A DNA stretch of 64,000 nucleotides from the NCBI GenBank assembly GCA_964406075.1, contig CAYOQI010000006.1, positions 2,529 through 66,528 on the forward strand, given 5' to 3'. This document shows, piece by piece, positions 1-64,000 of the stretch (positions are counted from its first letter, which is position 1; each line of letters begins with the position of its first letter). Under the pieces are notes generated by a model that made no database searches, was not told the origin of the DNA, and saw nothing but the letters and a program-made list of their open reading frames with translations. Origin of the DNA: an uncultured Pseudomonadales bacterium (GTDB lineage: Bacteria; Patescibacteriota; Microgenomatia; UBA1400; PJMF01). Both the position numbers and the translations under genes were made by a program.

Positions 1-339
1 ATCACCAAAATAGAAATGATATGTTGAAATTCCACCTAAGTTATCAGATCCTTGTGCTTCAAATTTTACCGTTGCAGGAACCTTAGCGTTATTCCCTTCT
101 GTAATTTTTAAAAAAGTACATTGACTCACATGATTTGAAGTTGGGATTGGTGAAGGACTACGAGTGGGTGTCGGACTTGGAGATCTAGTTGGTGTTGCAC
201 TTGGACTTGCCGTAAAAGATGGTGTGCTGGTAGTACCGGCTGGGGTCGGTGCTGTCGAAGGAGGAGTATCTGCAAATACCTGGCTGGTAAACGCAAAAAG
301 GAAGATAAAGGTGAAGAGAAAATGAATAGTGCTTTTCAT
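1..339 (-). CDS. Secreted protein, N-terminal part only (C-terminus runs off the left edge); signal peptide, Pro/Thr/Ser linker, then a PKD-like domain start
   Basis: ATG at 339 on the reverse strand. Hand translation: MKSTIHFLFTFIFLFAFTSQVFADTPPSTAPTPAGTTSTPSFTASPSATPTRSPSPTPTRSPSPIPTSNHVSQCTFLKITEGNNAKVPATVKFEAQGSDNLGGISTYHFYFGD. The frame stays open to base 1. Hydrophobic signal-like N-terminus; 'YHFYFGD' resembles the PKD 'WDFGDG' motif. Confidence 0.55.
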   Translation of the reverse strand, partial: MKSTIHFLFTFIFLFAFTSQVFADTPPSTAPTPAGTTSTPSFTASPSATPTRSPSPTPTRSPSPIPTSNHVSQCTFLKITEGNNAKVPATVKFEAQGSDNLGGISTYHFYFGD

Positions 340-397
340 AGACCGAAATTATACCATAACACCATTAGGTATTTGCTTCCTAATCAATCTTTTTTAC

Positions 398-1114
398 TTA
401 CCACACGTAGACCCAAGCTGTTTCTTGACAAGCTGAACCGGTATATCCTCGAGTAGTGACTTTTATGCTGTACCATCCAGTACCAGTAGGTGTCACCTTT
501 CCGGCATTACTAAAATCCTTCGCCATTCCTTGTCCATTTACTCGAATACGAGTATCAGAAGCGAATTGTCCTGTCTCATTATGGAAAGATCCAACATTGA
601 AACTGCTTCCTTTCCAAATACCAATTACTTTCTCCCAATCACGAGTAATATCGGCTTGGACTCGAGCTTGGGTATTTTTATATGGACAAAGAGTTGGAAT
701 CGGAGTCGGTGGTGTGACTGGCGGAGTAGGACTGACTTTAGCTCTGACATGTACCTTGGCTTGTTCACTGCATCCGCCTCCAAATTGATTACGGGTGTTT
801 ACATACAATGTATATTGACCAGTTTGAGGAACAGAGATTGCCTGACCATTTTGATGAAACTCAATGTGACCAGGCCCTACTACTTGAAGTACCGTATCAT
901 TGGCAAACTGCCCTGTTCCATCATGGAAGGATCCAATATTGAAGGTTTCCCCTTGTTGAATAGTTATCTCAGGCTTCCAAGGATCACGAACATCTTTCTG
1001 AACTCGAGCCTGAGTACTTCCATATTGGCAATTTATTACTTGAGCAGAAGCAGGCAAAGGGGAAAAGAAGAAGGCAAAAAGAATAAATGTTAAAAAAGAC
1101 AACGCATATTTCAT
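398..1114 (-). CDS. Secreted protein made of two tandem homologous domains joined by a Pro/Thr linker
   Basis: Signal peptide MKYALSFLTFILFAFFFSPLPASA. The two halves align: 'TQARVQKDVRDPW...FNIGSFHDGTGQFANDT' versus 'TQARVQADITRDW...FNVGSFHNETGQFASDT'. They are separated by 'SPTPPVTPPTPIPT'. Each half has a Cys near each end. Confidence 0.6.
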   Translation of the reverse strand: MKYALSFLTFILFAFFFSPLPASAQVINCQYGSTQARVQKDVRDPWKPEITIQQGETFNIGSFHDGTGQFANDTVLQVVGPGHIEFHQNGQAISVPQTGQYTLYVNTRNQFGGGCSEQAKVHVRAKVSPTPPVTPPTPIPTLCPYKNTQARVQADITRDWEKVIGIWKGSSFNVGSFHNETGQFASDTRIRVNGQGMAKDFSNAGKVTPTGTGWYSIKVTTRGYTGSACQETAWVYVW

Positions 1115-1146
1115 GATGACCTCTCTTTTTTATTTTTAAAGATTTT

Positions 1147-2316
1147 CTAACTACTCACTACAGATATTACACCACCACCAAGACATACCATATCTTCAGT
1201 GGATGTTTTTTCTTTTAAGAATTGTGAAAGAGGTGCGTAAAAGACAGCACTCTGCCCTTCGGCTATTCCCTGGATAGGCTCATCGAGCTGGCAAACAATC
1301 TTTCCTTTTTGCTTTTTAATTTTTGCTCTAATTAGCTTCCCACCATGTCTGATACGAACAAGACAGTTGATTAGTTCATCGGTTGATTGGTTCATTGGTT
1401 CTTGGAGTTTGGAATTTAAAACTTGGAATTTATTATTAATCAAATGCACATCCTCTACTACAAACTCTTTTTTATACGTCTCACTACCAAATCCTACGAT
1501 TAACTGATTTTTTGCGGGGATTTTTCCAACTACGTAGTATGGAGGCATTGCATGTTTTTCTTCGCCTTGCTGACTTTTCCATTTACCGAAGATCTCAAAT
1601 CCATGTCGTTGCCCTATTGTGTAGAACCATAAGCCTTTGTGCTCACCCATTACCTCACCCGACGAGTTTACAACTTGCCCTGGTTTTTCACCTAATCTTT
1701 CTTTCAAAAAGTTGTGTACATTTATCTCTCCAATAAAACAAATACCTTGACTGTCAGGTTTATTTGCAACCGGAAGATTCCTTGCAACGGCTTCTTTTCG
1801 AACCTGGTCTTTGGTCAAATGACCAATCGGAAACAAAATATGACTCAGTTGCGTTTCCTGCAATCGATACAAGAAATAGGTTTGATCTTTTTTTGCATCA
1901 TTACTTGAAGTTAAAAAGAATGCTTCCTCCTGATTTTTGACTCGGGCATAGTGTCCCGTTGCAATGTAGTCAAAATTATTACTCATCGCCCAGTCATAAA
2001 ATAATCCAAACTTGATCTCCTTATTACACAGTACATCTGGATTCGGTGTTCTTCCCGCTTCATATTCCATGAAGAAATTTTCGACAACTTTTTGTCGATA
2101 TGCTTCTTTAAAATCTAAGACTTTGAAAGGAATATTAAGTTGTAAGGCAACCTTTAACGCATCCTGACGATCCTCTTCTGTCCGACAACCTGGGGCTCGC
2201 CAACATTCTAAGTAGACTCCGGTAACTTCATAGCCCTGCTCAATCAACAAAGAAGCAGAGAGTGACGAATCAACTCCACCGGACATGCCAAGAGCTACTT
2301 TTTGTTTCTTTTCCAT
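1147..2316 (-). CDS. mnmA: tRNA-specific 2-thiouridylase MnmA
   Basis: PP-loop 'VALGMSGGVDSS' at the N-terminus, plus 'ATGHYAR' and 'DQTYFL' MnmA-like blocks. The ATG at 2316 is preferred to the TTG at 2346 because a TGTATAAT -10 element lies inside the longer ORF. Confidence 0.9.
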   Translation of the reverse strand: MEKKQKVALGMSGGVDSSLSASLLIEQGYEVTGVYLECWRAPGCRTEEDRQDALKVALQLNIPFKVLDFKEAYRQKVVENFFMEYEAGRTPNPDVLCNKEIKFGLFYDWAMSNNFDYIATGHYARVKNQEEAFFLTSSNDAKKDQTYFLYRLQETQLSHILFPIGHLTKDQVRKEAVARNLPVANKPDSQGICFIGEINVHNFLKERLGEKPGQVVNSSGEVMGEHKGLWFYTIGQRHGFEIFGKWKSQQGEEKHAMPPYYVVGKIPAKNQLIVGFGSETYKKEFVVEDVHLINNKFQVLNSKLQEPMNQSTDELINCLVRIRHGGKLIRAKIKKQKGKIVCQLDEPIQGIAEGQSAVFYAPLSQFLKEKTSTEDMVCLGGGVISVVSS

Positions 2317-2322
2317 TGCGGG

Positions 2323-2330
2323 ATTATACA
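2323..2330 (-). promoter_or_regulatory. Extended -10 promoter element (TGTATAAT) 6 nt upstream of the mnmA ATG; implies a leaderless or near-leaderless mRNA
   Basis: The reverse strand reads TGTATAAT-CCCGCA-ATG. Confidence 0.45.
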
Positions 2331-2372
2331 ATATCAGAGGAAACAATAGTATTTTTTAAAAATTAAACGAAG

Positions 2373-2378
2373 TATAAT
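2373..2378 (+). promoter_or_regulatory. -10 element (TATAAT) 8 nt upstream of the ATG at 2387; near-leaderless transcript for the two plus-strand ATP-grasp genes
   Basis: Sequence 'aagTATAATtctcggatATG'. Confidence 0.4.
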
Positions 2379-2386
2379 TCTCGGAT

Positions 2387-3628
2387 ATGTCTGTGAAACC
2401 TCGCGTCGGTTTTGTCGGTAAACCATTTATGGAGTTCATTGAGTGGCTTCACAGCCATGATTATGAAACGTATCTTTTTCATGATAAGAACGAAACCTAT
2501 CCCACTTCCAAACATATTACCAAAACGTATGCTGTAGATTTCTCTTCAAAAATTGCTTTAGAGACTGATCTGGCGAAAGTAGCCGAAAAACCAGATTTCT
2601 TTGTTAATACATACGAAAATGCAGTGGTTCCAAAAGCTCGAATTGCTGCATACTTTCAGAGACCCAGTCTTTCAGAAAATTCTGCACTTTGGGCCACAGA
2701 CAAATTTTTAATGCGGTCAAAATTTCAAGAAAATTGCCCTCAGTACACACCTCGATTTACTCTAGCAACCAGCTGGGATGATATACAGGCTTTTCTTGAT
2801 TTACCAGAAATTAACTTTCCACTGATTTTAAAACCAGCCAACTTATTTAAGAGTTTGCTCGTAACTAAAAATACCGACATTGAAGAGCTACAGAATAATT
2901 TCAACGAAGGATTGCAACTCATTCAGAAAATTTATAGACAAGAAAGCGTTACCTTTGAGCCAAGGTTTGTGCTCGAAGAATACTTGGATGGTCCATCATA
3001 CTCACTCGAAGTATTTGCAGACAAAAACGGTGATACTGTTTCTGCTCCGTCAGCTGTAGATCTCATCATGGGCAGGGATCTGGGTGAGAATGATAACTAC
3101 AATTATTCTCGAAAACTCCCCTCACAACTCTCTCAAAATCAACAGGATCATGTTCGCCAAGCAGCGATTGCCGGAGTAACAGCTTTAGGACTAACTTCTT
3201 CTCCCGCTCATGTGGAATTAATTTATACCTCAAAAGGTCCAAAGTTAATTGAGATCGGAGCAAGAACCGGTGGCTACCGTCAGCGTATGCATTTACTCGC
3301 GGAAGATGTTGACTTGTTTCAAGCGCAAGTTGATGTGGCTCAGGGCAATCCACCAACATTAACTCCAAAAAAAAACCATTGGTGTGCTACTTATGAGGTC
3401 TTCTGCCAGGAAGAGGGCTATTTAAAAGAAATCTCTCACATCGATAAGGCTTCCAAACTTCCAAGCATGTTTTATTTGCGAGTCAAAACAAAAGTGAATG
3501 AAAAGACAGGTCCTTCAAAAAAAGGGTATCGCGCTGCTGTGGTCGCAATCTTCGTAACTGATGACCAAGTCCAATTTAAAAAAGACACAACGTTCTTTGA
3601 AACACACATCCGCGTAGTGATAAAATAA
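2387..3628 (+). CDS. ATP-grasp ligase (L-amino-acid-ligase / carboxylate-amine ligase-like)
   Basis: ATP-grasp blocks 'FPLILKPANLFKS', 'LEEYLDGPSYSLEVFAD' and 'HVELIYTSKGPKLIEIGARTGG'. Confidence 0.7.
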   Translation: MSVKPRVGFVGKPFMEFIEWLHSHDYETYLFHDKNETYPTSKHITKTYAVDFSSKIALETDLAKVAEKPDFFVNTYENAVVPKARIAAYFQRPSLSENSALWATDKFLMRSKFQENCPQYTPRFTLATSWDDIQAFLDLPEINFPLILKPANLFKSLLVTKNTDIEELQNNFNEGLQLIQKIYRQESVTFEPRFVLEEYLDGPSYSLEVFADKNGDTVSAPSAVDLIMGRDLGENDNYNYSRKLPSQLSQNQQDHVRQAAIAGVTALGLTSSPAHVELIYTSKGPKLIEIGARTGGYRQRMHLLAEDVDLFQAQVDVAQGNPPTLTPKKNHWCATYEVFCQEEGYLKEISHIDKASKLPSMFYLRVKTKVNEKTGPSKKGYRAAVVAIFVTDDQVQFKKDTTFFETHIRVVIK

Positions 3629-3633
3629 CCAGC

Positions 3634-4545
3634 ATGAAGAAAACCATCGGACTGTTTACCAATCATCAAAACATCAATGAATATTTCGCGAAAAAGCCTG
3701 AGTATCACCAGGCCTACGGTGAGTTGTCAGAGGAAATTTCACGACAAGGTGGAGTGATGTATTTGGTTGGACCTCAGAATAACTATATGGGAAATGGGGA
3801 TTTTTCTGACAGCAAGCAATTCGTGAATCAAAAGGTGGAAGACAGCGGAGCAGTAAAAATAGATGTGCTCTTTGATAAGAGCAGTTTTCAATCAGATCAA
3901 ACTATTCCTGTATTTAATACTGCCTTCATAAATGAAATTTGTACTGATAAATGGATGACGTATCAGACATTCCCACAATTCTGTCCAGATACTTTTAAAA
4001 TTTCTTCTTTAGAAGAGTGGCGAACTGCTTTACCTCAGATTGAAACCGATATTATTGTCATAAAACCTATTGATGGCGGTGAAGGTAAAGGAGTCATAGT
4101 TTCCTCTAAAAGTGATGTGTCTGAAACCTCCCTTCAATTCCCTCTTCTCCTCCAAGAGTTTTTAGACTCTTCTCAAGGTGTTCCTGGTATCGTCGACGGC
4201 ATTCATGATTTTCGAATCGCGATTGTGAATGGTGAGATTATCTATTGTTACTTTCGCACACCACCCTCGGGAAGCTACATCGCAAATGTTTCCCAAGGAG
4301 GAAGATTTGAAGTAGTTCCTGTTCAAAAAATTCCTGAAGATGCATTGGACGTTGTTGCTTCGATCGAGAAATTCATGAGTCAAAGTCCGAATAGGTTTTA
4401 CGGTGTAGATCTAGCATTTACCCCAAAGGGTGTAAAAATCATTGAGATGAATTCGATGTTGGGATTACTTCCCAATAAGGATGGTGAAGAATTTAAAAAA
4501 CTGAAACAACGGCTTGCCTCAATACTTCTTTCACTTTCTAAATAA
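3634..4545 (+). CDS. ATP-grasp ligase, RimK/GshB-like
   Basis: 'IIVIKPIDGGEGKGVIV', 'DFRIAIVNGEIIY', 'NVSQGGRFEVV', 'YGVDLAFTPKGVKIIEMNSMLG'. It starts 6 nt after the preceding ATP-grasp gene. Confidence 0.7.
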   Translation: MKKTIGLFTNHQNINEYFAKKPEYHQAYGELSEEISRQGGVMYLVGPQNNYMGNGDFSDSKQFVNQKVEDSGAVKIDVLFDKSSFQSDQTIPVFNTAFINEICTDKWMTYQTFPQFCPDTFKISSLEEWRTALPQIETDIIVIKPIDGGEGKGVIVSSKSDVSETSLQFPLLLQEFLDSSQGVPGIVDGIHDFRIAIVNGEIIYCYFRTPPSGSYIANVSQGGRFEVVPVQKIPEDALDVVASIEKFMSQSPNRFYGVDLAFTPKGVKIIEMNSMLGLLPNKDGEEFKKLKQRLASILLSLSK

Positions 4546-5442
4546 CTACTTCTGTTTACTAGTTAAGAAAAATCCTTTTGATGTTTCTACAAATTCTTCA
4601 AACGAGCGTCTTCGAATGATTTCAACTTCATTGGTCGAATACTTTTTACTAACATCTTTCTCAGTGCTATCTGTCACCACAATATAGGAAATTTGATCAT
4701 CGATTGTTGTAACAAAAACTAAATCTGATAAAGCGATCTTCGGATTCAGCAAAAAGGTCGTTTTCCAATATCCAGAAGGAAATGCTGAAAAACCATAGCG
4801 TGCTTTGAACTCAAACACGCCTGCTTTGCTCAGAAGTCCAACTGGATTCTTGGCCTTACCATGACTAATATCAGAGAGGCCTTTTTCCAACGAATAGGAG
4901 ATCAACATTTGTTCCAAAACTCCCCCTACTCCACCCCTACGATCTGGGAACTTTTTCTTCGCTCCAAATGAAACGACCGCTTGTTGATCCTTAATTGAGA
5001 AAACTATCCCCGATTCTAAAACTTTCTCTTTAAACATCCCAATGAGAAACACCGGCTTGTTTATCAATATTTTTCCAAGAATCTGCTCTTTCAGCGAAAA
5101 AATTTGTGGTCTTTCCTGCATCAGCGTCGTTCGTTGGTACAGTTCAAAAAATTCTTCAAACAACTTTCCGGTCATTGGAACAATCTCAAAATAGTATCCT
5201 TGACTCTCAAACCATTCTTTATTTTCTTTCAAAGCTTTAACTTCTTTTTTTGACCGAATCATTTCAGAAATATTTTGAATTCCCGATAAATTTCCACCCC
5301 ATATCATTTCTTGTGAATGGTAAATTCCACCGTCAACCTTTTCGCGAATTTCCACGATGTCTGCTTGGACCACCTCATCTTTGTCTACTTGTTTGAGAGA
5401 ATCAAACTTCGCAACTGTGAAATCAAATTGATGTGAAAGCAT
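4546..5442 (-). CDS. GNAT-fold acyl/aminoacyl-transferase-like protein (FemAB/CelD-like candidate)
   Basis: 'RRGGVGGVLEQMLISYSLEKG' fits the GNAT R-x-x-G-x-G/A cofactor loop. 'FEFKARYGF' resembles the C-terminal block of FemAB/CelD-like GNATs. Its stop abuts the stop of the convergent ATP-grasp gene (4545/4546). Confidence 0.45.
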   Translation of the reverse strand: MLSHQFDFTVAKFDSLKQVDKDEVVQADIVEIREKVDGGIYHSQEMIWGGNLSGIQNISEMIRSKKEVKALKENKEWFESQGYYFEIVPMTGKLFEEFFELYQRTTLMQERPQIFSLKEQILGKILINKPVFLIGMFKEKVLESGIVFSIKDQQAVVSFGAKKKFPDRRGGVGGVLEQMLISYSLEKGLSDISHGKAKNPVGLLSKAGVFEFKARYGFSAFPSGYWKTTFLLNPKIALSDLVFVTTIDDQISYIVVTDSTEKDVSKKYSTNEVEIIRRRSFEEFVETSKGFFLTSKQK

Positions 5443-5451
5443 ACTCAGAAA

Positions 5452-6438
5452 TTAACCTAAACTATTTGTCTTTTTTATTAACTCAACCTGTTCCACATAC
5501 CACTCTTTTCTCGCTTTATCTCTTAAAAACCACGGGAGTACTCGATCTGTCATGACTCCGATTGACTCAGCCTCTTCCAAATTGGAAATATCAATCTTCC
5601 CAATGTAAAGACGTTCAGTGGCATAGTCATGACTTTCCAACCATTTCAACAGTTTGATGACTGCTCGTAAATAGACTTGGTCTTTGGTAAAGGCGCCTTT
5701 CTCTGAGGTATCTTTCATTCCTCGTTTGACTCTCAAACAGATTCTCCATCTTCGCTCTTTATCATCAATTAATTTTTCTAAGCGTTTGAATAACTGCGTG
5801 AATGACATTTGGCTAGCCCAATATACAGCCGCATAATGCACCGCTGTTAACCAAATGAGCTTATGTTCAGAAGTGAGATGCTGATGCAAAATGGCCAATC
5901 CTTCTTCAGTCTCTAAGTAATTATCAAAGTGGACATCTTTTTTCTTTTCTAGCCAGGGTTGGCGTAATTCATTCACTCTACGGAAATAATGTGTGCCAAT
6001 TTCATGATCAAGAACTCCAGGAAACGTCAAACGTCGATACTCTAACGGTAATCTGATATTGAGTGTTTCTTTATAGACAGAAGTTCGCGATACATAGTTC
6101 GTGCCAAATTGAACAGTTAATTTCTTTACATCCGGTGAGTTTGTGAAGTAATCATTGATCTGCTGGACCACTTCAGTTTTTGTCAAAATCTCACCTTCAT
6201 GTTGGATAAAACTTGATTCATTTGGCCATTTTTTTAAAACAGTCTGTATTATTTTTTCAGCAATATCCATGTATCTGTCTTCAACTTCACCATGTTTCTC
6301 CAAATCATGCTCTCCGATTTCATTGTCATACGTAAATTGTGGATTGTATTCTTGATCAAAAAAAAACTTTTGCTTTTCAGATGGAGTATTATTTGGTTGA
6401 ACTCTCCGCACCAGCGGGATAAATATTTTTTTACTCAT
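5452..6438 (-). CDS. QEGLA-motif / DUF1704-family metallopeptidase (prokaryotic MATCAP-like carboxypeptidase family)
   Basis: HExxxH 'LDHEIGTHYFR', followed about 30 aa later by 'ETEEGLAILHQ' (a variant of the family's QEGLA motif). ATGA start/stop overlap with the upstream ATP-grasp gene. Confidence 0.75.
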   Translation of the reverse strand: MSKKIFIPLVRRVQPNNTPSEKQKFFFDQEYNPQFTYDNEIGEHDLEKHGEVEDRYMDIAEKIIQTVLKKWPNESSFIQHEGEILTKTEVVQQINDYFTNSPDVKKLTVQFGTNYVSRTSVYKETLNIRLPLEYRRLTFPGVLDHEIGTHYFRRVNELRQPWLEKKKDVHFDNYLETEEGLAILHQHLTSEHKLIWLTAVHYAAVYWASQMSFTQLFKRLEKLIDDKERRWRICLRVKRGMKDTSEKGAFTKDQVYLRAVIKLLKWLESHDYATERLYIGKIDISNLEEAESIGVMTDRVLPWFLRDKARKEWYVEQVELIKKTNSLG

Positions 6439-7730
6439 GTTCGCTCCTCTCCGCCAACTAAGAATCCTTTCAGATCCTTCCGCCCCAGCTCAATATCCCA
6501 TTGCCGGCTACCTAAATGTTTTGATACACCCATGGTCGTCGTAAATACTTTGTCTCGGATTTTGTATTTGACTTCCACAAATGGCAATTTCCCTTCCTCA
6601 CCTACTGCCTGCTTCCACAAGGTATCTTCTGGTTCAAAAAGACCCAGCTCTTTAGCGACTTCAAGATTAATCACACTTCGAGTTCGACCAGTATTCATTA
6701 GCCCATTGATCGAAACTTCATTTTCGTTATCACCATAGACAGTCACAGGTTCAATCGGAGATAAGATCATCAGATCGAGATCGCTAAATGTTTGAGAGGG
6801 ATAATTTTCTGCAAAAAGTGCTTGAGCTATCTTGACCGCGTGATTTACATTTCGAGCTTCAACGTCGCGTAAACGCTCTAATCTTCGTCGAAGTCCAGCT
6901 CGATTGGCAAGTTGGATTGAAAGACCAGGAAAACCATTTACTTCAGCCACAACTGGGCCACGCTCAGGATCAACAAAAATATCAACGCCTAAGTATTTGT
7001 ATCCCGTTGCATTGGCAACTCGAACAGCAGTTTTTAACACTTGTTTCCAATACGGAATTTCAATTCCACCCACCGGGACATTATCACGGGGGAAAAACTT
7101 AATGGTTTTCTTCTTTCCTGATACTCCATAGGTTGATCGTCCTGTTCCAAAATCAATCCCGACCGCAATTGCTCCTAAATCTAAATTTGCTCGTCCTTCA
7201 GATTCTTCGGTCGGTAATCGAGCCATGGCCATCACAGGAATATTGTTCAAAAGAATGACACGAATATCAGGTGTTCCAACTTCTACATACGGTTCTAAAT
7301 CTGGATGAATACCAATTCTCTCTTCAATCAGAGCTTTGTGTTGCGTTCCCCAAGTGGTGTACTGCCCTTCCAAGATATCAGCTACGTGTAAACTCAAATC
7401 TTGAGCGGAATACTCGTTTCCTTCAATATCAGCCCAGACAGATTGATTTTTAAGTTTTCTTTTAATGACCAAAATACCTTTTCCCGCACTCCCACTCGCT
7501 GGCTTCACGGCGAACGCACTTTTGATGCTACTCCAGTCAAACGCGCGCAATTCTTCACGAGAAGAAATTACCGCATATAGTTCGGGAACGGGAATGTTGT
7601 GTTTCTTTAAGAAAGTTTTGGTTCTCAGTTTGGAAAAGCCCAGTTGTTTGGCAGTCGAATCATTCTGCGCAGTGTACTGTTGAATTCGAGCATTCATTCC
7701 AAGAATGTGTGAAGGTTGAACAATACTCAT
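6435..7730 (-). CDS. Alpha-L-glutamate-ligase-like ATP-grasp protein with a C-terminal RimB/retropepsin-like domain
   Basis: The N-terminus 'ILGMNARIQQYTAQNDSTAKQLGFSKLRTKTFLKKHNIPVPELY' is typical of the RimK-related 'alpha-L-glutamate ligase-like' family. ATP-grasp core 'FAVKPASGSAGKGILVI' and 'YLGVDIFVDPERGPVVAEVNGFPG'. The last ~110 aa, 'INGLMNTGRTRSVINL...ELGRKDLKGFLV', resemble the retropepsin-like domain but carry NTG where DTG/DSG is expected. Confidence 0.75.
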   Translation of the reverse strand: MSIVQPSHILGMNARIQQYTAQNDSTAKQLGFSKLRTKTFLKKHNIPVPELYAVISSREELRAFDWSSIKSAFAVKPASGSAGKGILVIKRKLKNQSVWADIEGNEYSAQDLSLHVADILEGQYTTWGTQHKALIEERIGIHPDLEPYVEVGTPDIRVILLNNIPVMAMARLPTEESEGRANLDLGAIAVGIDFGTGRSTYGVSGKKKTIKFFPRDNVPVGGIEIPYWKQVLKTAVRVANATGYKYLGVDIFVDPERGPVVAEVNGFPGLSIQLANRAGLRRRLERLRDVEARNVNHAVKIAQALFAENYPSQTFSDLDLMILSPIEPVTVYGDNENEVSINGLMNTGRTRSVINLEVAKELGLFEPEDTLWKQAVGEEGKLPFVEVKYKIRDKVFTTTMGVSKHLGSRQWDIELGRKDLKGFLVGGEERT

Positions 7731-8719
7731 TACTCCTCCTCTTCATCCTTAAGAATAGGTCTGAAACGCAAATACTCAGTTACACGTAGTCCAGTGTACC
7801 GACCAATAGCAATATCAAAAGCCGCTACTGAAATGATCGTAAACTCAGGATGAAGAATCACAAATTCTTGAACGACATCCATACCCATAAATAAGGCTGA
7901 CCCCACCGCTAAGAAAACTGTTTCCAAAGTCAGCTCAATCAATCGATATTGATTGACATTTTGTTGAGCCCCGACGAAATTTTCAGAAAGTAGGACTAAG
8001 ACTAAAATTGGGAAAATCCCGACTACGACTAAATTAATGTAGCCAACTAAATACGGAGATAGTAATAGAAGTCCAAACACACATAACGATACAAACCATA
8101 AGATCAAGGCTGTTCTTGGTAAATACTGGAGTTTTAAGTATTGAAAAATAAATCGACCAACTGATGCTGTCATCATAATGATCAAGAACAAACTAATACC
8201 AGTCACGATTCCAGTAGATAGAAACACCACGGCCAATACAGCAGGAGTATAAATACCAAAGCCTTGTAAACCAATCACGTGCCGAGAGAATGCAATTAAT
8301 GACGCAATCACTGGAAACAACAACATCAGCACAATCATGTTTGCCGGAACACCTTCATTGACAGCATTGCGAACACCATGTTGAACAAAATTCACCGGAG
8401 AAAGGAAGCCAATAGGGTTCGCATCCAAGTATTGTGCCAAACGACTCTTCACCGCACCTCGAGTTTCAGTAATATCACTTTCGGCTCTTTGATCAATCCG
8501 TTCTTGAATCGTGGCAGACTCTGTAGCAACCGCAGAATCAGTTGCGACAAGTGCTGCATCACTGGCAGAGGATGTCGCCTCTAGAGCAGAGAAACTACTT
8601 TCCCCGTTTTCTTCTGGAATAGCAAAAGTTTGAGCAACGACGGTATTACTTGCAACAAAGAAGATAATTAAAGAGAGAGAAAAAGTGAGAAAAAGAAATT
8701 TAGACATGAGGATCTCCAC
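7730..8719 (-). CDS. Signal-peptide-bearing 7TM membrane protein (the 7TM module usually fused to an inactive transglutaminase in RimK-like/QEGLA neighbourhoods)
   Basis: N-terminal signal (start probably MSKFLF at 8707), an ~110 aa Ala/Ser/Glu-rich exodomain, then about seven hydrophobic helices. TAATG overlap with the downstream ATP-grasp gene. Confidence 0.6.
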   Translation of the reverse strand: MEILMSKFLFLTFSLSLIIFFVASNTVVAQTFAIPEENGESSFSALEATSSASDAALVATDSAVATESATIQERIDQRAESDITETRGAVKSRLAQYLDANPIGFLSPVNFVQHGVRNAVNEGVPANMIVLMLLFPVIASLIAFSRHVIGLQGFGIYTPAVLAVVFLSTGIVTGISLFLIIMMTASVGRFIFQYLKLQYLPRTALILWFVSLCVFGLLLLSPYLVGYINLVVVGIFPILVLVLLSENFVGAQQNVNQYRLIELTLETVFLAVGSALFMGMDVVQEFVILHPEFTIISVAAFDIAIGRYTGLRVTEYLRFRPILKDEEEE

Positions 8720-8860
8720 AAGTATTGCTGGTCACCTATTATACCCGACATACACAAAAACAAGATGCGAAATTTTGAAAAACGTTTATACTTGATCAAT
8801 AAAGCTCCTCTTCTTTTCCCTCTTCCTTCTCAAGCTGAGTGATATAAAATAATATTTGTC

Positions 8861-10522
8861 ATGATGAAACCAAAACGTCTCCTCTACATTGCTTCATTTT
8901 TCTTTTTTCTTTCTGCATTTGTGTTTTTACCTCGGATTTTAGCTCAAGAACCCCCTACTCAAAACGAACTCCAAGAGGAGTTTACAACTTCTGCTAATTC
9001 GACCACTGACACCAATCTTCAACAATTTGGTTCTAATGTTTTTGAGATTGTTAATCGAGCAGCGATTGAGTCAATGGCTCTTACGGATACTAATTCCACA
9101 AGTCGATATGGAGCTGGTGCGATTAATAGTGTCAGTAAAATGGTCGCAATGACATATGAGAATAAGCCTGCAGACACTCAGACATTTGTTGCGGACCTTC
9201 TCCAAGACGCAGGGATTGCTCAACCAGCCTATGCTCAAGGTTTAGGTTTCTCTTCATTGACTCCTATTTTAGAGTTGTGGAAAGTATTTCGGAATATTGC
9301 TTACGTGTTCTTTGTACTTCTCATGCTCGTAGTTGGATTTGCCATCATGTTTCGACAAAATCTCGGTAGTCAAACAGCGGTGACAGTCCAACAAGCTCTC
9401 CCTAAAATTGTTGTTGCTCTTTTAATGGTTTCATTTTCTTACGCAATTGCCGGATTACTCATTGATCTGATGTATGTCGTTATGTTCTTCTTACTGGTGG
9501 TTTTTTCTGCCAGTGGTCTGATAGATGCAAAGTTTGTCGATTATGCAAATGGTGCCGAGTCTATTTTAAATAAAAACGTGTTCACTATATTTTTTGATCT
9601 AATTGGAAATGGATTTGCCATATCTTCAGGTGATGCCGTGGGAAATTTTGTGTCAAATGCTTTAGGAGATAATTTTGTTACAGATATCGTTGGAATCGCT
9701 TCAAGTATGTTAGTAACTCTCATTATCCTAGTGGCAGTGTTAGTAGCTATGTTCAAAACATTCTTCGCCATGATCAAAGTATATGTGGAGATCGTACTCA
9801 CTATTGTTTTTTCTCCTTTGATTTTGATGATGGGCGTAATCAATAGTGGTGTTGCTGCAAATTGGATAAAAGGATTAGCTGTGAACCTTTTAGTATTTCC
9901 AGTCTTTCTTGTTTTCGTTCTCATAGGATATATGTTCATGGGATTAAATACAGGAACAACAGAAGGCGTCGATGTCCAGTTTAATGAAGGTGGTTTTCTT
10001 CCACCATTTGTACCTGGAAGAGGTAGCGCAACTGAAATCTCGATGATTGTTGGACTAGCTATTGTGCTCCTACTTTCAGAGGTACCTGCTATTGTTGGTA
10101 AGTTTAAACCCAAAGGAATATTTGATGAACTCGGCGGACTCGCAATGAAAAATGCGATTGCTGGCGAACCTGGATTGCCAGTTATGACTGGAGCTGTTGG
10201 CGGTGCTTATGGAGCTGGTATGGGGCTATATGCATCTCGAAAACAACCAATGACTGCTAGAAAGAGGATCGGTGCAATGGTTTATGGTATCCCTCAGTAT
10301 GATCCAAATGATCCAAACAAGGAGATTGGAAGAACTGGTGGAGTTATGCCTCGTTTCTCAGATGCATATGGAGTCGGTCAGGGCGTGAGAAAAACACTTG
10401 ATGATGCACGCGATGGTCGCCTATTCCAACCTGACAACTTTAGAGCCCAATTAGACAAAGTCATTAAAGGGCAGGAAAAGCCTTCTGCCACTACTGATCC
10501 AAAAGTGAAACCAAAGGGTTAA
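8861..10522 (+). CDS. Polytopic membrane protein, VirB6/TrbL-like candidate
   Basis: Signal peptide, ~130 aa exodomain, at least six long hydrophobic helices and a hydrophilic Lys/Pro C-terminal tail. The call rests on topology and the neighbouring pilin-domain genes; I recognise no catalytic motif. Confidence 0.45.
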   Translation: MMKPKRLLYIASFFFFLSAFVFLPRILAQEPPTQNELQEEFTTSANSTTDTNLQQFGSNVFEIVNRAAIESMALTDTNSTSRYGAGAINSVSKMVAMTYENKPADTQTFVADLLQDAGIAQPAYAQGLGFSSLTPILELWKVFRNIAYVFFVLLMLVVGFAIMFRQNLGSQTAVTVQQALPKIVVALLMVSFSYAIAGLLIDLMYVVMFFLLVVFSASGLIDAKFVDYANGAESILNKNVFTIFFDLIGNGFAISSGDAVGNFVSNALGDNFVTDIVGIASSMLVTLIILVAVLVAMFKTFFAMIKVYVEIVLTIVFSPLILMMGVINSGVAANWIKGLAVNLLVFPVFLVFVLIGYMFMGLNTGTTEGVDVQFNEGGFLPPFVPGRGSATEISMIVGLAIVLLLSEVPAIVGKFKPKGIFDELGGLAMKNAIAGEPGLPVMTGAVGGAYGAGMGLYASRKQPMTARKRIGAMVYGIPQYDPNDPNKEIGRTGGVMPRFSDAYGVGQGVRKTLDDARDGRLFQPDNFRAQLDKVIKGQEKPSATTDPKVKPKG

Positions 10523-10606
10523 AATTCCCAATCATCTAACTAAAATACTCAGTTAAATATCAGAATAAAACAGAGAAAGTGGAGAAGTGCAACAATTAGA
10601 TTTATC

Positions 10607-13600
10607 TTAATGCTCTAATTTTTCAGCAGATGCTCTGTTAAGAACTTTAGGTAGCTCAATATTCTGTTTCATCACATTTCTAAAATAAGTCGCGTCATCA
10701 CCTCTCGCTAAAAATGTCGACGGCGATATCATTTGCTCGTTTGCCATCCAGGCTTTAACAAATATCTCAATGTTCTCTGTATTCCATTTGAACGGATCAA
10801 ATAAAGCTTTTGCCATGACATTTTGACCTGGTTTTTTACCATGTATATGAGCATGTAGGAAATGCTCAATATCATGTCTGAGATTCTTAGCTACTTCTTT
10901 TGACCGAGTAGTAAACTCAACCTCAAATTTCCTTTCAAAAGCTTCCTGTTCCGCATCGCTGAGTTTTGCACCTTTTTTCTTTTCTTCCGCTCGCAATGCC
11001 TGTTGAAAAGTTCTTGAGCGATATCTACGCAAATACATTGTTCCGTCAACTTGTTTGCCATTATCTAAATAATGCAGATGTGGACGAATATCACCATTCA
11101 TTAGGTTTCGAATAACTAAATCAAGCTCAAATTGAAATGCAGCTGTTGTAGCATCTTTTCCGTTTTGATCTAATAACTCAATCACTTCTCGGAATAATCT
11201 ACCTCTTACATCAGGATCTTGATTGTTAAAATCTAAAAATAATCGCAAGATATAATCAGTTAATAAGGGCTCCATGGTTTTTTCAAGAGTTTTTCCTGCT
11301 CCAAACATTTTCAACTGACCAGCCGCTTTAATCCAATCTGTAATAAGACCACTATCTTTTTTAGCTTTCTGCACGATGGTGTGTTCAGATAAATTATCAG
11401 GGGTCTCTTCCGTCATTTTATTCAGAATGTGGGTCCAACCATCTTCTGCATTTGGATACTGACCTGCGTCAGTAACCTTAATCTTTCCGGTATTCCAATC
11501 TAGCACCTCGTCTTCCTGTAAATGGACGTAATCATACGTTGAAGTAAAAACAGTATCAGCACCTGTCACGGGATCAATTGAATCAAATAAGACTTCAGCA
11601 TCATCTCCAAACAAAGCTCTTCTTCTTAACCTTTCTAAATATTGCACTTTTCGCAAGATTTCTCTTTTTTCATCGTTAGCACAATAATCATCGGTAATTT
11701 CTTGAAAAACAAACCAGTTCATTCTTTCTGATTTTATATTCGTAGCTCTTTGTGCTGAATGTACTGCCCCTGCAGCCGGATCATCTAGCCATATCCGATC
11801 TTTATCTGGAACTTGAGGGTTATGACCACGAGTTTTCGTTCTTCGCTGAAGCATTCGAAGAATATCTGTCAGCATATCGTGACTAAAAAATGTTTCTACT
11901 ATAAAAAATCTCGCCAAAGATCGTCTCTTATTCTCTTCTTCTTCTAATTTTCTCTGTTCTACTGAAGCCTGTGGCGAAATGATAATTTCCTTAACTCCAG
12001 GCTGATCTTTTAACCAATCCTTTAAGTTATCTCTACCTCTGGTCTCACTGCACAATTTCTCATAGGAGATAATATGAGCAGCATTTCCTGAAGCCGAAAC
12101 TTCATAAGAGGTATAAATTATTTTTTCTAAGAAATTTCTGACAGTCTCACCCCACTCTGGGTGATACGTTACGCCTATAAAGAACTCTGGCCTACTTAGT
12201 TTGTAACTGGTCAACCCACCTGCTTTAAGCACCGTACCATCTGGCGAAACAGTATCGAATATTTGAGATCGATCCACAGTGGCTGATTTCCTCCCTTTTT
12301 TTAAGGAAACATCCATAAATAATAACGATGCCCTCATCTTCTGAACAATTCTATTTAGCTCGGCTGGATTTCTAAAATCTGAATCAAGAGAATTATCAGT
12401 TAAATCATCAAAACGTACAATCAAATCTCTAAGTCTAAGATCTGATTGATTATATTCGCCAAAAGGATCTGCCTGTCTTGTTATTAATTCATCAACAACT
12501 TCCTCTAAAGTTAGATTGTTCGGGGCTTCCCTTAATTCTCTTAGTCTAACAATATGTCTCTCGGCTTTATCCAAATCTGAAATATCATCTTGATTTGCCA
12601 AGGAAACTCCGGCCGCTCGAGCGACCAATCGGGCTTTATCCAAATCGTCTTGTCTTGATTTTAAATACTCTCGATTATATGTGCCCGCGTTATCTTCTTT
12701 TAAAGATAGAATCTCAGTAATAATCTCTTTTAGAACCTTTTGTTTATCTGCCCCCACATCATCTTCTAATTTTTTAATTCTCAATCGTAATTTTTCTAGA
12801 ACTTTTATGGGGCTATTTGGGTTACTTGAACCATCGAGAATTTCCTGCTTTACTTGGTCAGTTTGAGTTCGATTTTCAGGAATCAAATTTAGATTTTGAG
12901 ACTCAAAAGCTGTATTCAAGTTAGTAATTCTTACTAATAATTCTTGTTCGGCCGGTTGAAGCAGTCCATCAATATCATTTGAGGAAAGACTATTACTTGC
13001 ATCTTTTACTGCTGTGTCTAATTTTTGACGAATAATAACACCAGAACCAAACAAGACGTCTTTGAAGAAAGCCATTTGTGCTTGTGGCAACTCTGCAATT
13101 CGTTGATTAGCTTTGTTAAGTCTAGCTTGAATATGCTGTTGTCCATTAATTTTAAATCGATCTGGAAGAATTTTGATTAAATCCTCCATTGAACTTTGGA
13201 TAGCATTTGATTCATCACCCAGATCTTTATAAAGATAAAGATACTCTTCAAGTGAATGACAACTTCTTGTCGAAAAATCAACAAGGACTGCTAAATCACC
13301 ATTCATTTCCTCAATCCATAACCTATACACTTCATCTTCAAGAGGCTGAGCTTGATCTTCAATGGGAATAATATATTTTTCTCGAATAAATGACTCTACT
13401 TCACGTTCGTATCCCTGATATTTCTTTTGCTCGACTAAAATAATTTTTTCCAATCCAGCAACAGCATTATTAAAAACATCTAACTGTGCCTGAGCTGATT
13501 TTCTATCGGAATATGCTGCTTGAGTTTTTATTTCTAAAAGTTTTTGGAAAAACTGGAAACCTGGTTCTTTTGGAGCTGTTTCCTTCCACTGCTCAAACAA

Positions 13601-14359
13601 TAGTTTTTTCTTTCTCTCTTCTAATCTAGTCAGCAATTTTTCCCAAACTGGACGCACTGCTCTTCTTATCTGATCTCTTTTTTCTTCAGCAAAATCCTCT
13701 CCCATAACCGTCACTGACTCATACTTATTCAGGGCAGACAGCATTTTACTCAGAGAGTTTATGTCTGAGACTACTCGATTAAGCTTGTTAGTTGTTTTTT
13801 CTTCAGGAGGATATTCTTCCGTTAGTTGAACATCTTCAACATCATATCGAGAAGTAAATGGGGCAAGTTCACCAAGTGGATTTGGAGTAAATTCAGGTCT
13901 TCTGACAAGTTCTTTGAAAAATTCTCTGGGATTAAAACGTTCTTGTTGCTTTTCCGACGCAATAACCTGGGTTTTTATTTCTCCATGCTCACTTAGTCTT
14001 TTTGAGATATGAGGTCGAAGATTTTTTACCCATCTTTTGGCAATTTTCAGTCTTGCTAAGGGTGTTTCCCAGTCAACATTATTTCCACTAAGATTTTCCT
14101 TTTGTTCACCTGCTTCTTCCTCTTGAATTAATTCATCAAGACTAGCATCTATGAGATCTAAGGTTTTTAGCTCATTCTGTAAATCTTGCTCAGAAATGCC
14201 TTTTGCAGGTGTTTCGTTTAGTTTTTTAGCTAAGGAATAAATTTTTGAAGCAATAGACTCATAACTCCTTAGAGATTTTTTTCCTAAATCCTGATGAGGC
14301 TCTGTTAGCTCTGTATTTGTATGTAAAAAATGTTCATTCATTTGATGTGATTTTACCAT
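10607..14359 (-). CDS. Giant (1250 aa) soluble, charged, alpha-helical/coiled-coil-rich protein of unknown function
   Basis: Uninterrupted 3.75 kb ORF with no hydrophobic segment, no signal peptide and no motif I recognise. Long Glu/Lys/Arg/Leu-rich stretches. Confidence 0.6.
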   Translation of the reverse strand: MVKSHQMNEHFLHTNTELTEPHQDLGKKSLRSYESIASKIYSLAKKLNETPAKGISEQDLQNELKTLDLIDASLDELIQEEEAGEQKENLSGNNVDWETPLARLKIAKRWVKNLRPHISKRLSEHGEIKTQVIASEKQQERFNPREFFKELVRRPEFTPNPLGELAPFTSRYDVEDVQLTEEYPPEEKTTNKLNRVVSDINSLSKMLSALNKYESVTVMGEDFAEEKRDQIRRAVRPVWEKLLTRLEERKKKLLFEQWKETAPKEPGFQFFQKLLEIKTQAAYSDRKSAQAQLDVFNNAVAGLEKIILVEQKKYQGYEREVESFIREKYIIPIEDQAQPLEDEVYRLWIEEMNGDLAVLVDFSTRSCHSLEEYLYLYKDLGDESNAIQSSMEDLIKILPDRFKINGQQHIQARLNKANQRIAELPQAQMAFFKDVLFGSGVIIRQKLDTAVKDASNSLSSNDIDGLLQPAEQELLVRITNLNTAFESQNLNLIPENRTQTDQVKQEILDGSSNPNSPIKVLEKLRLRIKKLEDDVGADKQKVLKEIITEILSLKEDNAGTYNREYLKSRQDDLDKARLVARAAGVSLANQDDISDLDKAERHIVRLRELREAPNNLTLEEVVDELITRQADPFGEYNQSDLRLRDLIVRFDDLTDNSLDSDFRNPAELNRIVQKMRASLLFMDVSLKKGRKSATVDRSQIFDTVSPDGTVLKAGGLTSYKLSRPEFFIGVTYHPEWGETVRNFLEKIIYTSYEVSASGNAAHIISYEKLCSETRGRDNLKDWLKDQPGVKEIIISPQASVEQRKLEEEENKRRSLARFFIVETFFSHDMLTDILRMLQRRTKTRGHNPQVPDKDRIWLDDPAAGAVHSAQRATNIKSERMNWFVFQEITDDYCANDEKREILRKVQYLERLRRRALFGDDAEVLFDSIDPVTGADTVFTSTYDYVHLQEDEVLDWNTGKIKVTDAGQYPNAEDGWTHILNKMTEETPDNLSEHTIVQKAKKDSGLITDWIKAAGQLKMFGAGKTLEKTMEPLLTDYILRLFLDFNNQDPDVRGRLFREVIELLDQNGKDATTAAFQFELDLVIRNLMNGDIRPHLHYLDNGKQVDGTMYLRRYRSRTFQQALRAEEKKKGAKLSDAEQEAFERKFEVEFTTRSKEVAKNLRHDIEHFLHAHIHGKKPGQNVMAKALFDPFKWNTENIEIFVKAWMANEQMISPSTFLARGDDATYFRNVMKQNIELPKVLNRASAEKLEH

Positions 14360-14381
14360 AATCTTATTGAAGATTAAAGCA

Positions 14382-15167
14382 CTATAGGATATTTAGTCCG
14401 AATATATACTCGATGATCTGTGCAAACCAGTATGACATAAATAAGAGTGCAAACCCAGTCAAGGCTGCTGTGATCCGCTGTTTACCAGCTTCTTGAGACT
14501 TGGGAGTGGCAGCGCCAGATAGCATTTCGAATCCCCCCCACAGAAGCATGATAAATAAAATCAAGCCTGCAAACGTAAATAACCAAGGCAACAGGGCGGA
14601 TAGTATTCCTCCTGGTCTACTAAATTGCACCACTCGTAATGCTCCAAAAGGATCCGCAATGGTACATTCTAGTAAAGTGCTACAATTCCCCGCATCAACA
14701 GTCAGAGGATTGGTGAGAATAAGAAAAGAATCGTTCGGTAATAATGGATCTGGTGGTGCAGGTGGCGGAGGTTGGGAAGTTGAGGTGGGACCAGGTTGGC
14801 TTGCAGAAGGAGCAGGTCGAGCAACACAACCCTCACCCTCTACACACATTTCACTTGAAGTGCAATTCTGTACAATTATTACTGGACTTCCACCCGCATT
14901 ACAAGTAAAAGCCTGTTGTGGTTGAGCAGGATCACAATATGTCTCACCATACTGCCTCTCCCCGTTATTGCAAGTAGGCGGGGGTGGCTCAGAACTACAC
15001 TCAGCAATTCCCTCACAACAATAATCACTCCCATCTGCTGAACATAAGAACGGAACTTGGCCTGAACATTGATCATCAAGACGAGGCACACAAACCGCCT
15101 CTGTTAAACGGACAGAACTCAAAAAAAGAAATACAAATAGTGGAAGAATAAAAAGTATTTTTTTCAT
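14382..15167 (-). CDS. Cys-rich extracellular domain and Pro-rich linker fused to a C-terminal VirB2/TrbC-like T4SS pilin domain
   Basis: Signal peptide MKKILFILPLFVFLFLSS (ATG 15167), 20 Cys in the first ~190 aa and a 'QPPPPAPPDP' linker. The C-terminus 'LLPWLFTFAGLILFIMLLWGGFEMLSGAATPKSQEAGKQRITAALTGFALLFMSYWFAQIIEYIFG' aligns with the stand-alone pilins at 63055-63744. Confidence 0.65.
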   Translation of the reverse strand: MKKILFILPLFVFLFLSSVRLTEAVCVPRLDDQCSGQVPFLCSADGSDYCCEGIAECSSEPPPPTCNNGERQYGETYCDPAQPQQAFTCNAGGSPVIIVQNCTSSEMCVEGEGCVARPAPSASQPGPTSTSQPPPPAPPDPLLPNDSFLILTNPLTVDAGNCSTLLECTIADPFGALRVVQFSRPGGILSALLPWLFTFAGLILFIMLLWGGFEMLSGAATPKSQEAGKQRITAALTGFALLFMSYWFAQIIEYIFGLNIL

Positions 15168-15171
15168 GAAT

Positions 15172-16389
15172 TTATCTTCCAAATCCGGGAATTTGGAGAA
15201 CGTCTACCCCAATAAATCGTAAAATTGTCACTGAAAAAATAACGAATAGTATTCCAATCACTGCTGAACTAATCAAACTTTTACCTTCTTCGACTCTCTT
15301 TGGATCACCTTGAGAGGTTGAAAGTAGGAACGATCCTGCCAGTACCATGAGTACTACTACTCCACCCGCAATCCCTAAACCAATGGTCATCAGAGAACGA
15401 ATCATTAAGGTTACTCCACCCGTTGCATCACCGGATGCGGTCTTGTATGGGATACACCCTATAGCTGTCCAAATGCCATTGTTTTCGAAACAAGTATTAC
15501 ATAAAGAATAATTTGCCGTACCGGCTTGCTTACATAATTCGAACGGATCTCCAGATGCACCAGGGGCATCTTTATCTATTATGGTAAATGTTGAGTTATT
15601 AACCACACAATACCTAGTGGAATCACCGACAGCACCAGTTACTACTACCTGATATTGACCAGCCGGATGTGGCCCTGAATCTCGGGGTACTGTAGCAACT
15701 AACTGACCACCCGCAGCATCAATGAGTGTTAGAGACCCGGAAGCCTGGCTATCAGTCCTTTCTAAAAAGACATTGTAAGTTCCATCTACAAAACCGCTCG
15801 TCCCAGCACTGTCAATAATTAATCTCACTTGATGTGAGGAATTTACTTGTGTCCCAAGAGAGGGATTTCCATTTATAATTGGGGCGAACTGAAAAGAGTT
15901 ATTTGTACACTGAGTTGTAACTGTTTGTTTTTTCCTGACTAAAAAATTATCACCACAGATCACAATAGCGCTTGCAGGATCTCTTTTTCTCAGTTCCACT
16001 GTAACGTTCTGAGTCTGAGTCGGTGACATTGAAAAATTGTCGAAAATAGAAATAAGCTGGGATGAAACATCCATCTCGGATAAAGTTCCATTCGTCAAAG
16101 CACCTGACGGGATATCAACTGTAGCAAAAAATGGATTCCCTCGACTAATGTTTAGAACATATTCCCCATCCGCCGTTATAGGATTATCCTCAAAAATTGC
16201 ATTGGTAGCTGAAACACGAAGTTTGTCGTCAGGTAGATCGAAAACGGCATCACTGCCTGACCCAGAGAAAGTGAGATTACAACTATTCGCTGCTTTTACT
16301 TGAAGGGGAGTATAAAAAAGCCAGGACAATAACAACAAAAAAACTAAGAGGCTTTTTATCCTAAACTTCATACTCTTTGATTTTATCAT
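15172..16389 (-). CDS. Beta-rich extracellular domain fused to a C-terminal VirB2/TrbC-like T4SS pilin domain
   Basis: Signal peptide and ~300 aa of Thr/Ser/Gly/Val-rich sequence. Then 'CNTCFENNGIWTAIGCIPYK...' followed by two hydrophobic helices around 'STSQGDPKRVEEGKSLISSAV'. This matches the hairpin layout of the CPR-type T4SS pilin family. Confidence 0.65.
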   Translation of the reverse strand: MIKSKSMKFRIKSLLVFLLLLSWLFYTPLQVKAANSCNLTFSGSGSDAVFDLPDDKLRVSATNAIFEDNPITADGEYVLNISRGNPFFATVDIPSGALTNGTLSEMDVSSQLISIFDNFSMSPTQTQNVTVELRKRDPASAIVICGDNFLVRKKQTVTTQCTNNSFQFAPIINGNPSLGTQVNSSHQVRLIIDSAGTSGFVDGTYNVFLERTDSQASGSLTLIDAAGGQLVATVPRDSGPHPAGQYQVVVTGAVGDSTRYCVVNNSTFTIIDKDAPGASGDPFELCKQAGTANYSLCNTCFENNGIWTAIGCIPYKTASGDATGGVTLMIRSLMTIGLGIAGGVVVLMVLAGSFLLSTSQGDPKRVEEGKSLISSAVIGILFVIFSVTILRFIGVDVLQIPGFGR

Positions 16390-16485
16390 TTATCTTGGAA
16401 AAAATAGAACAGGGTGATTTTATGATCCTATAGTATTTTAATTGCCCTAGTGTATAATTTCTGCCATATTTCATACAATACGGTT

Positions 16486-18120
16486 ATGACTGAACATACA
16501 ACACATTCAACTCCACACACTGAAAACCCTGCTAAAAAAGGGTTTCCTTTTAAGGAATGGCTTCGTACTTGGAAAAACAGATTTAGAGAAGATCAATTTC
16601 CAAACGAACCACTACCAGTAAAAAACCCTGTAGATTTAGAAAAACTTAAAAAAGAGAATCCAACCAAAGAAGCAGAGTTTCGTAAATTTGCTGAAAAGGC
16701 CGCAACACAATTTCGAGAGAGAGCGAAAAACAATCCTGGAGCTAATCCTGATACTTTGCAACTTCTTTCATCCGATATTATTAATGAAATTCATCAACAA
16801 TTCCCAGCTGACGAAACGGCTCAGATGAATATTTTTACAATGACAAGAGATCTTGTTTCAGAAAATGCTCCTGTCCCACTCCCCCCAGAACCTCCACAAC
16901 CACCTAAAGATGAGCCCGGCAAAGAACCCAATTCGGAAACAAGAAAAAATGATATTAAAGAATGGGCCGAAGCCCTTGTAAAATTGAGAAAAGAGTATGA
17001 GGCAGATGGTAATCCACGCAATGAAGAAATTGAAAAGATTATTGAAGAAGCAAGACTAAAATATGGTAATGATGTAAGTAGTGAGATTTATGCAGAAAAA
17101 GATAGATTAATGGGAATAACAGCAGTGCCAGAAGCAGCGGAGCAAGAAAATAAACAAGAGGATGACAAACAAAAAAAACTAGGTTTTGCTACTGTATTAG
17201 CAAAACTTTCTCGCATACCAGACGTTGAGACACGCAAAAAGAACTTTGAAGATTTATTGCAACAAATGAGCGTTGCTTTTCCAAATAGCAATTCCCCTAA
17301 AATCTTTGAGGAAATAGGATTAATGGCAATAGAAATCAACAGTAAAGTTCAAGAATCAAGAACAACCACTGATGATACTTCTAACGAAGATACTGAGCAA
17401 AAAACTGATGTAGTAGATTCTGAAGCAGACCAAAGTCCTGAAAAAATTGACCAACAACAAACTGCAGTCACAGAAACTGTGCAACCCATTCCAGAAATCA
17501 CAGAAGCAACTGAACCTGAAGATCCTAATAAAGTTACAAACTATGACGAAATTCGAAGAAGACTTTTTGCCAGCGAGGGGTATGCACCACCAAAACCTCG
17601 CACGTCAGTGAGTTCAAAATCTGAACAACCTGTTGTAGCTAAAAAAGTTGATCCTGAACTTACACAAATCACCACAGATGGAAAAGCTGAAACCACACCA
17701 AACGAAGAACCGACGAATCCTGCCCCTGAGAACATCCAACCAGAAACAAACATCGAATCTGGACTGAAACAAGAAGACGGAAAAGTTTTTTATAATGGCA
17801 AAAAAGTGGACTTCTCACCACAAACTGAAGCCAAAGAATCAACAGCAGATGAAATACAACACATGAAAGAGATGATTAAAAATTTAGAATTGAATGTAAA
17901 TCTTATACCAGGGCAACCAGTCGAAATTAGTAATCAGCGTTTACGTTTAGAGTGGGAATACCAAAACAACACCCAAAAGGGAGCCAATTATTGGATTGAC
18001 GAAATTGTAGATTTTTCTGATCAAGGACTGCTTATTTTGGTTGAAAACCAAACGCTTTCTGATGAGAAGAAATACTACGGTGTCTCAGCCGTTGATTTGG
18101 AAATGTTAAAAAAAGTTTAA
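16486..18120 (+). CDS. Highly acidic, low-complexity (E/K/P/T/Q-rich) protein with a short folded-looking C-terminal domain
   Basis: ATG 16486 is preferred to GTG 16450 because TGTATAAT lies at 16451-16458. No TM segment. The composition is dominated by Glu, Lys, Pro and Thr. Confidence 0.5.
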   Translation: MTEHTTHSTPHTENPAKKGFPFKEWLRTWKNRFREDQFPNEPLPVKNPVDLEKLKKENPTKEAEFRKFAEKAATQFRERAKNNPGANPDTLQLLSSDIINEIHQQFPADETAQMNIFTMTRDLVSENAPVPLPPEPPQPPKDEPGKEPNSETRKNDIKEWAEALVKLRKEYEADGNPRNEEIEKIIEEARLKYGNDVSSEIYAEKDRLMGITAVPEAAEQENKQEDDKQKKLGFATVLAKLSRIPDVETRKKNFEDLLQQMSVAFPNSNSPKIFEEIGLMAIEINSKVQESRTTTDDTSNEDTEQKTDVVDSEADQSPEKIDQQQTAVTETVQPIPEITEATEPEDPNKVTNYDEIRRRLFASEGYAPPKPRTSVSSKSEQPVVAKKVDPELTQITTDGKAETTPNEEPTNPAPENIQPETNIESGLKQEDGKVFYNGKKVDFSPQTEAKESTADEIQHMKEMIKNLELNVNLIPGQPVEISNQRLRLEWEYQNNTQKGANYWIDEIVDFSDQGLLILVENQTLSDEKKYYGVSAVDLEMLKKV

Positions 18121-18169
18121 TCTTTCTTTTTCTCTTCACCTCTTTTTCCGTCCATGTTACCATGAGCAC

Positions 18170-19921
18170 ATGGATAGTCGTTTCTTCTCTGAAAAAAAGC
18201 TGAAAACACTCCTTTTTGTGGTGTCTTTTTCTTTTGTTTTTTCTCAAATCTACAACAGTAAAAGCGTAGTTCCAACCAACCTTCTCCAATATCTAATATC
18301 CAATATCCAATCACCAACATATGCCATCGACCCTGTCGAAGAACTCCAGAATCAGATTAATGAACTAGATAAACTTAAAAAGCTATCTGAAGATGCAACC
18401 AAACCTCTCGAAAAAGAAATTGCTTCACTCAACCAACGCGTGAAAAATGCCCAAGCAGGAATTGACACTGCCAAGAAACAAGCAAGCACTCTAGCAGAAA
18501 ATATTGAGGAACGAGAAAACATGCTGGCAGATCAAATTGCACTCTTCTCTTATCGAGTGTCTGAACGGTATAAACAATCTCGCACTACCTCCCCTATTAC
18601 ACTACTACTAGCATCTACCAACGCCAATGATTTGACTCGAGATTTAGCCTATAAATCTTCAGCTGAGGAACAAGATAAACAACTCATTCAGAACCTGGGC
18701 GGTCAAATTTCAAAATTAGAAGAAGATAAAATAAAACTTGAAAGTGATCAGGTAAAGCTCGCTTCTCTTCAAACGCAATTGAACTCCCAGGCTGCTTTTT
18801 TCAAAAAAGAAGTTTCCGGCGCCAAAGCCTATCAACAAGAATTAACTGGCCAAATTGCCGCCATTTCTTCAAAACAACAGGAAATTATTAATGCCAGATC
18901 TGGATCTTTTACTGCATCTATTGGTGATAGCGAACTCGCCGATGACATTAATGCCTCGATCAAAGGATTTCGTGATTCTGCTCCTGCTGGTAGTTTTGCG
19001 GTGTTTTCATTTGGTGGGCACACTCATCGCAAAGGTATGAGCCAATATGGAGCTCGAGGTAGAGCTCAGGCTGGGCAAGACTTTAAAACAATTCTAAAAG
19101 CCTACTATGGGAAAGAGCCTGTCAGTAAAGATACTGGCGGAAGCATTAATGTGGCTGGACATGGGAGTATGGATTTCGAGACGACATATCTGTATGGGAT
19201 CGCTGAGATGCCTGCTAGCTGGCACAAAGAAGCTCTCAAAGCTCAAGCTGTGGCTGCTCGAACCTATGCGTATCGATATAAAGTGGACGGCAAACAAATT
19301 TGTACGACTGAAGCCTGTCAGGTTTTTAATCAATCAAAATCAAATAACGCACCGGAAGCGTGGAAAAACGCTGTCAATGAAACCAAAGGCCAAGTTCTCG
19401 AGGACGTTGTGACCTATTACGCTTCTACTCATGGTGGATTTGCTTCTCCCATTGGTTGGGATACCACTGACGGATCTGGTGGAGGCAACTTTATAGATAA
19501 ATCCTACGACAAGCTTGGTGGTTCACCTTGGCTTTACAAAGCCTGGTATACCAAAGGATACAGTTCTTCATCTGATAAATGTGGACGGTCCAATCCTTGG
19601 CTAAATGGTGAAGAGTTGGCCGATATCATCAATGCCGCCCGATTCAGAGATGATCGAGTGACTCCGATTACCACTTCCTGTTGGGGAGGAAATCCATACA
19701 GTCACGCCGAGCTGAGGGCTAAATCCGATGGTCCTTCTCGAGTAACCAGTGTCCGGGTCGAACAAGGCAATGGCGTTACTAATCGTGTGGTTTTCCAAAC
19801 AGATAAAGGTGAAATCAGCCTATCTGGAAGCGAGTTCAAGACTGCTTTCAGTCTGAGAGCTCCAGGCTATTTAGCCATCCCCCAAAGTAGCTTTGCCTTT
19901 TTCAATATCGAACAGAAGTAA
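18170..19921 (+). CDS. Membrane-anchored coiled-coil plus SpoIID/LytB-domain cell-wall remodelling protein
   Basis: N-terminal TM 'LLFVVSFSFVFSQIY' and a ~200 aa coiled coil. SpoIID blocks 'GMSQYGARGRAQAG', 'EALKAQAVAARTYA' and 'CTTEACQVF'. Confidence 0.75.
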   Translation: MDSRFFSEKKLKTLLFVVSFSFVFSQIYNSKSVVPTNLLQYLISNIQSPTYAIDPVEELQNQINELDKLKKLSEDATKPLEKEIASLNQRVKNAQAGIDTAKKQASTLAENIEERENMLADQIALFSYRVSERYKQSRTTSPITLLLASTNANDLTRDLAYKSSAEEQDKQLIQNLGGQISKLEEDKIKLESDQVKLASLQTQLNSQAAFFKKEVSGAKAYQQELTGQIAAISSKQQEIINARSGSFTASIGDSELADDINASIKGFRDSAPAGSFAVFSFGGHTHRKGMSQYGARGRAQAGQDFKTILKAYYGKEPVSKDTGGSINVAGHGSMDFETTYLYGIAEMPASWHKEALKAQAVAARTYAYRYKVDGKQICTTEACQVFNQSKSNNAPEAWKNAVNETKGQVLEDVVTYYASTHGGFASPIGWDTTDGSGGGNFIDKSYDKLGGSPWLYKAWYTKGYSSSSDKCGRSNPWLNGEELADIINAARFRDDRVTPITTSCWGGNPYSHAELRAKSDGPSRVTSVRVEQGNGVTNRVVFQTDKGEISLSGSEFKTAFSLRAPGYLAIPQSSFAFFNIEQK

Positions 19922-19936
19922 CTGTATAATCTCCTC

Positions 19937-21034
19937 ATGCTTCTTCAGGACGTTACCCTCTTCCACTATCGAAACTATGATCAGAAAAAGTTTGAGTTTC
20001 CTCAGAAAACAACCTTAGTCATTGGGAATAATGGCCAAGGTAAAACAAACTTGTTGGAAGCGATTGCTTTTTTTTCAACTGGTCAAAGTATTCGCGGTGC
20101 CACCATTGATGACTGTGTTCAACTGAATCGTGAGTACGGTCAGATCTCAGTCAGCGTTCTAAACAACAAAGAGGAGTCTCATTTAGAAATTCTTCTCAGT
20201 CATGGAACAATTCAAGGACGAAAAACCTCTAAAGTTGTTTACTCTATTAATAATGTTCGCAAACAGAAACGAGCAGTCATTGGTTTGCTTCCCACAGTGG
20301 CTTTCCTTCCGGAAGATCTTCGAATCATCACCGGCTCCCCTGCTCGTCGTCGTCAATTTCTCGATGAAATTTTGATCCAAATAGATGCTGAATACTCCAA
20401 TCATCTTGATCGATATACCCAAACTCTCAAACGCCGAAATAAAGTTTTAGAGCAAATACGAGATAATAATCTTTCTCACAACTCTTTGACTTTTTGGACT
20501 CAAGGTATTTTGAAGCACGGACAAGCTATCCAAGAAGCTCGACTCAATTTGGTTGAGCAACTCAATCAAACAGAGTTCCCGATTCAATTTTTCTTTCATT
20601 ACGATCCTTCAGTTATGTCTGAAGAACGCTTAGAAAAATATGCTCAAGCTGAAATCGCCGTCGGACACACCTTGGTCGGACCACAAAAAGATGATTTTGA
20701 GATTAAATTAGAGATCAGAGGCCAGAGATCAGAGGTTGAAATCAATAATCAATCCCCGATCTCAAATCTCCAATCTCTAGCATCTCATGGTTCTCGCGGT
20801 CAGCAACGACTCGGAGTTCTCTGGGCGAAATTAGGCGCGTTTCAAATTTTAGAAAAAAAGAATGGCTATCCTCCACTCTTGCTGCTTGATGATATTTTTT
20901 CTGAGTTAGATCAGCAACACCGACAGATGGTGTTACAACTGATTGAAAAGACTCAGACTATTATTACCAGCGCCGAAGAACTTGAAATGCTTCAGTTCCC
21001 AGAACTTTCGAACGCTACTATAATGCGATTATGA
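19937..21034 (+). CDS. recF: DNA replication/repair protein RecF
   Basis: 'FHYRNYDQKKFEF...VIGNNGQGKTNLLEAIAF' (Walker A) and the C-terminal 'LLLLDDIFSELD' (Walker B). Confidence 0.9.
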   Translation: MLLQDVTLFHYRNYDQKKFEFPQKTTLVIGNNGQGKTNLLEAIAFFSTGQSIRGATIDDCVQLNREYGQISVSVLNNKEESHLEILLSHGTIQGRKTSKVVYSINNVRKQKRAVIGLLPTVAFLPEDLRIITGSPARRRQFLDEILIQIDAEYSNHLDRYTQTLKRRNKVLEQIRDNNLSHNSLTFWTQGILKHGQAIQEARLNLVEQLNQTEFPIQFFFHYDPSVMSEERLEKYAQAEIAVGHTLVGPQKDDFEIKLEIRGQRSEVEINNQSPISNLQSLASHGSRGQQRLGVLWAKLGAFQILEKKNGYPPLLLLDDIFSELDQQHRQMVLQLIEKTQTIITSAEELEMLQFPELSNATIMRL

Positions 21035-21888
21035 TTCCCGCAGATTTCACGCAGTATTTCCGCAACATCGAGTTACCAAAGTCCAATTCTCATAAAGGTC
21101 AGAATGGGAAAGTCATGGTGATTGGTGGAAGTGAACTTTTTCATGCCGCCAGCCAATGGGCACTGACTGTCGTCTCTCGAATGGTTGATATGGTGTTTTA
21201 CTCGTCAGTTCCTAGTAACAACGACCTCATCCAAGACGCCAAAAAACATTTTCCCAATGGGATAGTCATTCCTCGCAACGAGATTGAAAATTATATTGAA
21301 GAAGCTGATGTGGTTTTAATCGGACCAGGAATGGAAAGAATCCAAGAGACAGAAGATCTGACCAACTCTTTACTGAAAAAGTATGCCGATAAAAAATGGG
21401 TGATCGATGCTGGAGCTTTGCAAATGATTGATCCAAAGTTGCTAAAAGCGAATCACATCATTACTCCTCATCCGGGAGAGTTTGAACGAGTAGCGAAAAA
21501 GATTGAAAAAAAATTTGAATCTGAAAAATGGCGACAAGAAATATTTTTACAAAATCCAATGTCCAATTACCAACTACCAATTACTATTTCATCGACAGTT
21601 TTACTAAAAGGTCCTACTGATTTAGTTTTCAACGCTAAACAGCAAAAGAAGGTAACAGCCGGAAACGAAGGCATGACCAAAGGTGGAACGGGTGATGTTT
21701 TAGCCGGACTCGTTGCGGGACTATATTGTTTTACCGATGATCCCTTTTCTGCTGCAATTGTCGGAAGTTATATTAATAAAAAAGCTGGTGATGAGTTGTA
21801 TAAAAAAGTCGGGCCGTTTTTTAATGCTACTGATCTTGCCAATCAAATTCCACAGACACTTGCCAACACTTTTGAGTACACCTCATAG
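21031..21888 (+). CDS. ADP-dependent NAD(P)H-hydrate dehydratase (YjeF C-terminal / carbohydrate-kinase-like)
   Basis: 'SHKGQNGKVMVIGGS' and 'GGTGDVLAGLVAGL'. 4-nt overlap with recF. Confidence 0.8.
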   Translation: MIPADFTQYFRNIELPKSNSHKGQNGKVMVIGGSELFHAASQWALTVVSRMVDMVFYSSVPSNNDLIQDAKKHFPNGIVIPRNEIENYIEEADVVLIGPGMERIQETEDLTNSLLKKYADKKWVIDAGALQMIDPKLLKANHIITPHPGEFERVAKKIEKKFESEKWRQEIFLQNPMSNYQLPITISSTVLLKGPTDLVFNAKQQKKVTAGNEGMTKGGTGDVLAGLVAGLYCFTDDPFSAAIVGSYINKKAGDELYKKVGPFFNATDLANQIPQTLANTFEYTS

Positions 21889-21932
21889 ATCTGCATTCCC
21901 TACACCAGTTCTAGGAGATATAATCGAAGAAC

Positions 21933-24900
21933 ATGGATCTAATAACTCAAAAAATCCCCGAGACTGTTAAATTAATTAGCAAATACGAAAAACGTCAAGA
22001 TGCTAGGTTAAATTTTCGTATTGCATCTGACTCTTTTTACTTTAACCCTCAATTCCTCACTCAACTTCGAGAAACTCTAGAAGATTTTAAGGCCAAACGT
22101 AATACATCTGAAACAGTACGTGTACATTTAGAGAGTCTTGGAATTGATGAAGTTGTTCTTTTCCGTGATTTTCGTAAATTATTCAATGTCATTATTACCC
22201 ACATCAACGAAGCAGATACTTTTATACAGTTTGATCCAAATCAACTTTTTTACGATGAAGAACTTTCTCCAAATGCCGATGATGACTCGGTTCGACATCA
22301 TGATGATCAAGGAATTGAAACCTATGAACTTCTAATTGATGAATTTAACTCTATTCATAAAAGAATTGAAGCTGGAGAAACCTCAGAAGAAATTGCTAGA
22401 GAACCTCGTCGAAAAGAAGAAATTAAAAAAGCTGTTGGAGAAAAAGGCGATACAGAAAAAGCTGCAAAGATACTTGCTGAATTACTCGCAGGACAACAAT
22501 CAACACAGACAGGTGGTGGTGAAGGTCAAACGGTATATCCAACAACTCCTTTAAATCAAAATGTTGTTTCTGCTTCACCATTTACTCCTGAACAAGCCTC
22601 TGTCGAATCAAGCATCGAACATGCCTTGGAGATGCTCCTTATTCGCGAAGTCGCTCGTGAGACAGTCATTCTCGAAAATCTTGTTATCAACACCTATGAC
22701 TTGTCCAAGTATGGCGTTACGAATCTTCCGCAAGGTTTAGAGGAAGTCATTCGAGCAAAAGTTCGTGAATCGATTCTGGGCTTAGATATTCACAAGTATT
22801 TAAAAGCTGATGGAACTTTGGATCAAACCAAGATTATCAGTCTCCGTGCCCACCTGATTCGACACGCGCTTCCAGCAGTCATGCAAAGTGCAATTTTCCA
22901 AGTGGGACTGGCAGAAATGGTTTCCTCCAATGAACGAGCTGTCCAACTGGCAATTGAAGAAGAAGTTCTCAATCAACGCATTGATGCTACCAAAGCTTTT
23001 CAAGACGATACGTTTAAAGATTTTTTCAAAGAACAAGTAGCCTTAGAAGTAATTGCCAAAGGCCTCGATCCTCGAGACATCATTAAAAACGGTAAATATG
23101 CTGAGGTTTTCTCACAAATTGACACAGGTGAACAAAGTAATTTAATTCAAAAGATTAAAGAGAGAGCTGAAGATATTCAAAAGAATGGATTACCGGAACA
23201 TGACACACTGGCTGAAATTTTTAAGAAAACCTCTGTTGAATCTGCAACTGCCTCCGCAATTTTTAGTGACAGCACAATCATTGCCTCTCTCACTCAAGAA
23301 TTTATTGAGACGAATCAACGAATACCTCGAGATTTTAATGAGCTTTATCAAAAGCTTCCCAAAGACTATCAAGAGCTTTTTCAAGTGTTATCTCCCAAAG
23401 AGCAAAATCTTATTTACGTCCGGTTTGTGCGAGTGTCTGAACGAATTCAAGTTGTCCTTCCAAGCGTTGCAATAACTCAAGGTAAAAGATTAACCCAAGA
23501 TGAAGTCAAGCAGGTCAAACTTGCTTTAGTCGGAATGGGTGGGTTTTTCGTTTCCGCAGATGAGAAAACCGATGATCAAGCTGAAAAGAGTTATTCCGAC
23601 GGACAGAAGAATAATTTTAGTAAAGATGTTTTAAAAGTCGCAGCTATATCTCAGCTGACAGACCAACGTATTTTTGAACGTGTTGTTCAGTCTGCTTTAA
23701 AACAACAGGACATCGCCAAACTGTTAGAAAATTCTTTTGATTTAGAACGGTGGTTCCCTCCAGAATACAAAGAATTATTTTCAGTGATTCCTCCGCAGGA
23801 TCGTCAGAGGTATTTGGCCAAGGTCCTGCATGCAGTTGAACAAACGCCCAAAGGTGGGTTCGGTCGAATCCTCAAAGACATGGTTGGGAGAAGAAAAGAT
23901 TTAAGCGTTACCGACATCTCAACTCTTTTTAGCAACGTTGATTTTTCAAAACTTCCACAAGGTGGAAGAGTCATTACTCCACAAGAATTTTTACAATTAG
24001 GAATTTTTACTCCAGAACAACAGCGTGAACTTGCCCGAGTTCAAAAAAATAATCCTGAAGGCATAAAATTGTTGCTTCGCTCGCTCAGAAAAGTAACGGA
24101 CTCTGACAATGGTGGATTACTCAATGCACCTGCTTCACAGAAACTTCAAGAAAAATATGAGCAGATAAAATCTGATCGACAATTGATTGAATCCGGTTTA
24201 ACGCAGTTACTAAAATCTCATGGAATCGATGGTGCTGATCAGCAAGTCATACTTCGACTGCTTCATGCCTATGGTTTAACCAACTCCGCTATCCCGGATC
24301 TTCAGCCAAACATGGAAGCGCTCTACAAACAGTATGGTGGCCGGCTCAAGGGACGCATTGATGATTTACAGAGACAACTCAAGTCTGCAAGAAAAACCGA
24401 CAAAATTCGAGAACTCAACGAAGAGTTAATTCGCAGTCATGCATTGCTCAATAATTTAAAAAACTTCACTGAAGTATTAGCAACTTCTCAGATAGCTCAG
24501 CTTTCAGCCGAAGAATTTGTCCGACAAAAGAAGTCAGTTCGATTACAACAGCTCGCTGAACAAACCTCATCTGAAATGTCTCAAGGTGAACTTGAACAAC
24601 TCATTCAAGAAGAAGAGACTGCCCGACTCCTAGAAATGAATGCGTTGTTGGAACAATACAACGAAGCGGTCATTGCGGATGCAGTCTTCCAATCAGAGCT
24701 ACATAATCGAGATATCGCACACGTTCAGCAAGTGCACGCCCTCCGTGGATTGATGTTGGCTCAGATGAGTGAAGCCGACCAACGACAAATTGCAGATGCA
24801 TTAGAAGTAAATACTGAAAATCCTGACTGGATGGATCAACTCCGAACGAATGTTCAAGTCAGAGGTTTTGGCAACGATTTTCCCAATCTTGGAGCGTATA

Positions 24901-26486
24901 ACCAGTCCAGTTCTGCTCTTTCCAGATTGTCAAACTGGAGAGATCGACTAAATCGACTGAAGTCATTCAAAGGCAAAGCAGTTAAAAAGTTGGCGGGAAA
25001 AATTACCAAAGAAGGGCTTAAAAAAGTTGTTGTTGCGGTTGCTCCTGCACTAGGAGCTGGCGCGGCAGCCGCATTGATAGCTAAATTACTTGGAGCAACT
25101 GTTCAAGTTGCTGCTGGAGCCGGACTCGGCGGGGTTGTTGGCGGTGGTATCGGTTTCCTCGTTGGAGGACCGCTAGGTGCAGTAGCTGGTGGTGCAATAG
25201 GAGGTTTTCTTGGTGGTGCACTTAGTAGCTCAATCGGTGGGGAAACTCTCGTTGGTGGAAAAGCTTTAGCAAGTGATCTAGCAAGCACTGCGGGAAAAGC
25301 AGCTCAAACAGCAGGAAAAGCGTTAGTGGAAGGTGCCACAAACACCGTAACCGCTTCCACCATTTCTCCAACCCTAGGAGTTCCAGTCGGTGCTGTTGTC
25401 GGAGGGACCGTGGCCGGGATAGGTGCCCTCGGAGCTTTCACACTCATGACAGTTCTCGGTGCATTTCTCCCTGATGCCAGCTCTGAATTCGTAGGGTCGG
25501 GTGAAATTTCCCGATTTGTAGAAATTCGAAAATCTGCTTCACCTAAAGCGATTAATAATAATGAAGAAAGAGAGATTAATTACACCATCACAATTTCACC
25601 GAAGGCTGGGTATACCATTACTCCTACGGATATTACCGATACTTTTAGTTATTTAGGTGGGACAAGTCTTTCTTTAACAGATCAAACAGCCCAAATTCTG
25701 AGTTTGTCGGACGGACCAAAAATCGGACAAGCAATTACAGAACCAATCACTTTTAACTACAGTACCTCAATGCAAGGCGTCGATGTTTTAGTGATCAATA
25801 AATTCACACTTGCTTTTACGGCTACAAGAGAAGGTGAATCAGAAGTTGATGAGCTGTCTCGCTCTGCTTCAGTTCGAATTGGAAATCCGAAAGTTGGGTG
25901 CATTGAATTTGGACCCGGGGGATATTACTTCCAATCTGATAGACCTCAGACAACGATTGAGTGGCCTGAAGAAGATAAAAACAGACTTTTGGAAGCATTT
26001 ACTCGGAGACTAGGCACAAATACCTCAGCTATGGAACTACTTTGTGCTGATGGGCAACCTATTACAGTTTATCGACTAAACATACCAAGTGGCATAGGTT
26101 ATCATGGCTTTAAAAACGGGTTAACTTTAGGTTTCTATACTGCAGCATTTGGGAATAATGATAATTTAGAGTATGTACTCACACATGAGCTTGGACATAT
26201 TTTAGATGAAAAAAATCCAGGCCTTCTCCAAGAATTTGCCAGAGCTCAAACGACAAATGACTGCTTTAGTTATCCTTTTGGTTGTGCCGTAGCAGAAGCA
26301 TTTGCAGAAGGATTTGCCGACTTCATCGTCTATACCACCAGACCTTTTGGGGCATATGATGACCCTGGAACTCTAGGAAATGATGGCTACAACTTTAAAG
26401 CCCGGTGGCCAAATGAGTTTCAATGGTTCAAAGACAATGTATTTGGAGGAGAAGAGTGCGACGTAAGTAGTTGTACAGTTCAGTAA
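21933..26486 (+). CDS. Giant (1517 aa) membrane-spanning protein: ~1000 aa helical N-terminal region, Gly/Ala-rich TM block, C-terminal exodomain with an HExxH zincin-like motif
   Basis: Continuous 4.55 kb ORF. Gly-zipper-like hydrophobic region encoded at about 25021-25490 ('GAGLGGVVGGGIGFLVGGPLGAVAGGAIGGFLGGAL'). 'LTHELGHILDE' is encoded at 26184-26198. Cys-rich C-terminus. Confidence 0.65.
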   Translation: MDLITQKIPETVKLISKYEKRQDARLNFRIASDSFYFNPQFLTQLRETLEDFKAKRNTSETVRVHLESLGIDEVVLFRDFRKLFNVIITHINEADTFIQFDPNQLFYDEELSPNADDDSVRHHDDQGIETYELLIDEFNSIHKRIEAGETSEEIAREPRRKEEIKKAVGEKGDTEKAAKILAELLAGQQSTQTGGGEGQTVYPTTPLNQNVVSASPFTPEQASVESSIEHALEMLLIREVARETVILENLVINTYDLSKYGVTNLPQGLEEVIRAKVRESILGLDIHKYLKADGTLDQTKIISLRAHLIRHALPAVMQSAIFQVGLAEMVSSNERAVQLAIEEEVLNQRIDATKAFQDDTFKDFFKEQVALEVIAKGLDPRDIIKNGKYAEVFSQIDTGEQSNLIQKIKERAEDIQKNGLPEHDTLAEIFKKTSVESATASAIFSDSTIIASLTQEFIETNQRIPRDFNELYQKLPKDYQELFQVLSPKEQNLIYVRFVRVSERIQVVLPSVAITQGKRLTQDEVKQVKLALVGMGGFFVSADEKTDDQAEKSYSDGQKNNFSKDVLKVAAISQLTDQRIFERVVQSALKQQDIAKLLENSFDLERWFPPEYKELFSVIPPQDRQRYLAKVLHAVEQTPKGGFGRILKDMVGRRKDLSVTDISTLFSNVDFSKLPQGGRVITPQEFLQLGIFTPEQQRELARVQKNNPEGIKLLLRSLRKVTDSDNGGLLNAPASQKLQEKYEQIKSDRQLIESGLTQLLKSHGIDGADQQVILRLLHAYGLTNSAIPDLQPNMEALYKQYGGRLKGRIDDLQRQLKSARKTDKIRELNEELIRSHALLNNLKNFTEVLATSQIAQLSAEEFVRQKKSVRLQQLAEQTSSEMSQGELEQLIQEEETARLLEMNALLEQYNEAVIADAVFQSELHNRDIAHVQQVHALRGLMLAQMSEADQRQIADALEVNTENPDWMDQLRTNVQVRGFGNDFPNLGAYNQSSSALSRLSNWRDRLNRLKSFKGKAVKKLAGKITKEGLKKVVVAVAPALGAGAAAALIAKLLGATVQVAAGAGLGGVVGGGIGFLVGGPLGAVAGGAIGGFLGGALSSSIGGETLVGGKALASDLASTAGKAAQTAGKALVEGATNTVTASTISPTLGVPVGAVVGGTVAGIGALGAFTLMTVLGAFLPDASSEFVGSGEISRFVEIRKSASPKAINNNEEREINYTITISPKAGYTITPTDITDTFSYLGGTSLSLTDQTAQILSLSDGPKIGQAITEPITFNYSTSMQGVDVLVINKFTLAFTATREGESEVDELSRSASVRIGNPKVGCIEFGPGGYYFQSDRPQTTIEWPEEDKNRLLEAFTRRLGTNTSAMELLCADGQPITVYRLNIPSGIGYHGFKNGLTLGFYTAAFGNNDNLEYVLTHELGHILDEKNPGLLQEFARAQTTNDCFSYPFGCAVAEAFAEGFADFIVYTTRPFGAYDDPGTLGNDGYNFKARWPNEFQWFKDNVFGGEECDVSSCTVQ

Positions 26487-26498
26487 TTAGGATTCATT

Positions 26499-27092
26499 AT
26501 GGAAAAACCACTTAAAACAAAAACTACGACTCTTACATTTTGGAAAGAATATTGGTATGTAGCTGTAGGAATATTGATATTTGTGTTGCTGATCATTTCT
26601 CAAATCGTACGAATATTGACCCCAACAGTGGTACCTATTCAAGAAAATTCTTGGAAAGAAGTCACTCCTGGATACTCATCACTAGATCAAGTCACGGAAA
26701 AGCTCGGGCCACCACTTACTTCAGAGCCAACTAACCTTGGAACTGCACTGTATTATCAATCTGACTTCCCAGTCTATCCCAATGAGGTGATTATTGATCA
26801 GACCAATACCGTCCAATTTATCAAAGAATATATTGTGTATGATCCCAATCATCTACTTTCTCAATATATTGAACAATTTGGACAACCAGACCTCGAACTA
26901 TTCACTGAAGAAACTGGATCTGCAAGGCAAGCCAATGTCTTTTTAACGAAAGGGCTTGTCATCATTTCTCATATTTCAGGTGGAACCGTCGAACAAAAAT
27001 GGTACTTCACTCCCACGACAAAAGATGTATTCATGCGTTCCTGGGGAAATACACTCACAGACAAAGACGAAGGTCATGGATTTGCACCATAG
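26499..27092 (+). CDS. Bitopic membrane protein (N-terminal TM anchor plus ~150 aa exodomain), function unknown
   Basis: 'YWYVAVGILIFVLLIISQIV' TM segment. Tightly linked (12 nt) behind the giant gene. Confidence 0.5.
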   Translation: MEKPLKTKTTTLTFWKEYWYVAVGILIFVLLIISQIVRILTPTVVPIQENSWKEVTPGYSSLDQVTEKLGPPLTSEPTNLGTALYYQSDFPVYPNEVIIDQTNTVQFIKEYIVYDPNHLLSQYIEQFGQPDLELFTEETGSARQANVFLTKGLVIISHISGGTVEQKWYFTPTTKDVFMRSWGNTLTDKDEGHGFAP

Positions 27093-27186
27093 TAAAAGGT
27101 GCTGAAATTATTTCATTTAAAATAAAGACCTAACTACCAAGCTTTGATATTTTTTAGTTTCTCTTTTTTTCTTTCAACTCGAACTC

Positions 27187-27239
27187 TTCACCCGTCAAAC
27201 TTTTTTGGCTTTTTTAGCCATAAAACTTAGTCGGGTGAA
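27187..27239. repeat. 53-nt imperfect inverted repeat (hairpin), 78 nt upstream of the PrgI-like gene
   Basis: Arms ttcacccgtcaaacttttttggct / agccataaaacttagtcgggtgaa pair at 19 of 24 positions, with the outer 8 bp perfect, around a TTTTT loop. Confidence 0.6.
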
Positions 27240-27316
27240 CCACTATCCCCTACTTCTTGATCGCGATACAATAGCAGTGATAAATAAAAATCGTTAAACG
27301 ACATAATTCATTACTC

Positions 27317-28582
27317 ATGCGAGAACACGCCGTTCCACAAAATGTCACCAGCTATGAGTTCCACTTGATTGGGAACATGACACTGAAGCAGTTTTTAGAA
27401 CTGGCAGCTGGAATTGTTTTGGCTGTAATTGTGTATCGGACAAACCTTCCGAATTTGATCAAAATTCCCATTGCCGTAGTTTCTGCAAGTATCGGCGCCA
27501 TGATCGCCTTTGTGCCTTTCGAAGGACGACCTCTCGATAGATGGTTCATCGCATTCGTAAGAGCGATTTATAAACCCACCGAATTTTACTGGCGAAAAAC
27601 TGGGCACATCCCTGATTTTTTGACCTACACTCCATCACAAAAAAACACACTCGTCGATGAGGTTGATTTAACCCCATACAAACGTCAAAGAATTATGGAG
27701 TTCATTGGCACACTTCCAGCCAATTCCCAACTCCAAATGATTGATTTAGAGGAAACCCAACGCCTCAATGGTCTTACTTCTCTATTTGACGAAGTAGAAG
27801 TTACTCACGATGTGGTGACCGCAATTCCATTAGAACCAGAAAAACCATCAGTTACTCTTGAGCCTCACGTGCTTAAACCGATTGAACAAATTCAAGACAC
27901 CGACTTACCAAGAGCTGTTTCTATTCCTGAAGAACTAACACAAACAGAGCCCGTTCAATTTGACCCACAAACGATTCCTGTTTCACTATCGCCACTTCCC
28001 CAATCAGGAATTTTGAATAATGATCAATCATTCGCTCAGCAAGAAGTCGTCTTTGAAGCACAAATTCAGCCACAAGATACGTCACAACTAGCACAATCAA
28101 ATCAACAAACTTCCCAAGAAGTAATCATTCCAGGTCAAGATACTATTGCGGTTAACCCTCAACAAAAACCTGACGCAAATGTTTCCAATGTTTCGAATTC
28201 ATCTAATTCTGTTGACATTTTCTCGGCGGCAACTCCCATTCAACAAGTCCAACCGACTCAACAAGCTACTACTTCAAATACTCTACCTTTCCCTAAAAAA
28301 CCAACTATTCCCAACCTCATTGTTGGAATGGTATTTGATCCAGAAGGAAAAATTGTAGATAATGCCATTGTGGAGATTACAGATATGGAAGGAGTCCCGG
28401 TTCGAGCAGTGAAGTCGAATTCTATCGGACAATTCTTTATCACCACCCCATTGAAAGATGGTGGATACATTGTGAACACCGAAAAAGTTGGCTTTCATTT
28501 TCCAAATCTGTCTTTGGAATTAAAAAATGATTTAGTTGATCCTTTATCAATATCAGCAGATTCTATTGAGAACTTATCATGA
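27317..28582 (+). CDS. PrgI-family (VirB3-like) T4SS membrane protein with a long Gln/Pro-rich linker and a C-terminal carboxypeptidase-regulatory-like beta-sandwich
   Basis: N-terminus 'VPQNVTSYEFHLIGNMTLKQFLELAAGIVLAVIVY', then a second TM (PrgI-like pattern). C-terminus 'IVGMVFDPEGKIVDNAIVEITDMEGVPVRAVKSNSIGQFFITTPLKDGGYIV' (CarboxypepD_reg-like). Confidence 0.55.
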   Translation: MREHAVPQNVTSYEFHLIGNMTLKQFLELAAGIVLAVIVYRTNLPNLIKIPIAVVSASIGAMIAFVPFEGRPLDRWFIAFVRAIYKPTEFYWRKTGHIPDFLTYTPSQKNTLVDEVDLTPYKRQRIMEFIGTLPANSQLQMIDLEETQRLNGLTSLFDEVEVTHDVVTAIPLEPEKPSVTLEPHVLKPIEQIQDTDLPRAVSIPEELTQTEPVQFDPQTIPVSLSPLPQSGILNNDQSFAQQEVVFEAQIQPQDTSQLAQSNQQTSQEVIIPGQDTIAVNPQQKPDANVSNVSNSSNSVDIFSAATPIQQVQPTQQATTSNTLPFPKKPTIPNLIVGMVFDPEGKIVDNAIVEITDMEGVPVRAVKSNSIGQFFITTPLKDGGYIVNTEKVGFHFPNLSLELKNDLVDPLSISADSIENLS

Positions 28583-29484
28583 AAAACGGCACCGCCATCA
28601 CTTCCACTAGTCAGCTCTTTCTCAATTTGTTTGACATTACGAATGACTTGATCATCCTTGATGACGGTGCGGCCACAATGGTGCTCATGGTTTCAGCCAT
28701 GAACTTCGGACTGCTTTCAGAAGACGAACAAGATGCCACGATTTACGCCTACGCTGCGTTACTCAATTCTTTAAGTTTTCCAACTGAAATTGTTATTCGT
28801 TCTCAACCAAAAGACGTCTCTATTTACTTGCGTTACATTGCACAAAAAGAAAAAGAAACTGCGAATCCGTTATACAAACGTCGTATTAAAGACTACCGAG
28901 AGTTTGTCGAGTCACTCGTTCATGAACAAAATGTGCTTGATAAAAAATTCTACTTCGTGATTCCGTTAAGTGCGGTCGAAATGGGTTTAACTCCAACTAG
29001 TGTCATGCCTGGAGCCAAAGCAAAACCGATTACGAGTTATGATAAAAACTACATCATTGAAAAAGCTCGAACCAATCTCGAACCTCGTCGTGATCATTTG
29101 ACTGACCAGCTGGCTAGAATTGGTTTATATTCACGCCAATTAACCACTCAAGAGCTGATTCAAATGCTTTACTCGTCATACAATCCAGAATCATTTGAAG
29201 GGCAAAAAGTGACCGATACTCAAAATTACACGACTCCTTTAGTTGAGGCCAAACTTCAAGCTCCGCCCGCGCCGGTTCCAACGGAACAACAAGTACCAAG
29301 TCCAACTGTTGAGGCTTCAGCCTCTCAACCGACCTTTGCTCCTCAAAACGCACAGCCCGTTGCCCAACAATATCCAACCGAACAACTTCAAATTAACCAA
29401 GAAGTTGACCAAGCAAACGTGTTAGCCCAACAAGTCGGTGTTGATCAGTCGTATCTAGCTCAACCTGAAGGAACACAAACATAA
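28579..29484 (+). CDS. VirB4 N-terminal-domain-like protein without an ATPase domain
   Basis: 'LFDITNDLIILDDGAATMVLMVSAMNFGLLSEDEQDATIYAYAALLNSLSFPTEIVIRSQP' follows the pattern of the N-domain of Gram-positive VirB4/PrgJ/Orf16-type ATPases. No Walker motifs. 4-nt overlap with the PrgI-like gene. Confidence 0.5.
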   Translation: MKNGTAITSTSQLFLNLFDITNDLIILDDGAATMVLMVSAMNFGLLSEDEQDATIYAYAALLNSLSFPTEIVIRSQPKDVSIYLRYIAQKEKETANPLYKRRIKDYREFVESLVHEQNVLDKKFYFVIPLSAVEMGLTPTSVMPGAKAKPITSYDKNYIIEKARTNLEPRRDHLTDQLARIGLYSRQLTTQELIQMLYSSYNPESFEGQKVTDTQNYTTPLVEAKLQAPPAPVPTEQQVPSPTVEASASQPTFAPQNAQPVAQQYPTEQLQINQEVDQANVLAQQVGVDQSYLAQPEGTQT

Positions 29485-29494
29485 GGAGTATTCC

Positions 29495-31378
29495 ATGAGT
29501 CCATCGATTTCACTTCCATTCCCTTTCGGAAAAAAGAAAGTGAAAGAGGAAGATCCAGCTCAAAAAAAGATTGAAGAAAATCAACTCGTTTTAAAGCAGT
29601 TTGCTCGCGGGTTAGTCAGTATTCAAGACATTATTGCTCCAGAAGCGATTGAGGTTGATTTTACCTATCAAAAAATCAATTCTACTTACACTCGAACATT
29701 TTTTATCGCTGGATATCCTCGTACCGTTCCTGCCAACTGGCTTTCACCACTGATCAACTTCCCACATCGGGCAGATATTGCCATGTACATTTTTCCGGTC
29801 GAAGTGCAGAAAATCATGGATGATTTACGCCGAAAAATCACAGAAATGGAAGCCGAAATTCAGTCAGACATCCGTGCTGGAAAAATCAGCAACATTAATA
29901 CTGAAGTGAAACTTGAAGATGCTCGCTCACTGCAAGAACAATTGGCCAAAGGTGCGGAGCGGTTTTTCCAATTTGGTTTGTATATTACGATTTTTGAAAG
30001 TTCTAAAGATCGCCTCGAAGCTATTACCAAACAACTTCAATCACTCCTCGGAAGTTTGCTTATTGTTTCAAAAAAAGCCTCATTACAAATGGAGGATGGA
30101 TTTAAGACAACCCTTCCCATGGGTGTCGATCGATTGTTAATTACTCGTAATATGGATACGACTTCCTTGGCAACGACATTTCCATTTACTTCGTCTGAAT
30201 TAACGATGGATACCGGCATTGTGTATGGCTTGAATGAACACAATGGTTCGTTAGTCATCTTTGATCGTTTCAGTTTAGAAAACGCCAACATGGTAGTATT
30301 CGCGAAGTCTGGAGCTGGAAAATCCTACACTATTAAGCTGGAAGCCTTACGTCAGCTCGTTTTCGGAACTGATATTTTAATTCTCGACCCCGAACACGAG
30401 TATGAAGATATGTGTACAGCTGTCGGTGGTGAGTACATTAACTTCACTTTTGGATCAGATACAAAAATCAATCCGTTTGATTTATCTGCTGTCTACGAAG
30501 AAGGTGAGAATGAGTTGGGTCAAAAAATCATTTCATTACATTCATTATTAAAAGTCATGCTTGGTCAGATGACAGCTACGGAAGAAGCTACTTTGGATCG
30601 AGCGCTCGTCGCAGCCTACAAGGCCAAAGGTATTACACCTGATCCCGCAACCCAAGCCAATGAACCACCTTTAATGGAAGATCTTTATAAAGCATTGATT
30701 GGTATGGAAAATGATGAAGCCGCTGGTCTGGCTGCTCGGTTAGAAAAATACATCACGGGATCTTTCCGCGGAATTTTTGATCAAAAATCTAATCTCGATA
30801 TCAACAACTCTTTCACCGTTTTTTCTGTCAAAGAATTACATGACGAACTTCGTCCGATTGCCATGTTCATTATCTTAGATTTTATGTGGACTCGAATTAA
30901 GAAAAAGTTAAAAAAACGTATCTTGATTGTCGACGAGGCTTGGTACTTCATGAAGTACGCGGATTCAGCTTCATTCTTACACTCGATGTCAAAACGCGCT
31001 CGAAAATACTACCTCGGGATTACCACTATTACTCAAGACGTAGAAGACTTTTTAACCAATGATTATGGAAAAGCGATTGTGACGAACTCTTCGATTCAAT
31101 TCTTGATGAAACAATCAAGCGCATCGGTTCCTGTTTTAACAGAAACATTCTATCTTTCTCAAGGAGAACAACGATTACTCTTGGCATCCGATGTGGGAGA
31201 AGGTATTTTCTTCGCAGGAACCAATCATGTGGCTTTACGAGTAATCGCTTCACCAGAAGAGCATGAATTGATTACCACTGATCCTGAAGAACTCTTGGCT
31301 CGTCAAAAAATGGCTCAGCAACAAGCTGCTCAAGCTAAAGTCTTGAACGACCGACAAACCACGAACTTAATGAGTTAA
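29495..31378 (+). CDS. virB4: VirB4/PrgJ-type T4SS ATPase
   Basis: Walker A 'VVFAKSGAGKSYT' (GAGKS encoded at 30311-30325) and Walker B 'RILIVDEAWYF'. Also 'ITTITQDVEDF' and an N-domain 'IAPEAIEVDFTYQKINSTYTRTFFIAGYPRTV'. Confidence 0.85.
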   Translation: MSPSISLPFPFGKKKVKEEDPAQKKIEENQLVLKQFARGLVSIQDIIAPEAIEVDFTYQKINSTYTRTFFIAGYPRTVPANWLSPLINFPHRADIAMYIFPVEVQKIMDDLRRKITEMEAEIQSDIRAGKISNINTEVKLEDARSLQEQLAKGAERFFQFGLYITIFESSKDRLEAITKQLQSLLGSLLIVSKKASLQMEDGFKTTLPMGVDRLLITRNMDTTSLATTFPFTSSELTMDTGIVYGLNEHNGSLVIFDRFSLENANMVVFAKSGAGKSYTIKLEALRQLVFGTDILILDPEHEYEDMCTAVGGEYINFTFGSDTKINPFDLSAVYEEGENELGQKIISLHSLLKVMLGQMTATEEATLDRALVAAYKAKGITPDPATQANEPPLMEDLYKALIGMENDEAAGLAARLEKYITGSFRGIFDQKSNLDINNSFTVFSVKELHDELRPIAMFIILDFMWTRIKKKLKKRILIVDEAWYFMKYADSASFLHSMSKRARKYYLGITTITQDVEDFLTNDYGKAIVTNSSIQFLMKQSSASVPVLTETFYLSQGEQRLLLASDVGEGIFFAGTNHVALRVIASPEEHELITTDPEELLARQKMAQQQAAQAKVLNDRQTTNLMS

Positions 31379-31399
31379 ATAAGAATTAAGAAAAAAGCT

Positions 31400-31759
31400 G
31401 TGGATATACATTTTCATAAAGAGCCTAAAAAAGAATATATTCCACCAGTTTTGGAAGTTGTTGGCCAAGCTGTCAAACCTAATCTTAAATCACTTCATTT
31501 GGAGTTCTTCGACAAAACTTTACACAAACGATTTACCATAGAGGAATTAAGAAAATTGGCTAAAGAGCATACTTTAATCATTAGTGAGACAAAAAGAGAC
31601 GAGAACGACGAAATAAACCTGACTTCCTATAGTATTAATAAAATGTTTGACGATAATGGTAAAGAAATTCCTATGGCCGAATACTCTGATGATGTCAACT
31701 CTCCACATCGTGTCGGCGGTATAACAGTAGAAGATAATAGGAAAAGAAATACTCTTTAA
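31400..31759 (+). CDS. Small hydrophilic hypothetical protein (GTG start)
   Basis: ORF only. It follows virB4 by 21 nt; no motif recognised. Confidence 0.35.
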   Translation: MDIHFHKEPKKEYIPPVLEVVGQAVKPNLKSLHLEFFDKTLHKRFTIEELRKLAKEHTLIISETKRDENDEINLTSYSINKMFDDNGKEIPMAEYSDDVNSPHRVGGITVEDNRKRNTL

Positions 31760-31813
31760 GAATTTTGTGTCTTCCATCTAACTTTCCTTTCGTCTTTTCT
31801 TCACGTTGTTAAA

Positions 31814-31844
31814 TGTGGAAAACTTAGTGTATAGTTGTGGAAAG
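31814..31844 (+). promoter_or_regulatory. dnaA promoter region: TGTATAGT extended -10 flanked by two DnaA-box-like 9-mers
   Basis: TGTGGAAAA (31814-31822), TGTATAGT (31828-31835), TGTGGAAAG (31836-31844). This lies about 50 nt upstream of the dnaA ATG. Confidence 0.5.
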
Positions 31845-31895
31845 CTTCCCTCCCCCTGCCTGGAAAGTTTGTTTTAAAATTCTCAATAAAAATTT

Positions 31896-33404
31896 ATGGT
31901 GGAATCTCCAGCAACTCTGTGGGCTCAGGTAACAGCTCATCTATCTCAGAATCTTTCTCAGGGTGTTTTTAGAACTTGGGTAGCTCCAAGCCAGCTTCAA
32001 GAAGTTAATTTCCAAGACGACCACTTAGTCTGCGTCATTGAAGCACCGACCAACTTCCACATCACTTTTTTAGAAAAAAACCTCAAAACGAGTTTAGAAA
32101 AAACCCTCACAGAATTCACCCAGGTTCCAGTTCAAGTGATCTTCAAAGTTGGGCAACTCATGCCTCAGCCAGGTAAAACTGGATCTGGTAAACAAAAACC
32201 AATTTCTTCTTCTCCACCACTTTCAGAAATTCAAAATGTAAAAGATGTTCCCAACGATCAATTCTCCCCTACGGTTGAGTCACTTTTTTCGCAACACTCG
32301 GTAGCACAAGCCGAAGTGGATTACACCGAACATAAAATTCGCAACGCCGGATTAAACAAACAATACACGTTTGAAAACTTTGCGGTCTCCTCAACTAACG
32401 AAATGGCTCATGCCGCAGCAGTGGCAGTCTCTCAAAATCCAGGCAAGGCGTATAACGTATTGTATTTATATGGTGGAGTTGGAGTCGGAAAAACGCACTT
32501 AATGCAAGCAGTTGGTCAAAACATTATAAAAGAAAATGCTGATGTCACACTCCTCTACCGCACTGGTGAAGAATTTATGAATGAAATCGTCGAAGCCATT
32601 CAGACCAAGAAAACCATCCAGATGAAGCAACGGTATCGGTCAGTTCAAGTGCTATTGATTGATGACATTCAGTTCATGGCAGGAAAAAGGAGTATGCAGG
32701 AAGAATTCTTTCACACCTTCAATGCTGTTATTAAAACGAGAGGCCAGGTTATTCTCACTTCAGATAGAGCTCCGCATGAAATCCACCCACTGGATGACCG
32801 TATTCAGTCTCGTTTGGAAGGCGGACTGATTATAGATATCCAACAACCTTCATTCGAATTACGTACGGCTATTGTGTTGATTAAAGCCAAACACTATCAA
32901 ATTCAAATTCCGATGGATGTCGCTCAAACGATTGCTTCAAAGGTAACGAGCACCCGCCGATTAGAAGGAGTTGTCAAGGGCGTACATTCTGAAGTCGTTT
33001 TTCGAAAAAAAGCCATCACCAATGAATTGGTCGAACACATCTTAAAACAACAACAAATTCAAGATCCGGAAAGTTTAAAAATATACGCCAAACCTCTAGA
33101 TATCATCAAAACTATTTCCAATCATTACCATATAAAACTGATGGATGTCAGAGGTCCTCGTCGAGAAAAATCAATCACTCTCGCCCGCCACGTTGCGATG
33201 TATTTACTCAAACATGAACTCAATCTTCCACTCCTCGAGATCGGAAGATATTTTGGAAATAGAGATCACACCAGCGTCCTTCATGCCGTAAAGAAAATCG
33301 AGTTTATGCTCGATTCTGATGACCAGCTTGGAACCCAAGTTCAAGCCATCAAAACTTCTCTTTCCGGCGGAGTCAGTCAAGCTCAATATTCTCAAGAAGC
33401 ATAG
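31896..33404 (+). CDS. dnaA: Chromosomal replication initiator DnaA
   Basis: 'LYLYGGVGVGKTHLMQAVG' (Walker A), 'LLIDDIQFMAGK', and the C-terminal DNA-binding 'NRDHTSVLHAVKKIE'. Confidence 0.95.
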   Translation: MVESPATLWAQVTAHLSQNLSQGVFRTWVAPSQLQEVNFQDDHLVCVIEAPTNFHITFLEKNLKTSLEKTLTEFTQVPVQVIFKVGQLMPQPGKTGSGKQKPISSSPPLSEIQNVKDVPNDQFSPTVESLFSQHSVAQAEVDYTEHKIRNAGLNKQYTFENFAVSSTNEMAHAAAVAVSQNPGKAYNVLYLYGGVGVGKTHLMQAVGQNIIKENADVTLLYRTGEEFMNEIVEAIQTKKTIQMKQRYRSVQVLLIDDIQFMAGKRSMQEEFFHTFNAVIKTRGQVILTSDRAPHEIHPLDDRIQSRLEGGLIIDIQQPSFELRTAIVLIKAKHYQIQIPMDVAQTIASKVTSTRRLEGVVKGVHSEVVFRKKAITNELVEHILKQQQIQDPESLKIYAKPLDIIKTISNHYHIKLMDVRGPRREKSITLARHVAMYLLKHELNLPLLEIGRYFGNRDHTSVLHAVKKIEFMLDSDDQLGTQVQAIKTSLSGGVSQAQYSQEA

Positions 33405-33683
33405 TTTTCCACAACTGTGGAAAAGTACGTGTACAACCCTGTGGATTTACTGTGGGGTTTTATTAGCTTGAGGTGTGGATATGTGTGTAACGTTTTTCTT
33501 ACCTTCGCTACTTATCCTCTTTATCCACATTTGTCCACATTTTTATCCACACCTTTACCCACCTATTTCAACACGAATAAAAAGCGAACTACTCAATGAC
33601 TTTGCGCTATTTATTCCTTTTATCCGCAGTTCTACTATCTATTACTACTAATTTATATATATATTTTCTATACTCCAGCCACT
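33405..33683. other. oriC: DnaA-box cluster plus AT-rich unwinding region between dnaA and dnaN
   Basis: Boxes: TTTTCCACA (33405-13) and TGTGGAAAA (33416-24) forming a perfect palindrome; TGTGGATTT (33440-48); TGTGGGGTT (33451-59); TGTGGATAT (33474-82); TTATCCACA (33521-29); TTGTCCACA (33531-39); TTATCCACA (33543-51); TTTACCCAC (33554-62); TTATCCGCA (33620-28). Then an AT-rich run 'attactactaatttatatatatattttctatact' at about 33641-33675. Confidence 0.85.
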
Positions 33684-34790
33684 ATGGAGTTCACAACACG
33701 ACGCGAAAACTTTTTAACGGCTTTGCAAACTGCAACGAGATTTATATCATCGAAGCCTCAGTTACCTATTTTAAATTCTTTTCTTTTAGAAATAACGAAA
33801 GAGAACATTGCCACGTTATCAGCAACTGATCTTCAATTGGGAATTAAAATAACATTTGCAGTCACCACCGCTCAACCAGGGGAAATTGTTATTCCCGCCA
33901 AGCTCTTAACAGAAGTTATTGCTGCTAGCTCTGCTGGAGAAATTATTTGTTCTTTAGCTGGATCAAGATTTTCGGTAAAAACCAATACCACCAAAGCTCA
34001 CTTCCAAACGACTCCCGCCGAGGAATATCCAGTTTTTCCTAAGCAAGAAGGTGAAGTCGTTCAACTTCCCAAGTTATTTTTTAGTGAAATTGATAAACAA
34101 ATCGTTTTTGCCACAAGTAAAGACGAAACTCGTCCAGTCTTGACTGGAGTGTATTTGCAAATTAATGAAGTACTCGAAGCGGCAGCGACCGATGGCTATC
34201 GTTTGGCTCTCTTTCGACAACCGTTCGTAACGAGTAAAAACTCCACGATTCTCTTTCCTGCTCGAGCAATTCAGGAAATTTCCCGGTTGCTAGAAAAAGT
34301 TACGTCCGCAAATGTTGATTTTTATTTTTCTTCAGATCTCAAACAAGCTTTTTTCCGTTTTGACAATTCGGAAATGGTCGTCCGCACACTCGACGGAAAC
34401 TTTCCGACGTACAACAAAATTATCCCCAGAGATTTTCAAACAACCGTGCTGATGGATAAACAAGAGTTGGAGCACCAGGTGAAGACAGCTCTCTTATTTA
34501 GTCGAGATATCTCAAGTGTTTTGAAAATGACGTTAGAAAATACGTCCTGCACCATCACGGCTGGAGCTGGCACCACCGGTGAGTACGAAGCTCAAGTGGA
34601 GATAAGTGAAAAAGTTCCAGAAAAGAAACAAATCGCATTTAATGGCAAGTTTGTGCTGGATATTTTGCAGAGAATTCGGACGAAAGAAATCTCCTTCCAG
34701 ATGAATGATGAGATGAAACCTGGTGTTTTTTCTGAAGTTGGCAACGATCAATTGCTGTATGTGGTGATGCCGTTCCGGTTGAATTCATGA
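33684..34790 (+). CDS. dnaN: DNA polymerase III beta sliding clamp DnaN
   Basis: Position after dnaA/oriC, ~368 aa. 'TRFISSKPQLPILNSFLLE', 'TDLQLGIK', 'ETRPVLTGVYL', 'ATDGYRLA' and C-terminal 'YVVMPFRL'. Confidence 0.9.
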   Translation: MEFTTRRENFLTALQTATRFISSKPQLPILNSFLLEITKENIATLSATDLQLGIKITFAVTTAQPGEIVIPAKLLTEVIAASSAGEIICSLAGSRFSVKTNTTKAHFQTTPAEEYPVFPKQEGEVVQLPKLFFSEIDKQIVFATSKDETRPVLTGVYLQINEVLEAAATDGYRLALFRQPFVTSKNSTILFPARAIQEISRLLEKVTSANVDFYFSSDLKQAFFRFDNSEMVVRTLDGNFPTYNKIIPRDFQTTVLMDKQELEHQVKTALLFSRDISSVLKMTLENTSCTITAGAGTTGEYEAQVEISEKVPEKKQIAFNGKFVLDILQRIRTKEISFQMNDEMKPGVFSEVGNDQLLYVVMPFRLNS

Positions 34791-34960
34791 AAGCAAGATA
34801 AATGAGACTTGAAGCGAGATATTGTTTATTTCGATTCATCTTGATAGAATATCGTTCTGACAATTTCCACTTTTGGGAATTTGAGAGTTTTTACTTACCT
34901 GTTGGAACGTGATCTCGATTTATACTAGACACAACTTCCTGACATTTTGATTGAATACTT

Positions 34961-35104
34961 ATGGCAAAAACAAAACGAACATGGCAACCAAAGAAAACTA
35001 AACGTGCTCGAGTTCACGGCTTTTTAAAACGCATGACTACCCGGGCTGGTAAATTGGTTCTCAAACGACGACGTACAAAAGGTCGATGGAGATTGACAGT
35101 TTAA
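34961..35104 (+). CDS. rpmH: 50S ribosomal protein L34
   Basis: Not in the ORF track (47 aa). Hand translation: [47 protein letters not shown]. Lies upstream of rnpA as expected. Confidence 0.95.
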
Positions 35105-35228
35105 TCCCACTTCGTTAAAAACTTCGCGGGACAAGATCTGAATTTATTCATTTCTGAATATTCAAATATTTTCAAATTAATAACACTGATTGCAGAACGC
35201 TGAGATATTCTGCCAGAATACCTGAGCA

Positions 35229-35561
35229 ATGTCTTTTTCTTCAACAAAACTGCCACTACGCAGTCTCACTTCTTTTTTTAAAGATTCGAAACGTTTCAAA
35301 ACGCAGTATCTGATGGTGTTTTTCATCCCCGCTGAAACGCCGTTTCGTTTTGCGGTTACTGTTCCCAAGAAAAATGTTTTATTAGCCAGTAAAAGAAATC
35401 GTTTAAAGCGTCGTGTGACTGAAACAATCTACAAACACGTTCAGCAAAACTCGGTTTTCGGAGATTACTTACTTGTAGTTTCTGCAAGAATCGCGCATCT
35501 CTCCCCTACTCAGCTTCAACAAGAAATTGAATATGTTTTTAAAAACACCCAGATTAAATAA
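35229..35561 (+). CDS. rnpA: RNase P protein component
   Basis: 'FAVTVPKKNVLLASKRNRLKRRVTE' (RNR motif region) and the conserved rpmH-rnpA-yidD-yidC order. Confidence 0.85.
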   Translation: MSFSSTKLPLRSLTSFFKDSKRFKTQYLMVFFIPAETPFRFAVTVPKKNVLLASKRNRLKRRVTETIYKHVQQNSVFGDYLLVVSARIAHLSPTQLQQEIEYVFKNTQIK

Positions 35562-35563
35562 AA

Positions 35564-35773
35564 ATGTTTTCCGAGTTGGTCATTTCCCTAATTAAGCTCT
35601 ATCAGTTTTTAAATCCATTTCTGAATCGAGTGGTACTGAGTGTTTTTGGTTTTACCTTTACATGTCACCAGTCTCCCACGTGCAGTGAATACACAATCCT
35701 GGCAATCCGTCAGCATGGTACAATGCGAGGATTCTATAAAGGTCTTCAGAGAGTTTGGTACTGTCGAGGCTAA
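35564..35773 (+). CDS. yidD: Membrane protein insertion efficiency factor YidD
   Basis: 'CHQSPTCSEYTILAIRQHG' (C-x-x-x-P-[ST]-C-S-x-Y signature). Confidence 0.85.
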   Translation: MFSELVISLIKLYQFLNPFLNRVVLSVFGFTFTCHQSPTCSEYTILAIRQHGTMRGFYKGLQRVWYCRG

Positions 35774-35787
35774 TAGTTTTATCTTTT

Positions 35788-36558
35788 ATGAATCCCTTCA
35801 TTTTCGTTGAAAATCTCACTAGTCAACTTCTTTTCTGGTTATATCAAGTCACAGGAAATCTCGGTTTGGGAATTTTGTTGTTGACTTTGATTATGCGATT
35901 TGCGCTTTTTCCGTTGTCGACAAAATCTCTTCGATCACAGAAAGCTATTCAAAAACTCCAACCTGAAATTAATGCGTTAAAGAAAAAACATGGCAAAGAT
36001 AAAGTAAAACTTCAACAAGCTCAAATGGAGCTGTATAAAAAATACAACATCAACCCATTAGCTGGATGTCTGCCATATTTAGTTCAAATTGGTTTCTTAA
36101 TTCTCTTATACCGAGTGTTAGTGAGTTTCTTAGGGCAAACTGAGATACAAGGTGTGAGTATTTCCCCGCTGTTCTTGTGGTTAGATTTACGTCAGCCAGA
36201 TCCATACTTTATTTTCCCGATTTTAGCTGGTGTTACTCAATTCATTTTGTCTCTTATGATTGCTCCCGGAGCTGAACAGCCAGATTTGGTTAAGAACAAC
36301 AGCAAAGATAAAAAAGTTCAAAAAGAGAATGAAAAAGAAGAAGATTTTGCTGAAATGGCCATGTCCATGCAAAAACAAATGTTATTTTTCATGCCGATCA
36401 TGACCGTGTTTATCGCTTGGAGATTTCAATCAGGATTAGCGTTGTACTGGGTAGCAACCACTGTTTTTAGTATCGCTCAACAATATTATATATCTGGTTG
36501 GGGTGGGATATTTTCTTACTACCAACTCGCTAAAAGCAAACTTTTTTTCCGTAATTAA
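35788..36558 (+). CDS. yidC: YidC/Oxa1-family membrane insertase
   Basis: 'GLGILLLTLIMRFALFPLSTKSLRSQKAIQKLQPEINALKKKHGKDK...YKKYNINPLAGCLP'. The ATG at 35788, after the yidD stop, is preferred to 35755. Confidence 0.9.
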   Translation: MNPFIFVENLTSQLLFWLYQVTGNLGLGILLLTLIMRFALFPLSTKSLRSQKAIQKLQPEINALKKKHGKDKVKLQQAQMELYKKYNINPLAGCLPYLVQIGFLILLYRVLVSFLGQTEIQGVSISPLFLWLDLRQPDPYFIFPILAGVTQFILSLMIAPGAEQPDLVKNNSKDKKVQKENEKEEDFAEMAMSMQKQMLFFMPIMTVFIAWRFQSGLALYWVATTVFSIAQQYYISGWGGIFSYYQLAKSKLFFRN

Positions 36559-36576
36559 CTTTTAGAAAGGACTTAT

Positions 36577-37053
36577 ATGTCAGCTACAACTGTGACTGCC
36601 GTGAATGAATATGTTACTGAACTCATGAAGTATGTCAGTATCGAAAATGTGGATGTAAAGAGTGAGGAACTCGATGATCGTATCCACGTTCATATTTTAG
36701 TTGATGAGAATGAAAGTGGTATTTTAATTGGTCATCATGGCGATACGATTGCCAGTCTACAGAGAATCGTAAATGTTAGTTTTATTCATGATTTAGATGG
36801 AAAAAGAGTGGTGTTGAATATCAATGATTACAAAGAAAAAAGAGAGACCATTGTTTTGGCTATGGCTCAACGCTACGTAGAACGTTTGAAAGAAACCGGT
36901 GAACCACAAGTACTCCCCTATCTTCCAGCCAATGAGCGTTTGATTGTTCACGTTGCCTATAAAAATGATCCAGAAGTTGAAACTCGATCCGAAGGTGAAG
37001 GTCGACAACGAAAATTGATCTTATTACTTCGTTCCGAATCTCAAGAAAATTAA
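36577..37053 (+). CDS. jag: Jag/KhpB-like RNA-binding protein (KH plus R3H domains)
   Basis: KH 'GILIGHHGDTIASLQ', R3H-like 'LPANERLIVHVAY', and position after yidC. Confidence 0.75.
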   Translation: MSATTVTAVNEYVTELMKYVSIENVDVKSEELDDRIHVHILVDENESGILIGHHGDTIASLQRIVNVSFIHDLDGKRVVLNINDYKEKRETIVLAMAQRYVERLKETGEPQVLPYLPANERLIVHVAYKNDPEVETRSEGEGRQRKLILLLRSESQEN

Positions 37054-37060
37054 CACGCCT

Positions 37061-37483
37061 ATGCAGTTAACGATTCATACTGATGGTGGTGCTCGAGGAA
37101 ATCCAGGTCCTTCTGCGATTGGAGTCGTGGTTCATGATGAAAAACTCAATATTGTTCATGAACATAAAGCTTTTTTAGGAACGAAAACTAACAACGAAGC
37201 GGAGTATGAGGCTCTACTGTATGCGACGGAGTGGCTGAGCCGATTTCAAACAACCCAGAGCGTTCAAAGATGCATTTTTTTGCTCGATTCCCTCCTCGTT
37301 GTTTCTCAGGTTAAAAGACAGTGGAAAGTAAAGGAAGCTCGTCTACTTTCCTATCAACAAAAAATAACTCAAATTTTTTCATCGCTTCCCTTCCCTTGTG
37401 AAATAAAACATGTTCCTAGAGAAGACAACTCTGAAGCTGATGCATTAGTCAATCAGTCTCTCGATGAGGCTACTCGAAATTAA
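37061..37483 (+). CDS. rnhA: Ribonuclease HI-family protein
   Basis: 'IHTDGGARGNPGPSAIGVVV', 'TNNEAEYEALLYA', 'REDNSEADALVN' (the DEDD catalytic residue blocks). Confidence 0.85.
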   Translation: MQLTIHTDGGARGNPGPSAIGVVVHDEKLNIVHEHKAFLGTKTNNEAEYEALLYATEWLSRFQTTQSVQRCIFLLDSLLVVSQVKRQWKVKEARLLSYQQKITQIFSSLPFPCEIKHVPREDNSEADALVNQSLDEATRN

Positions 37484-37593
37484 CGTACTTTACTTCCCTA
37501 CTTTCTCACTTAATCGGCCTGTTTTTACAGAAGTTTTCAAATGATTTCTGCTCCAGTATGATGGAGTATAGCCATTTTTGGACTAAATAGTTG

Positions 37594-37617
37594 TTTTAAT
37601 TGATATATCAATTAAAA
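37594..37617. repeat. 24-bp perfect palindrome TTTTAATTGATA|TATCAATTAAAA, 7 nt upstream of the DUF4012 gene start
   Basis: Read directly; both halves are exact reverse complements. Confidence 0.9.
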
Positions 37618-37624
37618 GATAGAA

Positions 37625-40486
37625 ATGAATCCCATTCAATCACATTCGCCAATCATCATTTTTACGGATACTTCAGAGATAAAACGAAGAGTATCTCAAA
37701 TGGTTTGGGAAAACAAAAAAATAGTTGTGCATGAATTTAGTAAACAATTTGATTTACGAATTGATTCCGATGTTAGTCAAGTGTGGTGGATAGATGATGC
37801 TCAAGAAGTGACGTTGGCAAAAGCGAAAAAATTTGTAAAGCTGACTAAAAAAGTAAATATCTTGAGTTATGTTGTTTTTCAGCAACCGTTTTTAAGTAGG
37901 GAAGCATCAGAGCGAAAGATAGGGGAGGAACTCAACATTGTTACCGAGTTTATAAAGCAAACTGCACCATACACCTCGTTAATCTTGTACAAAGGTATTT
38001 TTGAGGAAGGTTTTTTTTCATTTAAAAATCAAAACGGGGGAGTGAGTTTTGAATATGTGTTGAAGGAAGCGTTGGATGTTGGCAAATCTCCCAGAGGTGG
38101 AAAAAGAAAAATCATTACTCCAAAGAATTTCTCAATTGATGATATCCAATTTATTTCAGAATTTTCTCCAGTCTATCTGAAAGAAAATTTCAAAGTAGAG
38201 AAGAGCGTTCCTGAAGTCATCTCGCATAGCCATGTTGATATTGTTGACACACCTGAATCAAATCTACCTCGACCTGAATTTAAAAAAATAAAAATAATTC
38301 AGCCTGAACATCCGCCAGTCGCAGAAATCAAACAATCAGAAGTCTTACGAGTTCGGACGAATAAGCCAGTTTGGGGCGAGAAGGAAGTGCTTATTCCCAA
38401 GGCTACTCAACCAGATATTCACCGTTCTCGAGTTGTTTTACACTCGATCTCTGAAAAAGAAGTTGAGAAAAAGATAACACCTTGGCAGCAAGTTGGTGTA
38501 GATCACCCAGTTAAGGTAATTTCTACTCCAGTTGCACCTCAAGTTAATTCTCAGGCATTTGATAAAAAATTTACCAATCTTTTTCACCAAACCCTTCAAC
38601 CAGTTGAGGTAGATCACGAAGATCTAACCAAGAAGTTGCACATATTTGCTCAACCACATCCTCTCAAAACCAAAGTGGTATCAAAAGTGAAAAAAAGAAG
38701 GAAAGTCTTGTTCTATCTGTTTGTTTTCTGGCTACTTTCAATGGGTGTTTTGGGAAGTGTAGTGTTTGCGAACTCGTTTGGAAAGACAAATTTCGTCTAT
38801 TTCACTCAACATCTCCCAGTTAATGAATCAAAATCTCTTCGAGAAAGAGCCTATTTTAGCAGTATTGCATATCTTGATTCGACTCAGTGGATATTACACC
38901 CAGTGGTAAATGATGAGGAGGAAAAAAGCATTCAAAAACTGATCGAGGCCTCCAAAGCGCTAGAGGACTTCTTTATTGCACGAAGAAAAAGCAGTCAAAT
39001 TCTTTCTGAAGTAGGTCAAGAAGTCATGGGCTATACAGACGGTGATGTGTTTACTTCACTCGATGCATTTCCAGCACTGGCTGAAGAATCGTATAAAAAG
39101 CTGTCGACGCTCGAAACGTTGGTGAAAAATCCTGAGTACGATGATTTGTTATTTGGTCAAGATCGATCCACTTTTGTGAAGGAACTTACCTCACTCAGGA
39201 AATCACTTCGTATTCAGCAAGAAATTGTTCAAACTCTTCCAGAGCTACTCGGAAAAGATGGCAAAAGAATCTATTCGATTTTCCTTCAAGATTCACAGGA
39301 GTCTCGGCCAAGTGGTGGGAAATTGATGTCTATGGCAGTAGTGACGTTTGAAAAAGGGAAGCTGATTAATTATCAAATCGTTCCGTTAAGCGAAATGGCA
39401 GAACTTGAAGAGTTAGTTGATGCTCCGGAAGAAGTAAAACAATATTTGCAGTTAGAGCATTGGCCAATAAATGAAGCCAATTGGGAAGCGAGTTTTCCCC
39501 AAGTAGGGAAGCACATCACCTGGTATTTGGAAAAAGCCTTATCACAATCAATTGATGGAGTGATGGTGATTCCGTCTGTGAGTTTTAAAAACATTATTGG
39601 TCCGACTCATGGAATCAGTTTGCCTGAAACAGGAGAAGTGATTGATCAGAAAAACTTTCTCGAGAAAGTGCGATTTTATACTTTTCAAAAAAGAGCCAAC
39701 CCTGAGCCTGAGTTTATCGCGTTTCTAGAGAGTTTCTTCTCCCAATTAAAAACACTTGAATCAAGTAGTTTTGGTGAAGTGGTGGGGGAAACCTATCAAG
39801 AATTAGAGAAACATGAAGTGTCTGTGTATTTTAAAAATGAAGAACTACAGAGTATGAGTACGATGTTGGGGTGGTCTGGAGAGATTCTTACACCCAATTG
39901 TCCGGCCCAAATTGTGCAAGGAACATGCACAGTAAGCACTTTTTACGAAACAAGAACTAATATTGCGAAAAATAAAGTTAGCCTGGATGTGACAAAAACA
40001 GCAGTTTTTGACATCGATTTTCAACCCGAACAAACTATATCAAACTATGATTTTTCATATAAAAACATATCACAACAGATCAATTGGCCGGGAGGGGTGG
40101 CGCAAGAACTCATCCGTATCTATGTACCAAAAACAGTCCAACTCGAGGAATTACGTATCCAAGATGTCGTTTTAACCACCGATGAGTATGAAGAAGAAAT
40201 AGTGGGCGAAAATAAAAAAATTGAGTTTGTGGTGAATATTCCACCAGGAAGTGAAGTAACCGGCAGTATGAAGTATGTTCAGTCCAACGTAGAGCTTCCT
40301 TTTTCCTACTCATTTTTTGTCCAAAAACAGCCTGGAATTCTGCCTGTACCAACAAAGATCCGTTATCATTATGATCTACCGTTTTTACCCTCAGTCGTGG
40401 CGCCAGAAGCTACAATTTTAGATAAAGGGGCGGAGTTTGAATTATCAGGCGAAGATCATATCTTCACTGGAATAAAGTTTCGGTGA
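37625..40486 (+). CDS. DUF4012-domain membrane protein
   Basis: One central TM 'VLFYLFVFWLLSMGVLGSVVFA', then 'LLGKDGKRIYSIFLQDSQESRPSGGKLMSMAVVTFEKGKL' (DUF4012 hallmark ...N.E.R..GG... block). Confidence 0.7.
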   Translation: MNPIQSHSPIIIFTDTSEIKRRVSQMVWENKKIVVHEFSKQFDLRIDSDVSQVWWIDDAQEVTLAKAKKFVKLTKKVNILSYVVFQQPFLSREASERKIGEELNIVTEFIKQTAPYTSLILYKGIFEEGFFSFKNQNGGVSFEYVLKEALDVGKSPRGGKRKIITPKNFSIDDIQFISEFSPVYLKENFKVEKSVPEVISHSHVDIVDTPESNLPRPEFKKIKIIQPEHPPVAEIKQSEVLRVRTNKPVWGEKEVLIPKATQPDIHRSRVVLHSISEKEVEKKITPWQQVGVDHPVKVISTPVAPQVNSQAFDKKFTNLFHQTLQPVEVDHEDLTKKLHIFAQPHPLKTKVVSKVKKRRKVLFYLFVFWLLSMGVLGSVVFANSFGKTNFVYFTQHLPVNESKSLRERAYFSSIAYLDSTQWILHPVVNDEEEKSIQKLIEASKALEDFFIARRKSSQILSEVGQEVMGYTDGDVFTSLDAFPALAEESYKKLSTLETLVKNPEYDDLLFGQDRSTFVKELTSLRKSLRIQQEIVQTLPELLGKDGKRIYSIFLQDSQESRPSGGKLMSMAVVTFEKGKLINYQIVPLSEMAELEELVDAPEEVKQYLQLEHWPINEANWEASFPQVGKHITWYLEKALSQSIDGVMVIPSVSFKNIIGPTHGISLPETGEVIDQKNFLEKVRFYTFQKRANPEPEFIAFLESFFSQLKTLESSSFGEVVGETYQELEKHEVSVYFKNEELQSMSTMLGWSGEILTPNCPAQIVQGTCTVSTFYETRTNIAKNKVSLDVTKTAVFDIDFQPEQTISNYDFSYKNISQQINWPGGVAQELIRIYVPKTVQLEELRIQDVVLTTDEYEEEIVGENKKIEFVVNIPPGSEVTGSMKYVQSNVELPFSYSFFVQKQPGILPVPTKIRYHYDLPFLPSVVAPEATILDKGAEFELSGEDHIFTGIKFR

Positions 40487-40562
40487 TGCATTGAAATAAA
40501 AGTTGAACGAAGTACCTCTGTGAATTCACTGCTGAAATTTCACTTTCATTTCTCAAGATACT

Positions 40563-40571
40563 TGATATAAT
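40563..40571 (+). promoter_or_regulatory. Extended -10 promoter (TGATATAAT) for rplY
   Basis: 'cttGATATAATacc' about 55 nt upstream of ATG 40625. Confidence 0.4.
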
Positions 40572-40624
40572 ACCTGGATAATATTTTTCTTCGCTCGCTA
40601 TAATTACGTAAAGAAAGATCTCAT

Positions 40625-41299
40625 ATGACACAAGATAAATTTGAATTGAACGTCGCTCCTCGAATAATTTTAGGAAAAAAGACCAAAACTTTACGTGCTC
40701 AAGGATTTGTACCAGCCAACATTTTTGGTGAAGTCGAAAAATCTATTGCTATCTCTGTCTCTGGAAAAGAGTTCCAAACTCTCCTCAAGACAGCAAGTGA
40801 TAATAGTATTATTTACCTTCAAGTAGAAGGTGAGAAAAAAGCTCGACCAACATTGGTTGATGAAGTCGAAAAAAATCCATTGACTGGTTCCTACGTTCAT
40901 ATTAGTTTCCGTCAAGTAAACTTGAACGAAGCTGTAACTGCTGAAGTCCCAGTTGAGCTTATTGGAGAATTGGTTGTTGCAGAAGCAACAGCAACTGTTG
41001 TTCGTGAACAAATTGAAGTTGAAGCTTTACCAACTGACCTTCCAGAATCTTTCGAAATCGATCTATCAAAATTCACTGAAATTGGTCAAGAAGTGTTTGT
41101 CAAAGATCTTCAGTTCGATCGTTCTAAAGTAAAACTTTTAGTTGAGGAAGATGAGAAGGTATTGATGATTCAAGCGGTGGAACAGATGGAAGAAATTGAA
41201 GAAACTCCAGCTGAACCTCAAGAAGTGGAAACAACTGCTATGGGTAAGACTGAAACACCTGAAGGTGAAGAAGCCCCAGCAGAAGAGAAAAAAGAATAA
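40625..41299 (+). CDS. rplY: 50S ribosomal protein L25/Ctc form with an acidic C-terminal tail
   Basis: 'LNVAPRIILGKKTKTLRAQGFVPANIFG' and a two-domain length of ~224 aa. Confidence 0.85.
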   Translation: MTQDKFELNVAPRIILGKKTKTLRAQGFVPANIFGEVEKSIAISVSGKEFQTLLKTASDNSIIYLQVEGEKKARPTLVDEVEKNPLTGSYVHISFRQVNLNEAVTAEVPVELIGELVVAEATATVVREQIEVEALPTDLPESFEIDLSKFTEIGQEVFVKDLQFDRSKVKLLVEEDEKVLMIQAVEQMEEIEETPAEPQEVETTAMGKTETPEGEEAPAEEKKE

Positions 41300-41322
41300 C
41301 TTAACGAAAAAAATTAATAATC

Positions 41323-41352
41323 AAACAGGGCTTGCAAGAGTCCTGTTTTTTT
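41323..41352 (+). terminator. Rho-independent terminator after rplY
   Basis: Stem aaacagg/cctgttt, extendable inward, followed by a T-run (41346-41352). Confidence 0.65.
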
Positions 41353-41363
41353 ATAGAAAAATT

Positions 41364-41774
41364 TTAATTTGAGGCAGGGAAGTGAGGAGCAAAGTAGTTA
41401 GGATCAAGTTTTTTGGCCTCAGAAATAGCGGCTTTTGCCTTTTCGGGTTGGCCTAAAAACTCATAGAGTTGCGCTAAGTAGACATAAGCAACTCGACTAG
41501 GAATATCGGACGCAATTTTCTCCCATTTATTGACTTGTGAGAGTGTCCAATCAGAATTTCTTTGTTTTTGAAGATCGTAGTACTGTTTCTGAACGACTTG
41601 TTCTTGAATGATATTGTTTTTTATAGCAACAGCACTTGTGAAGAGAATCAGAAACAAGAGAAAAACAGCAACCGTTGTGGTGCCAACAAGTGACTTCAAA
41701 ACAAACGACAACACATCGAGAAGTAGTGTAAATATCAGTCGAACTCGCAAAAGAAGTAAGGAAATACTATCCAT
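41364..41774 (-). CDS. Membrane-anchored protein with a TPR-like C-terminal repeat
   Basis: TM 'TTVAVFLLFLILFTSAVAI' and 'AYVYLAQLYEFLGQPEKAKAAISEAKKLDPNY' (TPR-like). Confidence 0.5.
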   Translation of the reverse strand: MDSISLLLLRVRLIFTLLLDVLSFVLKSLVGTTTVAVFLLFLILFTSAVAIKNNIIQEQVVQKQYYDLQKQRNSDWTLSQVNKWEKIASDIPSRVAYVYLAQLYEFLGQPEKAKAAISEAKKLDPNYFAPHFPASN

Positions 41775-41828
41775 GGCTTATTGTAGCCATAAAAAACTAT
41801 TTCGGAACAAGATGTTGATGAGGAATGA

Positions 41829-44051
41829 TTACTTCGTTGGCCAGGCAGAAGAAATAAGTAACTCTTCATTTTCAATTAACTTAGCTTCTTTGAGTTCTTT
41901 CCAAACCGCTTCCGTGACGAACGGTAAAAACGGATGAAGCAGTTTTAAGAAAGTCGTTAAACCTCGAGTAATTGCGGCCCAAGACAACTCACCTTTTTTA
42001 GCTTGTTCAATACATTGATCACAAAACCAATGCCAGAACTCGTTGTAGACGGTTTCAGCAGCTAGACCAATCTTCAGATCATCGAGTTGTTTTGTTACTT
42101 TTTTAGTTACTTCTTCGAGATGTAAATAGAAATCTTGATCGGCAACATTTGGTTCTTGGCTCTTTGATTCAAGATCTTCGAGATTGGTGATAACAAATCG
42201 AGTTGCGTTCCAAATTTTATTCGAAAAGTTTCGCATGCCTTTAACTTTCATTTCTCCTACAGCTGAGTCACTCCCTGGTGTAGTGGACATGACGAGTGCC
42301 ATTCTCAGTGCATCGGCTCCATATTTTTCTACTAGATCTAAAGGATTAATAACATTGCCTTTACTTTTACTCATTTTTTGACCTTTTTCGTCTCGAACAA
42401 GTCCATGGAGATAGACATCTTTAAACGGAGTTTTTCCGGTCAAATAAATCCCAAGTAACATCATTCTCATCACCCAGAAGGGGAGAATGTCATAACCTGT
42501 TTCCATGACAGAAGTAGGGTAGAAGCGGTCAAAGTCGTTAACTTGATTTGTTTTTAATGTCACTACCGGCCACTGTCCAGAAGAGAACCATGTATCGAAG
42601 GTATCAGTTTCCTGAAGAAAATTTTCACCTGGGGAAGTAGTAGAAACAGTGAATGTTGCTTTTGACGGAGCAGTTAACTGTTGTAACCCTTTTTGAATTT
42701 CCTCAGTAGAAAAATCCTTTTGTAAATCTTTAATAACACCGGTCTGTGTCTCACCTTTTGTGTCAATAAAACGAATAACTAACTCAGGATTTTCTTCAAC
42801 TGAATACCACACTGGCATTCGGATTCCCCAGACAATTTGACGAGAAATATTCCAGTCTTTCAGATTTTCTAGCCAATGTCGCAGGATCTTATCTCGACCA
42901 GCTCCATGAATTCGCGTTTCCTTATTATCTAAAACTTCTAGTGTTTTTTCGACTAAAGGTTTGACTTTGATGAAAAATTGAGGCAAGGGAAGTGGTTCTA
43001 AAACGGTTCCACATCGATAACACACACCGATCGTATTGGTGTAATCTGTTTTAGTGGGTTGTGCTAATAATCCTTTTTCGGCTAAATCTTTCTCAATTTG
43101 TTCTCGAGATATTTTAACTTTCAAACCAGCGTATTTCCCAGCAACTTCTGTTAACTTCCCATCGAGCCCAATGACTTGCTTTGGCTCAGGCATTTCTTCT
43201 TTGTGACGTTGCCAGACTTCAAAGTCGTTAAAGTCGTGATATGGAGTAATCTTCACGACTCCAGTTCCAAACTCGCGATCAACATACTCATCTGCAACTA
43301 CTTTCATCTTGAATTTTCCCAGCAAGCCTTCGACTTCAATTTCTTGACCGATGTACTGTTTGTACCGATCATCTTCTGGATGAACAGCTACAGCAGTATC
43401 AGCAAACTTCGTTTCCGGTCGAGTAGTTGCTAACGTGAATGGTCCATACTTGAGGTAGTAAAGTTTTGAAGTTTGTTCAACGTGATTGACTTCCAATTCA
43501 GAGTAACTAGTACCGCACTTAGTGCAGAAATTAACAAGACGTAAATCGCGATACACCAATTCATTTTTATGTAGGTCTTGAAATGTATTCAACACAAATT
43601 CGACGATTTCAGGATTTAGCGTGAACTTAAATCTTGACCAATCCGCACTTGCACCGAGTCGTTTCATTTGATTTACCGCCACTCCGGAGTTTTCTTGCAC
43701 ATACTCCCAGATCATTTTGTAGAGGGTTTCTCGATCGAATTGAAAACGAGATTTGCCTTGTTTACTGAGTTTTTTCTCAAACACAAACTGTGTTTCAATC
43801 CCAGCGTGATCAGTACCTGGAATCCAAACCGTGTCATCACCTTTCATTCTGTGATAACGGATTAAAATATCCTCAAGTGCCACAAACATCGCATGACCGA
43901 TGTGAAGGGGATCATTAGCATTAGGTGGAGGCATGATGATAGAGAAGGAGGGTGATTTAGATTTCTGAGTATCTGGAGTAAATGCTTTAGCTTTTTCCCA
44001 AAGTTCATAGATTGGTTGTTCGTATTGGTTGTGGTTATAAGATTTTTCCAT
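41829..44051 (-). CDS. valS: Valyl-tRNA synthetase (short form)
   Basis: 'PPPNANDPLHIGHAM' (HIGH), 'WIPGTDHAGIETQ', 'KMSKSKGN' (KMSKS). The N-terminus is typical of ValRS. Confidence 0.9.
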   Translation of the reverse strand: MEKSYNHNQYEQPIYELWEKAKAFTPDTQKSKSPSFSIIMPPPNANDPLHIGHAMFVALEDILIRYHRMKGDDTVWIPGTDHAGIETQFVFEKKLSKQGKSRFQFDRETLYKMIWEYVQENSGVAVNQMKRLGASADWSRFKFTLNPEIVEFVLNTFQDLHKNELVYRDLRLVNFCTKCGTSYSELEVNHVEQTSKLYYLKYGPFTLATTRPETKFADTAVAVHPEDDRYKQYIGQEIEVEGLLGKFKMKVVADEYVDREFGTGVVKITPYHDFNDFEVWQRHKEEMPEPKQVIGLDGKLTEVAGKYAGLKVKISREQIEKDLAEKGLLAQPTKTDYTNTIGVCYRCGTVLEPLPLPQFFIKVKPLVEKTLEVLDNKETRIHGAGRDKILRHWLENLKDWNISRQIVWGIRMPVWYSVEENPELVIRFIDTKGETQTGVIKDLQKDFSTEEIQKGLQQLTAPSKATFTVSTTSPGENFLQETDTFDTWFSSGQWPVVTLKTNQVNDFDRFYPTSVMETGYDILPFWVMRMMLLGIYLTGKTPFKDVYLHGLVRDEKGQKMSKSKGNVINPLDLVEKYGADALRMALVMSTTPGSDSAVGEMKVKGMRNFSNKIWNATRFVITNLEDLESKSQEPNVADQDFYLHLEEVTKKVTKQLDDLKIGLAAETVYNEFWHWFCDQCIEQAKKGELSWAAITRGLTTFLKLLHPFLPFVTEAVWKELKEAKLIENEELLISSAWPTK

Positions 44052-44144
44052 AATTAAACGTCGTCCTGGAAGGTCAAGCCGAACACAATAATTTCATTTA
44101 AATTCATATAAGGCATGAATATTCAGGATCCCTCCTTTGATAAT

Positions 44145-44333
44145 AAAAAAACCTTTTGTATACAGACAATATATCTGCAGACAAAAGGTTTTTCTAATTG
44201 AATTTAGAAAAAGGTACCAACCTTTTTATTCTTAATTGTTGCTATTACGGGCATACCCGTTGAGGTCTACTTGCCAAAAAGGCGTTCTGCTCAAATTCCC
44301 ATAAAGGGATCGGTGACTAGCCGAATGCTTGTA
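44145..44333 (-). promoter_or_regulatory. T-box-like riboswitch leader of valS (antiterminator/terminator switch), candidate
   Basis: The minus strand reads AAAAGGU-UGGUACC-UUUUUCUAA-AUUCAA-UUAGAAAAA-CCUUUU. That is helix A1, a 7-8 nt bulge with UGGU, hairpin A2 and the A1 3' strand. The A1 3' strand is also the 5' arm of a strong terminator (AAAAACCUUUUGU ... ACAAAAGGUUUUUUU, plus coordinates 44145-44193). A small hairpin ACGGG-UAUG-CCCGU sits just upstream. A possible GUC (Val) specifier followed by A lies at 44317-44314. Confidence 0.55.
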
Positions 44334-44339
44334 CAATGC

Positions 44340-44348
44340 ATTATATCA
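44340..44348 (-). promoter_or_regulatory. Extended -10 promoter (TGATATAAT) driving the valS leader
   Basis: The minus strand reads 'aaaTGATATAATgcattg', about 290 nt upstream of the valS ATG. Confidence 0.45.
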
Positions 44349-44624
44349 TTTCGAAATTATCATTCGAAATGAAACTAAGGTTGTGCATTTAATAATTAGC
44401 CGATTTTGATGACCTTTGATGTCAGTACTCTGGAAAATAAGTTATTGTTTGTATCGAAATTCTTATTAAAGAGTTACACATGAGTGCTATTCCTTTAACT
44501 ATCAAGAAGAATGATCCCACTTCGCCAAAGGCTTCGTGGGACTAACCTAATTCAGTGATTTGTCTTATAAATACGCCAGTGCAATATATTATTTTTTCGT
44601 TGTAAAAGTCCGAGGAAGGAAAAT

Positions 44625-44984
44625 ATGTCAGATTCATTGCTTCATAAAAAATGCGTGCCGTGTGAAGGGGGAACAGAGCCACTCAAAAAAGAGGAAGAAG
44701 ATCTCTACTTTGAACAAACTCCCGATTGGACAGTTCTTCGTGAAGGCTCTCATCAATTAGTTCGAGAGTTTGAGTTTAAAAACTTTCGTGAAGTCTTAGA
44801 CGTGGTTGCCAAGATAGGAGAGATTGCTGAATCTGAAGGTCACCACCCAAATCTCTATATGCATGATTGGAAAAAATTAAAGGTGGAACTCACTACTCAT
44901 GCTATTGGAGGTTTATCTATTAATGATTTTATTCTTGCCGTGAAGATTGATGAGATGGTGAAAAAAGGTAGTGTAGAATTTTAA
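44625..44984 (+). CDS. phhB: Pterin-4a-carbinolamine dehydratase (PCD/DCoH family)
   Basis: 'FEFKNFREVLDVVAKIGEIAESEGHHPNLYMHDWKKLKVELTTHAIGGLSINDF' (the family's 'E.E.HHP' core). Confidence 0.8.
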   Translation: MSDSLLHKKCVPCEGGTEPLKKEEEDLYFEQTPDWTVLREGSHQLVREFEFKNFREVLDVVAKIGEIAESEGHHPNLYMHDWKKLKVELTTHAIGGLSINDFILAVKIDEMVKKGSVEF

Positions 44985-44987
44985 ACT

Positions 44988-45770
44988 ATGCAAAAAAATA
45001 CAGTTGAACTTGGTTGTGGTCTTATTGGTATAGGACGAGTATGGGGAGTTAAGGAGAGTCGGGTTCCTTCCGAACAAGAAGCTTTAACTTTTTTAAACGC
45101 AGCTCTAGCTCAATCTATACGTTTCTTTGATACAGCTCCCTCATATGGTCTAAGCGAAGAAAGACTTGGGAAGTGGTTAAAAACCTTAAATAAACAGCAA
45201 AGACAAGGGATTATAGTAGCTACAAAATTTGGAGAGCACTGGTCCAATGAGCGACAACAACCTTTTGTTTCCCATGAGTTTGATGTATTATCTGCGAGTT
45301 TAAATCAGAGCCTTTTGCGACTAGGGAAAATTGATGTTTTACAACTTCACAAGACGAACCCAACAGTGTTGAAAAATGATGGGGTAAAAAGGGCTCTAGA
45401 ATATGCCAAGGAAAAAGGCATTCAGCAATTTGGAGCTAGTGTTAGTGATGTTGAATCAGGTGAAATGGTTTGTGAAGACGATCGATTTACCTTAATTCAA
45501 TTACCGTTTAATCAGGAAAATACTATCTTCACTCCAATTATTCGGGAAGCTACTAGAAAAGGAAAATTGGTAGTTACTAATAGACCTTTTAATATGGGTG
45601 CTATGGTTAACAAAGAGGGAAATAAAACAAAAACTCTTTTAGAACAAGAAGCTTTTCAGTTTATTCTGACTCAATTTTTTAACGGCTTTATTCTAACGGG
45701 AACAAAATCACCAGATCATTTGAGGGAAAATATTGAGGCTTTTGATAAAGCAAAAGATTCAATATCTTAA
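44988..45770 (+). CDS. Aldo/keto reductase family oxidoreductase
   Basis: 'LGCGLIGIGRVWG', 'FFDTAPSYG', 'IDVLQLH'. Confidence 0.7.
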   Translation: MQKNTVELGCGLIGIGRVWGVKESRVPSEQEALTFLNAALAQSIRFFDTAPSYGLSEERLGKWLKTLNKQQRQGIIVATKFGEHWSNERQQPFVSHEFDVLSASLNQSLLRLGKIDVLQLHKTNPTVLKNDGVKRALEYAKEKGIQQFGASVSDVESGEMVCEDDRFTLIQLPFNQENTIFTPIIREATRKGKLVVTNRPFNMGAMVNKEGNKTKTLLEQEAFQFILTQFFNGFILTGTKSPDHLRENIEAFDKAKDSIS

Positions 45771-45788
45771 TGTCGGGGTGACACGACT
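45769..45788. repeat. 20-nt direct repeat copy (AATGTCGGGGTGACACGACT) duplicating the 3' end of tRNA-Pro; second copy at 45903-45922
   Basis: Identical 20-mers, 134 nt apart start to start. The second copy covers the last 16 nt of the tRNA plus 4 nt downstream. The first copy overlaps the aldo/keto reductase stop codon. Confidence 0.85.
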
Positions 45789-45906
45789 TACCCTCGTCAG
45801 ACTCAAATTTTTAAACTTTAATTTTTGAGTTCGTTTGATCGGGCACGAGTCGTCGTGTAATTACTATTTAAAATCTATTCTGACTTCATCAGAACCGATT
45901 TTAAAT

Positions 45907-45980
45907 GTCGGGGTGACACGACTCGAACGTGCGACCTCTTGCACCCCATGCAAGCGTTCTAGCCATCTGAACTACACCCC
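45907..45980 (-). tRNA. tRNA-Pro (anticodon GGG), no encoded CCA
   Basis: Minus strand: CGGGGTG-TA-GTTCAGATGGCTAGAAC-G-CTTGC-AT GGG GT-GCAAG-AGGTC-GCACG-TTCGAGT-CGTGT-CACCCCG-A. Hand-folded cloverleaf with a 7-bp acceptor stem, a TTCGAGT T-loop, G37, and the CGGGG 5' end typical of tRNA-Pro. Confidence 0.85.
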
Positions 45981-46000
45981 GGCTAATTAAATTCTCAAAT

Positions 46001-46030
46001 GAGAATGTTGAAATACTAACATTCTTTTTT
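46001..46030 (+). terminator. Hairpin plus T-run (intrinsic-terminator-like) beyond tRNA-Pro
   Basis: agaatgtt-gaaatact-aacattct followed by TTTTTTT. It would stop plus-strand read-through from the pcd/AKR operon. Confidence 0.5.
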
Positions 46031-46283
46031 TAGTTCTTCAGCCCTAGGCTGCCTGCCCGCCGAATTGGAGGGATCCGCTTTTGGGCGGAAAATTCCAATA
46101 AAGATTGGGATGAGAATAAAGAACTTCTGTGTTCGTGATTGTAATAATTTTATTTTTCCAGTATACCTATTCTTTAAGTAAGAAACGAAGAATACCCGTT
46201 GGTTATTTTTACTTACAATCTTTTATCACGAACCTTACGAATAGTTGGGATTATACCGTAATACAGAGAAAGGAAAATGGCAT

Positions 46284-47339
46284 ATGGCACGACAAAAAGA
46301 TCCTGCTGATCAAACAGCACCGGCAGCAGATGGAGTAGGAGAAGCGCGTAAACAAGCTTTGGGAATTGCTCTTCAACAAATCGAAAAACAATTTGGAAAA
46401 GGATCCATCATGCGAATGGGGGATCAAGCGGAACTCATGGCTTCGATGCCAGTGATTTCGACTGGTTCACTTTCGTTGAACTTGGCCTTAGGAGTCGGTG
46501 GATTTCCTCGTGGCAGAATTGTAGAAATTTATGGACCAGAAGCCTCTGGAAAAACCACGTTGTGTTTGCATGCCATTGCTGAAGCCCAAAAACTTGGTGG
46601 AACGGCTGCTTTTATTGATGCTGAGCATGCGCTTGATCCAGTCCGAGCAAAAAAGATTGGGGTGAATTTAGAAGAGCTCATCATTTCTCAACCAGATTAT
46701 GGAGAGCAAGCATTGGAAATTGCTGAAATGCTGATCCGATCAGGTGGTGTAGATATCATTATCGTTGACTCTGTGGCAGCCCTGGTTCCGAAAGCTGAAA
46801 TTGAAGGTGAGATGGGCGATGCCCAAATGGGTCTTCAAGCTCGGTTGATGTCTCAAGCCATGCGAAAGCTGACTGCAGCTATTAACAAATCTAAGACACT
46901 GTTAATTTTCACTAATCAATTGCGTATGAAGATCGGTGTCATGTTTGGAAATCCAGAAACGACCACTGGTGGAAATGCCTTGAAATTTTACGCTTCTCTG
47001 CGTATCGACATGCGAAAAATTGGAAATATCACTGAAGGGGAAAAGATGTTGGGAACTCGTCATCGAGCCAAGGTGGTGAAGAACAAAGTAGCTCCGCCTT
47101 TCAGAGTGGTGGAATTTGATATGATGTTAGATGGAATTTCTCGAATCGGTGAAGTAGTGGATATTGGAATTGAAAAAGGAATCTTGGAAAAGAGCGGAAG
47201 TTTTATTAAATACAAAGGCGCTGTGCTTGCTCAAGGTCGTGAAGCGGCCAAAGAGAAATTTAAAGAAGATGCAGCTCTGATGAAAGAAGTTGAGCGAGAA
47301 ATTTGGAAGAAAATAAAAGAAGAGAACGCGGTAAGCTAG
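46284..47339 (+). CDS. recA: Recombinase RecA
   Basis: '[19 protein letters not shown]' (Walker A), '[10 protein letters not shown]', '[30 protein letters not shown]'. The ATG at 46284 has an upstream 'gagaaaggaaaa' RBS-like stretch and is preferred to 46245. Confidence 0.95.
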
Positions 47340-47370
47340 TAGTACGTTTATAAATTTTTATCTAACTTGT

Positions 47371-47637
47371 ATGGATCCACTTATCCTCGTTCTCACTATC
47401 GCTGTTTCTATCGTTGCTGTCGTTATGACTGTAGCTGGTATTCAGCTCATCATGACTTTACATGAGGCCAGAAAAACCTTGCGACATGTGAACTCGTTAG
47501 TCGAAACACTTGAAGCTGTGGCGGTCCATTCCATTGGATCACTGGCTGGTTTAGGTGGCATGATGGAGGGAGTAAAAAGTGGATTACGAATTGCTCAGTC
47601 TTTTTCATCTTGGTTAAACAGAGATAAAGAGCGTTGA
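47371..47637 (+). CDS. Small membrane-anchored protein (DUF948-like)
   Basis: N-terminal TM 'LILVLTIAVSIVAVVMTVAGIQLI', then a helical region. Paired with a YtxH-like gene as in Firmicutes. Confidence 0.5.
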   Translation: MDPLILVLTIAVSIVAVVMTVAGIQLIMTLHEARKTLRHVNSLVETLEAVAVHSIGSLAGLGGMMEGVKSGLRIAQSFSSWLNRDKER

Positions 47638-47676
47638 AGTGATTCAAACAATAGTTCATGTTAGATACAAAAAAGT

Positions 47677-48018
47677 ATGACTACAGATCAAGAAAATGAA
47701 GAACTAAAGTCTACCGGTGGAGGCAATTTTCTGTCTGGCTTATTGTTCGGTGCTGTGGCTGGAGCGGTTGGCTACTTCTTGTTTGGAACAGAAGAAGGTA
47801 AAAAAGCTCGTGGAAAATTATCAGAAGAATGGGAATCAGCCAAAGGGAAATTGGTGGAAGAAGGCGTTGTTTCCCAAAACACGATAACTCTGGGAGAAAC
47901 AGTTCACGAAGTCATTCATCATGTGATTGAAACACCAAAGCGACGTATGCCGAGCCGAAAAACAGTGATCGAAAAAAAGAAAGAGCTAGAAAAAAAAGTC
48001 AAAGAAGAAAAATCTTAA
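47677..48018 (+). CDS. YtxH-like protein
   Basis: 'FLSGLLFGAVAGAVGYFLFGTEEGKKARGKL' (YtxH pattern). Confidence 0.55.
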   Translation: MTTDQENEELKSTGGGNFLSGLLFGAVAGAVGYFLFGTEEGKKARGKLSEEWESAKGKLVEEGVVSQNTITLGETVHEVIHHVIETPKRRMPSRKTVIEKKKELEKKVKEEKS

Positions 48019-49058
48019 TACGGCTTGGCCGTTACTTTTTCCCAACTTGTTTCTAACTCTGGATGAAAAAGTGCATAGGCTCCAATCATAACTGCATTGT
48101 CCGTACTTAAGTTCAATGGCGGTGCAAAAAACTTCAACGCATGTTTCTTGGCGACTTCTTTAAATCGAGATTGTAAAAATTTATTCGCAGTTACTCCTCC
48201 AGAAATCAGAAGTGATTTCGTCTCAGGATATTCAACTAATGCGCGTTCCGTTTTTTTAACTAACACATCCGCAATCGAGCACTGCAGTTCTTTTGCAAGG
48301 GCAGATTTTTTTTCATCACTTAATTCCACGTCAAAAATCATTCGACTGAAGGCCGTTTTTAATCCAGAAAATGAGACGTCGTACGTTTGTTCGTGCATGA
48401 GTGGACGAGGAAGAGGAAAGTGCGTCAGCTCCTGAGCAAGTAAGTCTTGAGCCTGTAAAGCGAGTTCTTCAATGAACGGTCCACCCGGATAATCTCCACC
48501 TAACAACCGAGCACATTTGTCTAAACACTCGCCAGCCGCATCATCCACTGTTTTGCCGAGCACTTTCATGACCTCGTGAGATTCGTAATATGTCAGTTGG
48601 GTGTGGCCACCGGAAATAACCCAAGAAAGAAGAGGAAATGCCGGAATTGACGGGCTAGATTCGTTTTGGACAACGAAATTTGCGTATGGATGGGCTGAAA
48701 TGTGGTTCACTGGAATGATTGGTGAATTCCACACACTCGCTAATGTTCGTGCAACTTCAACTCCGACCAATAATGAACCAATTAATCCAGGTTGAGTTGT
48801 GACGGCAATTGCGGTTAATTGCTCAGGTCTAATATTGGCTTTTTTTAATGTTTCTTGAATAACGGGAAGGATGAACTTTACTTGTTCTCGTGCGGCGACT
48901 TCAGGAACGATGCCTTTTGTGGCTCGATGTTTGGTTAAACTGGTAGCGGTTGTTTCCGATATAATTTTGACAGCCTCACTGTTGGCGTCTTTTTGAACGA
49001 TAGCAGAGGCAGTTTCATCACAAGAAGATTCGATGGCAAGAATAGTTTGTGTTTTCAC
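48015..49058 (-). CDS. tsaD: tRNA N6-adenosine threonylcarbamoyltransferase TsaD
   Basis: 'ILAIESSCDETASAIV', 'VNHISAH' and 'ISGGVTAN' blocks. Confidence 0.9.
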   Translation of the reverse strand: MKTQTILAIESSCDETASAIVQKDANSEAVKIISETTATSLTKHRATKGIVPEVAAREQVKFILPVIQETLKKANIRPEQLTAIAVTTQPGLIGSLLVGVEVARTLASVWNSPIIPVNHISAHPYANFVVQNESSPSIPAFPLLSWVISGGHTQLTYYESHEVMKVLGKTVDDAAGECLDKCARLLGGDYPGGPFIEELALQAQDLLAQELTHFPLPRPLMHEQTYDVSFSGLKTAFSRMIFDVELSDEKKSALAKELQCSIADVLVKKTERALVEYPETKSLLISGGVTANKFLQSRFKEVAKKHALKFFAPPLNLSTDNAVMIGAYALFHPELETSWEKVTAKPY

Positions 49059-49062
49059 CTGG

Positions 49063-49335
49063 TTATTTTAGCACTTGCCATGAAATTACTTCTAACCATG
49101 GTCGACAAATAATTTGAGGAGGGAAAGATTCCCGGCTTCCTGTTGCAGAGTATCCGAGCGGACAATTTTTTCTGACACCAGGGTTTCCTCTGTTCGAGTA
49201 AGATCTATCACTTTCACCAATTTCCATGATGTATGAAGTAGAAGGTTTTGCCTTTATTAAATAAAATTGCCAAGTGAGAAAAGAAACTAAACCTAAACAA
49301 AGTAAAGAAGTTAAAATGAATAAAAGTTTTTTCAT
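49063..49335 (-). CDS. Small membrane-anchored hypothetical protein
   Basis: The internal start MKKLLFILTSLLCLGLVSFL (ATG 49335) begins just after the VanW stop. The longer 49434 form would overlap VanW. Confidence 0.4.
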   Translation of the reverse strand: MKKLLFILTSLLCLGLVSFLTWQFYLIKAKPSTSYIMEIGESDRSYSNRGNPGVRKNCPLGYSATGSRESFPPQIICRPWLEVISWQVLK

Positions 49336-49342
49336 TAATAAA

Positions 49343-51142
49343 TTATACTCCGGTTCCACGTCTGTATTTTGCACTCCAAGGAACATAATTCGAGAAGTAC
49401 TCTTTTTCGCGAATGACATTTCCTTCTTTATCACGAGTTATATGTTTAAATTTGGCTTTGATTCCACCAACCGCCCAATCGACTTGAATGATCTTCCCGG
49501 CGGGAAGAGTAGGGTCATCTTGATACACAGATTCAGGTGCACCGCGGGCACCCCATTTTTCATATTCAGTTACTTCAGTCGTTCGACCATCTGAGGTTCC
49601 ATATATTTCGACGAACATATACTTCGTTTCGGGGTTCGTGACAAAATGTAACAGCACATGATTCGGACTATCATTTACAAATCGTAAATCTGTTTCACCA
49701 GAAAAAACCGCGGCATCAAAACCGGGTTGTCTGTCTAATTCGTAGTAACTGACTCGATAACTATGTTGTCGGCGTTTGGTGATATCTAAACCAGAATCAA
49801 GAAGGGCTCGGAATAACGTCGTACTGACTTGGCAAACTCCACCGCCATCCCCAAGCACTGTTCGTCCGGCTTGGATAATGTAGGCGGGTTTGAAACCCGT
49901 AGCCTGAGTGACATCTCCGAGATAGTTATTAAAAGAAAACTCTTCGCCAGGAGGAACTATCGTATTATTCAAAATTTCCGATGCTCGTGAGACATTATGA
50001 ATTCGAGTGGGAATCGAGTGGTCGTAATATGATTCCCCAAATCCAATTCGTTCTTTGATACCAAGCGTGTTGCTGTTTTCCAAAGTGATATCAGGAGCAG
50101 AAGTGATGAGAGATAAATGCATTTCAGCCATTTGTTCACCGCGTTCTAATTTCGTTAATGCATCTAAAAGCAGTGTCTGAGTAGTAATGATGTCCAGGGT
50201 CCAGCCATCACGCTGAGGCTGAAACTTTTCGACTTTCAAGGTAGTTGGGTCATAAATAAATTCCGCATTCTGACCGGGGCGCTTAACTTGCTCTTCCCAA
50301 GAAGTTAGTCGTTCCCGAACATGTTCTTCGTGAAAGCCAAGCGGAAAGCCTAATAATTCAATAAGTTCAGTATCAAATAAAGTGAATTGTTGACGATCAA
50401 TATTAAAGGTTAAAGATTTTCCGAGGTATTTTTTCGCACGTTCTTGAGCTTCGACCACTTCCGACTCACTGAGTTCAGCTCCGGTAGTGAGAAGTACAGC
50501 CTCGGTTTTTATTGATTCGGAGGAAGCAAGCGCTTGAATCTTTTCAACAGTTTTGTTCACATCAACAACTTGTCCAGTTTTACCGATAAATATTTCAACC
50601 TCCGTATTTGTTTTCTTTGTTGCTGACGGAAAGGCAATTTCCTGATCGACTTGCTGAGCAAAGACCGTTGAGAATTCATACAATTTGCCAGTATTAAATT
50701 GAAGAGGAGTGTAGAGTGAGGTGGAAAAATCTGGAGAAAATCGATATTGAAGATAGGCGACTAAGGCACTGACTCTGTTACTTCCGCGACCAAGTTGAAA
50801 GGCAATTGGAAGAATTTTTTCATACTGCTTTTCCAATCCTAACTCAGCACTCGAAGAAGCGAGCGTTTGGGAATCAGATGAAAGTTCGACTGTCAGATTT
50901 TCAAAATGGTCATTTTGTTGAAGTAGTAATTGTGCTTGATCAAGGGTTAAACCACCAACATTCTGATTATCAATCATGACTCCTGAAACGAAACGCTCTT
51001 TTTGTTTGGTGTAAAACCAGGAAGAAGCAAGAAGATAGAGAAGAAAAATACTTACAAGAAAAATACCAACGCCGACAGCAATGATTTTAGGTAAACTCGC
51101 GTCTTGTCTCACGATTTTCATGAATGCTATTATATAGGTCAA
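49343..51142 (-). CDS. VanW-family protein (membrane-anchored)
   Basis: N-terminal TM. 'FSFNNYLGDVTQATGFKPAYII', 'GGGVCQVSTTLFRALLDSGL', 'RRQHSYRVSYY' (VanW core). Confidence 0.8.
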   Translation of the reverse strand: MTYIIAFMKIVRQDASLPKIIAVGVGIFLVSIFLLYLLASSWFYTKQKERFVSGVMIDNQNVGGLTLDQAQLLLQQNDHFENLTVELSSDSQTLASSSAELGLEKQYEKILPIAFQLGRGSNRVSALVAYLQYRFSPDFSTSLYTPLQFNTGKLYEFSTVFAQQVDQEIAFPSATKKTNTEVEIFIGKTGQVVDVNKTVEKIQALASSESIKTEAVLLTTGAELSESEVVEAQERAKKYLGKSLTFNIDRQQFTLFDTELIELLGFPLGFHEEHVRERLTSWEEQVKRPGQNAEFIYDPTTLKVEKFQPQRDGWTLDIITTQTLLLDALTKLERGEQMAEMHLSLITSAPDITLENSNTLGIKERIGFGESYYDHSIPTRIHNVSRASEILNNTIVPPGEEFSFNNYLGDVTQATGFKPAYIIQAGRTVLGDGGGVCQVSTTLFRALLDSGLDITKRRQHSYRVSYYELDRQPGFDAAVFSGETDLRFVNDSPNHVLLHFVTNPETKYMFVEIYGTSDGRTTEVTEYEKWGARGAPESVYQDDPTLPAGKIIQVDWAVGGIKAKFKHITRDKEGNVIREKEYFSNYVPWSAKYRRGTGV

Positions 51143-51213
51143 CTCTTCCTATTGTGTGGAGTGGTTAAAAGTATAACTTTCCGGTACACTTTAAATTAAC
51201 GTAAAGTAAAATT

Positions 51214-53607
51214 ATGACTGATCCACAACTGCCCCAGCCACAACAACAACCAAAGCTCGTTCAACCCAATGAGAAACAGTTACCAATTGGTGGGAGTGCA
51301 GCTTTGCCAACCTCTAGTAATCCGAGTTTTTCTCCCAAACCTTTTACACCGCCTTCGTTGCCTCAAAAACCAGCTACTCAAGTTCCGTCTCCGGCCGCAG
51401 TGCTGAGTGGGAATAATGATGCATCTCCGACTCCAATTTCTTTATCATCAGATGGAAAAGCATCTCAACCAGCCGAGTTACCTGCTGTCAGATTGCCAGG
51501 TTCACCTGCTCAATCGAGTGGGAATTCTGTTCCAGCCCAGACTCCGTTTGGAATTCCAAAGCCACCAGTGATTGGAAATCCTCAAACACCAAGTTCAAAT
51601 AATCCTTCACCCGCTATTTCACCAAGACCTATTTCCCCACCAGTGGGTGGAGCACCCATGAATCCCGGTGTTAAGCCTCCCGCTTTTGGAGGGCAAGCTC
51701 CGCTAAATCAAGTCAAACCACCTGTTGTCGGTGGTGGTATGTCTACTGGCCAACCTCGGCCTCCTATGCCAGCTGTTGGACAAATGCAACCGGGATTAGC
51801 TGCAGTTAAACCGCCTGTGCCTGTTAATAGTATGCCTCCTGCTCAAGTTCCTCGGCCACCTTTACCGCCAAAACCAAGTAATCCTTTACCAAACACGTCA
51901 CAACAGCCAATGGGCGGATTTAAACCACCGGCACCACCAGCTGCAAACAATCCAAATCAATCAGTGGGGAGACCACCCATTTCATCAGCTCCAAGTACTA
52001 TGGCTATGAAGCCAACGATGAATTCACCATTGACACCTGGAATACAAAATCGACCGCCAGCTCAGCCGATGGGCGGAGTTCCACCTCGACCGCTTTCACC
52101 ACCAGGACAAGTCAACCCATCAATTCGACCACTTCCACCAGCTCCACAACCAGGAGGAATACGGCCGCTTCAGTCACAGCCAGCAGGTGTTCCACCCAAA
52201 GGTCCAACACCGCCGGGAGCTGCACCTGTCTCAAATTCCGTTCCGCCTTCAAATCCTGTCAGACCACAACGATCAATATTGCGGTTTTTACCAATTTTAG
52301 TGATTGTGTTAGTGATCCTGGGATTAGTGGGATACCTATTAATGAGATACTTAGGCCAACAAGGTACTGAAACTCCTGATGGTGGATCAACCGATTCGCA
52401 AAAGACCGTCGTTACGTATTGGGGTTTGTGGGAGCCAACCACGGTGATGGAAGAAGTGATCTCTGAATTTGAAAAACAAAATCCAGATTATGACATTCAA
52501 TATGTTCAGCAGAACCATGCTCAATATAGAGAAAGGCTGCAAACAGCCATCGCCCAAGGACAAGGTCCTGACCTTTTCCGATTCCACGCCAGTTGGGTGC
52601 CTATGATGAGGAATGAGTTATCAGCGTTACCTGAGCGAGTGATGAGTCCTGTTGAATATCAGCAGACATTTTATCCTGTAGCTCAACGACAATTGAATTT
52701 AGAGGGTAATATTGTCGGAATCCCTCTGATGTATGAAGGTCTCGGGTTGTATTACAACACGCAAATATTTCAAGTTGCGAACGTGACTCCACCGAAAGAT
52801 TGGGAAGAACTGAAGACTGTTGCTCAAACTTTAACAATTCGTTCAGGTTCTTCAATTACCCGCGCAGGAATTGCTTTGGGAACTTCAAACAATGTAGAAC
52901 ATGCATCAGACATTTTGGGTTTGATGTTGTATCAGAACAAGCGGAGTGAAGATCTCAATCAACATGACCTCTCGAACGTATCTAACAAAGAATCGCAAGA
53001 TGCGCTAGATTTTTACACCAGTTTCTCTCGTGATCTCAATGTTTGGAACGCCTCATTCCCGAATGCGACTGAAACTTTCGCCCGAGGTGACGTGGCAATG
53101 ATGATTGCTCCATCTTGGAGAGCACATGAAATTAAAGCAAAGAACCCTAATATCACTTTTGCAGTGGCGCCTTTACCTCAAATTTCTGGTGGGGAAAGAG
53201 TTGCTTGGGCAAGTTATTGGGCAGAAGGTGTGAGTGAAAAAAGCTCTAATAAAGAAGTCGCTTGGAATTTCTTAAAGTATGTCAGCTCAGCTGATGTGCA
53301 GAAAAAGCTCCATTCTGATGCAAAAAAACAACGAGCTTTTGGTGAACTCTATTCGAGAGTAGATCTGGCTAGTGAGCAACTTACCGATCCAGTTATGGGT
53401 GCATATCTTGAAGATGCACCATATGCCAAGAGTTGGTACATGAATGGTTATACCCACGATAACGGTATTAATGATCGAATCAATAAATACTATCAAGATG
53501 CTATCAATGAAATGAATCAAAACCGTAAAGCAACTGATGTGTTGCCTACAGTTCAACTTGGTATTCAGCAAGTCCTTCAACAATTTGGGTTAGCCGTAGT
53601 TCAATAA
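51214..53607 (+). CDS. ~350 aa Pro-rich disordered N-terminus, single TM, then an extracellular solute-binding protein (ABC sugar-type SBP) domain
   Basis: TM 'FLPILVIVLVILGLVGYLLM', then 'VVTYWGLWEP...NPDYDIQYVQQ...GPDLFRFHASW...IPLMYEGLGLYYN' (family-1 SBP pattern). The N-terminus is dominated by P, Q, S, G and 'KPP' repeats. Confidence 0.7.
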   Translation: MTDPQLPQPQQQPKLVQPNEKQLPIGGSAALPTSSNPSFSPKPFTPPSLPQKPATQVPSPAAVLSGNNDASPTPISLSSDGKASQPAELPAVRLPGSPAQSSGNSVPAQTPFGIPKPPVIGNPQTPSSNNPSPAISPRPISPPVGGAPMNPGVKPPAFGGQAPLNQVKPPVVGGGMSTGQPRPPMPAVGQMQPGLAAVKPPVPVNSMPPAQVPRPPLPPKPSNPLPNTSQQPMGGFKPPAPPAANNPNQSVGRPPISSAPSTMAMKPTMNSPLTPGIQNRPPAQPMGGVPPRPLSPPGQVNPSIRPLPPAPQPGGIRPLQSQPAGVPPKGPTPPGAAPVSNSVPPSNPVRPQRSILRFLPILVIVLVILGLVGYLLMRYLGQQGTETPDGGSTDSQKTVVTYWGLWEPTTVMEEVISEFEKQNPDYDIQYVQQNHAQYRERLQTAIAQGQGPDLFRFHASWVPMMRNELSALPERVMSPVEYQQTFYPVAQRQLNLEGNIVGIPLMYEGLGLYYNTQIFQVANVTPPKDWEELKTVAQTLTIRSGSSITRAGIALGTSNNVEHASDILGLMLYQNKRSEDLNQHDLSNVSNKESQDALDFYTSFSRDLNVWNASFPNATETFARGDVAMMIAPSWRAHEIKAKNPNITFAVAPLPQISGGERVAWASYWAEGVSEKSSNKEVAWNFLKYVSSADVQKKLHSDAKKQRAFGELYSRVDLASEQLTDPVMGAYLEDAPYAKSWYMNGYTHDNGINDRINKYYQDAINEMNQNRKATDVLPTVQLGIQQVLQQFGLAVVQ

Positions 53608-53641
53608 CGTTCTTCTTAAGAAGAAGTGGTACGATAATGCG

Positions 53642-54604
53642 GTGAAATTTATCCCGTCTGTACCGATTCAATCCGCCAAAACTTCAATGAACATCAAGCG
53701 TAAAAAAGTGACGAAAAAGGCCATTCCAGTTCAATCAAAATTTTCTCCCGAACAAGAAACTATTCTTAAAACTTTAGCCTACTCTCAGGTCTTCGATTTC
53801 CCTTTAACAGTGGAAGAACTCTATACGAGACAAATGCGGTCACCGCTTCACGAAACGATTTCTTTACTCAAAATAAAACAACTCGTAAAAGCTTCCCTAG
53901 TTGTAGTAGTTACTACAGACTCTTTAATTGCATTTAAGCAAAAAAATAAAACGATTGAACTCAGAAAACAACGGTTACGGTGGTCAAAAGAAAAGTGGTC
54001 AGAAATTGACGAGATAAAAAAAATATTACGGTTTGTGCCGTTCATTCAAGAGGCATACATCACTGGTGCCTTAGCCGTGAATAATCTTTCAAGTCTGAAT
54101 GACGATATTGACCTTCTCATTATTTCTAAGAAAAACCGATTGTGGATCACTCGATCTGTTGCGGTCTTGTTTGCGATTTTGAAAGGGAAGTATCGTTTTC
54201 ATCATTCAAAAAAACAAACTGGGTGGTGTTTCAACTTATGGTTAGATGAAGCTCATCTTGAGTTACCGGAAGAACGAAGATCTTTATATTCAGCGTATGA
54301 AGTGATTCAGTCGAAACAATTTATCGGAAATAAAAACATGTTGTTGCGAGCAAATGCTTGGGTAAAGGATTTTCTTCCCTCCATGACACCATCGCTTCAA
54401 TATACGCCAATTCAAGATTCTTCGAGTGGAATTATGACAATATTCAATCAAGTACTGTATTTTTTTCAATGGCAAATTATGAAAAAACGTCACACGATTG
54501 AGAAAGTGGGGATAGGTTATGCCTTTTTTCATCCCAGAAATACCCAACGAAATGTGATGACAGAGTATCGTAAACTCTTGCAGGAACTCGGAATTCAGGA
54601 ATAA
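53642..54604 (+). CDS. Hypothetical protein, possible nucleotidyltransferase-fold (pol-beta-like)
   Basis: 'AYITGALAVNNLSSLNDDIDLLIISKK' resembles the G[SA]...DxD NTase core. Weak call. Confidence 0.35.
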   Translation: MKFIPSVPIQSAKTSMNIKRKKVTKKAIPVQSKFSPEQETILKTLAYSQVFDFPLTVEELYTRQMRSPLHETISLLKIKQLVKASLVVVVTTDSLIAFKQKNKTIELRKQRLRWSKEKWSEIDEIKKILRFVPFIQEAYITGALAVNNLSSLNDDIDLLIISKKNRLWITRSVAVLFAILKGKYRFHHSKKQTGWCFNLWLDEAHLELPEERRSLYSAYEVIQSKQFIGNKNMLLRANAWVKDFLPSMTPSLQYTPIQDSSSGIMTIFNQVLYFFQWQIMKKRHTIEKVGIGYAFFHPRNTQRNVMTEYRKLLQELGIQE

Positions 54605-54613
54605 TAACAACAT

Positions 54614-55096
54614 ATGAATGACACTTTCAATTTACCTTCGCAATTAAAAAAAGTGCTACAAGTGGCACATGATTCTCATCAGAAAATTGTGTTGGTAACT
54701 GGTGTCTTTGATTTACTGCATGAAGAACATAGAAATTTCTTGAAAAAAGCACACCAAGCCGGTAATACGTTAATCGTGGGAATTGAATCTGATGTGAGAG
54801 TGAGGAAATTAAAAGGTGAGGGAAGACCAATTTGGGATCAGGAGCGAAGAAAAGAAGAGCTGGAACAAATACCTGAGGTGTCGGGAGTTTTTATCCTTCC
54901 TGAAATCTTTGATCAACCAATTCATCATGAACAACTTATCAAAACGATACGACCCAGTGTTTTGGCGGTTTCTTCTCATAGTCCGCATCTAGATCGTAAG
55001 CAACGAATTATGGATTTAGTAGGTGGAGTAGTAAAAGTAGTTCACCAACTGAATCCTGACGTTTCAACAACACAAATTCTTGCTGAAACGAAGTAA
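54614..55096 (+). CDS. Cytidylyl/adenylyl-transferase-like protein (HxGH-family nucleotidyltransferase)
   Basis: 'IVLVTGVFDLLHEEHRNFLKKA' (GxFDxxHxxH) and 'IVGIESD'. Confidence 0.7.
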   Translation: MNDTFNLPSQLKKVLQVAHDSHQKIVLVTGVFDLLHEEHRNFLKKAHQAGNTLIVGIESDVRVRKLKGEGRPIWDQERRKEELEQIPEVSGVFILPEIFDQPIHHEQLIKTIRPSVLAVSSHSPHLDRKQRIMDLVGGVVKVVHQLNPDVSTTQILAETK

Positions 55097-55100
55097 CTTT

Positions 55101-55367
55101 TTACAGATCACTAAAGTCTTCATCTAAAATGGCGGTTTCTTGAATTTCGGCTTCAATCGTCGTTAAATCGGTTGATTTTGAGACATCAGAACTAGTGCTG
55201 GGTTCGGGCGTCATGTCTGCCGTCATTTGTTCATCAATGACAACCTCGGTATCTGGTTCCACTTGTTCAATAGAAGTGGTTGAGTTCATTTGGCATCCAG
55301 TTAAGAGAACAACCATTGCGAGTATTATTACAGTAACGATTGAGAATTTTGGTGAGAAATTTTTCAT
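55101..55367 (-). CDS. Small acidic lipoprotein
   Basis: Lipobox 'VLLTGCQ' after a signal peptide. The remainder is Glu/Asp/Thr-rich. Confidence 0.55.
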   Translation of the reverse strand: MKNFSPKFSIVTVIILAMVVLLTGCQMNSTTSIEQVEPDTEVVIDEQMTADMTPEPSTSSDVSKSTDLTTIEAEIQETAILDEDFSDL

Positions 55368-55374
55368 ATACGTA

Positions 55375-55938
55375 TTATTTAATATTTGTTAATAAACGAA
55401 TGACTTCTTTGAGTTGGGTTAAGACAAGTTTGAACTGTTGACGGGCTTGGTTTGCGAGATCACGTGATTTCAAAGCTTGCGTTCGTTGAGCTTGATACTC
55501 CTCTGGATTTATTGTGTTAAAGCCTTCAACTGATTGATCAGCTAATTCTTTGGCTTTTTGTAATGATGTTTTTGCTTCATCAAGTTTAGTTTGAGCGGCG
55601 GTCACATCTTTACCATCAGCTTTTAATTCATTCATTCGAGCTTGAAGTTTTTCAATCAACTGGCTTAAGCGGAGATAGTAGGCCTGAAATCTTTTTTCTA
55701 ATCGGTCGGCATGTTTCTCAGAGATACTGTCTCTAAAATTTTGACGAGTTTCTTGGACTTTTTCTTTAAAATTTTCTCGGGATTCTGTGCGTTCTTGTTT
55801 AAACGTGTCTCGAGCGGTATTTAGTTCTTCTTTCCTTTCTTCTCGAGCAGATTTGGAGGCTGTTTCTTCCGCACGGATAAGTGAAGTTTGGTTGATAAGT
55901 AAGAAAGATGCTATTGCCAAAGCAATGATTTTTTTCAT
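55375..55938 (-). CDS. Secreted coiled-coil protein
   Basis: Signal peptide 'MKKIIALAIASFLLINQTSLIRA', then heptad-like Glu/Lys/Arg/Gln-rich sequence. Confidence 0.55.
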   Translation of the reverse strand: MKKIIALAIASFLLINQTSLIRAEETASKSAREERKEELNTARDTFKQERTESRENFKEKVQETRQNFRDSISEKHADRLEKRFQAYYLRLSQLIEKLQARMNELKADGKDVTAAQTKLDEAKTSLQKAKELADQSVEGFNTINPEEYQAQRTQALKSRDLANQARQQFKLVLTQLKEVIRLLTNIK

Positions 55939-56028
55939 ACAATTTCTTTCCGTTTAAATGCAAATAATGTGTGTCTATAGGCATAGTACACGTTTCAAGA
56001 ACGATTTCAAGTTTCCCTCAGTACAGCC

Positions 56029-56059
56029 TTGACATGCATACCCCCTGGGGGTATATACT
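56029..56059 (+). promoter_or_regulatory. Promoter (TTGACA, 17 nt spacer, TATATA/TATACT) with an embedded 17-bp perfect palindromic CsoR-type operator ATACCCCC-T-GGGGGTAT
   Basis: -35 TTGACA at 56029-34, palindrome at 56038-54, -10 at 56052-59. The ATG of the repressor gene is at 56067, so the mRNA is leaderless or near-leaderless. Confidence 0.7.
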
Positions 56060-56066
56060 GTTTGTC

Positions 56067-56306
56067 ATGAATCAAGATTCTGTCGTTATTCAACTCAAAA
56101 AAGCTCGTGGACAAATAGATGGGGTTTTAAGCATGTATGAGCAAGAAAAAAGTTGCCTTGAGATTGTTCGCCAAATTATTGCTTCTCGAAATGCATTGAC
56201 AAGAGTGGCTCGAGATTTATTAACGACGGAAGCAAATAGATGTTCACGAGAAAGACGAGTGGAAGATCTTGATGAAGTGTTAGCTGAAGTTTTTAAATAC
56301 TCTTAG
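56067..56306 (+). CDS. CsoR/RcnR/CstR-family (DUF156) metal/thiol-sensing repressor, C-E-C variant
   Basis: 'QLKKARGQIDGVLSMYEQEKSCLEIVRQIIASRNALTRVARDLL'. Cys30 and Cys59 are spaced 29 residues apart, as in CsoR, but Glu55 occupies the Cu-ligand His position. The ATG at 56067 is preferred because the promoter lies inside the longer ORF. Confidence 0.8.
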   Translation: MNQDSVVIQLKKARGQIDGVLSMYEQEKSCLEIVRQIIASRNALTRVARDLLTTEANRCSRERRVEDLDEVLAEVFKYS

Positions 56307-56357
56307 TAATACAAACTATTAAATAGCACTTAGAAAGTAATAATGAAAGGATTTTTT

Positions 56358-56699
56358 ATGACAGACGCAACCGCACAAGCTGGAGCAGCTCATGTTTCAG
56401 ATCAAGAATTTGATGAAAAAGTGTTGAAATCAGACAAGCCAGTTATGGTTGATTTTTATGCTGATTGGTGTGGGCCGTGTAAGTTGGCAGCTCCTATTTT
56501 AGATGAGCTTTCTTCTTCACAAGATAAAGTGCAAGTAATTAAAATGAATGTCGATGCAGACCCAGATACAGCACGTAAATTTAATGTCATGAGTATTCCA
56601 ACTGTGATTCTTTTTGAAAAAGGAAAAGAAGTGACTCGACAGGTTGGATTTTCCGGGAAGCAAGGCTACCTGAAGTTAATTGATTCAATTAAGGAATAG
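56358..56699 (+). CDS. trxA: Thioredoxin
   Basis: 'VDFYADWCGPCK'. The ATG at 56358 has an 'aaagga' SD 7-8 nt upstream; an alternative start is at 56343. Confidence 0.9.
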   Translation: MTDATAQAGAAHVSDQEFDEKVLKSDKPVMVDFYADWCGPCKLAAPILDELSSSQDKVQVIKMNVDADPDTARKFNVMSIPTVILFEKGKEVTRQVGFSGKQGYLKLIDSIKE

Positions 56700-56723
56700 T
56701 TTGCAATTGAAGAAAGTGGTTGT

Positions 56724-57731
56724 ATGTCAGAAAAACAAAGACTGATTATCATCGGTTCCGGTCCAGCTGGATATACGGCTGCGCTTTATGCTGCTCGGGC
56801 TCAGCTGAAACCAATTGTGTTTGCTGGAGAAAAAGCCGGTGGACAATTGATGTGGACCAGTGAGATCGAGAATTTTCCAGGATTTCCAGATGGTGTACTG
56901 GGCGCTTCTTTAATGGATCAAATGCGACAACAAGCTGAAAAGTTTGGAGCTGATATTCGATATGAAAATGTCTTACGCGTAGATTTTCAAGATGTGAACG
57001 CTAAAAAAGTGTATGTCTTAGAAAATGAAAAAGAAGTTGAGTATCAAGCAGAGTCAATCATTTTGGCAACTGGGGCCGAGTCGATCATGTTAAATATTCC
57101 CGGTGAGCAAGAATTATTTGGAAAAGGTGTGGCAACCTGTGCTGTGTGTGATGCAGCATTTTACCGAGATAAAGTAGCGGCTGTGGTAGGTGGTGGAGAC
57201 AGTGCGATGGAAGATACCTTAGCCTTAACAAAATTTGCGAAAGAAGTATATGTCATTCATCGTCGAGATAGTTTTCGAGCGAGTAAGATCATGCAACAAC
57301 GAGTTTTAGAGAATCCAAAAGTAAAAGTTCTTTTCAATTCTTCCGTGAAGGAAGTAAAAGGCACAGAAAAAGTTCAGTCAGTGTTAATTGAAAAAGAGGG
57401 GAAAGCAGAGGAATTAGCATTAGACGGAATTTTTCTAGCGATTGGACATCATCCGATTACAGAGTTTCTAAAAGGACAAGTAAAAATTGATGACCACGGG
57501 TATATTGTTACTCGTCAAAGTGCTACTCAGCAAGGAGTCGAACAAGCCCAGAATGCGGTGAAAGACGGATTAGTTTTATATCCAACTATGACTTCTGTCG
57601 AAGGTGTTTTTGCGGCCGGTGATGTTGTTGATGTCCGATACAAGCAAGCAATTACCGCGTCGGGACAAGGTTGTTCGGCTGCGATTGATGTTGAGCGATG
57701 GCTAGAACATCAATCATCTACTACACAATGA
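56724..57731 (+). CDS. trxB: Thioredoxin-disulfide reductase
   Basis: 'IIIGSGPAGYTAALYAAR', redox centre 'ATCAVCDAAFY', 'VVGGGDSAMEDT'. Confidence 0.9.
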   Translation: MSEKQRLIIIGSGPAGYTAALYAARAQLKPIVFAGEKAGGQLMWTSEIENFPGFPDGVLGASLMDQMRQQAEKFGADIRYENVLRVDFQDVNAKKVYVLENEKEVEYQAESIILATGAESIMLNIPGEQELFGKGVATCAVCDAAFYRDKVAAVVGGGDSAMEDTLALTKFAKEVYVIHRRDSFRASKIMQQRVLENPKVKVLFNSSVKEVKGTEKVQSVLIEKEGKAEELALDGIFLAIGHHPITEFLKGQVKIDDHGYIVTRQSATQQGVEQAQNAVKDGLVLYPTMTSVEGVFAAGDVVDVRYKQAITASGQGCSAAIDVERWLEHQSSTTQ

Positions 57732-57788
57732 AGAAGATACTTGTTACACTTTTCCTGATTCATAATTTCTACATTTTAAGGAGATACA

Positions 57789-58559
57789 ATGTCTGAGCGT
57801 TCTACTTCACCCTACTCTTTACAGAGTGTTGTAAAAGCTGTTAATGACAATTTCGGATTGTTGTTGATTGCGGTTGCACTATTTCTGGGAGGATTTGTCA
57901 TCGGTTCACTGTGGACTGAAAATAAAATGTTAGCGAATGGTACAGGAGGAACAGGCGTTCCCGCTGCCGCAGCACCTGCTGCAGCCCCACAAGAAGCAGC
58001 TCCATTATCTGATGCTGATTGGGCAGAAGTTACAAAAGGTGGGATTGTGATCGGTGATGAAAATGCAAAAGTAACTATGGTGGAATTTACCGATTACCAA
58101 TGTCCTTTCTGTGCTCGTCACTATACTCAGACTCATAATGAAATTATGAAAAAGTATGTGGACACTGGGAAAGTAAAAATTGTTTTACGTGACCAACCTT
58201 TATCTTTCCATCCGAATGCAGCATCCGCGGCTCAAGCAGTTCGATGTGCCGAAGAACAATCAAAAGGTGTCGCAATGCATGATGCCTTGTTTGCATCCCA
58301 AGATGCCTGGGCCAATCTTACTGGCGACGCTGTTACTGCCAAATACAAAGAACTCGCTGATACAGCAGGTATTACAGGTTCCCGAGTGGAGAGTTGTGTA
58401 AAAGCTGAAAAATACAAACAAGCTGTCGCTGATGATTCAGTGTTAGCAAACAAAGTGGGTGCAGGTGGTACTCCAACGTTCTTTATTGAAAAGAAGCCAG
58501 TGGTCGGAGCTGTTCCGTTTGCAACTTTTGAACAAGAGTTCGAAGCTGTAATTAACTAA
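57789..58559 (+). CDS. Membrane-anchored DsbA-family thiol:disulfide oxidoreductase
   Basis: TM 'LLLIAVALFLGGFVIGSLW' and 'FTDYQCPFCARH' (CxxC), plus 'GGTPTFFI'. Confidence 0.8.
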   Translation: MSERSTSPYSLQSVVKAVNDNFGLLLIAVALFLGGFVIGSLWTENKMLANGTGGTGVPAAAAPAAAPQEAAPLSDADWAEVTKGGIVIGDENAKVTMVEFTDYQCPFCARHYTQTHNEIMKKYVDTGKVKIVLRDQPLSFHPNAASAAQAVRCAEEQSKGVAMHDALFASQDAWANLTGDAVTAKYKELADTAGITGSRVESCVKAEKYKQAVADDSVLANKVGAGGTPTFFIEKKPVVGAVPFATFEQEFEAVIN

Positions 58560-58581
58560 ATAGTATTTGATTTTTAAAATG

Positions 58582-58610
58582 AAAAGCGTCTCGGAAGAGA
58601 CGCTTTTTTT
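58582..58610 (+). terminator. Rho-independent terminator (bidirectional context) between dsbA-like and uppS
   Basis: AAAA-gcgtctc-ggaa-gagacgc-TTTTTTT. Confidence 0.8.
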
Positions 58611-58632
58611 ATGACTTTATAAAATAGTGAAT

Positions 58633-59334
58633 TTAAGCGCCAAATCGGCGTTGGCGATGAGAGAACTCTGCGAGTGCTTTATCGAGTTCTTCAGCTGAAA
58701 AATCAGGCATGAGCACGTCTGTGAAATACAATTCAGCATAAACACTTTGCCAAGGCAAGTATCCAGAAAGTCGTTTTTCACCACCTGGTCGAATAATTAA
58801 GTCAGGATCAGGTTGGTCAGCTGTATCTAAGTGTTGAGAAAGTTGTTCTTCGGTAATGTGGGTAAGGTCATTATTTTCTTCGGCAATTTTGTGAATTGCT
58901 CGGAGAATTTCGTCTCGTCCACCATAATTCAGAGCAAAGTTGACTGTGATTTTAGTATTCTCTTTCGAAAGTGTGACCCAGTCTTTGGCTTGCTGAGCTA
59001 TGTCAGGAGGAAATTTATTAATATCTCCTAAAATATTTAAACGCACTCCTTTGTTATGTAAATCTTGAGCGTTTTTCTTAAATGCTGTTCGGAAAATAGA
59101 TAATAAGCCATCAACTTCGTCTTTATCTCGATGCCAATTTTCGGTGCTGAATGCCCAGAGCGTTAAATGGGAAATACCTAGCTCGATACAACGATCAACT
59201 AATGGTTCAATCACTTTATTCACGACATGTGAGTGGCCTTTCAGGACTTCCAACTTGTGTTGTTTCGCCCAACGACGATTTCCATCCATAATTATTGCTA
59301 TATGCTTGGGAATTGAAGAGATTTGTTGATTCAT
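58633..59334 (-). CDS. uppS: Isoprenyl transferase / undecaprenyl-diphosphate synthase
   Basis: 'HIAIIMDGNRRWAK', 'LTLWAFSTENW', 'RPGGEKRLSGYLPWQ'. Confidence 0.9.
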   Translation of the reverse strand: MNQQISSIPKHIAIIMDGNRRWAKQHKLEVLKGHSHVVNKVIEPLVDRCIELGISHLTLWAFSTENWHRDKDEVDGLLSIFRTAFKKNAQDLHNKGVRLNILGDINKFPPDIAQQAKDWVTLSKENTKITVNFALNYGGRDEILRAIHKIAEENNDLTHITEEQLSQHLDTADQPDPDLIIRPGGEKRLSGYLPWQSVYAELYFTDVLMPDFSAEELDKALAEFSHRQRRFGA

Positions 59335-59470
59335 AATAAATTTTTTTAAGTCTGAGTCTCGCCCGCCAACTTTTTATGAGAAGACGAAGTCACACTCAAA
59401 AAATGTTGAGGGTCCATGATGATAGCGATGTGTTTGGGAAATGTGGAATTTGACATACAAGTGGAAAATC

Positions 59471-60271
59471 TTAAATGATTTGGGTACCGACCCAGTTTTT
59501 TTGAGTGAGGGTGTTGTATAAATTGTCTTCAACCAGTCCAGAGATGATTTTAGACAAAATTCCTTTTTTAACTAGTCGCAAAGATTCTTCAATTTTCAGT
59601 CCCATCCCACCAGTGACATCGAATCCTTTAGTGGCTGTAAGGGCCGTTTTCAAACTAGGCCAGTTTTGCTCACTCACTTTATAGATGAGTTTTTTTTCGT
59701 GGTCGAGCATACCAGCGACTTCAGTCACATGCACAATTTGTTCCACTTGCCAGCCTCTGTCAGCAAATTGTTGAGCGTAAAAAGACAAGACTTCTTCAGC
59801 TGACCAAATGGTGCAGCCCAGTTTTTTATCAACAATTACATCACCACTCGTAATGGGGAACAGTCCTTGCTTGATATATTCTTCAAAAACGTCGGTACAG
59901 TAATTTTCAGCCACCCGATTATTTGTGACCAAACTATTACTTGGGTATAAAGAAACGGCAGGGATATCATGACGAATAAATTCATGCACGACAATGCGAT
60001 TAAGTTGAGCGGCTGTGTCTTGAACGACTGCCATCCCGTATCGACTTTCATCATTAATAAATCCTTGCATTGTTTTGTATTGATGAGCGGGAACATGTCC
60101 AAAGCTGCCTTGTCCGTGACCAACAACAAAAAGAGTATCGGGAAGTTCTTTTCGAGCTTCGGCAATCTCTTCGACCAATCGACTCAAGACATCTTTTCGT
60201 AAAGACATCGGAATATCTTTATTTGTAATGACTGACCCACCAAGTTTGATAAGAGTAACTTTTTTTTTCAT
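59471..60271 (-). CDS. Isopentenyl phosphate kinase (amino-acid-kinase fold)
   Basis: 'VTLIKLGGSVITNKD' and 'VVGHGQGSFGHV' match the IPK signatures. The ATG at 60271 lies 16 nt after the upstream gene's stop and is preferred to 60337. Confidence 0.65.
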   Translation of the reverse strand: MKKKVTLIKLGGSVITNKDIPMSLRKDVLSRLVEEIAEARKELPDTLFVVGHGQGSFGHVPAHQYKTMQGFINDESRYGMAVVQDTAAQLNRIVVHEFIRHDIPAVSLYPSNSLVTNNRVAENYCTDVFEEYIKQGLFPITSGDVIVDKKLGCTIWSAEEVLSFYAQQFADRGWQVEQIVHVTEVAGMLDHEKKLIYKVSEQNWPSLKTALTATKGFDVTGGMGLKIEESLRLVKKGILSKIISGLVEDNLYNTLTQKNWVGTQII

Positions 60272-60287
60272 AAAAATCCTAAAAAAA

Positions 60288-60797
60288 TTATGACAATTGT
60301 CGACGACGTAAAATAAGTTGACCAGCCAGATAGACATGAGGTCGTAAGATTTTTTTATTCTCTCTTAAAAATCTTGGTAATGCTTCATCACCTACTTCAA
60401 TGACAGGTGTTTTCGCTCTTAACTGAACAATCTTTTCATAGGGAAGTTTCAAGGTGTGACCGATTGCTTCTAGATTGTAATTGAGCCCGGATCTTTGTTG
60501 CTTAACTGAAAAACGAGGTAAACCATTTGAAATCCAGCTTGGATCAACATCTAATTCCCATTCTTCTAATGCTTCACGTTTAATTGTTTCGAAAGGATCT
60601 TCATTGTTGTCAACTTTTCCACTAATAATTCCCAACATTCCGGGTTTAAGTACAACGGGTTCAGGATGTAAGAGTGTCTTCTCCTTTTTTCCAGTATCTT
60701 CACAGGGTAAATTAAGTACAAAGGAAGTATCGAGAAGATCAAGACCTCTTATCCATGCATAAGCAGATGGATCAACTGGAAGTTTTTCATTTAGCAT
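60288..60797 (-). CDS. Nudix-box hydrolase
   Basis: 'GKVDNNEDPFETIKREALEEWEL' fits G-x5-E-x7-R-E-U-x-E-E-x-[G]-U except at the penultimate Gly. Confidence 0.55.
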   Translation of the reverse strand: MLNEKLPVDPSAYAWIRGLDLLDTSFVLNLPCEDTGKKEKTLLHPEPVVLKPGMLGIISGKVDNNEDPFETIKREALEEWELDVDPSWISNGLPRFSVKQQRSGLNYNLEAIGHTLKLPYEKIVQLRAKTPVIEVGDEALPRFLRENKKILRPHVYLAGQLILRRRQLS

Positions 60798-61389
60798 AGG
60801 AATTTATTGCAGAAAGAAGTTTTTCATCTCCCAGCATCCATACAAACCATGGAGCGAGTGTGAACGACTGATTATTAATTGAAATTTGTTTAGTATTAAA
60901 TTCTTCCTTTTTTAATTCAGAGACGGTTGCTTTTTCTTGTAACTCACTCCAATTTATCCATTTATAATCTTGAGCTTCATCTGGATTAAGGGATACATCC
61001 TCGTCATACCATCCGACAAAAACTTGATCCAACTCGTTTTCCGAAAATTCTTCATTACAACGAACTTGATATTGGAATTTATACATTGGTTGAATTTCAA
61101 CTTTCGTAACTCCAAGTTCTTCTTTGAGCCTGCGATATGCACATTCCTCATAACTCTCTGTTGGGCGTACATTCCCACAAACTGTATTTGCCCACATACC
61201 TGCCCCGACGATTTTTTTGACTGAACGCTGTTGAATTAATAGATCAACAGAATCTTCAGTTTTTTTAAATAAATAGACCGAGATAGCGCGATGAAGTTTT
61301 CCTTCACCTCGATGGGCTTCAATTTTATCCATTGAACCAATAACTTCGTCATTGGGAGTGATTAATGTAACTTGATCTAGATTTATCAT
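60787..61389 (-). CDS. idi: Isopentenyl-diphosphate delta-isomerase, type 1
   Basis: 'KIEAHRGEGKLHRAISVYLF', 'LLIQQRSVKKIVGAGMWANTVCGNVRPTESYEECAYRRLKEELG'. The ATG at 61389 forms an ATGA overlap with the upstream small ORF. Confidence 0.8.
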   Translation of the reverse strand: MINLDQVTLITPNDEVIGSMDKIEAHRGEGKLHRAISVYLFKKTEDSVDLLIQQRSVKKIVGAGMWANTVCGNVRPTESYEECAYRRLKEELGVTKVEIQPMYKFQYQVRCNEEFSENELDQVFVGWYDEDVSLNPDEAQDYKWINWSELQEKATVSELKKEEFNTKQISINNQSFTLAPWFVWMLGDEKLLSAINSYAK

Positions 61390-61598
61390 GCTGCTTGGCG
61401 TTGTGGTAATAATTTTTGCTCTTCGGTCGCTTGCTGATTTGTTTGAATATAGATTTCCCATTCTTCTAAAGTCTTAAATCGTTGGTCTTTTTTTAAATCT
61501 CTATCCTGAGTTTGCAAACTCACCTCACCAGCGGAATTACGGAATCCTTCTAATCGATATCTTTGTGAATTTAATCGCCAGTGACGACTAATTTGCAT
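61386..61598 (-). CDS. Small protein whose N-terminus resembles the DUF35 N-terminal zinc ribbon but lacks the Cys ligands
   Basis: 'SRHWRLNSQRYRLEGFRNSAGEV' recalls the 'RxWRxxxxRYxLxGxxCxxCG' start of archaeal DUF35 proteins, from memory. No Cys is present. Translationally coupled to idi. Confidence 0.35.
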   Translation of the reverse strand: MQISRHWRLNSQRYRLEGFRNSAGEVSLQTQDRDLKKDQRFKTLEEWEIYIQTNQQATEEQKLLPQRQAA

Positions 61599-61707
61599 AT
61601 GTTCTTTCTCTGATGCATGTATAGTCGGAAAAACTATGCGAAATCATGCAAAGTAAAAAACTGAAATTTAGTTGAAAATTGTGACTTAAGTGAAGATTTA
61701 AGCTATT

Positions 61708-62079
61708 TCACCTCAAGGTTACCCAAAAGCGAAATAGCAAATATAGAAGCAGAATTTGCCAAAATAGAGTAAAGCAACTTGCCCAAACGAGAGTAAAAGC
61801 CCAGAATCCGATAAATGGCATAGAAAGAAAGAGGAGTTTAATACTTATCCACCAGACGAAAATGAATAGTGCAAAGAAGACTGAAGGAACAAAGGCAAGC
61901 CAAACGAAAACTTTTTCTTCGACCAGATATTGCATGGTCTGATATGGGTGAAGAAGTAAGCCGATTGTGGCTTGAAAAATACTGTAGGCAGTAGAAGTTA
62001 ATAACGTTAGTGGATGCATATCTTTTTCGCAACCAAATAAGGGAATCCTCTGATGGGAAGCCCTTTTTTCTTTTTCCAA
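61708..62079 (-). CDS. Polytopic small membrane protein
   Basis: Three or four hydrophobic helices. Last gene of the sigma-factor operon. Confidence 0.5.
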   Translation of the reverse strand: MEKEKRASHQRIPLFGCEKDMHPLTLLTSTAYSIFQATIGLLLHPYQTMQYLVEEKVFVWLAFVPSVFFALFIFVWWISIKLLFLSMPFIGFWAFTLVWASCFTLFWQILLLYLLFRFWVTLR

Positions 62080-62103
62080 TTTACTTAAAATTAATGCGGG
62101 AAA

Positions 62104-62328
62104 CTATACAATATTGTGCACTATAGAATAAAAAAATTCAAACCAAATTAAAAACACAATCCAGGCTATTACAAAAGACAAGACAAAAAGACTTTGCCAC
62201 GGAAAATCTCCGATTATCGTCATTAAAGGGCGAAGAGGTGACGGCATGATTTGATTGGTATGCAATTTCGATTGTTGAAGCGCTCGCTGTTGTAGTGTTT
62301 TTACAAAGTCAGATTGTAGTTTTTTCAT
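62104..62328 (-). CDS. Single-pass membrane protein, candidate anti-sigma factor
   Basis: 74 aa with a hydrophilic N-terminus and a C-terminal TM 'LFVLSFVIAWIVFLIWFEFF'. Lies directly downstream of the ECF sigma gene. Confidence 0.4.
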   Translation of the reverse strand: MKKLQSDFVKTLQQRALQQSKLHTNQIMPSPLRPLMTIIGDFPWQSLFVLSFVIAWIVFLIWFEFFYSIVHNIV

Positions 62329-62352
62329 AAAAAAATGCTCTGCCTACGAAAA

Positions 62353-62895
62353 TTACGTAGTGGCTGGAGACAGAGTAAGATAGAGAGTTCGAAATTCTTT
62401 TCGAGCTCGGAAAAGATCTGATTCGATTGATTTTACAGATCGTTTTAAAAGAGCAGCAATATCTCGAACACTAATATGATCGACATACTTAAGCAGGAGT
62501 AACTCGCGATAGTCTTGTCTCATATGTTTGAGTACTTCTTTGACATATTCAGCTGTTTCGTGGATATCTTTTGGATTTTCTGGAATGAGGAGGTTGGTGA
62601 GAGGGATTGAGTGAATAAATTTTTTGGCGTATCTTTTTCTATAGAAGTCGGCAATTTCATGGGTCGCAACTTTGAACATCCAAGTTTTAATTGAGGATTT
62701 TCCTTGGAACAGTGGAAGATGACGAAGGCAATTGAGAAATGTTTCGCGAACGATTTCTTCAATGTCAGTCGAGGCTTTGATTCTGCGAGCAACAAACGAG
62801 TAGACGAGAGGATTATATTTTTTATACCAGACAGAGACCGCTTCCGGTAAGCCCAGACGTAAATCTTCGAGTAAGTAGTGATCAGTGTGACTCAT
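62353..62895 (-). CDS. ECF-type RNA polymerase sigma-70 family factor
   Basis: Region 2 'DIEEIVRETFLNCLRHLPLFQGKSSIKTWMFKVATHEIADFYRKR'. Region 4 'YRELLLLKYVDHISVRDIAALLKRSVKSIESDLFRARKEF'. Confidence 0.8.
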   Translation of the reverse strand: MSHTDHYLLEDLRLGLPEAVSVWYKKYNPLVYSFVARRIKASTDIEEIVRETFLNCLRHLPLFQGKSSIKTWMFKVATHEIADFYRKRYAKKFIHSIPLTNLLIPENPKDIHETAEYVKEVLKHMRQDYRELLLLKYVDHISVRDIAALLKRSVKSIESDLFRARKEFRTLYLTLSPATT

Positions 62896-63034
62896 ATACA
62901 GTGTATTCGATATTGTTCTGTCCGACGCGAAATGAGAAGATCATTATACTGTGTTTTTTTCTTGGCAACAAATCTTAGGTAAGGAATAATTGTGAGAAAA
63001 CAAGGTTGAGCTGTAAAACATCGAGAGTGTTTAG

Positions 63035-63040
63035 TATAAT
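63035..63040 (+). promoter_or_regulatory. -10 element (TATAAT) upstream of the pilin gene trio
   Basis: 'tttagTATAATaaggtttagattttATG'. Divergent from the ECF sigma gene. Confidence 0.4.
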
Positions 63041-63054
63041 AAGGTTTAGATTTT

Positions 63055-63381
63055 ATGAATTCAAAAATACTTGCACAAGGCCCTATTGATCTGAGTACAG
63101 CAATAAAGCTAAATGAGACCCAATCGGTTGGTGAGATATTTGATGATCCAACTGATCTCATCAATCTATTGGTACCTAATTTATTTATTCTCGCGGGTAC
63201 GATTTTCTTCTTCTTACTGATCTTGGGTGGATTTACGATTATTTCTTCTGGAAGTGCTGATGGCGTTGATAAAGGGAAGCAACAAATTACTGTCGCAATT
63301 CTCGGATTTGCAATTATGTTTTGTGCCTACTGGATCGTGCAAGTTGTTGAATACCTTACTGGAGTAACAATTTTAGCTTAA
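63055..63381 (+). CDS. VirB2/TrbC-like T4SS pilin (CPR-type T4SS pilin family)
   Basis: Two hydrophobic helices around 'SSGSADGVDKGKQQITVAILG'. Aligns with the C-termini of the genes at 14382-15167 and 15172-16389. Confidence 0.65.
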   Translation: MNSKILAQGPIDLSTAIKLNETQSVGEIFDDPTDLINLLVPNLFILAGTIFFFLLILGGFTIISSGSADGVDKGKQQITVAILGFAIMFCAYWIVQVVEYLTGVTILA

Positions 63382-63387
63382 AATAAA

Positions 63388-63744
63388 ATGACTATGATTT
63401 CACTTTTCTTCTTTCAATTTTTTGGTTCAGTAGCACCTCCCCCTGGTGTTGATAATTATGGAAGTCTTGAATCTGGAGGATTAGTCCTTTTTATGTCAAA
63501 TATCATTCGACTAATTACGATCATCGCTGGATTGTGGTCATTTTTTAATGTGGTTTTTGCTGGCTTTTCATATATCACCGCTGGAAATGATGCAAAAGGT
63601 ATAGAAACAGCTTGGAAAAGTATTTACATGAGTCTGATTGGATTGCTTATCATTGTGGGCTCTTTCACACTGACTGCTATCGTGAGTTACTTATTGTTTG
63701 GTGATGCTGGTTATATCCTGAACCCAACCTTAATTGGAGTGTAA
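63388..63744 (+). CDS. VirB2/TrbC-like T4SS pilin paralogue
   Basis: The same helix-loop-helix layout around 'ITAGNDAKGIETAWKSIYMSLIG'. Confidence 0.6.
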   Translation: MTMISLFFFQFFGSVAPPPGVDNYGSLESGGLVLFMSNIIRLITIIAGLWSFFNVVFAGFSYITAGNDAKGIETAWKSIYMSLIGLLIIVGSFTLTAIVSYLLFGDAGYILNPTLIGV

Positions 63745-64000
63745 TGCTTACTGCAAATTTATTAGCACAAAATAGAGATATCAACTTAGGTGGCATTGAT
63801 GCGCCAACAACCGCTTATCAGCCAGGAATTGGGTCGGATGTGACGAGGGCAGGGACTCAATTGGAGTTGTTTTTATCAAATATTTTGGCACTTATTACTA
63901 TCTTTGCGGGGTTAAGTTTTCTTCTGTTTTTTGTATTTGGAACCATGCAATGGATTTTAGCTGGTGGAGATGAAGGAAAAGTTGCCAATGCTCGTAAACA
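63744..64000 (+). CDS. Third pilin-like paralogue, truncated by the window end
   Basis: TAATG overlap with the previous gene. Hand translation: MLTANLLAQNRDINLGGIDAPTT...LELFLSNILALITIFAGLSFLLFFVFGTMQWILAGGDEGKVANARK. Confidence 0.55.
   Translation, partial: MLTANLLAQNRDINLGGIDAPTTAYQPGIGSDVTRAGTQLELFLSNILALITIFAGLSFLLFFVFGTMQWILAGGDEGKVANARK

Follow-up and report, generated by a model that had tools for sequence, protein, structure and literature searches.

A type IV secretion locus beside dnaA in Patescibacteria with VirB4 probably encoded in two pieces

Results and discussion

The genes at 27317-31378 of the sequence analysed here very probably belong to a chromosomal, vertically inherited type IV secretion system (T4SS) of Patescibacteria (CPR), of the Microgenomates/Pacebacteria type and derived from the MPF_FATA conjugation apparatus of monoderms, in which VirB4 is made in two pieces. 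Our sample was one contig of ~68 kb, and the window (the whole stretch of DNA that was analysed) comprised 64 kb of it.

Gene order and position beside dnaA

Three plus-strand genes form the core of the locus, namely a prgI/virB3-like gene (27317-28582; 421 aa; Pfam PrgI match), a trsD-family gene (28579-29484; 301 aa; VirB4-N/TrsD model matches), and a short virB4 (29495-31378; 627 aa; match to the CD1110-type model NF045971). The ORF listing confirmed all three at the coordinates given in a preliminary description of this DNA, with a 4-nt overlap between prgI and trsD and a 10-nt gap between trsD and virB4. Position 31378 marks the end of the conserved operon, and dnaA starts 517 nt further downstream. 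The operon end had earlier been placed ~140 nt from the dnaA promoter because an ORF at 31400-31759 was counted in; this ORF is an orphan, with no homologue among 80 related loci. A promoter and terminator scan was uninformative, returning fewer sites than in shuffled sequence. About 2 kb downstream of the operon, the dnaA-dnaN spacer (33405-33683; no strand assigned) contains a DnaA-box cluster and is a probable oriC, which we regard as context and not as a part of the machine. When one mismatch at most was allowed, seven DnaA boxes were found at 33405-33628, of which two are perfect, and the cumulative GC-skew minimum falls at 34-36 kb of the window.

Of the related species genomes, 64 were informative for gene order, and 60 of these kept the order prgI-trsD-virB4. 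The position next to dnaA, which the preliminary description had singled out for comparison, was retained as well, with dnaA downstream of the operon in 57 of these 60 genomes. Occupation of the same place between housekeeping genes and dnaA in 57/60 indicates ancient vertical inheritance, and the synteny is largely shown to be as old as the class. Most of the syntenic genome records bear the label Patescibacteria, Pacebacteria, Microgenomates, or Woesebacteria. A good many bear other labels (e.g., 'uncultured Pseudomonadales'), and we took these labels to be wrong.

Probably two genes for one VirB4

The 627-aa VirB4 scored 377.3 bits against NF045971 (CD1110; cutoff 325) over model positions 173-734 of 752, and this MPF_FATA/CD1110-type match bears out the earlier assignment to a Gram-positive-type T4SS. 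It also matched the Pfam families P-loop_TraG (E 5.6e-27), AAA_10, and CagE_TrbE_VirB, and its Walker motifs lie at residues 270 (A, AKSGAGKS) and 476 (B, ILIVDE). The plasmid proteins that it matches best are Firmicute and Actinobacterial. The protein is nevertheless not the full VirB4 that it had been called: it begins at position 173 of CD1110, 281 of VirB4_plasma, and 235 of TIGR00929, and the initial ~170-200 positions of models for full-length VirB4 are missing. What it retains is the latter half of the VirB4 N-domain together with the RecA-like ATPase domain.

The 301-aa TrsD-family protein has a conserved core (residues 1 to ~228) and, after it, a variable tail that is disordered and rich in P/Q. 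A motif scan found no Walker A/B motifs, and the NCBIfam matches to the N-terminal part of VirB4 models were weak and collinear (VirB4_plasma positions 111-233, E 2e-9; CD1110 positions 115-172), in agreement with the initial view of a VirB4-N-domain-like protein that lacks these motifs. Against the NCBIfam TrsD/TraD model NF041427 it reached 19.6 bits (E 6e-4), below the curated cutoff of 200, and we thus treat it as a remote TrsD homologue and not as a member of NF041427. The precomputed Pfam label of the family, PF26593.2, was absent from the Pfam copy used in our scans. Homology to VirB4 N-domains was weak by hhalign when a single full-length VirB4 was the target (E 0.0019, Prob 14%) and was found at Prob 98.3 and E 2e-14 with an alignment of five full-length VirB4 N-termini; in the latter comparison the match fell on residues 25-196 of the Firmicute full-length proteins. 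When its structural model was searched with Foldseek, the best nine matches were all TrwK/VirB4 (12 of the top 27), with nucleoside-diphosphate kinases and methyltransferases from rank 10 on, although the structural match is weak in absolute terms (E 0.013, TM 0.36-0.42). A profile of the TrsD core matched no PDB sequence even at E 10, and a lookup of the exact protein among encoding contigs returned no record. Where a source name was given, the TrsD homologues came from Patescibacteria, Pacebacteria, Microgenomates, or Woesebacteria. Together with the labels of the syntenic records, these names lend indirect support to a putative place of the window VirB4 within the monophyletic Patescibacteria clade.

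The model coordinates of the two proteins abut, as TrsD stops at CD1110 position 172 and the 627-aa VirB4 starts at 173. Similarly, the latter aligns from about residue 204 of a full-length VirB4 whose residues 25-196 are covered by TrsD. An in-silico fusion of TrsD(1-210) and VirB4(29-627) matched VirB4 models as single collinear envelopes with higher scores, rising from 260 to 300 bits for VirB4_plasma (covering 112-893 of 894), from 377 to 398 bits for CD1110, and from 38.5 to 60.9 bits for SCO6880, while the match to TIGR00929 now extended to model position 23. Judging from these alignments, TrsD appears to be a stretch of ~200 residues split off from the VirB4 N-terminus and not a duplicate, and TrsD and the short VirB4 are probably complementary halves of one VirB4 that arose by a conserved gene fission. 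Of the regulatory or structural subunit suggested earlier, the structural option is favoured: TrsD is more likely to be an indispensable structural part of the VirB4 N-domain than to be a regulator.

The same model positions as in full-length CD1110-family VirB4 (e.g., that of C. botulinum pCDC3875, 797 aa) and R388 TrwK/VirB4 are covered collinearly by TrsD plus the 627-aa protein, the Walker A/B ATPase is likewise present, and the TrsD model resembles TrwK. Compared with these full-length proteins, the polypeptide is encoded here by two genes, and the break falls inside the N-terminal domain, which corresponds to residues 15-400 in TrwK (PMC9259494).

PrgI and the upstream neighbours

The PrgI domain of the 421-aa protein (residues 6-87; 34.2 bits, Pfam cutoff 27) contains two transmembrane (TM) helices (~21-39 and 50-68) as an N-terminal hairpin. 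A Q/P/T-rich linker of ~230 aa leads to a CarboxypepD_reg-like beta-sandwich (residues 335-394), which at 24.2 bits was under the Pfam cutoff in this protein. PF13620 was matched by 41/41 orthologue C-termini (best E 1.2e-9), consistent with the Gln/Pro linker and sandwich already noted in the preliminary description, and all of the 77 PrgI orthologues from related loci share the long form (310-656 aa).

The T4SS is not the minimal core that had been described, since the same window also codes for two VirB2-like pilins, a candidate VirB6-like protein, and two membrane proteins that are conserved upstream of the operon. The pilin genes lie in tandem on the minus strand. The first (14382-15182; 266 aa, with an N-terminal extension) matched T4SS_pilin PF18895 at 27.8 bits (cutoff 26.6); its N-terminus is signal-like, and its TM helix is C-terminal. 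The second (15172-16389; 405 aa), at 26.3 bits slightly under the same cutoff, also matched the NCBIfam Mbov_0395 pilin-like model (E 9.5e-4) and has two C-terminal TM helices. Downstream on the same strand, a gene for a 1250-aa protein (10607-14359) is possibly co-transcribed with the pilin genes. This protein matched no Pfam or NCBIfam family and its membership of the T4SS is uncertain; at 3 of the related loci a homologue was found upstream of the operon.

A polytopic membrane protein of 553 aa (8861-10522; plus strand), with a signal peptide and ~7 TM helices, belongs to a conserved family with 254 Patescibacteria matches. It matched no Pfam or NCBIfam model and showed no BLASTP similarity to a CD1112 VirB6. 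With its AF2 model (pLDDT 73.9), the top five Foldseek matches in the PDB were all R388 stalk chains of 260-272 residues (prob 0.80-0.92), at E 0.13-0.4 and hence weak in absolute terms. We take these chains to be TrwI/VirB6, although the search names only the complex. Of these searches, only that by fold points to the protein as a candidate divergent VirB6.

Directly upstream of prgI, a bitopic membrane protein of 197 aa (26499-27092; plus strand; TM 21-39) occupies the same position in 21 related loci. Its architecture makes it a VirB8-like candidate, and neither PDB nor Pfam searches supported a VirB8/NTF2 fold. The next gene upstream (21933-26486; plus strand) encodes a giant membrane protein of 1517 aa with a variable N-terminal part of ~1000 aa, a Gly-rich TM cluster (1032-1178), a conserved domain, and a HExxH...E metallopeptidase-like domain at the C-terminus, in which H239, E240, H243, and E276 (numbering in A3) are invariant. 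Of the 80 loci, 42 have this C-terminal part conserved upstream of prgI; related-locus ORFs were used for this count because a homologue search with the C-terminal 518 aa was swamped by Gly-rich low complexity and gave one match. In Pfam/PDB profile searches the C-terminal domain showed a weak, marginal match to anthrax lethal factor (E 0.03). Matches of this domain to PPR repeats were spurious and discounted.

The VirB2-like and VirB6-like genes lie 11-18 kb upstream of the operon and are separated from it by housekeeping genes (recF and others), so that a joint function with it is inferred.

Possible function of the apparatus

In the mechanism that we propose, the products of prgI, trsD, and virB4 would form a cytoplasmic-membrane energising complex. 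TrsD would supply the first ~200 residues of the VirB4 N-domain in trans, and the 627-aa protein the remainder of that domain and the Walker A/B ATPase. By analogy, the PrgI hairpin may anchor TrsD and VirB4 at the membrane, because in R388 VirB3 wraps the VirB4 N-terminal domain (PMC9259494), which mediates VirB4 dimerisation. The assembled ATPase would then drive the assembly of a VirB2-like pilus through the VirB6-like platform. Since no relaxase or coupling protein (T4CP) was found in the window and essentiality has been published for Southlakia epibionticum, the apparatus may serve contact or exchange with a host cell and not conjugation. Pilus formation/adhesion, delivery, or uptake in place of conjugation has also been proposed in PMC12102498 and PMC12857230. 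The same two sources cite Tn-seq data of Wang et al. 2023 in which T4SS genes were essential for epibiotic growth.

It is also possible, although rather unlikely, that the machine works inward and takes up macromolecules of the host (DNA, RNA, or others), much as archaeal Ced or H. pylori ComB do, and is no exporter or pilus-adhesion device. VirB4 weakly matches the CedB (42 bits) and CedD (24 bits) models, but the CedB cutoff is 700 and such matches reflect generic ATPase similarity; CedA-like genes were not recognised in the window. Uptake would fit the lack of both T4CP and relaxase nearby and the speculation in a FEMS review on the taking up of host molecules (PMC12857230). A 2026 preprint ties the Minisyncoccota VirB4 to macromolecule transfer in a parasite that feeds on RNA, and it also shows putative T4SS pili. 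However, the direction of transport is not readable from sequence, and deletion of comEC in S. epibionticum led to loss of competence while viability was kept.

Going by VirB3 topology, a cytoplasmic location is predicted for the PrgI sandwich of this clade and for the long disordered tails that PrgI and TrsD carry. All three could conceivably form a substrate-docking platform that replaces the coupling protein, in a T4CP-independent split-VirB4 machine that moves host-derived macromolecules (e.g., RNA), but we consider this improbable.

An integrated or degenerate conjugative element (an ICE remnant), with relaxase, coupling protein, and integrase outside the window or lost, is a very improbable reading. 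Every recognisable component is homologous to monoderm conjugation genes, the nearest plasmid relatives are on conjugative or mobilisable Firmicute plasmids, and T4CP homologues occur elsewhere in many Patescibacteria genomes (PMC12102498). Nonetheless, Pfam scans of the non-nested ORFs of at least 110 aa in the 64-kb window found no relaxase, VirD4/TraG (TcpA-type) coupling protein, integrase, or plasmid Rep, as the preliminary description had stated. The scans left out rnpA and the ORFs at 55971-56306, 61708-62079, and 63388-63744, and no Pfam family was assigned to the ORFs at 398-1114, 4546-5442, 8861-10522, 10607-14359, 16450-18120, 21933-26486, 49063-49434, 53642-54604, 55375-55938, and 60288-60797. 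The operon is flanked by housekeeping genes in conserved synteny, its place between these and dnaA is identical in 57/60 species-level genomes, GC content is uniform along the window with no compositional island, and relaxases are reported from only 103 Patescibacteria genomes in PMC12102498. We therefore rejected the ICE reading and retained that of a chromosomal apparatus beside oriC.

Least credible of all is that the 301-aa gene arose as a duplicate N-domain paralogue regulating a complete VirB4, as had been put forward earlier alongside a split, or that it belongs to a recently broken VirB4 pseudogene: both neighbouring ORFs do match VirB4 models, but without overlap, TrsD is not similar to the 627-aa VirB4 (hhalign E 0.58), which lacks the region that TrsD covers, and the split is kept in 1883 stand-alone homologues whose strongly conserved core has 57 invariant alignment columns and whose tail is long and their own, so that duplication and pseudogene were both rejected and the split was upheld.

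Relation to known systems

The split-VirB4 locus shows no difference in kind from the Patescibacteria-clade T4SS described in PMC12102498 (Quinonero-Coronel et al. 2025) and from that of S. epibionticum ML1 (Wang et al. 2023). It shares with this system the PrgI/VirB3-TrsD-VirB4 set, an MPF_FATA-type VirB4, PF18895 VirB2-like pilins nearby, and the lack of a relaxase and of a T4CP adjoining virB4. PMC12102498 reports T4SS of Microgenomatia/Paceibacteria that are likewise chromosomal and beside dnaA, dnaN, and rnpA. It further describes TrsD as the component found most often beside virB4 in Patescibacteria and as remotely homologous to the VirB4 N-terminus, and the relaxase as lacking and dnaA as nearby. 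The PrgI-TrsD-VirB4 set, the missing relaxase, the proximity to dnaA, and the epibiotic essentiality are thus already known (Quinonero-Coronel et al. 2025; Wang et al. 2023, as cited in PMC12102498 and PMC12857230), and because the arrangement was published in 2023-2025 we regard the window copy as real but ordinary. In the window clade, PrgI is always 310-656 aa long with a C-terminal beta-sandwich, VirB6 is undetectable by HMM and suggested by fold, and the giant membrane/metallopeptidase-like and bitopic proteins are conserved upstream; the accessible text of PMC12102498 makes no mention of these features.

In the MPF_FATA systems of pGO1, pSK41, and pIP501, a separate, Walker-less TrsD/TraD also stands directly upstream of a short VirB4 (TrsE/TraE), and this small protein is remotely homologous to the VirB4 N-terminus (NF041427 match; PMC12102498). 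Those systems, unlike the one in the window, are plasmid-borne and conjugative, with relaxase and T4CP, and their TrsD differs from the window protein, which scores 19.6 bits on the TrsD model and has a long disordered tail. The same gene order was found in the megaplasmid of Pontibacillus sp. ALD_SL1 (NZ_CP062975, L081), beginning with a pilin-like gene and continuing with genes for a large protein, a protein of 116 aa, a TrsD-like protein of 274 aa (hhalign E 2e-24), and a VirB4 of 621 aa that is 38% identical to the window VirB4. This second occurrence of the split also speaks against a pseudogene. It differs in its Firmicute host, megaplasmid location, short PrgI-like protein, position away from dnaA, and a peptidoglycan metalloendopeptidase downstream.

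The window is one further example of the published PrgI-TrsD-VirB4 arrangement beside dnaA. Our modest additions are that TrsD and the short VirB4 are explicitly shown to be complementary, with the fission also present in a Firmicute megaplasmid, and that PrgI of the window clade always carries a C-terminal beta-sandwich. To these we add a protein that, by its modelled fold, is a candidate for the 'missing' VirB6 of Microgenomatia, and two conserved unannotated neighbours that may be further components. To our knowledge, the Patescibacteria T4SS is the only T4SS that has been reported as essential for the survival of its owner, and it is for this reason that the system is important.

An operon encoding VirB4 in two parts

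Three genes on the plus strand encode a PrgI/VirB3-like protein (27317–28582, 421 aa), TrsD (28579–29484, 301 aa, overlapping prgI by 4 nt) and VirB4 (29495–31378, 627 aa, after a 10-nt gap). The first carries a PrgI family domain at residues 6–87 (Pfam, 34.2 bits, cutoff 27), two transmembrane (TM) helices within this part (hydropathy scan) and a sub-threshold CarboxypepD_reg domain at residues 335–394 (Pfam). The CD1110-family equivalog of NCBIfam identifies the 627-aa protein as a VirB4 (377 bits vs. cutoff 325). It also matches Pfam P-loop_TraG, AAA_10, DUF87 and CagE_TrbE_VirB, and has its Walker A motif (AKSGAGKS) at residue 270 and its Walker B motif (ILIVDE) at residue 476. TrsD had no Pfam match in our local library and lacks a Walker motif; it matched a TrsD/TraD model (E 6e-4) and, weakly, N-terminal positions of two VirB4 models (VirB4_plasma 111–233, E 2e-9; CD1110 115–172).

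A recent frameshift or pseudogene origin of trsD is ruled out by its relatives, since the 301-aa protein belongs to a conserved stand-alone family with a strongly conserved core. A search of 5.8 billion proteins returned 1883 homologues, the best 120 of which were all 249–479 aa long, nearly all carried the precomputed label PF26593.2 and, where a source was named, came from Patescibacteria, Pacebacteria or Microgenomates. The core (residues 1 to ~228) has 57 invariant columns among 17 aligned sequences (53–86% identity), followed by a tail rich in P, Q, T and A whose length differs widely. Many homologues in the TrsD alignment (e.g., P0042, P0060, P0090, P0095, P0116) also share a C-terminal 'PPLPEI' beyond this tail, absent from the window's TrsD and its closest relatives, which resembles a short linear docking motif.

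The preliminary description proposed a split or duplicated VirB4 N-domain beside a full VirB4. Duplication proved wrong, as the TrsD profile did not resemble the 627-aa VirB4 encoded beside it (E 0.58). Nor is that VirB4 full: aligned with full-length Firmicute VirB4s found on plasmids by tblastn (797–949 aa), it begins only at about residue 200. Homology of TrsD to VirB4 N-domains was found instead in the N-terminal ~200 residues of five full-length VirB4s (hhalign Prob 98.3%, E 2e-14), the TrsD core aligning with residues 25–196 of C. botulinum VirB4. On the CD1110 model the two proteins abut, TrsD residues 149–206 covering positions 115–172 and VirB4 residues 29–581 covering positions 173–734. 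An artificial fusion, TrsD(1–210)+VirB4(29–627), matched VirB4 models in one envelope and scored higher than the separate proteins: 260 to 300 bits on VirB4_plasma (positions 112–893 of 894), 377 to 398 bits on CD1110 and 38.5 to 60.9 bits on SCO6880, while on TIGR00929 the envelope start moved from model position 235 to 23. When the AF2 model of the TrsD core (pLDDT 70.5, pTM 0.62) was compared with the PDB by Foldseek, R388 TrwK/VirB4 chains took the first nine places and 12 of the top 27 (best match E 0.013, prob 0.97; TMq 0.36–0.42). Five lines of evidence thus agree that TrsD and the short VirB4 are a complementary fission of one VirB4.

The closest plasmid relative of the window's VirB4 (38% identity) lies on a Pontibacillus megaplasmid with the same arrangement, a 274-aa TrsD-like protein, homologous across the whole TrsD core (E 2e-24), followed by a 621-aa VirB4. 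The fission thus either predates Patescibacteria or is independent of them.

Conservation and chromosomal setting

We compared 80 loci with TrsD relatives, drawn from a collection of one genome per species. The order PrgI, TrsD, VirB4 on one strand was kept in 60 of the 64 loci with enough flanking DNA, and dnaA lay directly downstream in the same orientation in 57 of these 60, with dnaN, yidC and jag after it. Such conservation of order and of position next to dnaA marks the locus as vertically inherited on the chromosome rather than mobile. Many clearly Patescibacteria contigs among the 80 loci are titled 'uncultured Pseudomonadales', 'Vitreimonas', 'Methylococcaceae' or 'Limisphaerales' and have the same synteny; the taxonomy given in these MAG records cannot be relied on.

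In the window, dnaA starts at 31896 and is followed by dnaN, rnpA, yidC and jag. Pfam scans covered non-nested ORFs of at least 110 aa, except rnpA, 55971–56306, 61708–62079 and 63388–63744. The scans returned housekeeping functions (e.g., recF, recA, thioredoxin reductase, uppS, a sigma factor, and a class I aminoacyl-tRNA synthetase at 41829–44051); none of the scanned ORFs matched a relaxase, a VirD4/TraG protein, an integrase or a plasmid Rep. GC content is flat (0.37–0.45), the operon being the same as its flanks. The dnaA–dnaN spacer holds a cluster of seven DnaA boxes (33405–33628; two perfect, the others with one mismatch), a further two boxes precede dnaA, and cumulative GC skew has its minimum at 34–36 kb. 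The dnaA–dnaN spacer is thus the probable oriC, ~2 kb from the end of the operon.

Between virB4 and dnaA, a 119-aa ORF with a GTG start (31400–31759, plus strand) is a gene in the NCBI annotation. None of the 80 loci contained a homologue, even at a cutoff of E 10; in relatives, virB4 and dnaA are separated by a median of ~351 nt. We regard it as probably an orphan or a spurious reading frame upstream of dnaA, outside the T4SS. A DnaA-box-like site, ATATCCACA (31399–31407), overlaps its start.

The long PrgI and further candidate components

All 77 PrgI orthologues were long (310–656 aa), and all 41 of the C-termini compared matched CarboxypepD_reg (best E 1.2e-9), so the beta-sandwich extension is clade-wide. 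We predict a cytoplasmic sandwich because PrgI has only two TM helices and VirB3–VirB4 fusions are known. One such fusion, a 942-aa 'PrgI family protein' on Vescimonas fastidiosa pMM35_02 (2005–4833), spans a whole VirB4 and supports a cytoplasmic C-terminus of PrgI-type proteins.

The set had been called minimal, which does not hold, given pilin genes, a VirB6 candidate and conserved upstream membrane proteins in the same window. Immediately upstream of prgI, a 197-aa bitopic protein (26499–27092, plus strand), similarly placed in 21 of 80 loci, resembles VirB8/PrgL in size and topology; we found no sequence evidence for that relationship. It is preceded by a 1517-aa protein (21933–26486, plus strand) whose N-terminal 1000 aa are hypervariable and whose C-terminal third, a Gly-rich TM cluster plus a conserved domain, is conserved in 42 of 80 loci. 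In 22 of these 42 the C-terminus is an HExxH...E metallopeptidase-like domain, with the motif invariant and four conserved Cys; the protein may be a T4SS-linked metallopeptidase, either secreted or anchored. The minus strand further upstream carries two tandem VirB2-like pilin genes (PF18895) and then a 1250-aa unknown protein.

A 553-aa polytopic membrane protein (8861–10522, plus strand) belongs to a conserved, unannotated Patescibacteria family and had no family match. The top five PDB matches of its AF2 model (pLDDT 73.9) were R388 stalk chains (prob 0.80–0.92, E 0.13–0.4), which we take to be TrwI/VirB6. This weak but specific structural likeness suggests a divergent VirB6 candidate, which may represent the VirB6 'missing' from Microgenomatia.

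A SpoIID/LytB-domain protein with a long coiled-coil N-terminus, encoded between the pilin genes and recF (18170–19921, plus strand), might be a peptidoglycan-remodelling (VirB1-like) partner; an acidic low-complexity 556-aa protein without family match (16450–18120) adjoins it. The cluster at 2387–8719, with ATP-grasp enzymes (2387–4545, 6435–7730), a MATCAP-like carboxypeptidase (5452–6438) and a 7TM_transglut membrane protein (7730–8719), looks like a peptide-ligation or modification module unrelated to the T4SS.

Relation to known systems and proposed function

The PrgI–TrsD–VirB4 set is a real feature, correctly located in the preliminary description, and an ordinary member of a system already described; every element of that description's finding and interpretation is already published for Patescibacteria. 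In their survey of Patescibacteria genomes, Quinonero-Coronel et al. 2025 (PMC12102498) placed VirB4 in a monophyletic clade with affinity to MPF_FATA, and described TrsD as the commonest component beside virB4 and as remotely homologous to the VirB4 N-terminus. They also found homologues of PrgI/VirB3 and arrays of VirB2-like pilins, which are particularly abundant in Microgenomatia. Relaxases were few, and most T4CP genes lay at a distance from virB4. T4SSs were often beside dnaA, dnaN and rnpA in Paceibacteria and Microgenomatia, and VirB6 and VirB8 matches were scarce in Microgenomatia, which was put down to divergence. Neither 'split' nor 'shorter' is used in that paper, and the explicit TrsD–VirB4 complementarity is a small refinement of that work.

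In R388, VirB3 wraps the VirB4 N-terminal domain (residues 15–400), which also mediates VirB4 dimerisation (PMC9259494). By analogy, the PrgI TM hairpin would tether TrsD, whose docking would complete the N-terminal domain of the short VirB4, and the hexameric ATPase would energise extraction and polymerisation of VirB2-like pilin on a VirB6-like platform. The three genes lie close together (4-nt overlap, 10-nt gap), which may favour equimolar synthesis.

The Tn-seq study of Wang et al. 2023, as cited in the survey (PMC12102498), found that S. epibionticum needs its TrsD homologue, PrgI, VirB6, VirB4 and the pilin array for epibiotic growth, whereas the T4CP is not essential. A 2025 FEMS review regards this as the first T4SS essential for its owner and speculates that the pilus together with the T4SS may act as a conduit, either for signals or for uptake from the host (PMC12857230); a 2026 preprint places putative T4SS pili at a parasite–host interface. 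Given the missing relaxase and T4CP and the published essentiality, we infer that the system serves host contact and exchange, not conjugation.

Follow-up and report, generated by a model that had tools for sequence, protein, structure and literature searches.

The leader of the valine-tRNA ligase gene valS (minus strand, 44348-44145) is very probably a reduced-architecture T-box riboswitch that controls valS through transcription attenuation. It lies in a 64,000-nucleotide stretch of contig CAYOQI010000006.1 (assembly GCA_964406075.1), the whole of which was analyzed and is referred to here as the window. Its most likely ligand is uncharged tRNA-Val, and its most likely output is an early stop of transcription once valine charging is adequate, a tRNA dependence that we infer from the way in which known T-boxes work. 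Such riboswitches are considered a trait of the Firmicutes and a few other phyla. The host lineage is of the Microgenomates type within the candidate phyla radiation (CPR; Patescibacteria). Within the searchable literature we found no reports of T-boxes for CPR, Patescibacteria, Microgenomates, or Saccharibacteria, nor any description of a reduced, terminator-type T-box in Patescibacteria.

An initial annotation had proposed a compact T-box upstream of valS. That proposal is upheld by homology to the leaders of relatives and by compensatory base changes, seen across 16-23 leaders, that preserve Stem I, Stem II, and A1/A2, and every sequence feature quoted for it (promoter, GUC-A, bulge, antiterminator arms, terminator, and U7) was found on the minus strand. 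The features are listed below in the order of transcription; those backed by covariation are marked, and the promoter-like boxes, the Shine-Dalgarno (SD)-like site, and the upstream open reading frame (uORF) were placed from the sequence alone.

44356..44369: tandem second promoter-like repeat
44340..44348, minus strand: extended -10 promoter box TGATATAAT
44310..44324, minus strand: ultrashort Stem I, UCGG/CCGA, 4 bp with the 7-nt loop CUAGUCA (covariation)
44317..44315, minus strand: specifier GUC (Val), followed by a conserved purine, A 44314
44297..44309, minus strand: small additional hairpin UCCC-UUUAU-GGGA that separates Stem I from Stem II
44261..44293, minus strand: Stem II, UGAG-CAGAAC-GCC-UUUUU-GGC-AAGUAGAC-CUCA (covariation)
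44245..44259, minus strand: Stem IIA-like hairpin CGGG-UAUG-CCCG
44250..44245, minus strand: F-box-like CCGUAA
44227..44247, minus strand: purine-rich unpaired linker UAAUAGCAACAAUUAAGAAUA, 21 nt, with the RAG trinucleotide AAG at 44233..44231
44183..44226, minus strand: antiterminator (discriminator) (covariation)
44226..44221 and 44188..44183, minus strand: helix A1, AAAAGG and CCUUUU
44220, minus strand: extra U 5' of the bulge
44219..44213, minus strand: 7-nt T-box bulge UGGUACC
44212..44204 and 44197..44189, minus strand: helix A2, UUUUUCUAA and UUAGAAAAA, with the loop AUUCAA at 44203..44198
44145..44194, minus strand: terminator as a whole
44193..44189, minus strand: A-tract of the terminator
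44188..44152, minus strand: intrinsic terminator hairpin, 16 bp
44151..44145, minus strand: U7 tract of the terminator
44138..44130, minus strand: SD-like site AAAGGAGGG
44116..44054, minus strand: 20-codon uORF that stops 2 nt ahead of the valS ATG
41829..44051, minus strand: valS, valine-tRNA ligase of 740 aa without the C-terminal coiled coil, the gene predicted to be regulated

The valS gene, whose ATG start is at 44051 on the minus strand, is identified by NCBIfam NF004349 (787.5 bits; cut-off, 704) and TIGR00422 (777 bits), and its product carries the Pfam domains tRNA-synt_1 and Anticodon_1. The candidate T-box lies between the TGATATAAT box and this ATG, i.e., in the 5' leader of an aminoacyl-tRNA synthetase (aaRS) gene. 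The window holds no second aaRS gene, and a scan across it gave no other convincing T-box-like discriminator. The promoter proposed upstream of the T-box was located as the extended -10 box at 44348..44340; no good -35 element was found for it, and a simple promoter scan did not call the site. Boxes of the TGnTAnAAT type stand at the equivalent place ahead of the leaders of relatives. Because the gene upstream of the leader is divergently oriented, the terminator cannot be the end of another gene.

The Rfam T-box model RF00230 has no match in the window, neither at the gathering score nor at E<=10; Rfam miRNA and snoRNA hairpin models that hit the terminator were judged spurious. An nhmmer profile of seven valS leaders from relatives, built with the window excluded, has a single match in the window, at 44329..44182 (E=8.5e-16). 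The leader was also matched by an earlier three-leader profile (E=1.7e-7) and by the leader of the syntenic closest relative, L161, alone (E=6.2e-10). Two of the profiled relatives in turn match RF00230. L002 reaches 36 bits (E=8.8e-7), in an alignment that covers Stem II, Stem IIA/F-box, Stem III, and the T-box and deletes 87 Stem I model positions, and L161 scores 28.2 bits (E=1e-4). The gathering score is 93 bits, which the relatives (15.5, 28.2, and 36 bits) do not reach and a Clostridia control (L061) exceeds with 139 bits; for the L045 leader Rfam returns no T-box match.

A covariance model of our own (R1), built from six compact group-B leaders, is too narrow (effective sequence number, 1.49), and its MAFFT alignment failed to hold Stem II in register. 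It recovers other group-B leaders at 48-119 bits, L045 and L050 at only 11-12 bits, and the window leader not at all, its sole match there being a Stem I fragment of 5.5 bits with filters off. One further R1 match, L020:2146-2246 (23.6 bits), falls inside a 461-aa ORF without UGGNACC or A1 and was put down to chance. A structural descriptor (UGGNAC[CA], A1 of at least 4 bp, A2 of at least 3 bp, GUCA hairpin, S-turn Stem II, and U-run) was run over 2.07 Mb on both strands; all 13 of its matches are valS leaders, including that of the window, and none lies elsewhere. About 27 covarying valS leaders were found among about 140 sampled Microgenomates-type CPR valS loci.

Compensatory changes among these leaders support three helices. 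All four pairs of Stem I show them; 92% of cells are paired, compared with 64% for shuffles, and none of 500 shuffles is as high. For Stem II, 7/7 flanking pairs are compensatory and 92% are paired against 57% in shuffles (0/500), and for A1/A2, 8 of 9 pairs are compensatory in 16 distinct leaders and 90% are paired against 64% (0/500), percentages inflated for both because the registers of Stem II and A2/A1' were picked by a pair-maximising parse. Controls in which the helices were slid fell far below the observed score in each case (for Stem I, at most 0.17 versus 0.82). The unpaired motifs that stay fixed among the leaders (GUCA, GAA/UAGA, and UGG-AC) coincide with sites of tRNA contact or of the S-turn. 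The helices of the window leader itself are fully paired (Stem I, 4/4; Stem II, 7/7; A1, 6/6; A2, 9/9), and the leader folds 4.6 standard deviations better than shuffled sequences, with none of 200 shuffles equally good. The initial annotation was to be given up if a significant covariance-model match and compensatory changes in relatives were both lacking; the match is indeed lacking in the window, whereas the compensatory changes are there.

The specifier GUC-A is single stranded in the terminal loop of Stem I and presents a Val codon ahead of valS; GUCA is unchanged in 23/23 leaders. The motif had been annotated correctly but placed in a stem region, and its actual site is the 7-nt terminal loop of a 4-bp hairpin. 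Stem I is as short as had been supposed (4 bp, 15 nt) and is also short in relatives, which leaves no room for an AG bulge or a distal loop. These two motifs had been missed at the first reading and are truly absent, together with the whole upper Stem I, from every one of the 23 leaders in which Stem I could be read. The window leader thus has neither the internal Specifier Loop of a long Stem I nor the AG bulge and distal loop that make up the tRNA-elbow platform (IDTM). At the base of Stem I the sequence AAGCAU-UCGG...CCGA-UCCC has no tandem GA and no K-turn (GA motif); group-B relatives read GC-NNN-GA-...-GA-GC, a K-turn arrangement. The small extra hairpin that follows recurs at this position in relatives with other sequences (L161, UCCCGAU..AUCGGGA; L050, UGAGA..UCUCA; L045, ACUCU..AGAGU).

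The internal loop of Stem II, GAA/AGUAGA, has the form of an S-turn (5-purine string) motif and fits the description of that motif in PMC7583486. Seventeen leaders are built in this way, with GAA and UAGA invariant among them; in the Rfam alignment, the homologous stretch of L002 falls on T-box Stem II. The Stem IIA-like hairpin is kept in 10 group-A leaders, and Rfam places the L002 and L161 copies on Stem IIA/F-box. Relatives carry CCGUCA (L161) and CCGUUA (L163) as the F-box, both of them published F-box sequences (PMC7583486). The loop of this hairpin is only 4 nt and its stem is invariant among leaders; comparing the IIA tetraloop with the linker by inspection in 9 leaders revealed no consistent complementarity for a IIA/B pseudoknot. 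In experiments a hairpin can largely substitute for that pseudoknot (PMC7583486). Between the IIA hairpin and A1 the window has the linker alone, without Stem III. The linker UAAUAGCAACAAUUAAGAAUA, whose RAG trinucleotide belongs to a type with a role described in PMC11297988, aligns with the linker ACAGCACCAAUCAAGAACAAAAUACGA of L163, likewise without Stem III; this stem is also absent from L050 and group B and is present in L161, L002, L045, and L165-L167.

The canonical antiterminator of the initial annotation, with A1, a 7-nt UGGNACC bulge, and A2, is present at 44226..44183 with compensatory changes and departs from the canonical form by the one extra U beside the bulge. UGG-AC is invariant in the 16 distinct leaders, and the bulge is constant except at N/C7 in L003 and L050. 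The UGGU that had been pointed out as a partner for an ACCA 3' end is part of this bulge, and its last U would be complementary to the discriminator base of bacterial tRNA-Val, which we take to be A73. Specifiers ending in C and UGGU agree with known T-box rules (PMC7583486, PMC7778990). No tRNA-Val gene was found in the window, where the only tRNA gene is for tRNA-Pro, or in 60 related loci. The antiterminator folds at about -7.6 to -8.7 kcal/mol and is the minimum-free-energy structure of the nascent RNA as long as synthesis has reached no further than the A1 3' strand; a competing fold, AAAAAGGU-UGGU-ACCUUUUU (-6.5 kcal/mol), buries UGGU. With its extra U and 9-bp A2, the window discriminator is the most AU-rich and divergent of the family.

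The terminator hairpin comprises 8 + 8 bp around one mismatch, to which pairing with the U-tract adds at most five or six A-U pairs. The A1 3' strand lies within its 5' arm, which, once the A-tract is counted in, also takes up part of the A2 3' strand. The sharing of the A1 3' strand and the U7 that follows thus stand as annotated, and the hairpin is 16 bp rather than 12-13 bp long. Its energy of -17.6 kcal/mol (core) to -25.4 kcal/mol makes it more stable than the antiterminator (-8.7 kcal/mol), and with the A1 3' strand common to both, the two are mutually exclusive, as had been claimed. Relatives show the same overlap, and group-B leaders have GC-rich terminators with U5-U7. A simple terminator scan missed the terminator of the window.

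Downstream of the hairpin and U7, the SD-like AAAGGAGGG and the uORF are specific to the window and are absent in L161, whose U7 abuts the ATG. They may possibly provide translational coupling to valS. As a Val leader-peptide attenuator the uORF was rejected on its content of only 2 Val in 20 codons and its position downstream of the terminator. In L050, L003, and L161, AGGAGG or GAGG lies in the 3' arm of the terminator, whose U-tract runs right up to the ATG, so that a dual output by termination and SD occlusion is possible in these relatives.

In comparison to known T-boxes, the window leader combines classical and reduced traits. Like classical transcriptional T-boxes (RF00230; e.g., Bacillus subtilis tyrS and Firmicute valS leaders such as L061), it stands in an aaRS leader with a cognate specifier plus purine, has the Stem II GAA/AGUAGA S-turn, a Stem IIA/F-box-like hairpin, and a RAG linker, and places a UGGNACC bulge between A1 and A2 with the A1 3' strand common to a terminator with a U-tract. 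Unlike these, its Stem I measures 15 nt versus about 85-90 nt and carries the specifier in a terminal rather than internal loop; AG bulge, distal loop, K-turn, Stem III, and a demonstrable IIA/B pseudoknot are missing; and A2 is a 9-bp, AU-only helix. The translational class II ileS T-boxes of Actinobacteria, with an intermediate or ultrashort Stem I, are known from Mycobacterium tuberculosis and Nocardia farcinica (Sherwood et al. 2015, as cited in PMC7583486; PMC11297988). They share with the window leader a truncated Stem I without elbow platform, decoding that relies on Stem I together with the S-turn of Stem II, and the same discriminator logic (UGGN bulge and RAG). However, they sequester the Shine-Dalgarno sequence and keep the IIA/B pseudoknot and Stem III, whereas the window leader has a hairpin and U7 upstream of the ribosome-binding site, with the SD-like AAAGGAGGG 3' of the terminator and unpaired, and shows just a tetraloop hairpin, Stem III being absent. 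Gene and phylum differ as well (ileS in Actinobacteria versus valS in Patescibacteria/CPR). The glycine (glyQS) T-boxes are likewise naturally simplified, with whole domains dispensable; glyQS lacks Stem II and IIA/B and keeps the long Stem I platform, and the CPR valS leader does the reverse.

By analogy with the established T-box mechanism, the nascent leader would show GUC plus purine in the 7-nt loop of the 4-bp Stem I, where the anticodon GAC of tRNA-Val would pair with GUC and the Stem II S-turn would clamp the paired codon and anticodon at their minor groove. The 3' ACCA of an uncharged tRNA would pair with UGGU, its U facing A73, and would stabilise the antiterminator, and RNA polymerase would continue into valS. 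Charged tRNA-Val would be unable to do so; the terminator would then fold and transcription would stop at 44145-44151. As there is no elbow platform, K-turn, or Stem III, tRNA capture must depend solely on Stem I, Stem II, and the discriminator, a situation shared with the Actinobacterial ileS T-boxes that act on translation. Transcriptional T-boxes have been held to need an elbow-binding Stem I platform for fast enough tRNA capture (PMC7583486). Against this view we tentatively raise the prospect, to which we give slightly less than even chances, that the CPR valS leaders are naturally minimised T-boxes that take a cotranscriptional termination decision without tRNA-elbow contact, Stem III, or pseudoknot.

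Other explanations of the leader have to be weighed against a working, terminating T-box. It might be a decaying relic that has lost its tRNA response and is now a constitutive leaky attenuator or functionless. Such decay would fit the loss of K-turn, Stem III, and GC-rich helices from the window copy, its escape from both Rfam and the group-B covariance model, and the hairpin competing for UGGU. About 110 of the roughly 140 sampled CPR valS loci are without any leader, so loss is common in the lineage, and L126, L127, and L138 have lost Stem II altogether, with a spacing of just 37-41 nt between specifier and T-box bulge. We nevertheless consider a relic unlikely: the known tRNA-contact and S-turn nucleotides (GUCA, GAA/AGUAGA, UGGUACC, and RAG) are all intact, the four helices of the window are perfectly paired, and relative to the closest relative A1 has changed from AGAGG/CCUCU to AAAAGG/CCUUUU, a compensatory change that argues for ongoing selection on the switch.

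Less probable again is a T-box whose output is not, or not only, termination and which acts on translation or mRNA stability, e.g., through the SD-like site and a coupled uORF. The previously known T-boxes with an ultrashort Stem I are all translational (PMC7583486, PMC11297988), the hairpin in L050, L003, and L161 also sequesters the ribosome-binding site, and the window has an SD-like AAAGGAGGG and a uORF ending just before valS. Yet this site and the uORF lie beyond the hairpin and U7, unpaired by the hairpin, and hairpin plus U7 make a textbook intrinsic terminator, as do the GC-rich group-B hairpins with their U-tracts. Chance resemblance, an ordinary hairpin or terminator beside the palindrome GGUACC and unrelated to T-boxes, would be in keeping with the missing Rfam match on the window, the self-complementarity of GGTACC, and the many hairpins that AU-rich sequence yields. 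It is the least credible of the alternatives and appears effectively refuted for the valS leader by the homology to leaders that themselves match the Rfam T-box, by covariation in three helices, and by the lack of descriptor matches outside valS leaders. Transcription attenuation by a T-box remains the reading that we prefer.

Leaders of valS in which an ultrashort Stem I is combined with an intrinsic terminator are missed at the Rfam gathering threshold, and if they are tRNA dependent, they would show that current covariance models under-count T-boxes. On the same premise, the CPR leaders would provide a natural test of which T-box parts are needed for a kinetic (transcriptional) decision, as well as scaffolds of 75-180 nt for structural work and synthetic tRNA sensors. 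Should the Stem II-less forms of L126, L127, and L138 prove functional, they would rank as the smallest tRNA-sensing riboswitches in nature and offer a minimal scaffold that is ready to use. If the leaders do respond to tRNA, tRNA-sensing riboswitches would extend to the candidate phyla radiation, and these reduced-genome, probably amino-acid-scavenging hosts would monitor valine charging directly.

The 573-nt gap that separates valS from a divergent Pterin_4a gene, read on the minus strand, contains a compact leader that is very probably a functional tRNA-Val-sensing attenuator. Judged from its sequence, we class the element as a T-box riboswitch on the basis of homology combined with a specifier, an S-turn Stem II, a T-box bulge with its A1/A2 helices, and a competing terminator.

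Features of the valS leader and its flanking genes
44625..44984, plus strand: Pterin_4a gene, divergent from valS
44348..44340, minus strand: extended -10 box TGATATAAT, by sequence
44324..44310, minus strand: Stem I, a 4-bp hairpin UCGG/CCGA around loop CUAGUCA
44309..44297, minus strand: small hairpin between Stem I and Stem II
44293..44261, minus strand: Stem II helix UGAG-CAGAAC-GCC-UUUUU-GGC-AAGUAGAC-CUCA
44259..44241, minus strand: hairpin CGGG-UAUG-CCCG, then UAAUAGC
44226..44183, minus strand: antiterminator AAAAGG-U[UGGUACC]UUUUUCUAA-AUUCAA-UUAGAAAAA-CCUUUU
44188..44152, minus strand: terminator hairpin, stem of 16 bp
44151..44145, minus strand: U7 after the terminator hairpin
44051..41829, minus strand: valS, 740 aa; 787 bits against NCBIfam NF004349 (cut-off 704)

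A purine-rich linker joins the CGGG-UAUG-CCCG/UAAUAGC segment to the antiterminator, in which an extra U adjoins the T-box bulge, A1 is AAAAGG/CCUUUU, and A2 comprises 9 bp, all A-U pairs save one G-C. The leader fold is 4.6 standard deviations better than shuffled sequences, none of which (0/200) equaled it. The initial annotation had described this leader accurately overall: every part it quoted was located on the minus strand, its antiterminator letters exactly at 44226..44183, and the very short Stem I without AG bulge or distal loop proved to be a 4-bp hairpin, the long Stem I being wholly missing. The terminator hairpin and U7 were also present, but with a stem longer than the 12 to 13 bp reported, and the GUC-A placed in a stem region lies in the loop of a hairpin. 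Two extended -10 boxes, spaced ~14 nt apart, stand upstream of the leader in a promoter-like tandem repeat, TTTCGAATGATAAT followed by TTTCGAAATGATATAAT, at 44340-44369 (minus strand).

For a nascent transcript ending with the A1 3' strand, the fold of lowest free energy is the antiterminator, at about -8.7 kcal/mol; the terminator reaches -25.4 kcal/mol alone and -34.2 kcal/mol for the whole region. These folding energies bear out the mutual exclusion proposed earlier; once its 3' arm is made, the terminator is predicted to displace the antiterminator via the A1 3' strand. Leaders of relatives are similarly unbalanced, at -5 to -11 kcal/mol for the antiterminator against -14 to -28 kcal/mol for the terminator. 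The divergent orientation of the gene upstream rules out that this terminator closes another transcription unit. Anatomy, homology, and covariation are observed; the mode of action we infer from the T-box mechanism as established (PMC7583486; PMC11297988). tRNA-Val(GAC) would pair with the specifier GUC, and the S-turn of Stem II, through its 5-purine string, would read the minor groove of the GUC-anticodon duplex, which would account for the specifier ending in C. Uncharged tRNA would use its free 3' ACCA to pair with UGGU and stabilize the antiterminator; aminoacylated tRNA would be unable to do so, and transcription would stop at U7. Bacterial tRNA-Val has A73, which the U of UGGU fits. No tRNA-Val gene was found in the window or in 60 related loci.

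Two further elements surround the switch. A competing hairpin, AAAAAGGU-UGGU-ACCUUUUU (44208-44227, minus strand; -6.5 kcal/mol), extends the GGUACC palindrome in a way specific to the window; it would bury the tRNA-binding UGGU in a tetraloop and might serve as a kinetic trap or "anti-antiterminator." The interval from terminator to valS (44054-44138, minus strand) holds a Shine-Dalgarno (SD)-like AAAGGAGGG and, 13 nt on, a 20-codon upstream open reading frame (uORF; MPYMNLNEIIVFGLTFQDDV) whose stop lies 2 nt upstream of the valS ATG. valS itself has no SD, and by its sequence the arrangement may represent translational coupling. The arrangement is absent from the closest relative, locus L161, whose valS ATG directly follows the terminator U7.

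The covariance-model match sought for this region was not obtained: an Rfam scan of the window at gathering thresholds returned nothing, and no T-box match was listed over 43950..44650 even at E<=10. The Rfam T-box model itself works, since a clostridial valS leader among the compared loci scored 139 bits against a gathering score of 93. An nhmmer profile of seven group A leaders (those with a IIA-type hairpin), built without the window sequence and searched against both strands of the 64 kb, gave a single match in the window, at 44329..44182 (E=8.5e-16, 51 bits). An earlier three-leader profile matched the window at E=1.7e-7, and the L161 leader alone at E=6.2e-10. Scores of the relatives' leaders indicate a tie between the window leader and the curated T-box family: 36 bits (E=8.8e-7) for L002, 28.2 bits (E=1e-4) for L161, and 15.5 bits for L020 of group B, with no match for L045. 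The Rfam alignment of L002 equates its GAA...AGUAGAA helix with Stem II, CGGGGAAGCCCGUGA with Stem IIA/F-box, one hairpin with Stem III, and GGUGGUACC with the T-box, with 87 Stem I positions deleted. A descriptor (UGGNAC[CA]; A1 of at least 4 bp; A2 of at least 3 bp; a hairpin of at least 4 bp with an NNNGUCA loop; S-turn Stem II; U-run) matched 13 sites, all valS leaders including the window's, and none elsewhere in the 2.07 Mb scanned on both strands (the window and 160 loci). The window yielded no second T-box-like element or other aminoacyl-tRNA synthetase gene.

Leaders with equal parts in equal order occur at roughly 27 of about 140 candidate phyla radiation (CPR) valS loci sampled and in 5/7 nearest relatives, L161 included; the majority of sampled loci have no leader. 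These T-box-less loci suggest leaderless valS mRNAs: in L001, L004, L007-L018, and most other CPR loci, the valS ATG follows a TAnAAT box by only 5-9 nt. Group A comprises the window, L161, L163, L165, L166, L167, L045, L050, L003, and L002. Group B (L020, L021, L024, L029, L031, L039, L052, L092, L116, L120, L123, L125, L132, and L139) is more compact, its shortest members being roughly 115-120 nt. Shorter still are L126 (1389-1430), L127 (1341-1380, identical to L130), and L138 (1329-1366), which have lost Stem II, retain GUCA within a Stem I of the K-turn type, keep both antiterminator and terminator in canonical form, and span only 37-41 nt from specifier to T-box bulge; they could be either ultra-minimal T-boxes or decaying ones. 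The bulge of L003 (~45-51) is UGGCACA (N = C), which would require a G73 discriminator, and all other leaders have UGGU; its last base is A, not C, in L050 and L003. A palindromic ~27-nt element, GGATTCC(G/C)GRTCARGYC(C/G)GGAATGAC, recurs in L021, L031, and L039, inserted at the apical loop of Stem II and a second time downstream of the terminator, and also occurs in L165 (~1080-1150); it resembles a small repeat of the REP/MITE type belonging to these CPR genomes. Apical insertions of ~190-270 nt between the conserved strands AGGAAA and GAGUAGAA in group A leaders L163 (~1110-1400), L166, and L167 (~810-1090) imply that Stem II tolerates very large insertions.

Covariation anticipated among relatives' valS leaders was found in all three helices, extracted in fixed register.

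Helix covariation (the pair-maximizing parse used to place A2/A1 at their 3' ends and to choose the Stem II register on the 5' side inflates the percentages paired; shuffles ignore phylogeny)
Stem I: 23 leaders; compensatory pairs, 4/4; cells paired, 92% versus 64% shuffled; shuffles reaching score, 0/500; covariation score, 0.82 versus <=0.17 in the best slid register
Stem II: 17 leaders; 7/7; 92% versus 57%; 0/500; 0.90 versus 0.38
A1/A2: 16 distinct leaders; 8/9; 90% versus 64%; 0/500; 0.76 versus 0.20

More reliable signals come from the slid controls and from the count of distinct pair types. All 23 leaders carry an unvarying GUCA in Stem I, the Stem II helices flank an invariant GAA facing an invariant UAGA (mostly AGUAGA), and the discriminator helices flank an invariant UGG-AC bulge. 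The structure of these helices thus appears to be under selection.

ValRS and its neighbors assign the window, by sequence, to Patescibacteria (CPR), among Microgenomates-type bins. The best genome matches, 59-66% identical, are Chisholmbacteria, Woesebacteria, Collierbacteria, and Pacebacteria MAGs, and the closest among 5.8 billion proteins are 69-74% identical. L161 has the same gene order (Pterin_4a, valS, L25, DUF4012) and a ValRS identity of 74%. The 740-aa ValRS lacks the C-terminal coiled-coil domain typical of bacterial ValRS, its NCBIfam profile coverage ending at position 697 of 860, and is likewise short in all CPR relatives. Features elsewhere in the window, at 31896-34790, 10607-14359, 21933-26486, and 29495-31378, comprise neighboring dnaA and dnaN, which likely put the replication origin immediately upstream of them, around 31.4-31.9 kb, as well as two ORFs of great length (1250 and 1517 aa) without a Pfam match and a gene for a TraG-like P-loop protein.

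We keep in consideration the less likely reading that the window leader is a relic or non-responsive T-box. The main grounds for it are oddities of this copy (the extra U, the nearly all-A-U A2, the composition of A1, the hairpin competing for UGGU, and the uORF with its SD-like site), together with the finding that neither covariance model, Rfam's or one built from six compact group B leaders, detects the window element. However, every window helix is perfectly paired, all tRNA-contacting motifs are intact, and A1 differs from that of L161 through compensatory changes, and we favor a functional attenuator.

Compared with classical T-boxes, the window leader lacks the long Stem I, and with it the internal Specifier Loop and the tRNA-elbow platform of AG bulge and distal loop. 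Also absent are the K-turn that group B leaders keep as GC-NNN-GA...GA-GC and the Stem III kept in L161, L002, L045, and L165-L167. Only a tetraloop hairpin stands at the IIA/B pseudoknot position, where inspection of 9 leaders showed no loop-linker covariation; a hairpin can largely replace this pseudoknot (PMC7583486). Truncated Stem I is known from translational ileS T-boxes of Actinobacteria (PMC7583486; PMC11297988), and TBDB applies its truncated-Stem-I model to Actinobacteria only (PMC7778990). Unlike those, CPR leaders join an ultrashort Stem I to a hairpin and U-tract. Dual-mode control is possible in L050, L003, and L161, because the terminator 3' arm includes the SD and the U-tract abuts the ATG; the window's SD-like site is downstream of the terminator and unpaired. 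The literature searched held no T-box reports for CPR, Patescibacteria, Microgenomates, or Saccharibacteria, which is absence of evidence only. We regard the element as a new structural and phyletic variant of the T-box, since it has no Stem I platform or K-turn, lacks Stem III, and does not reach the Rfam threshold.
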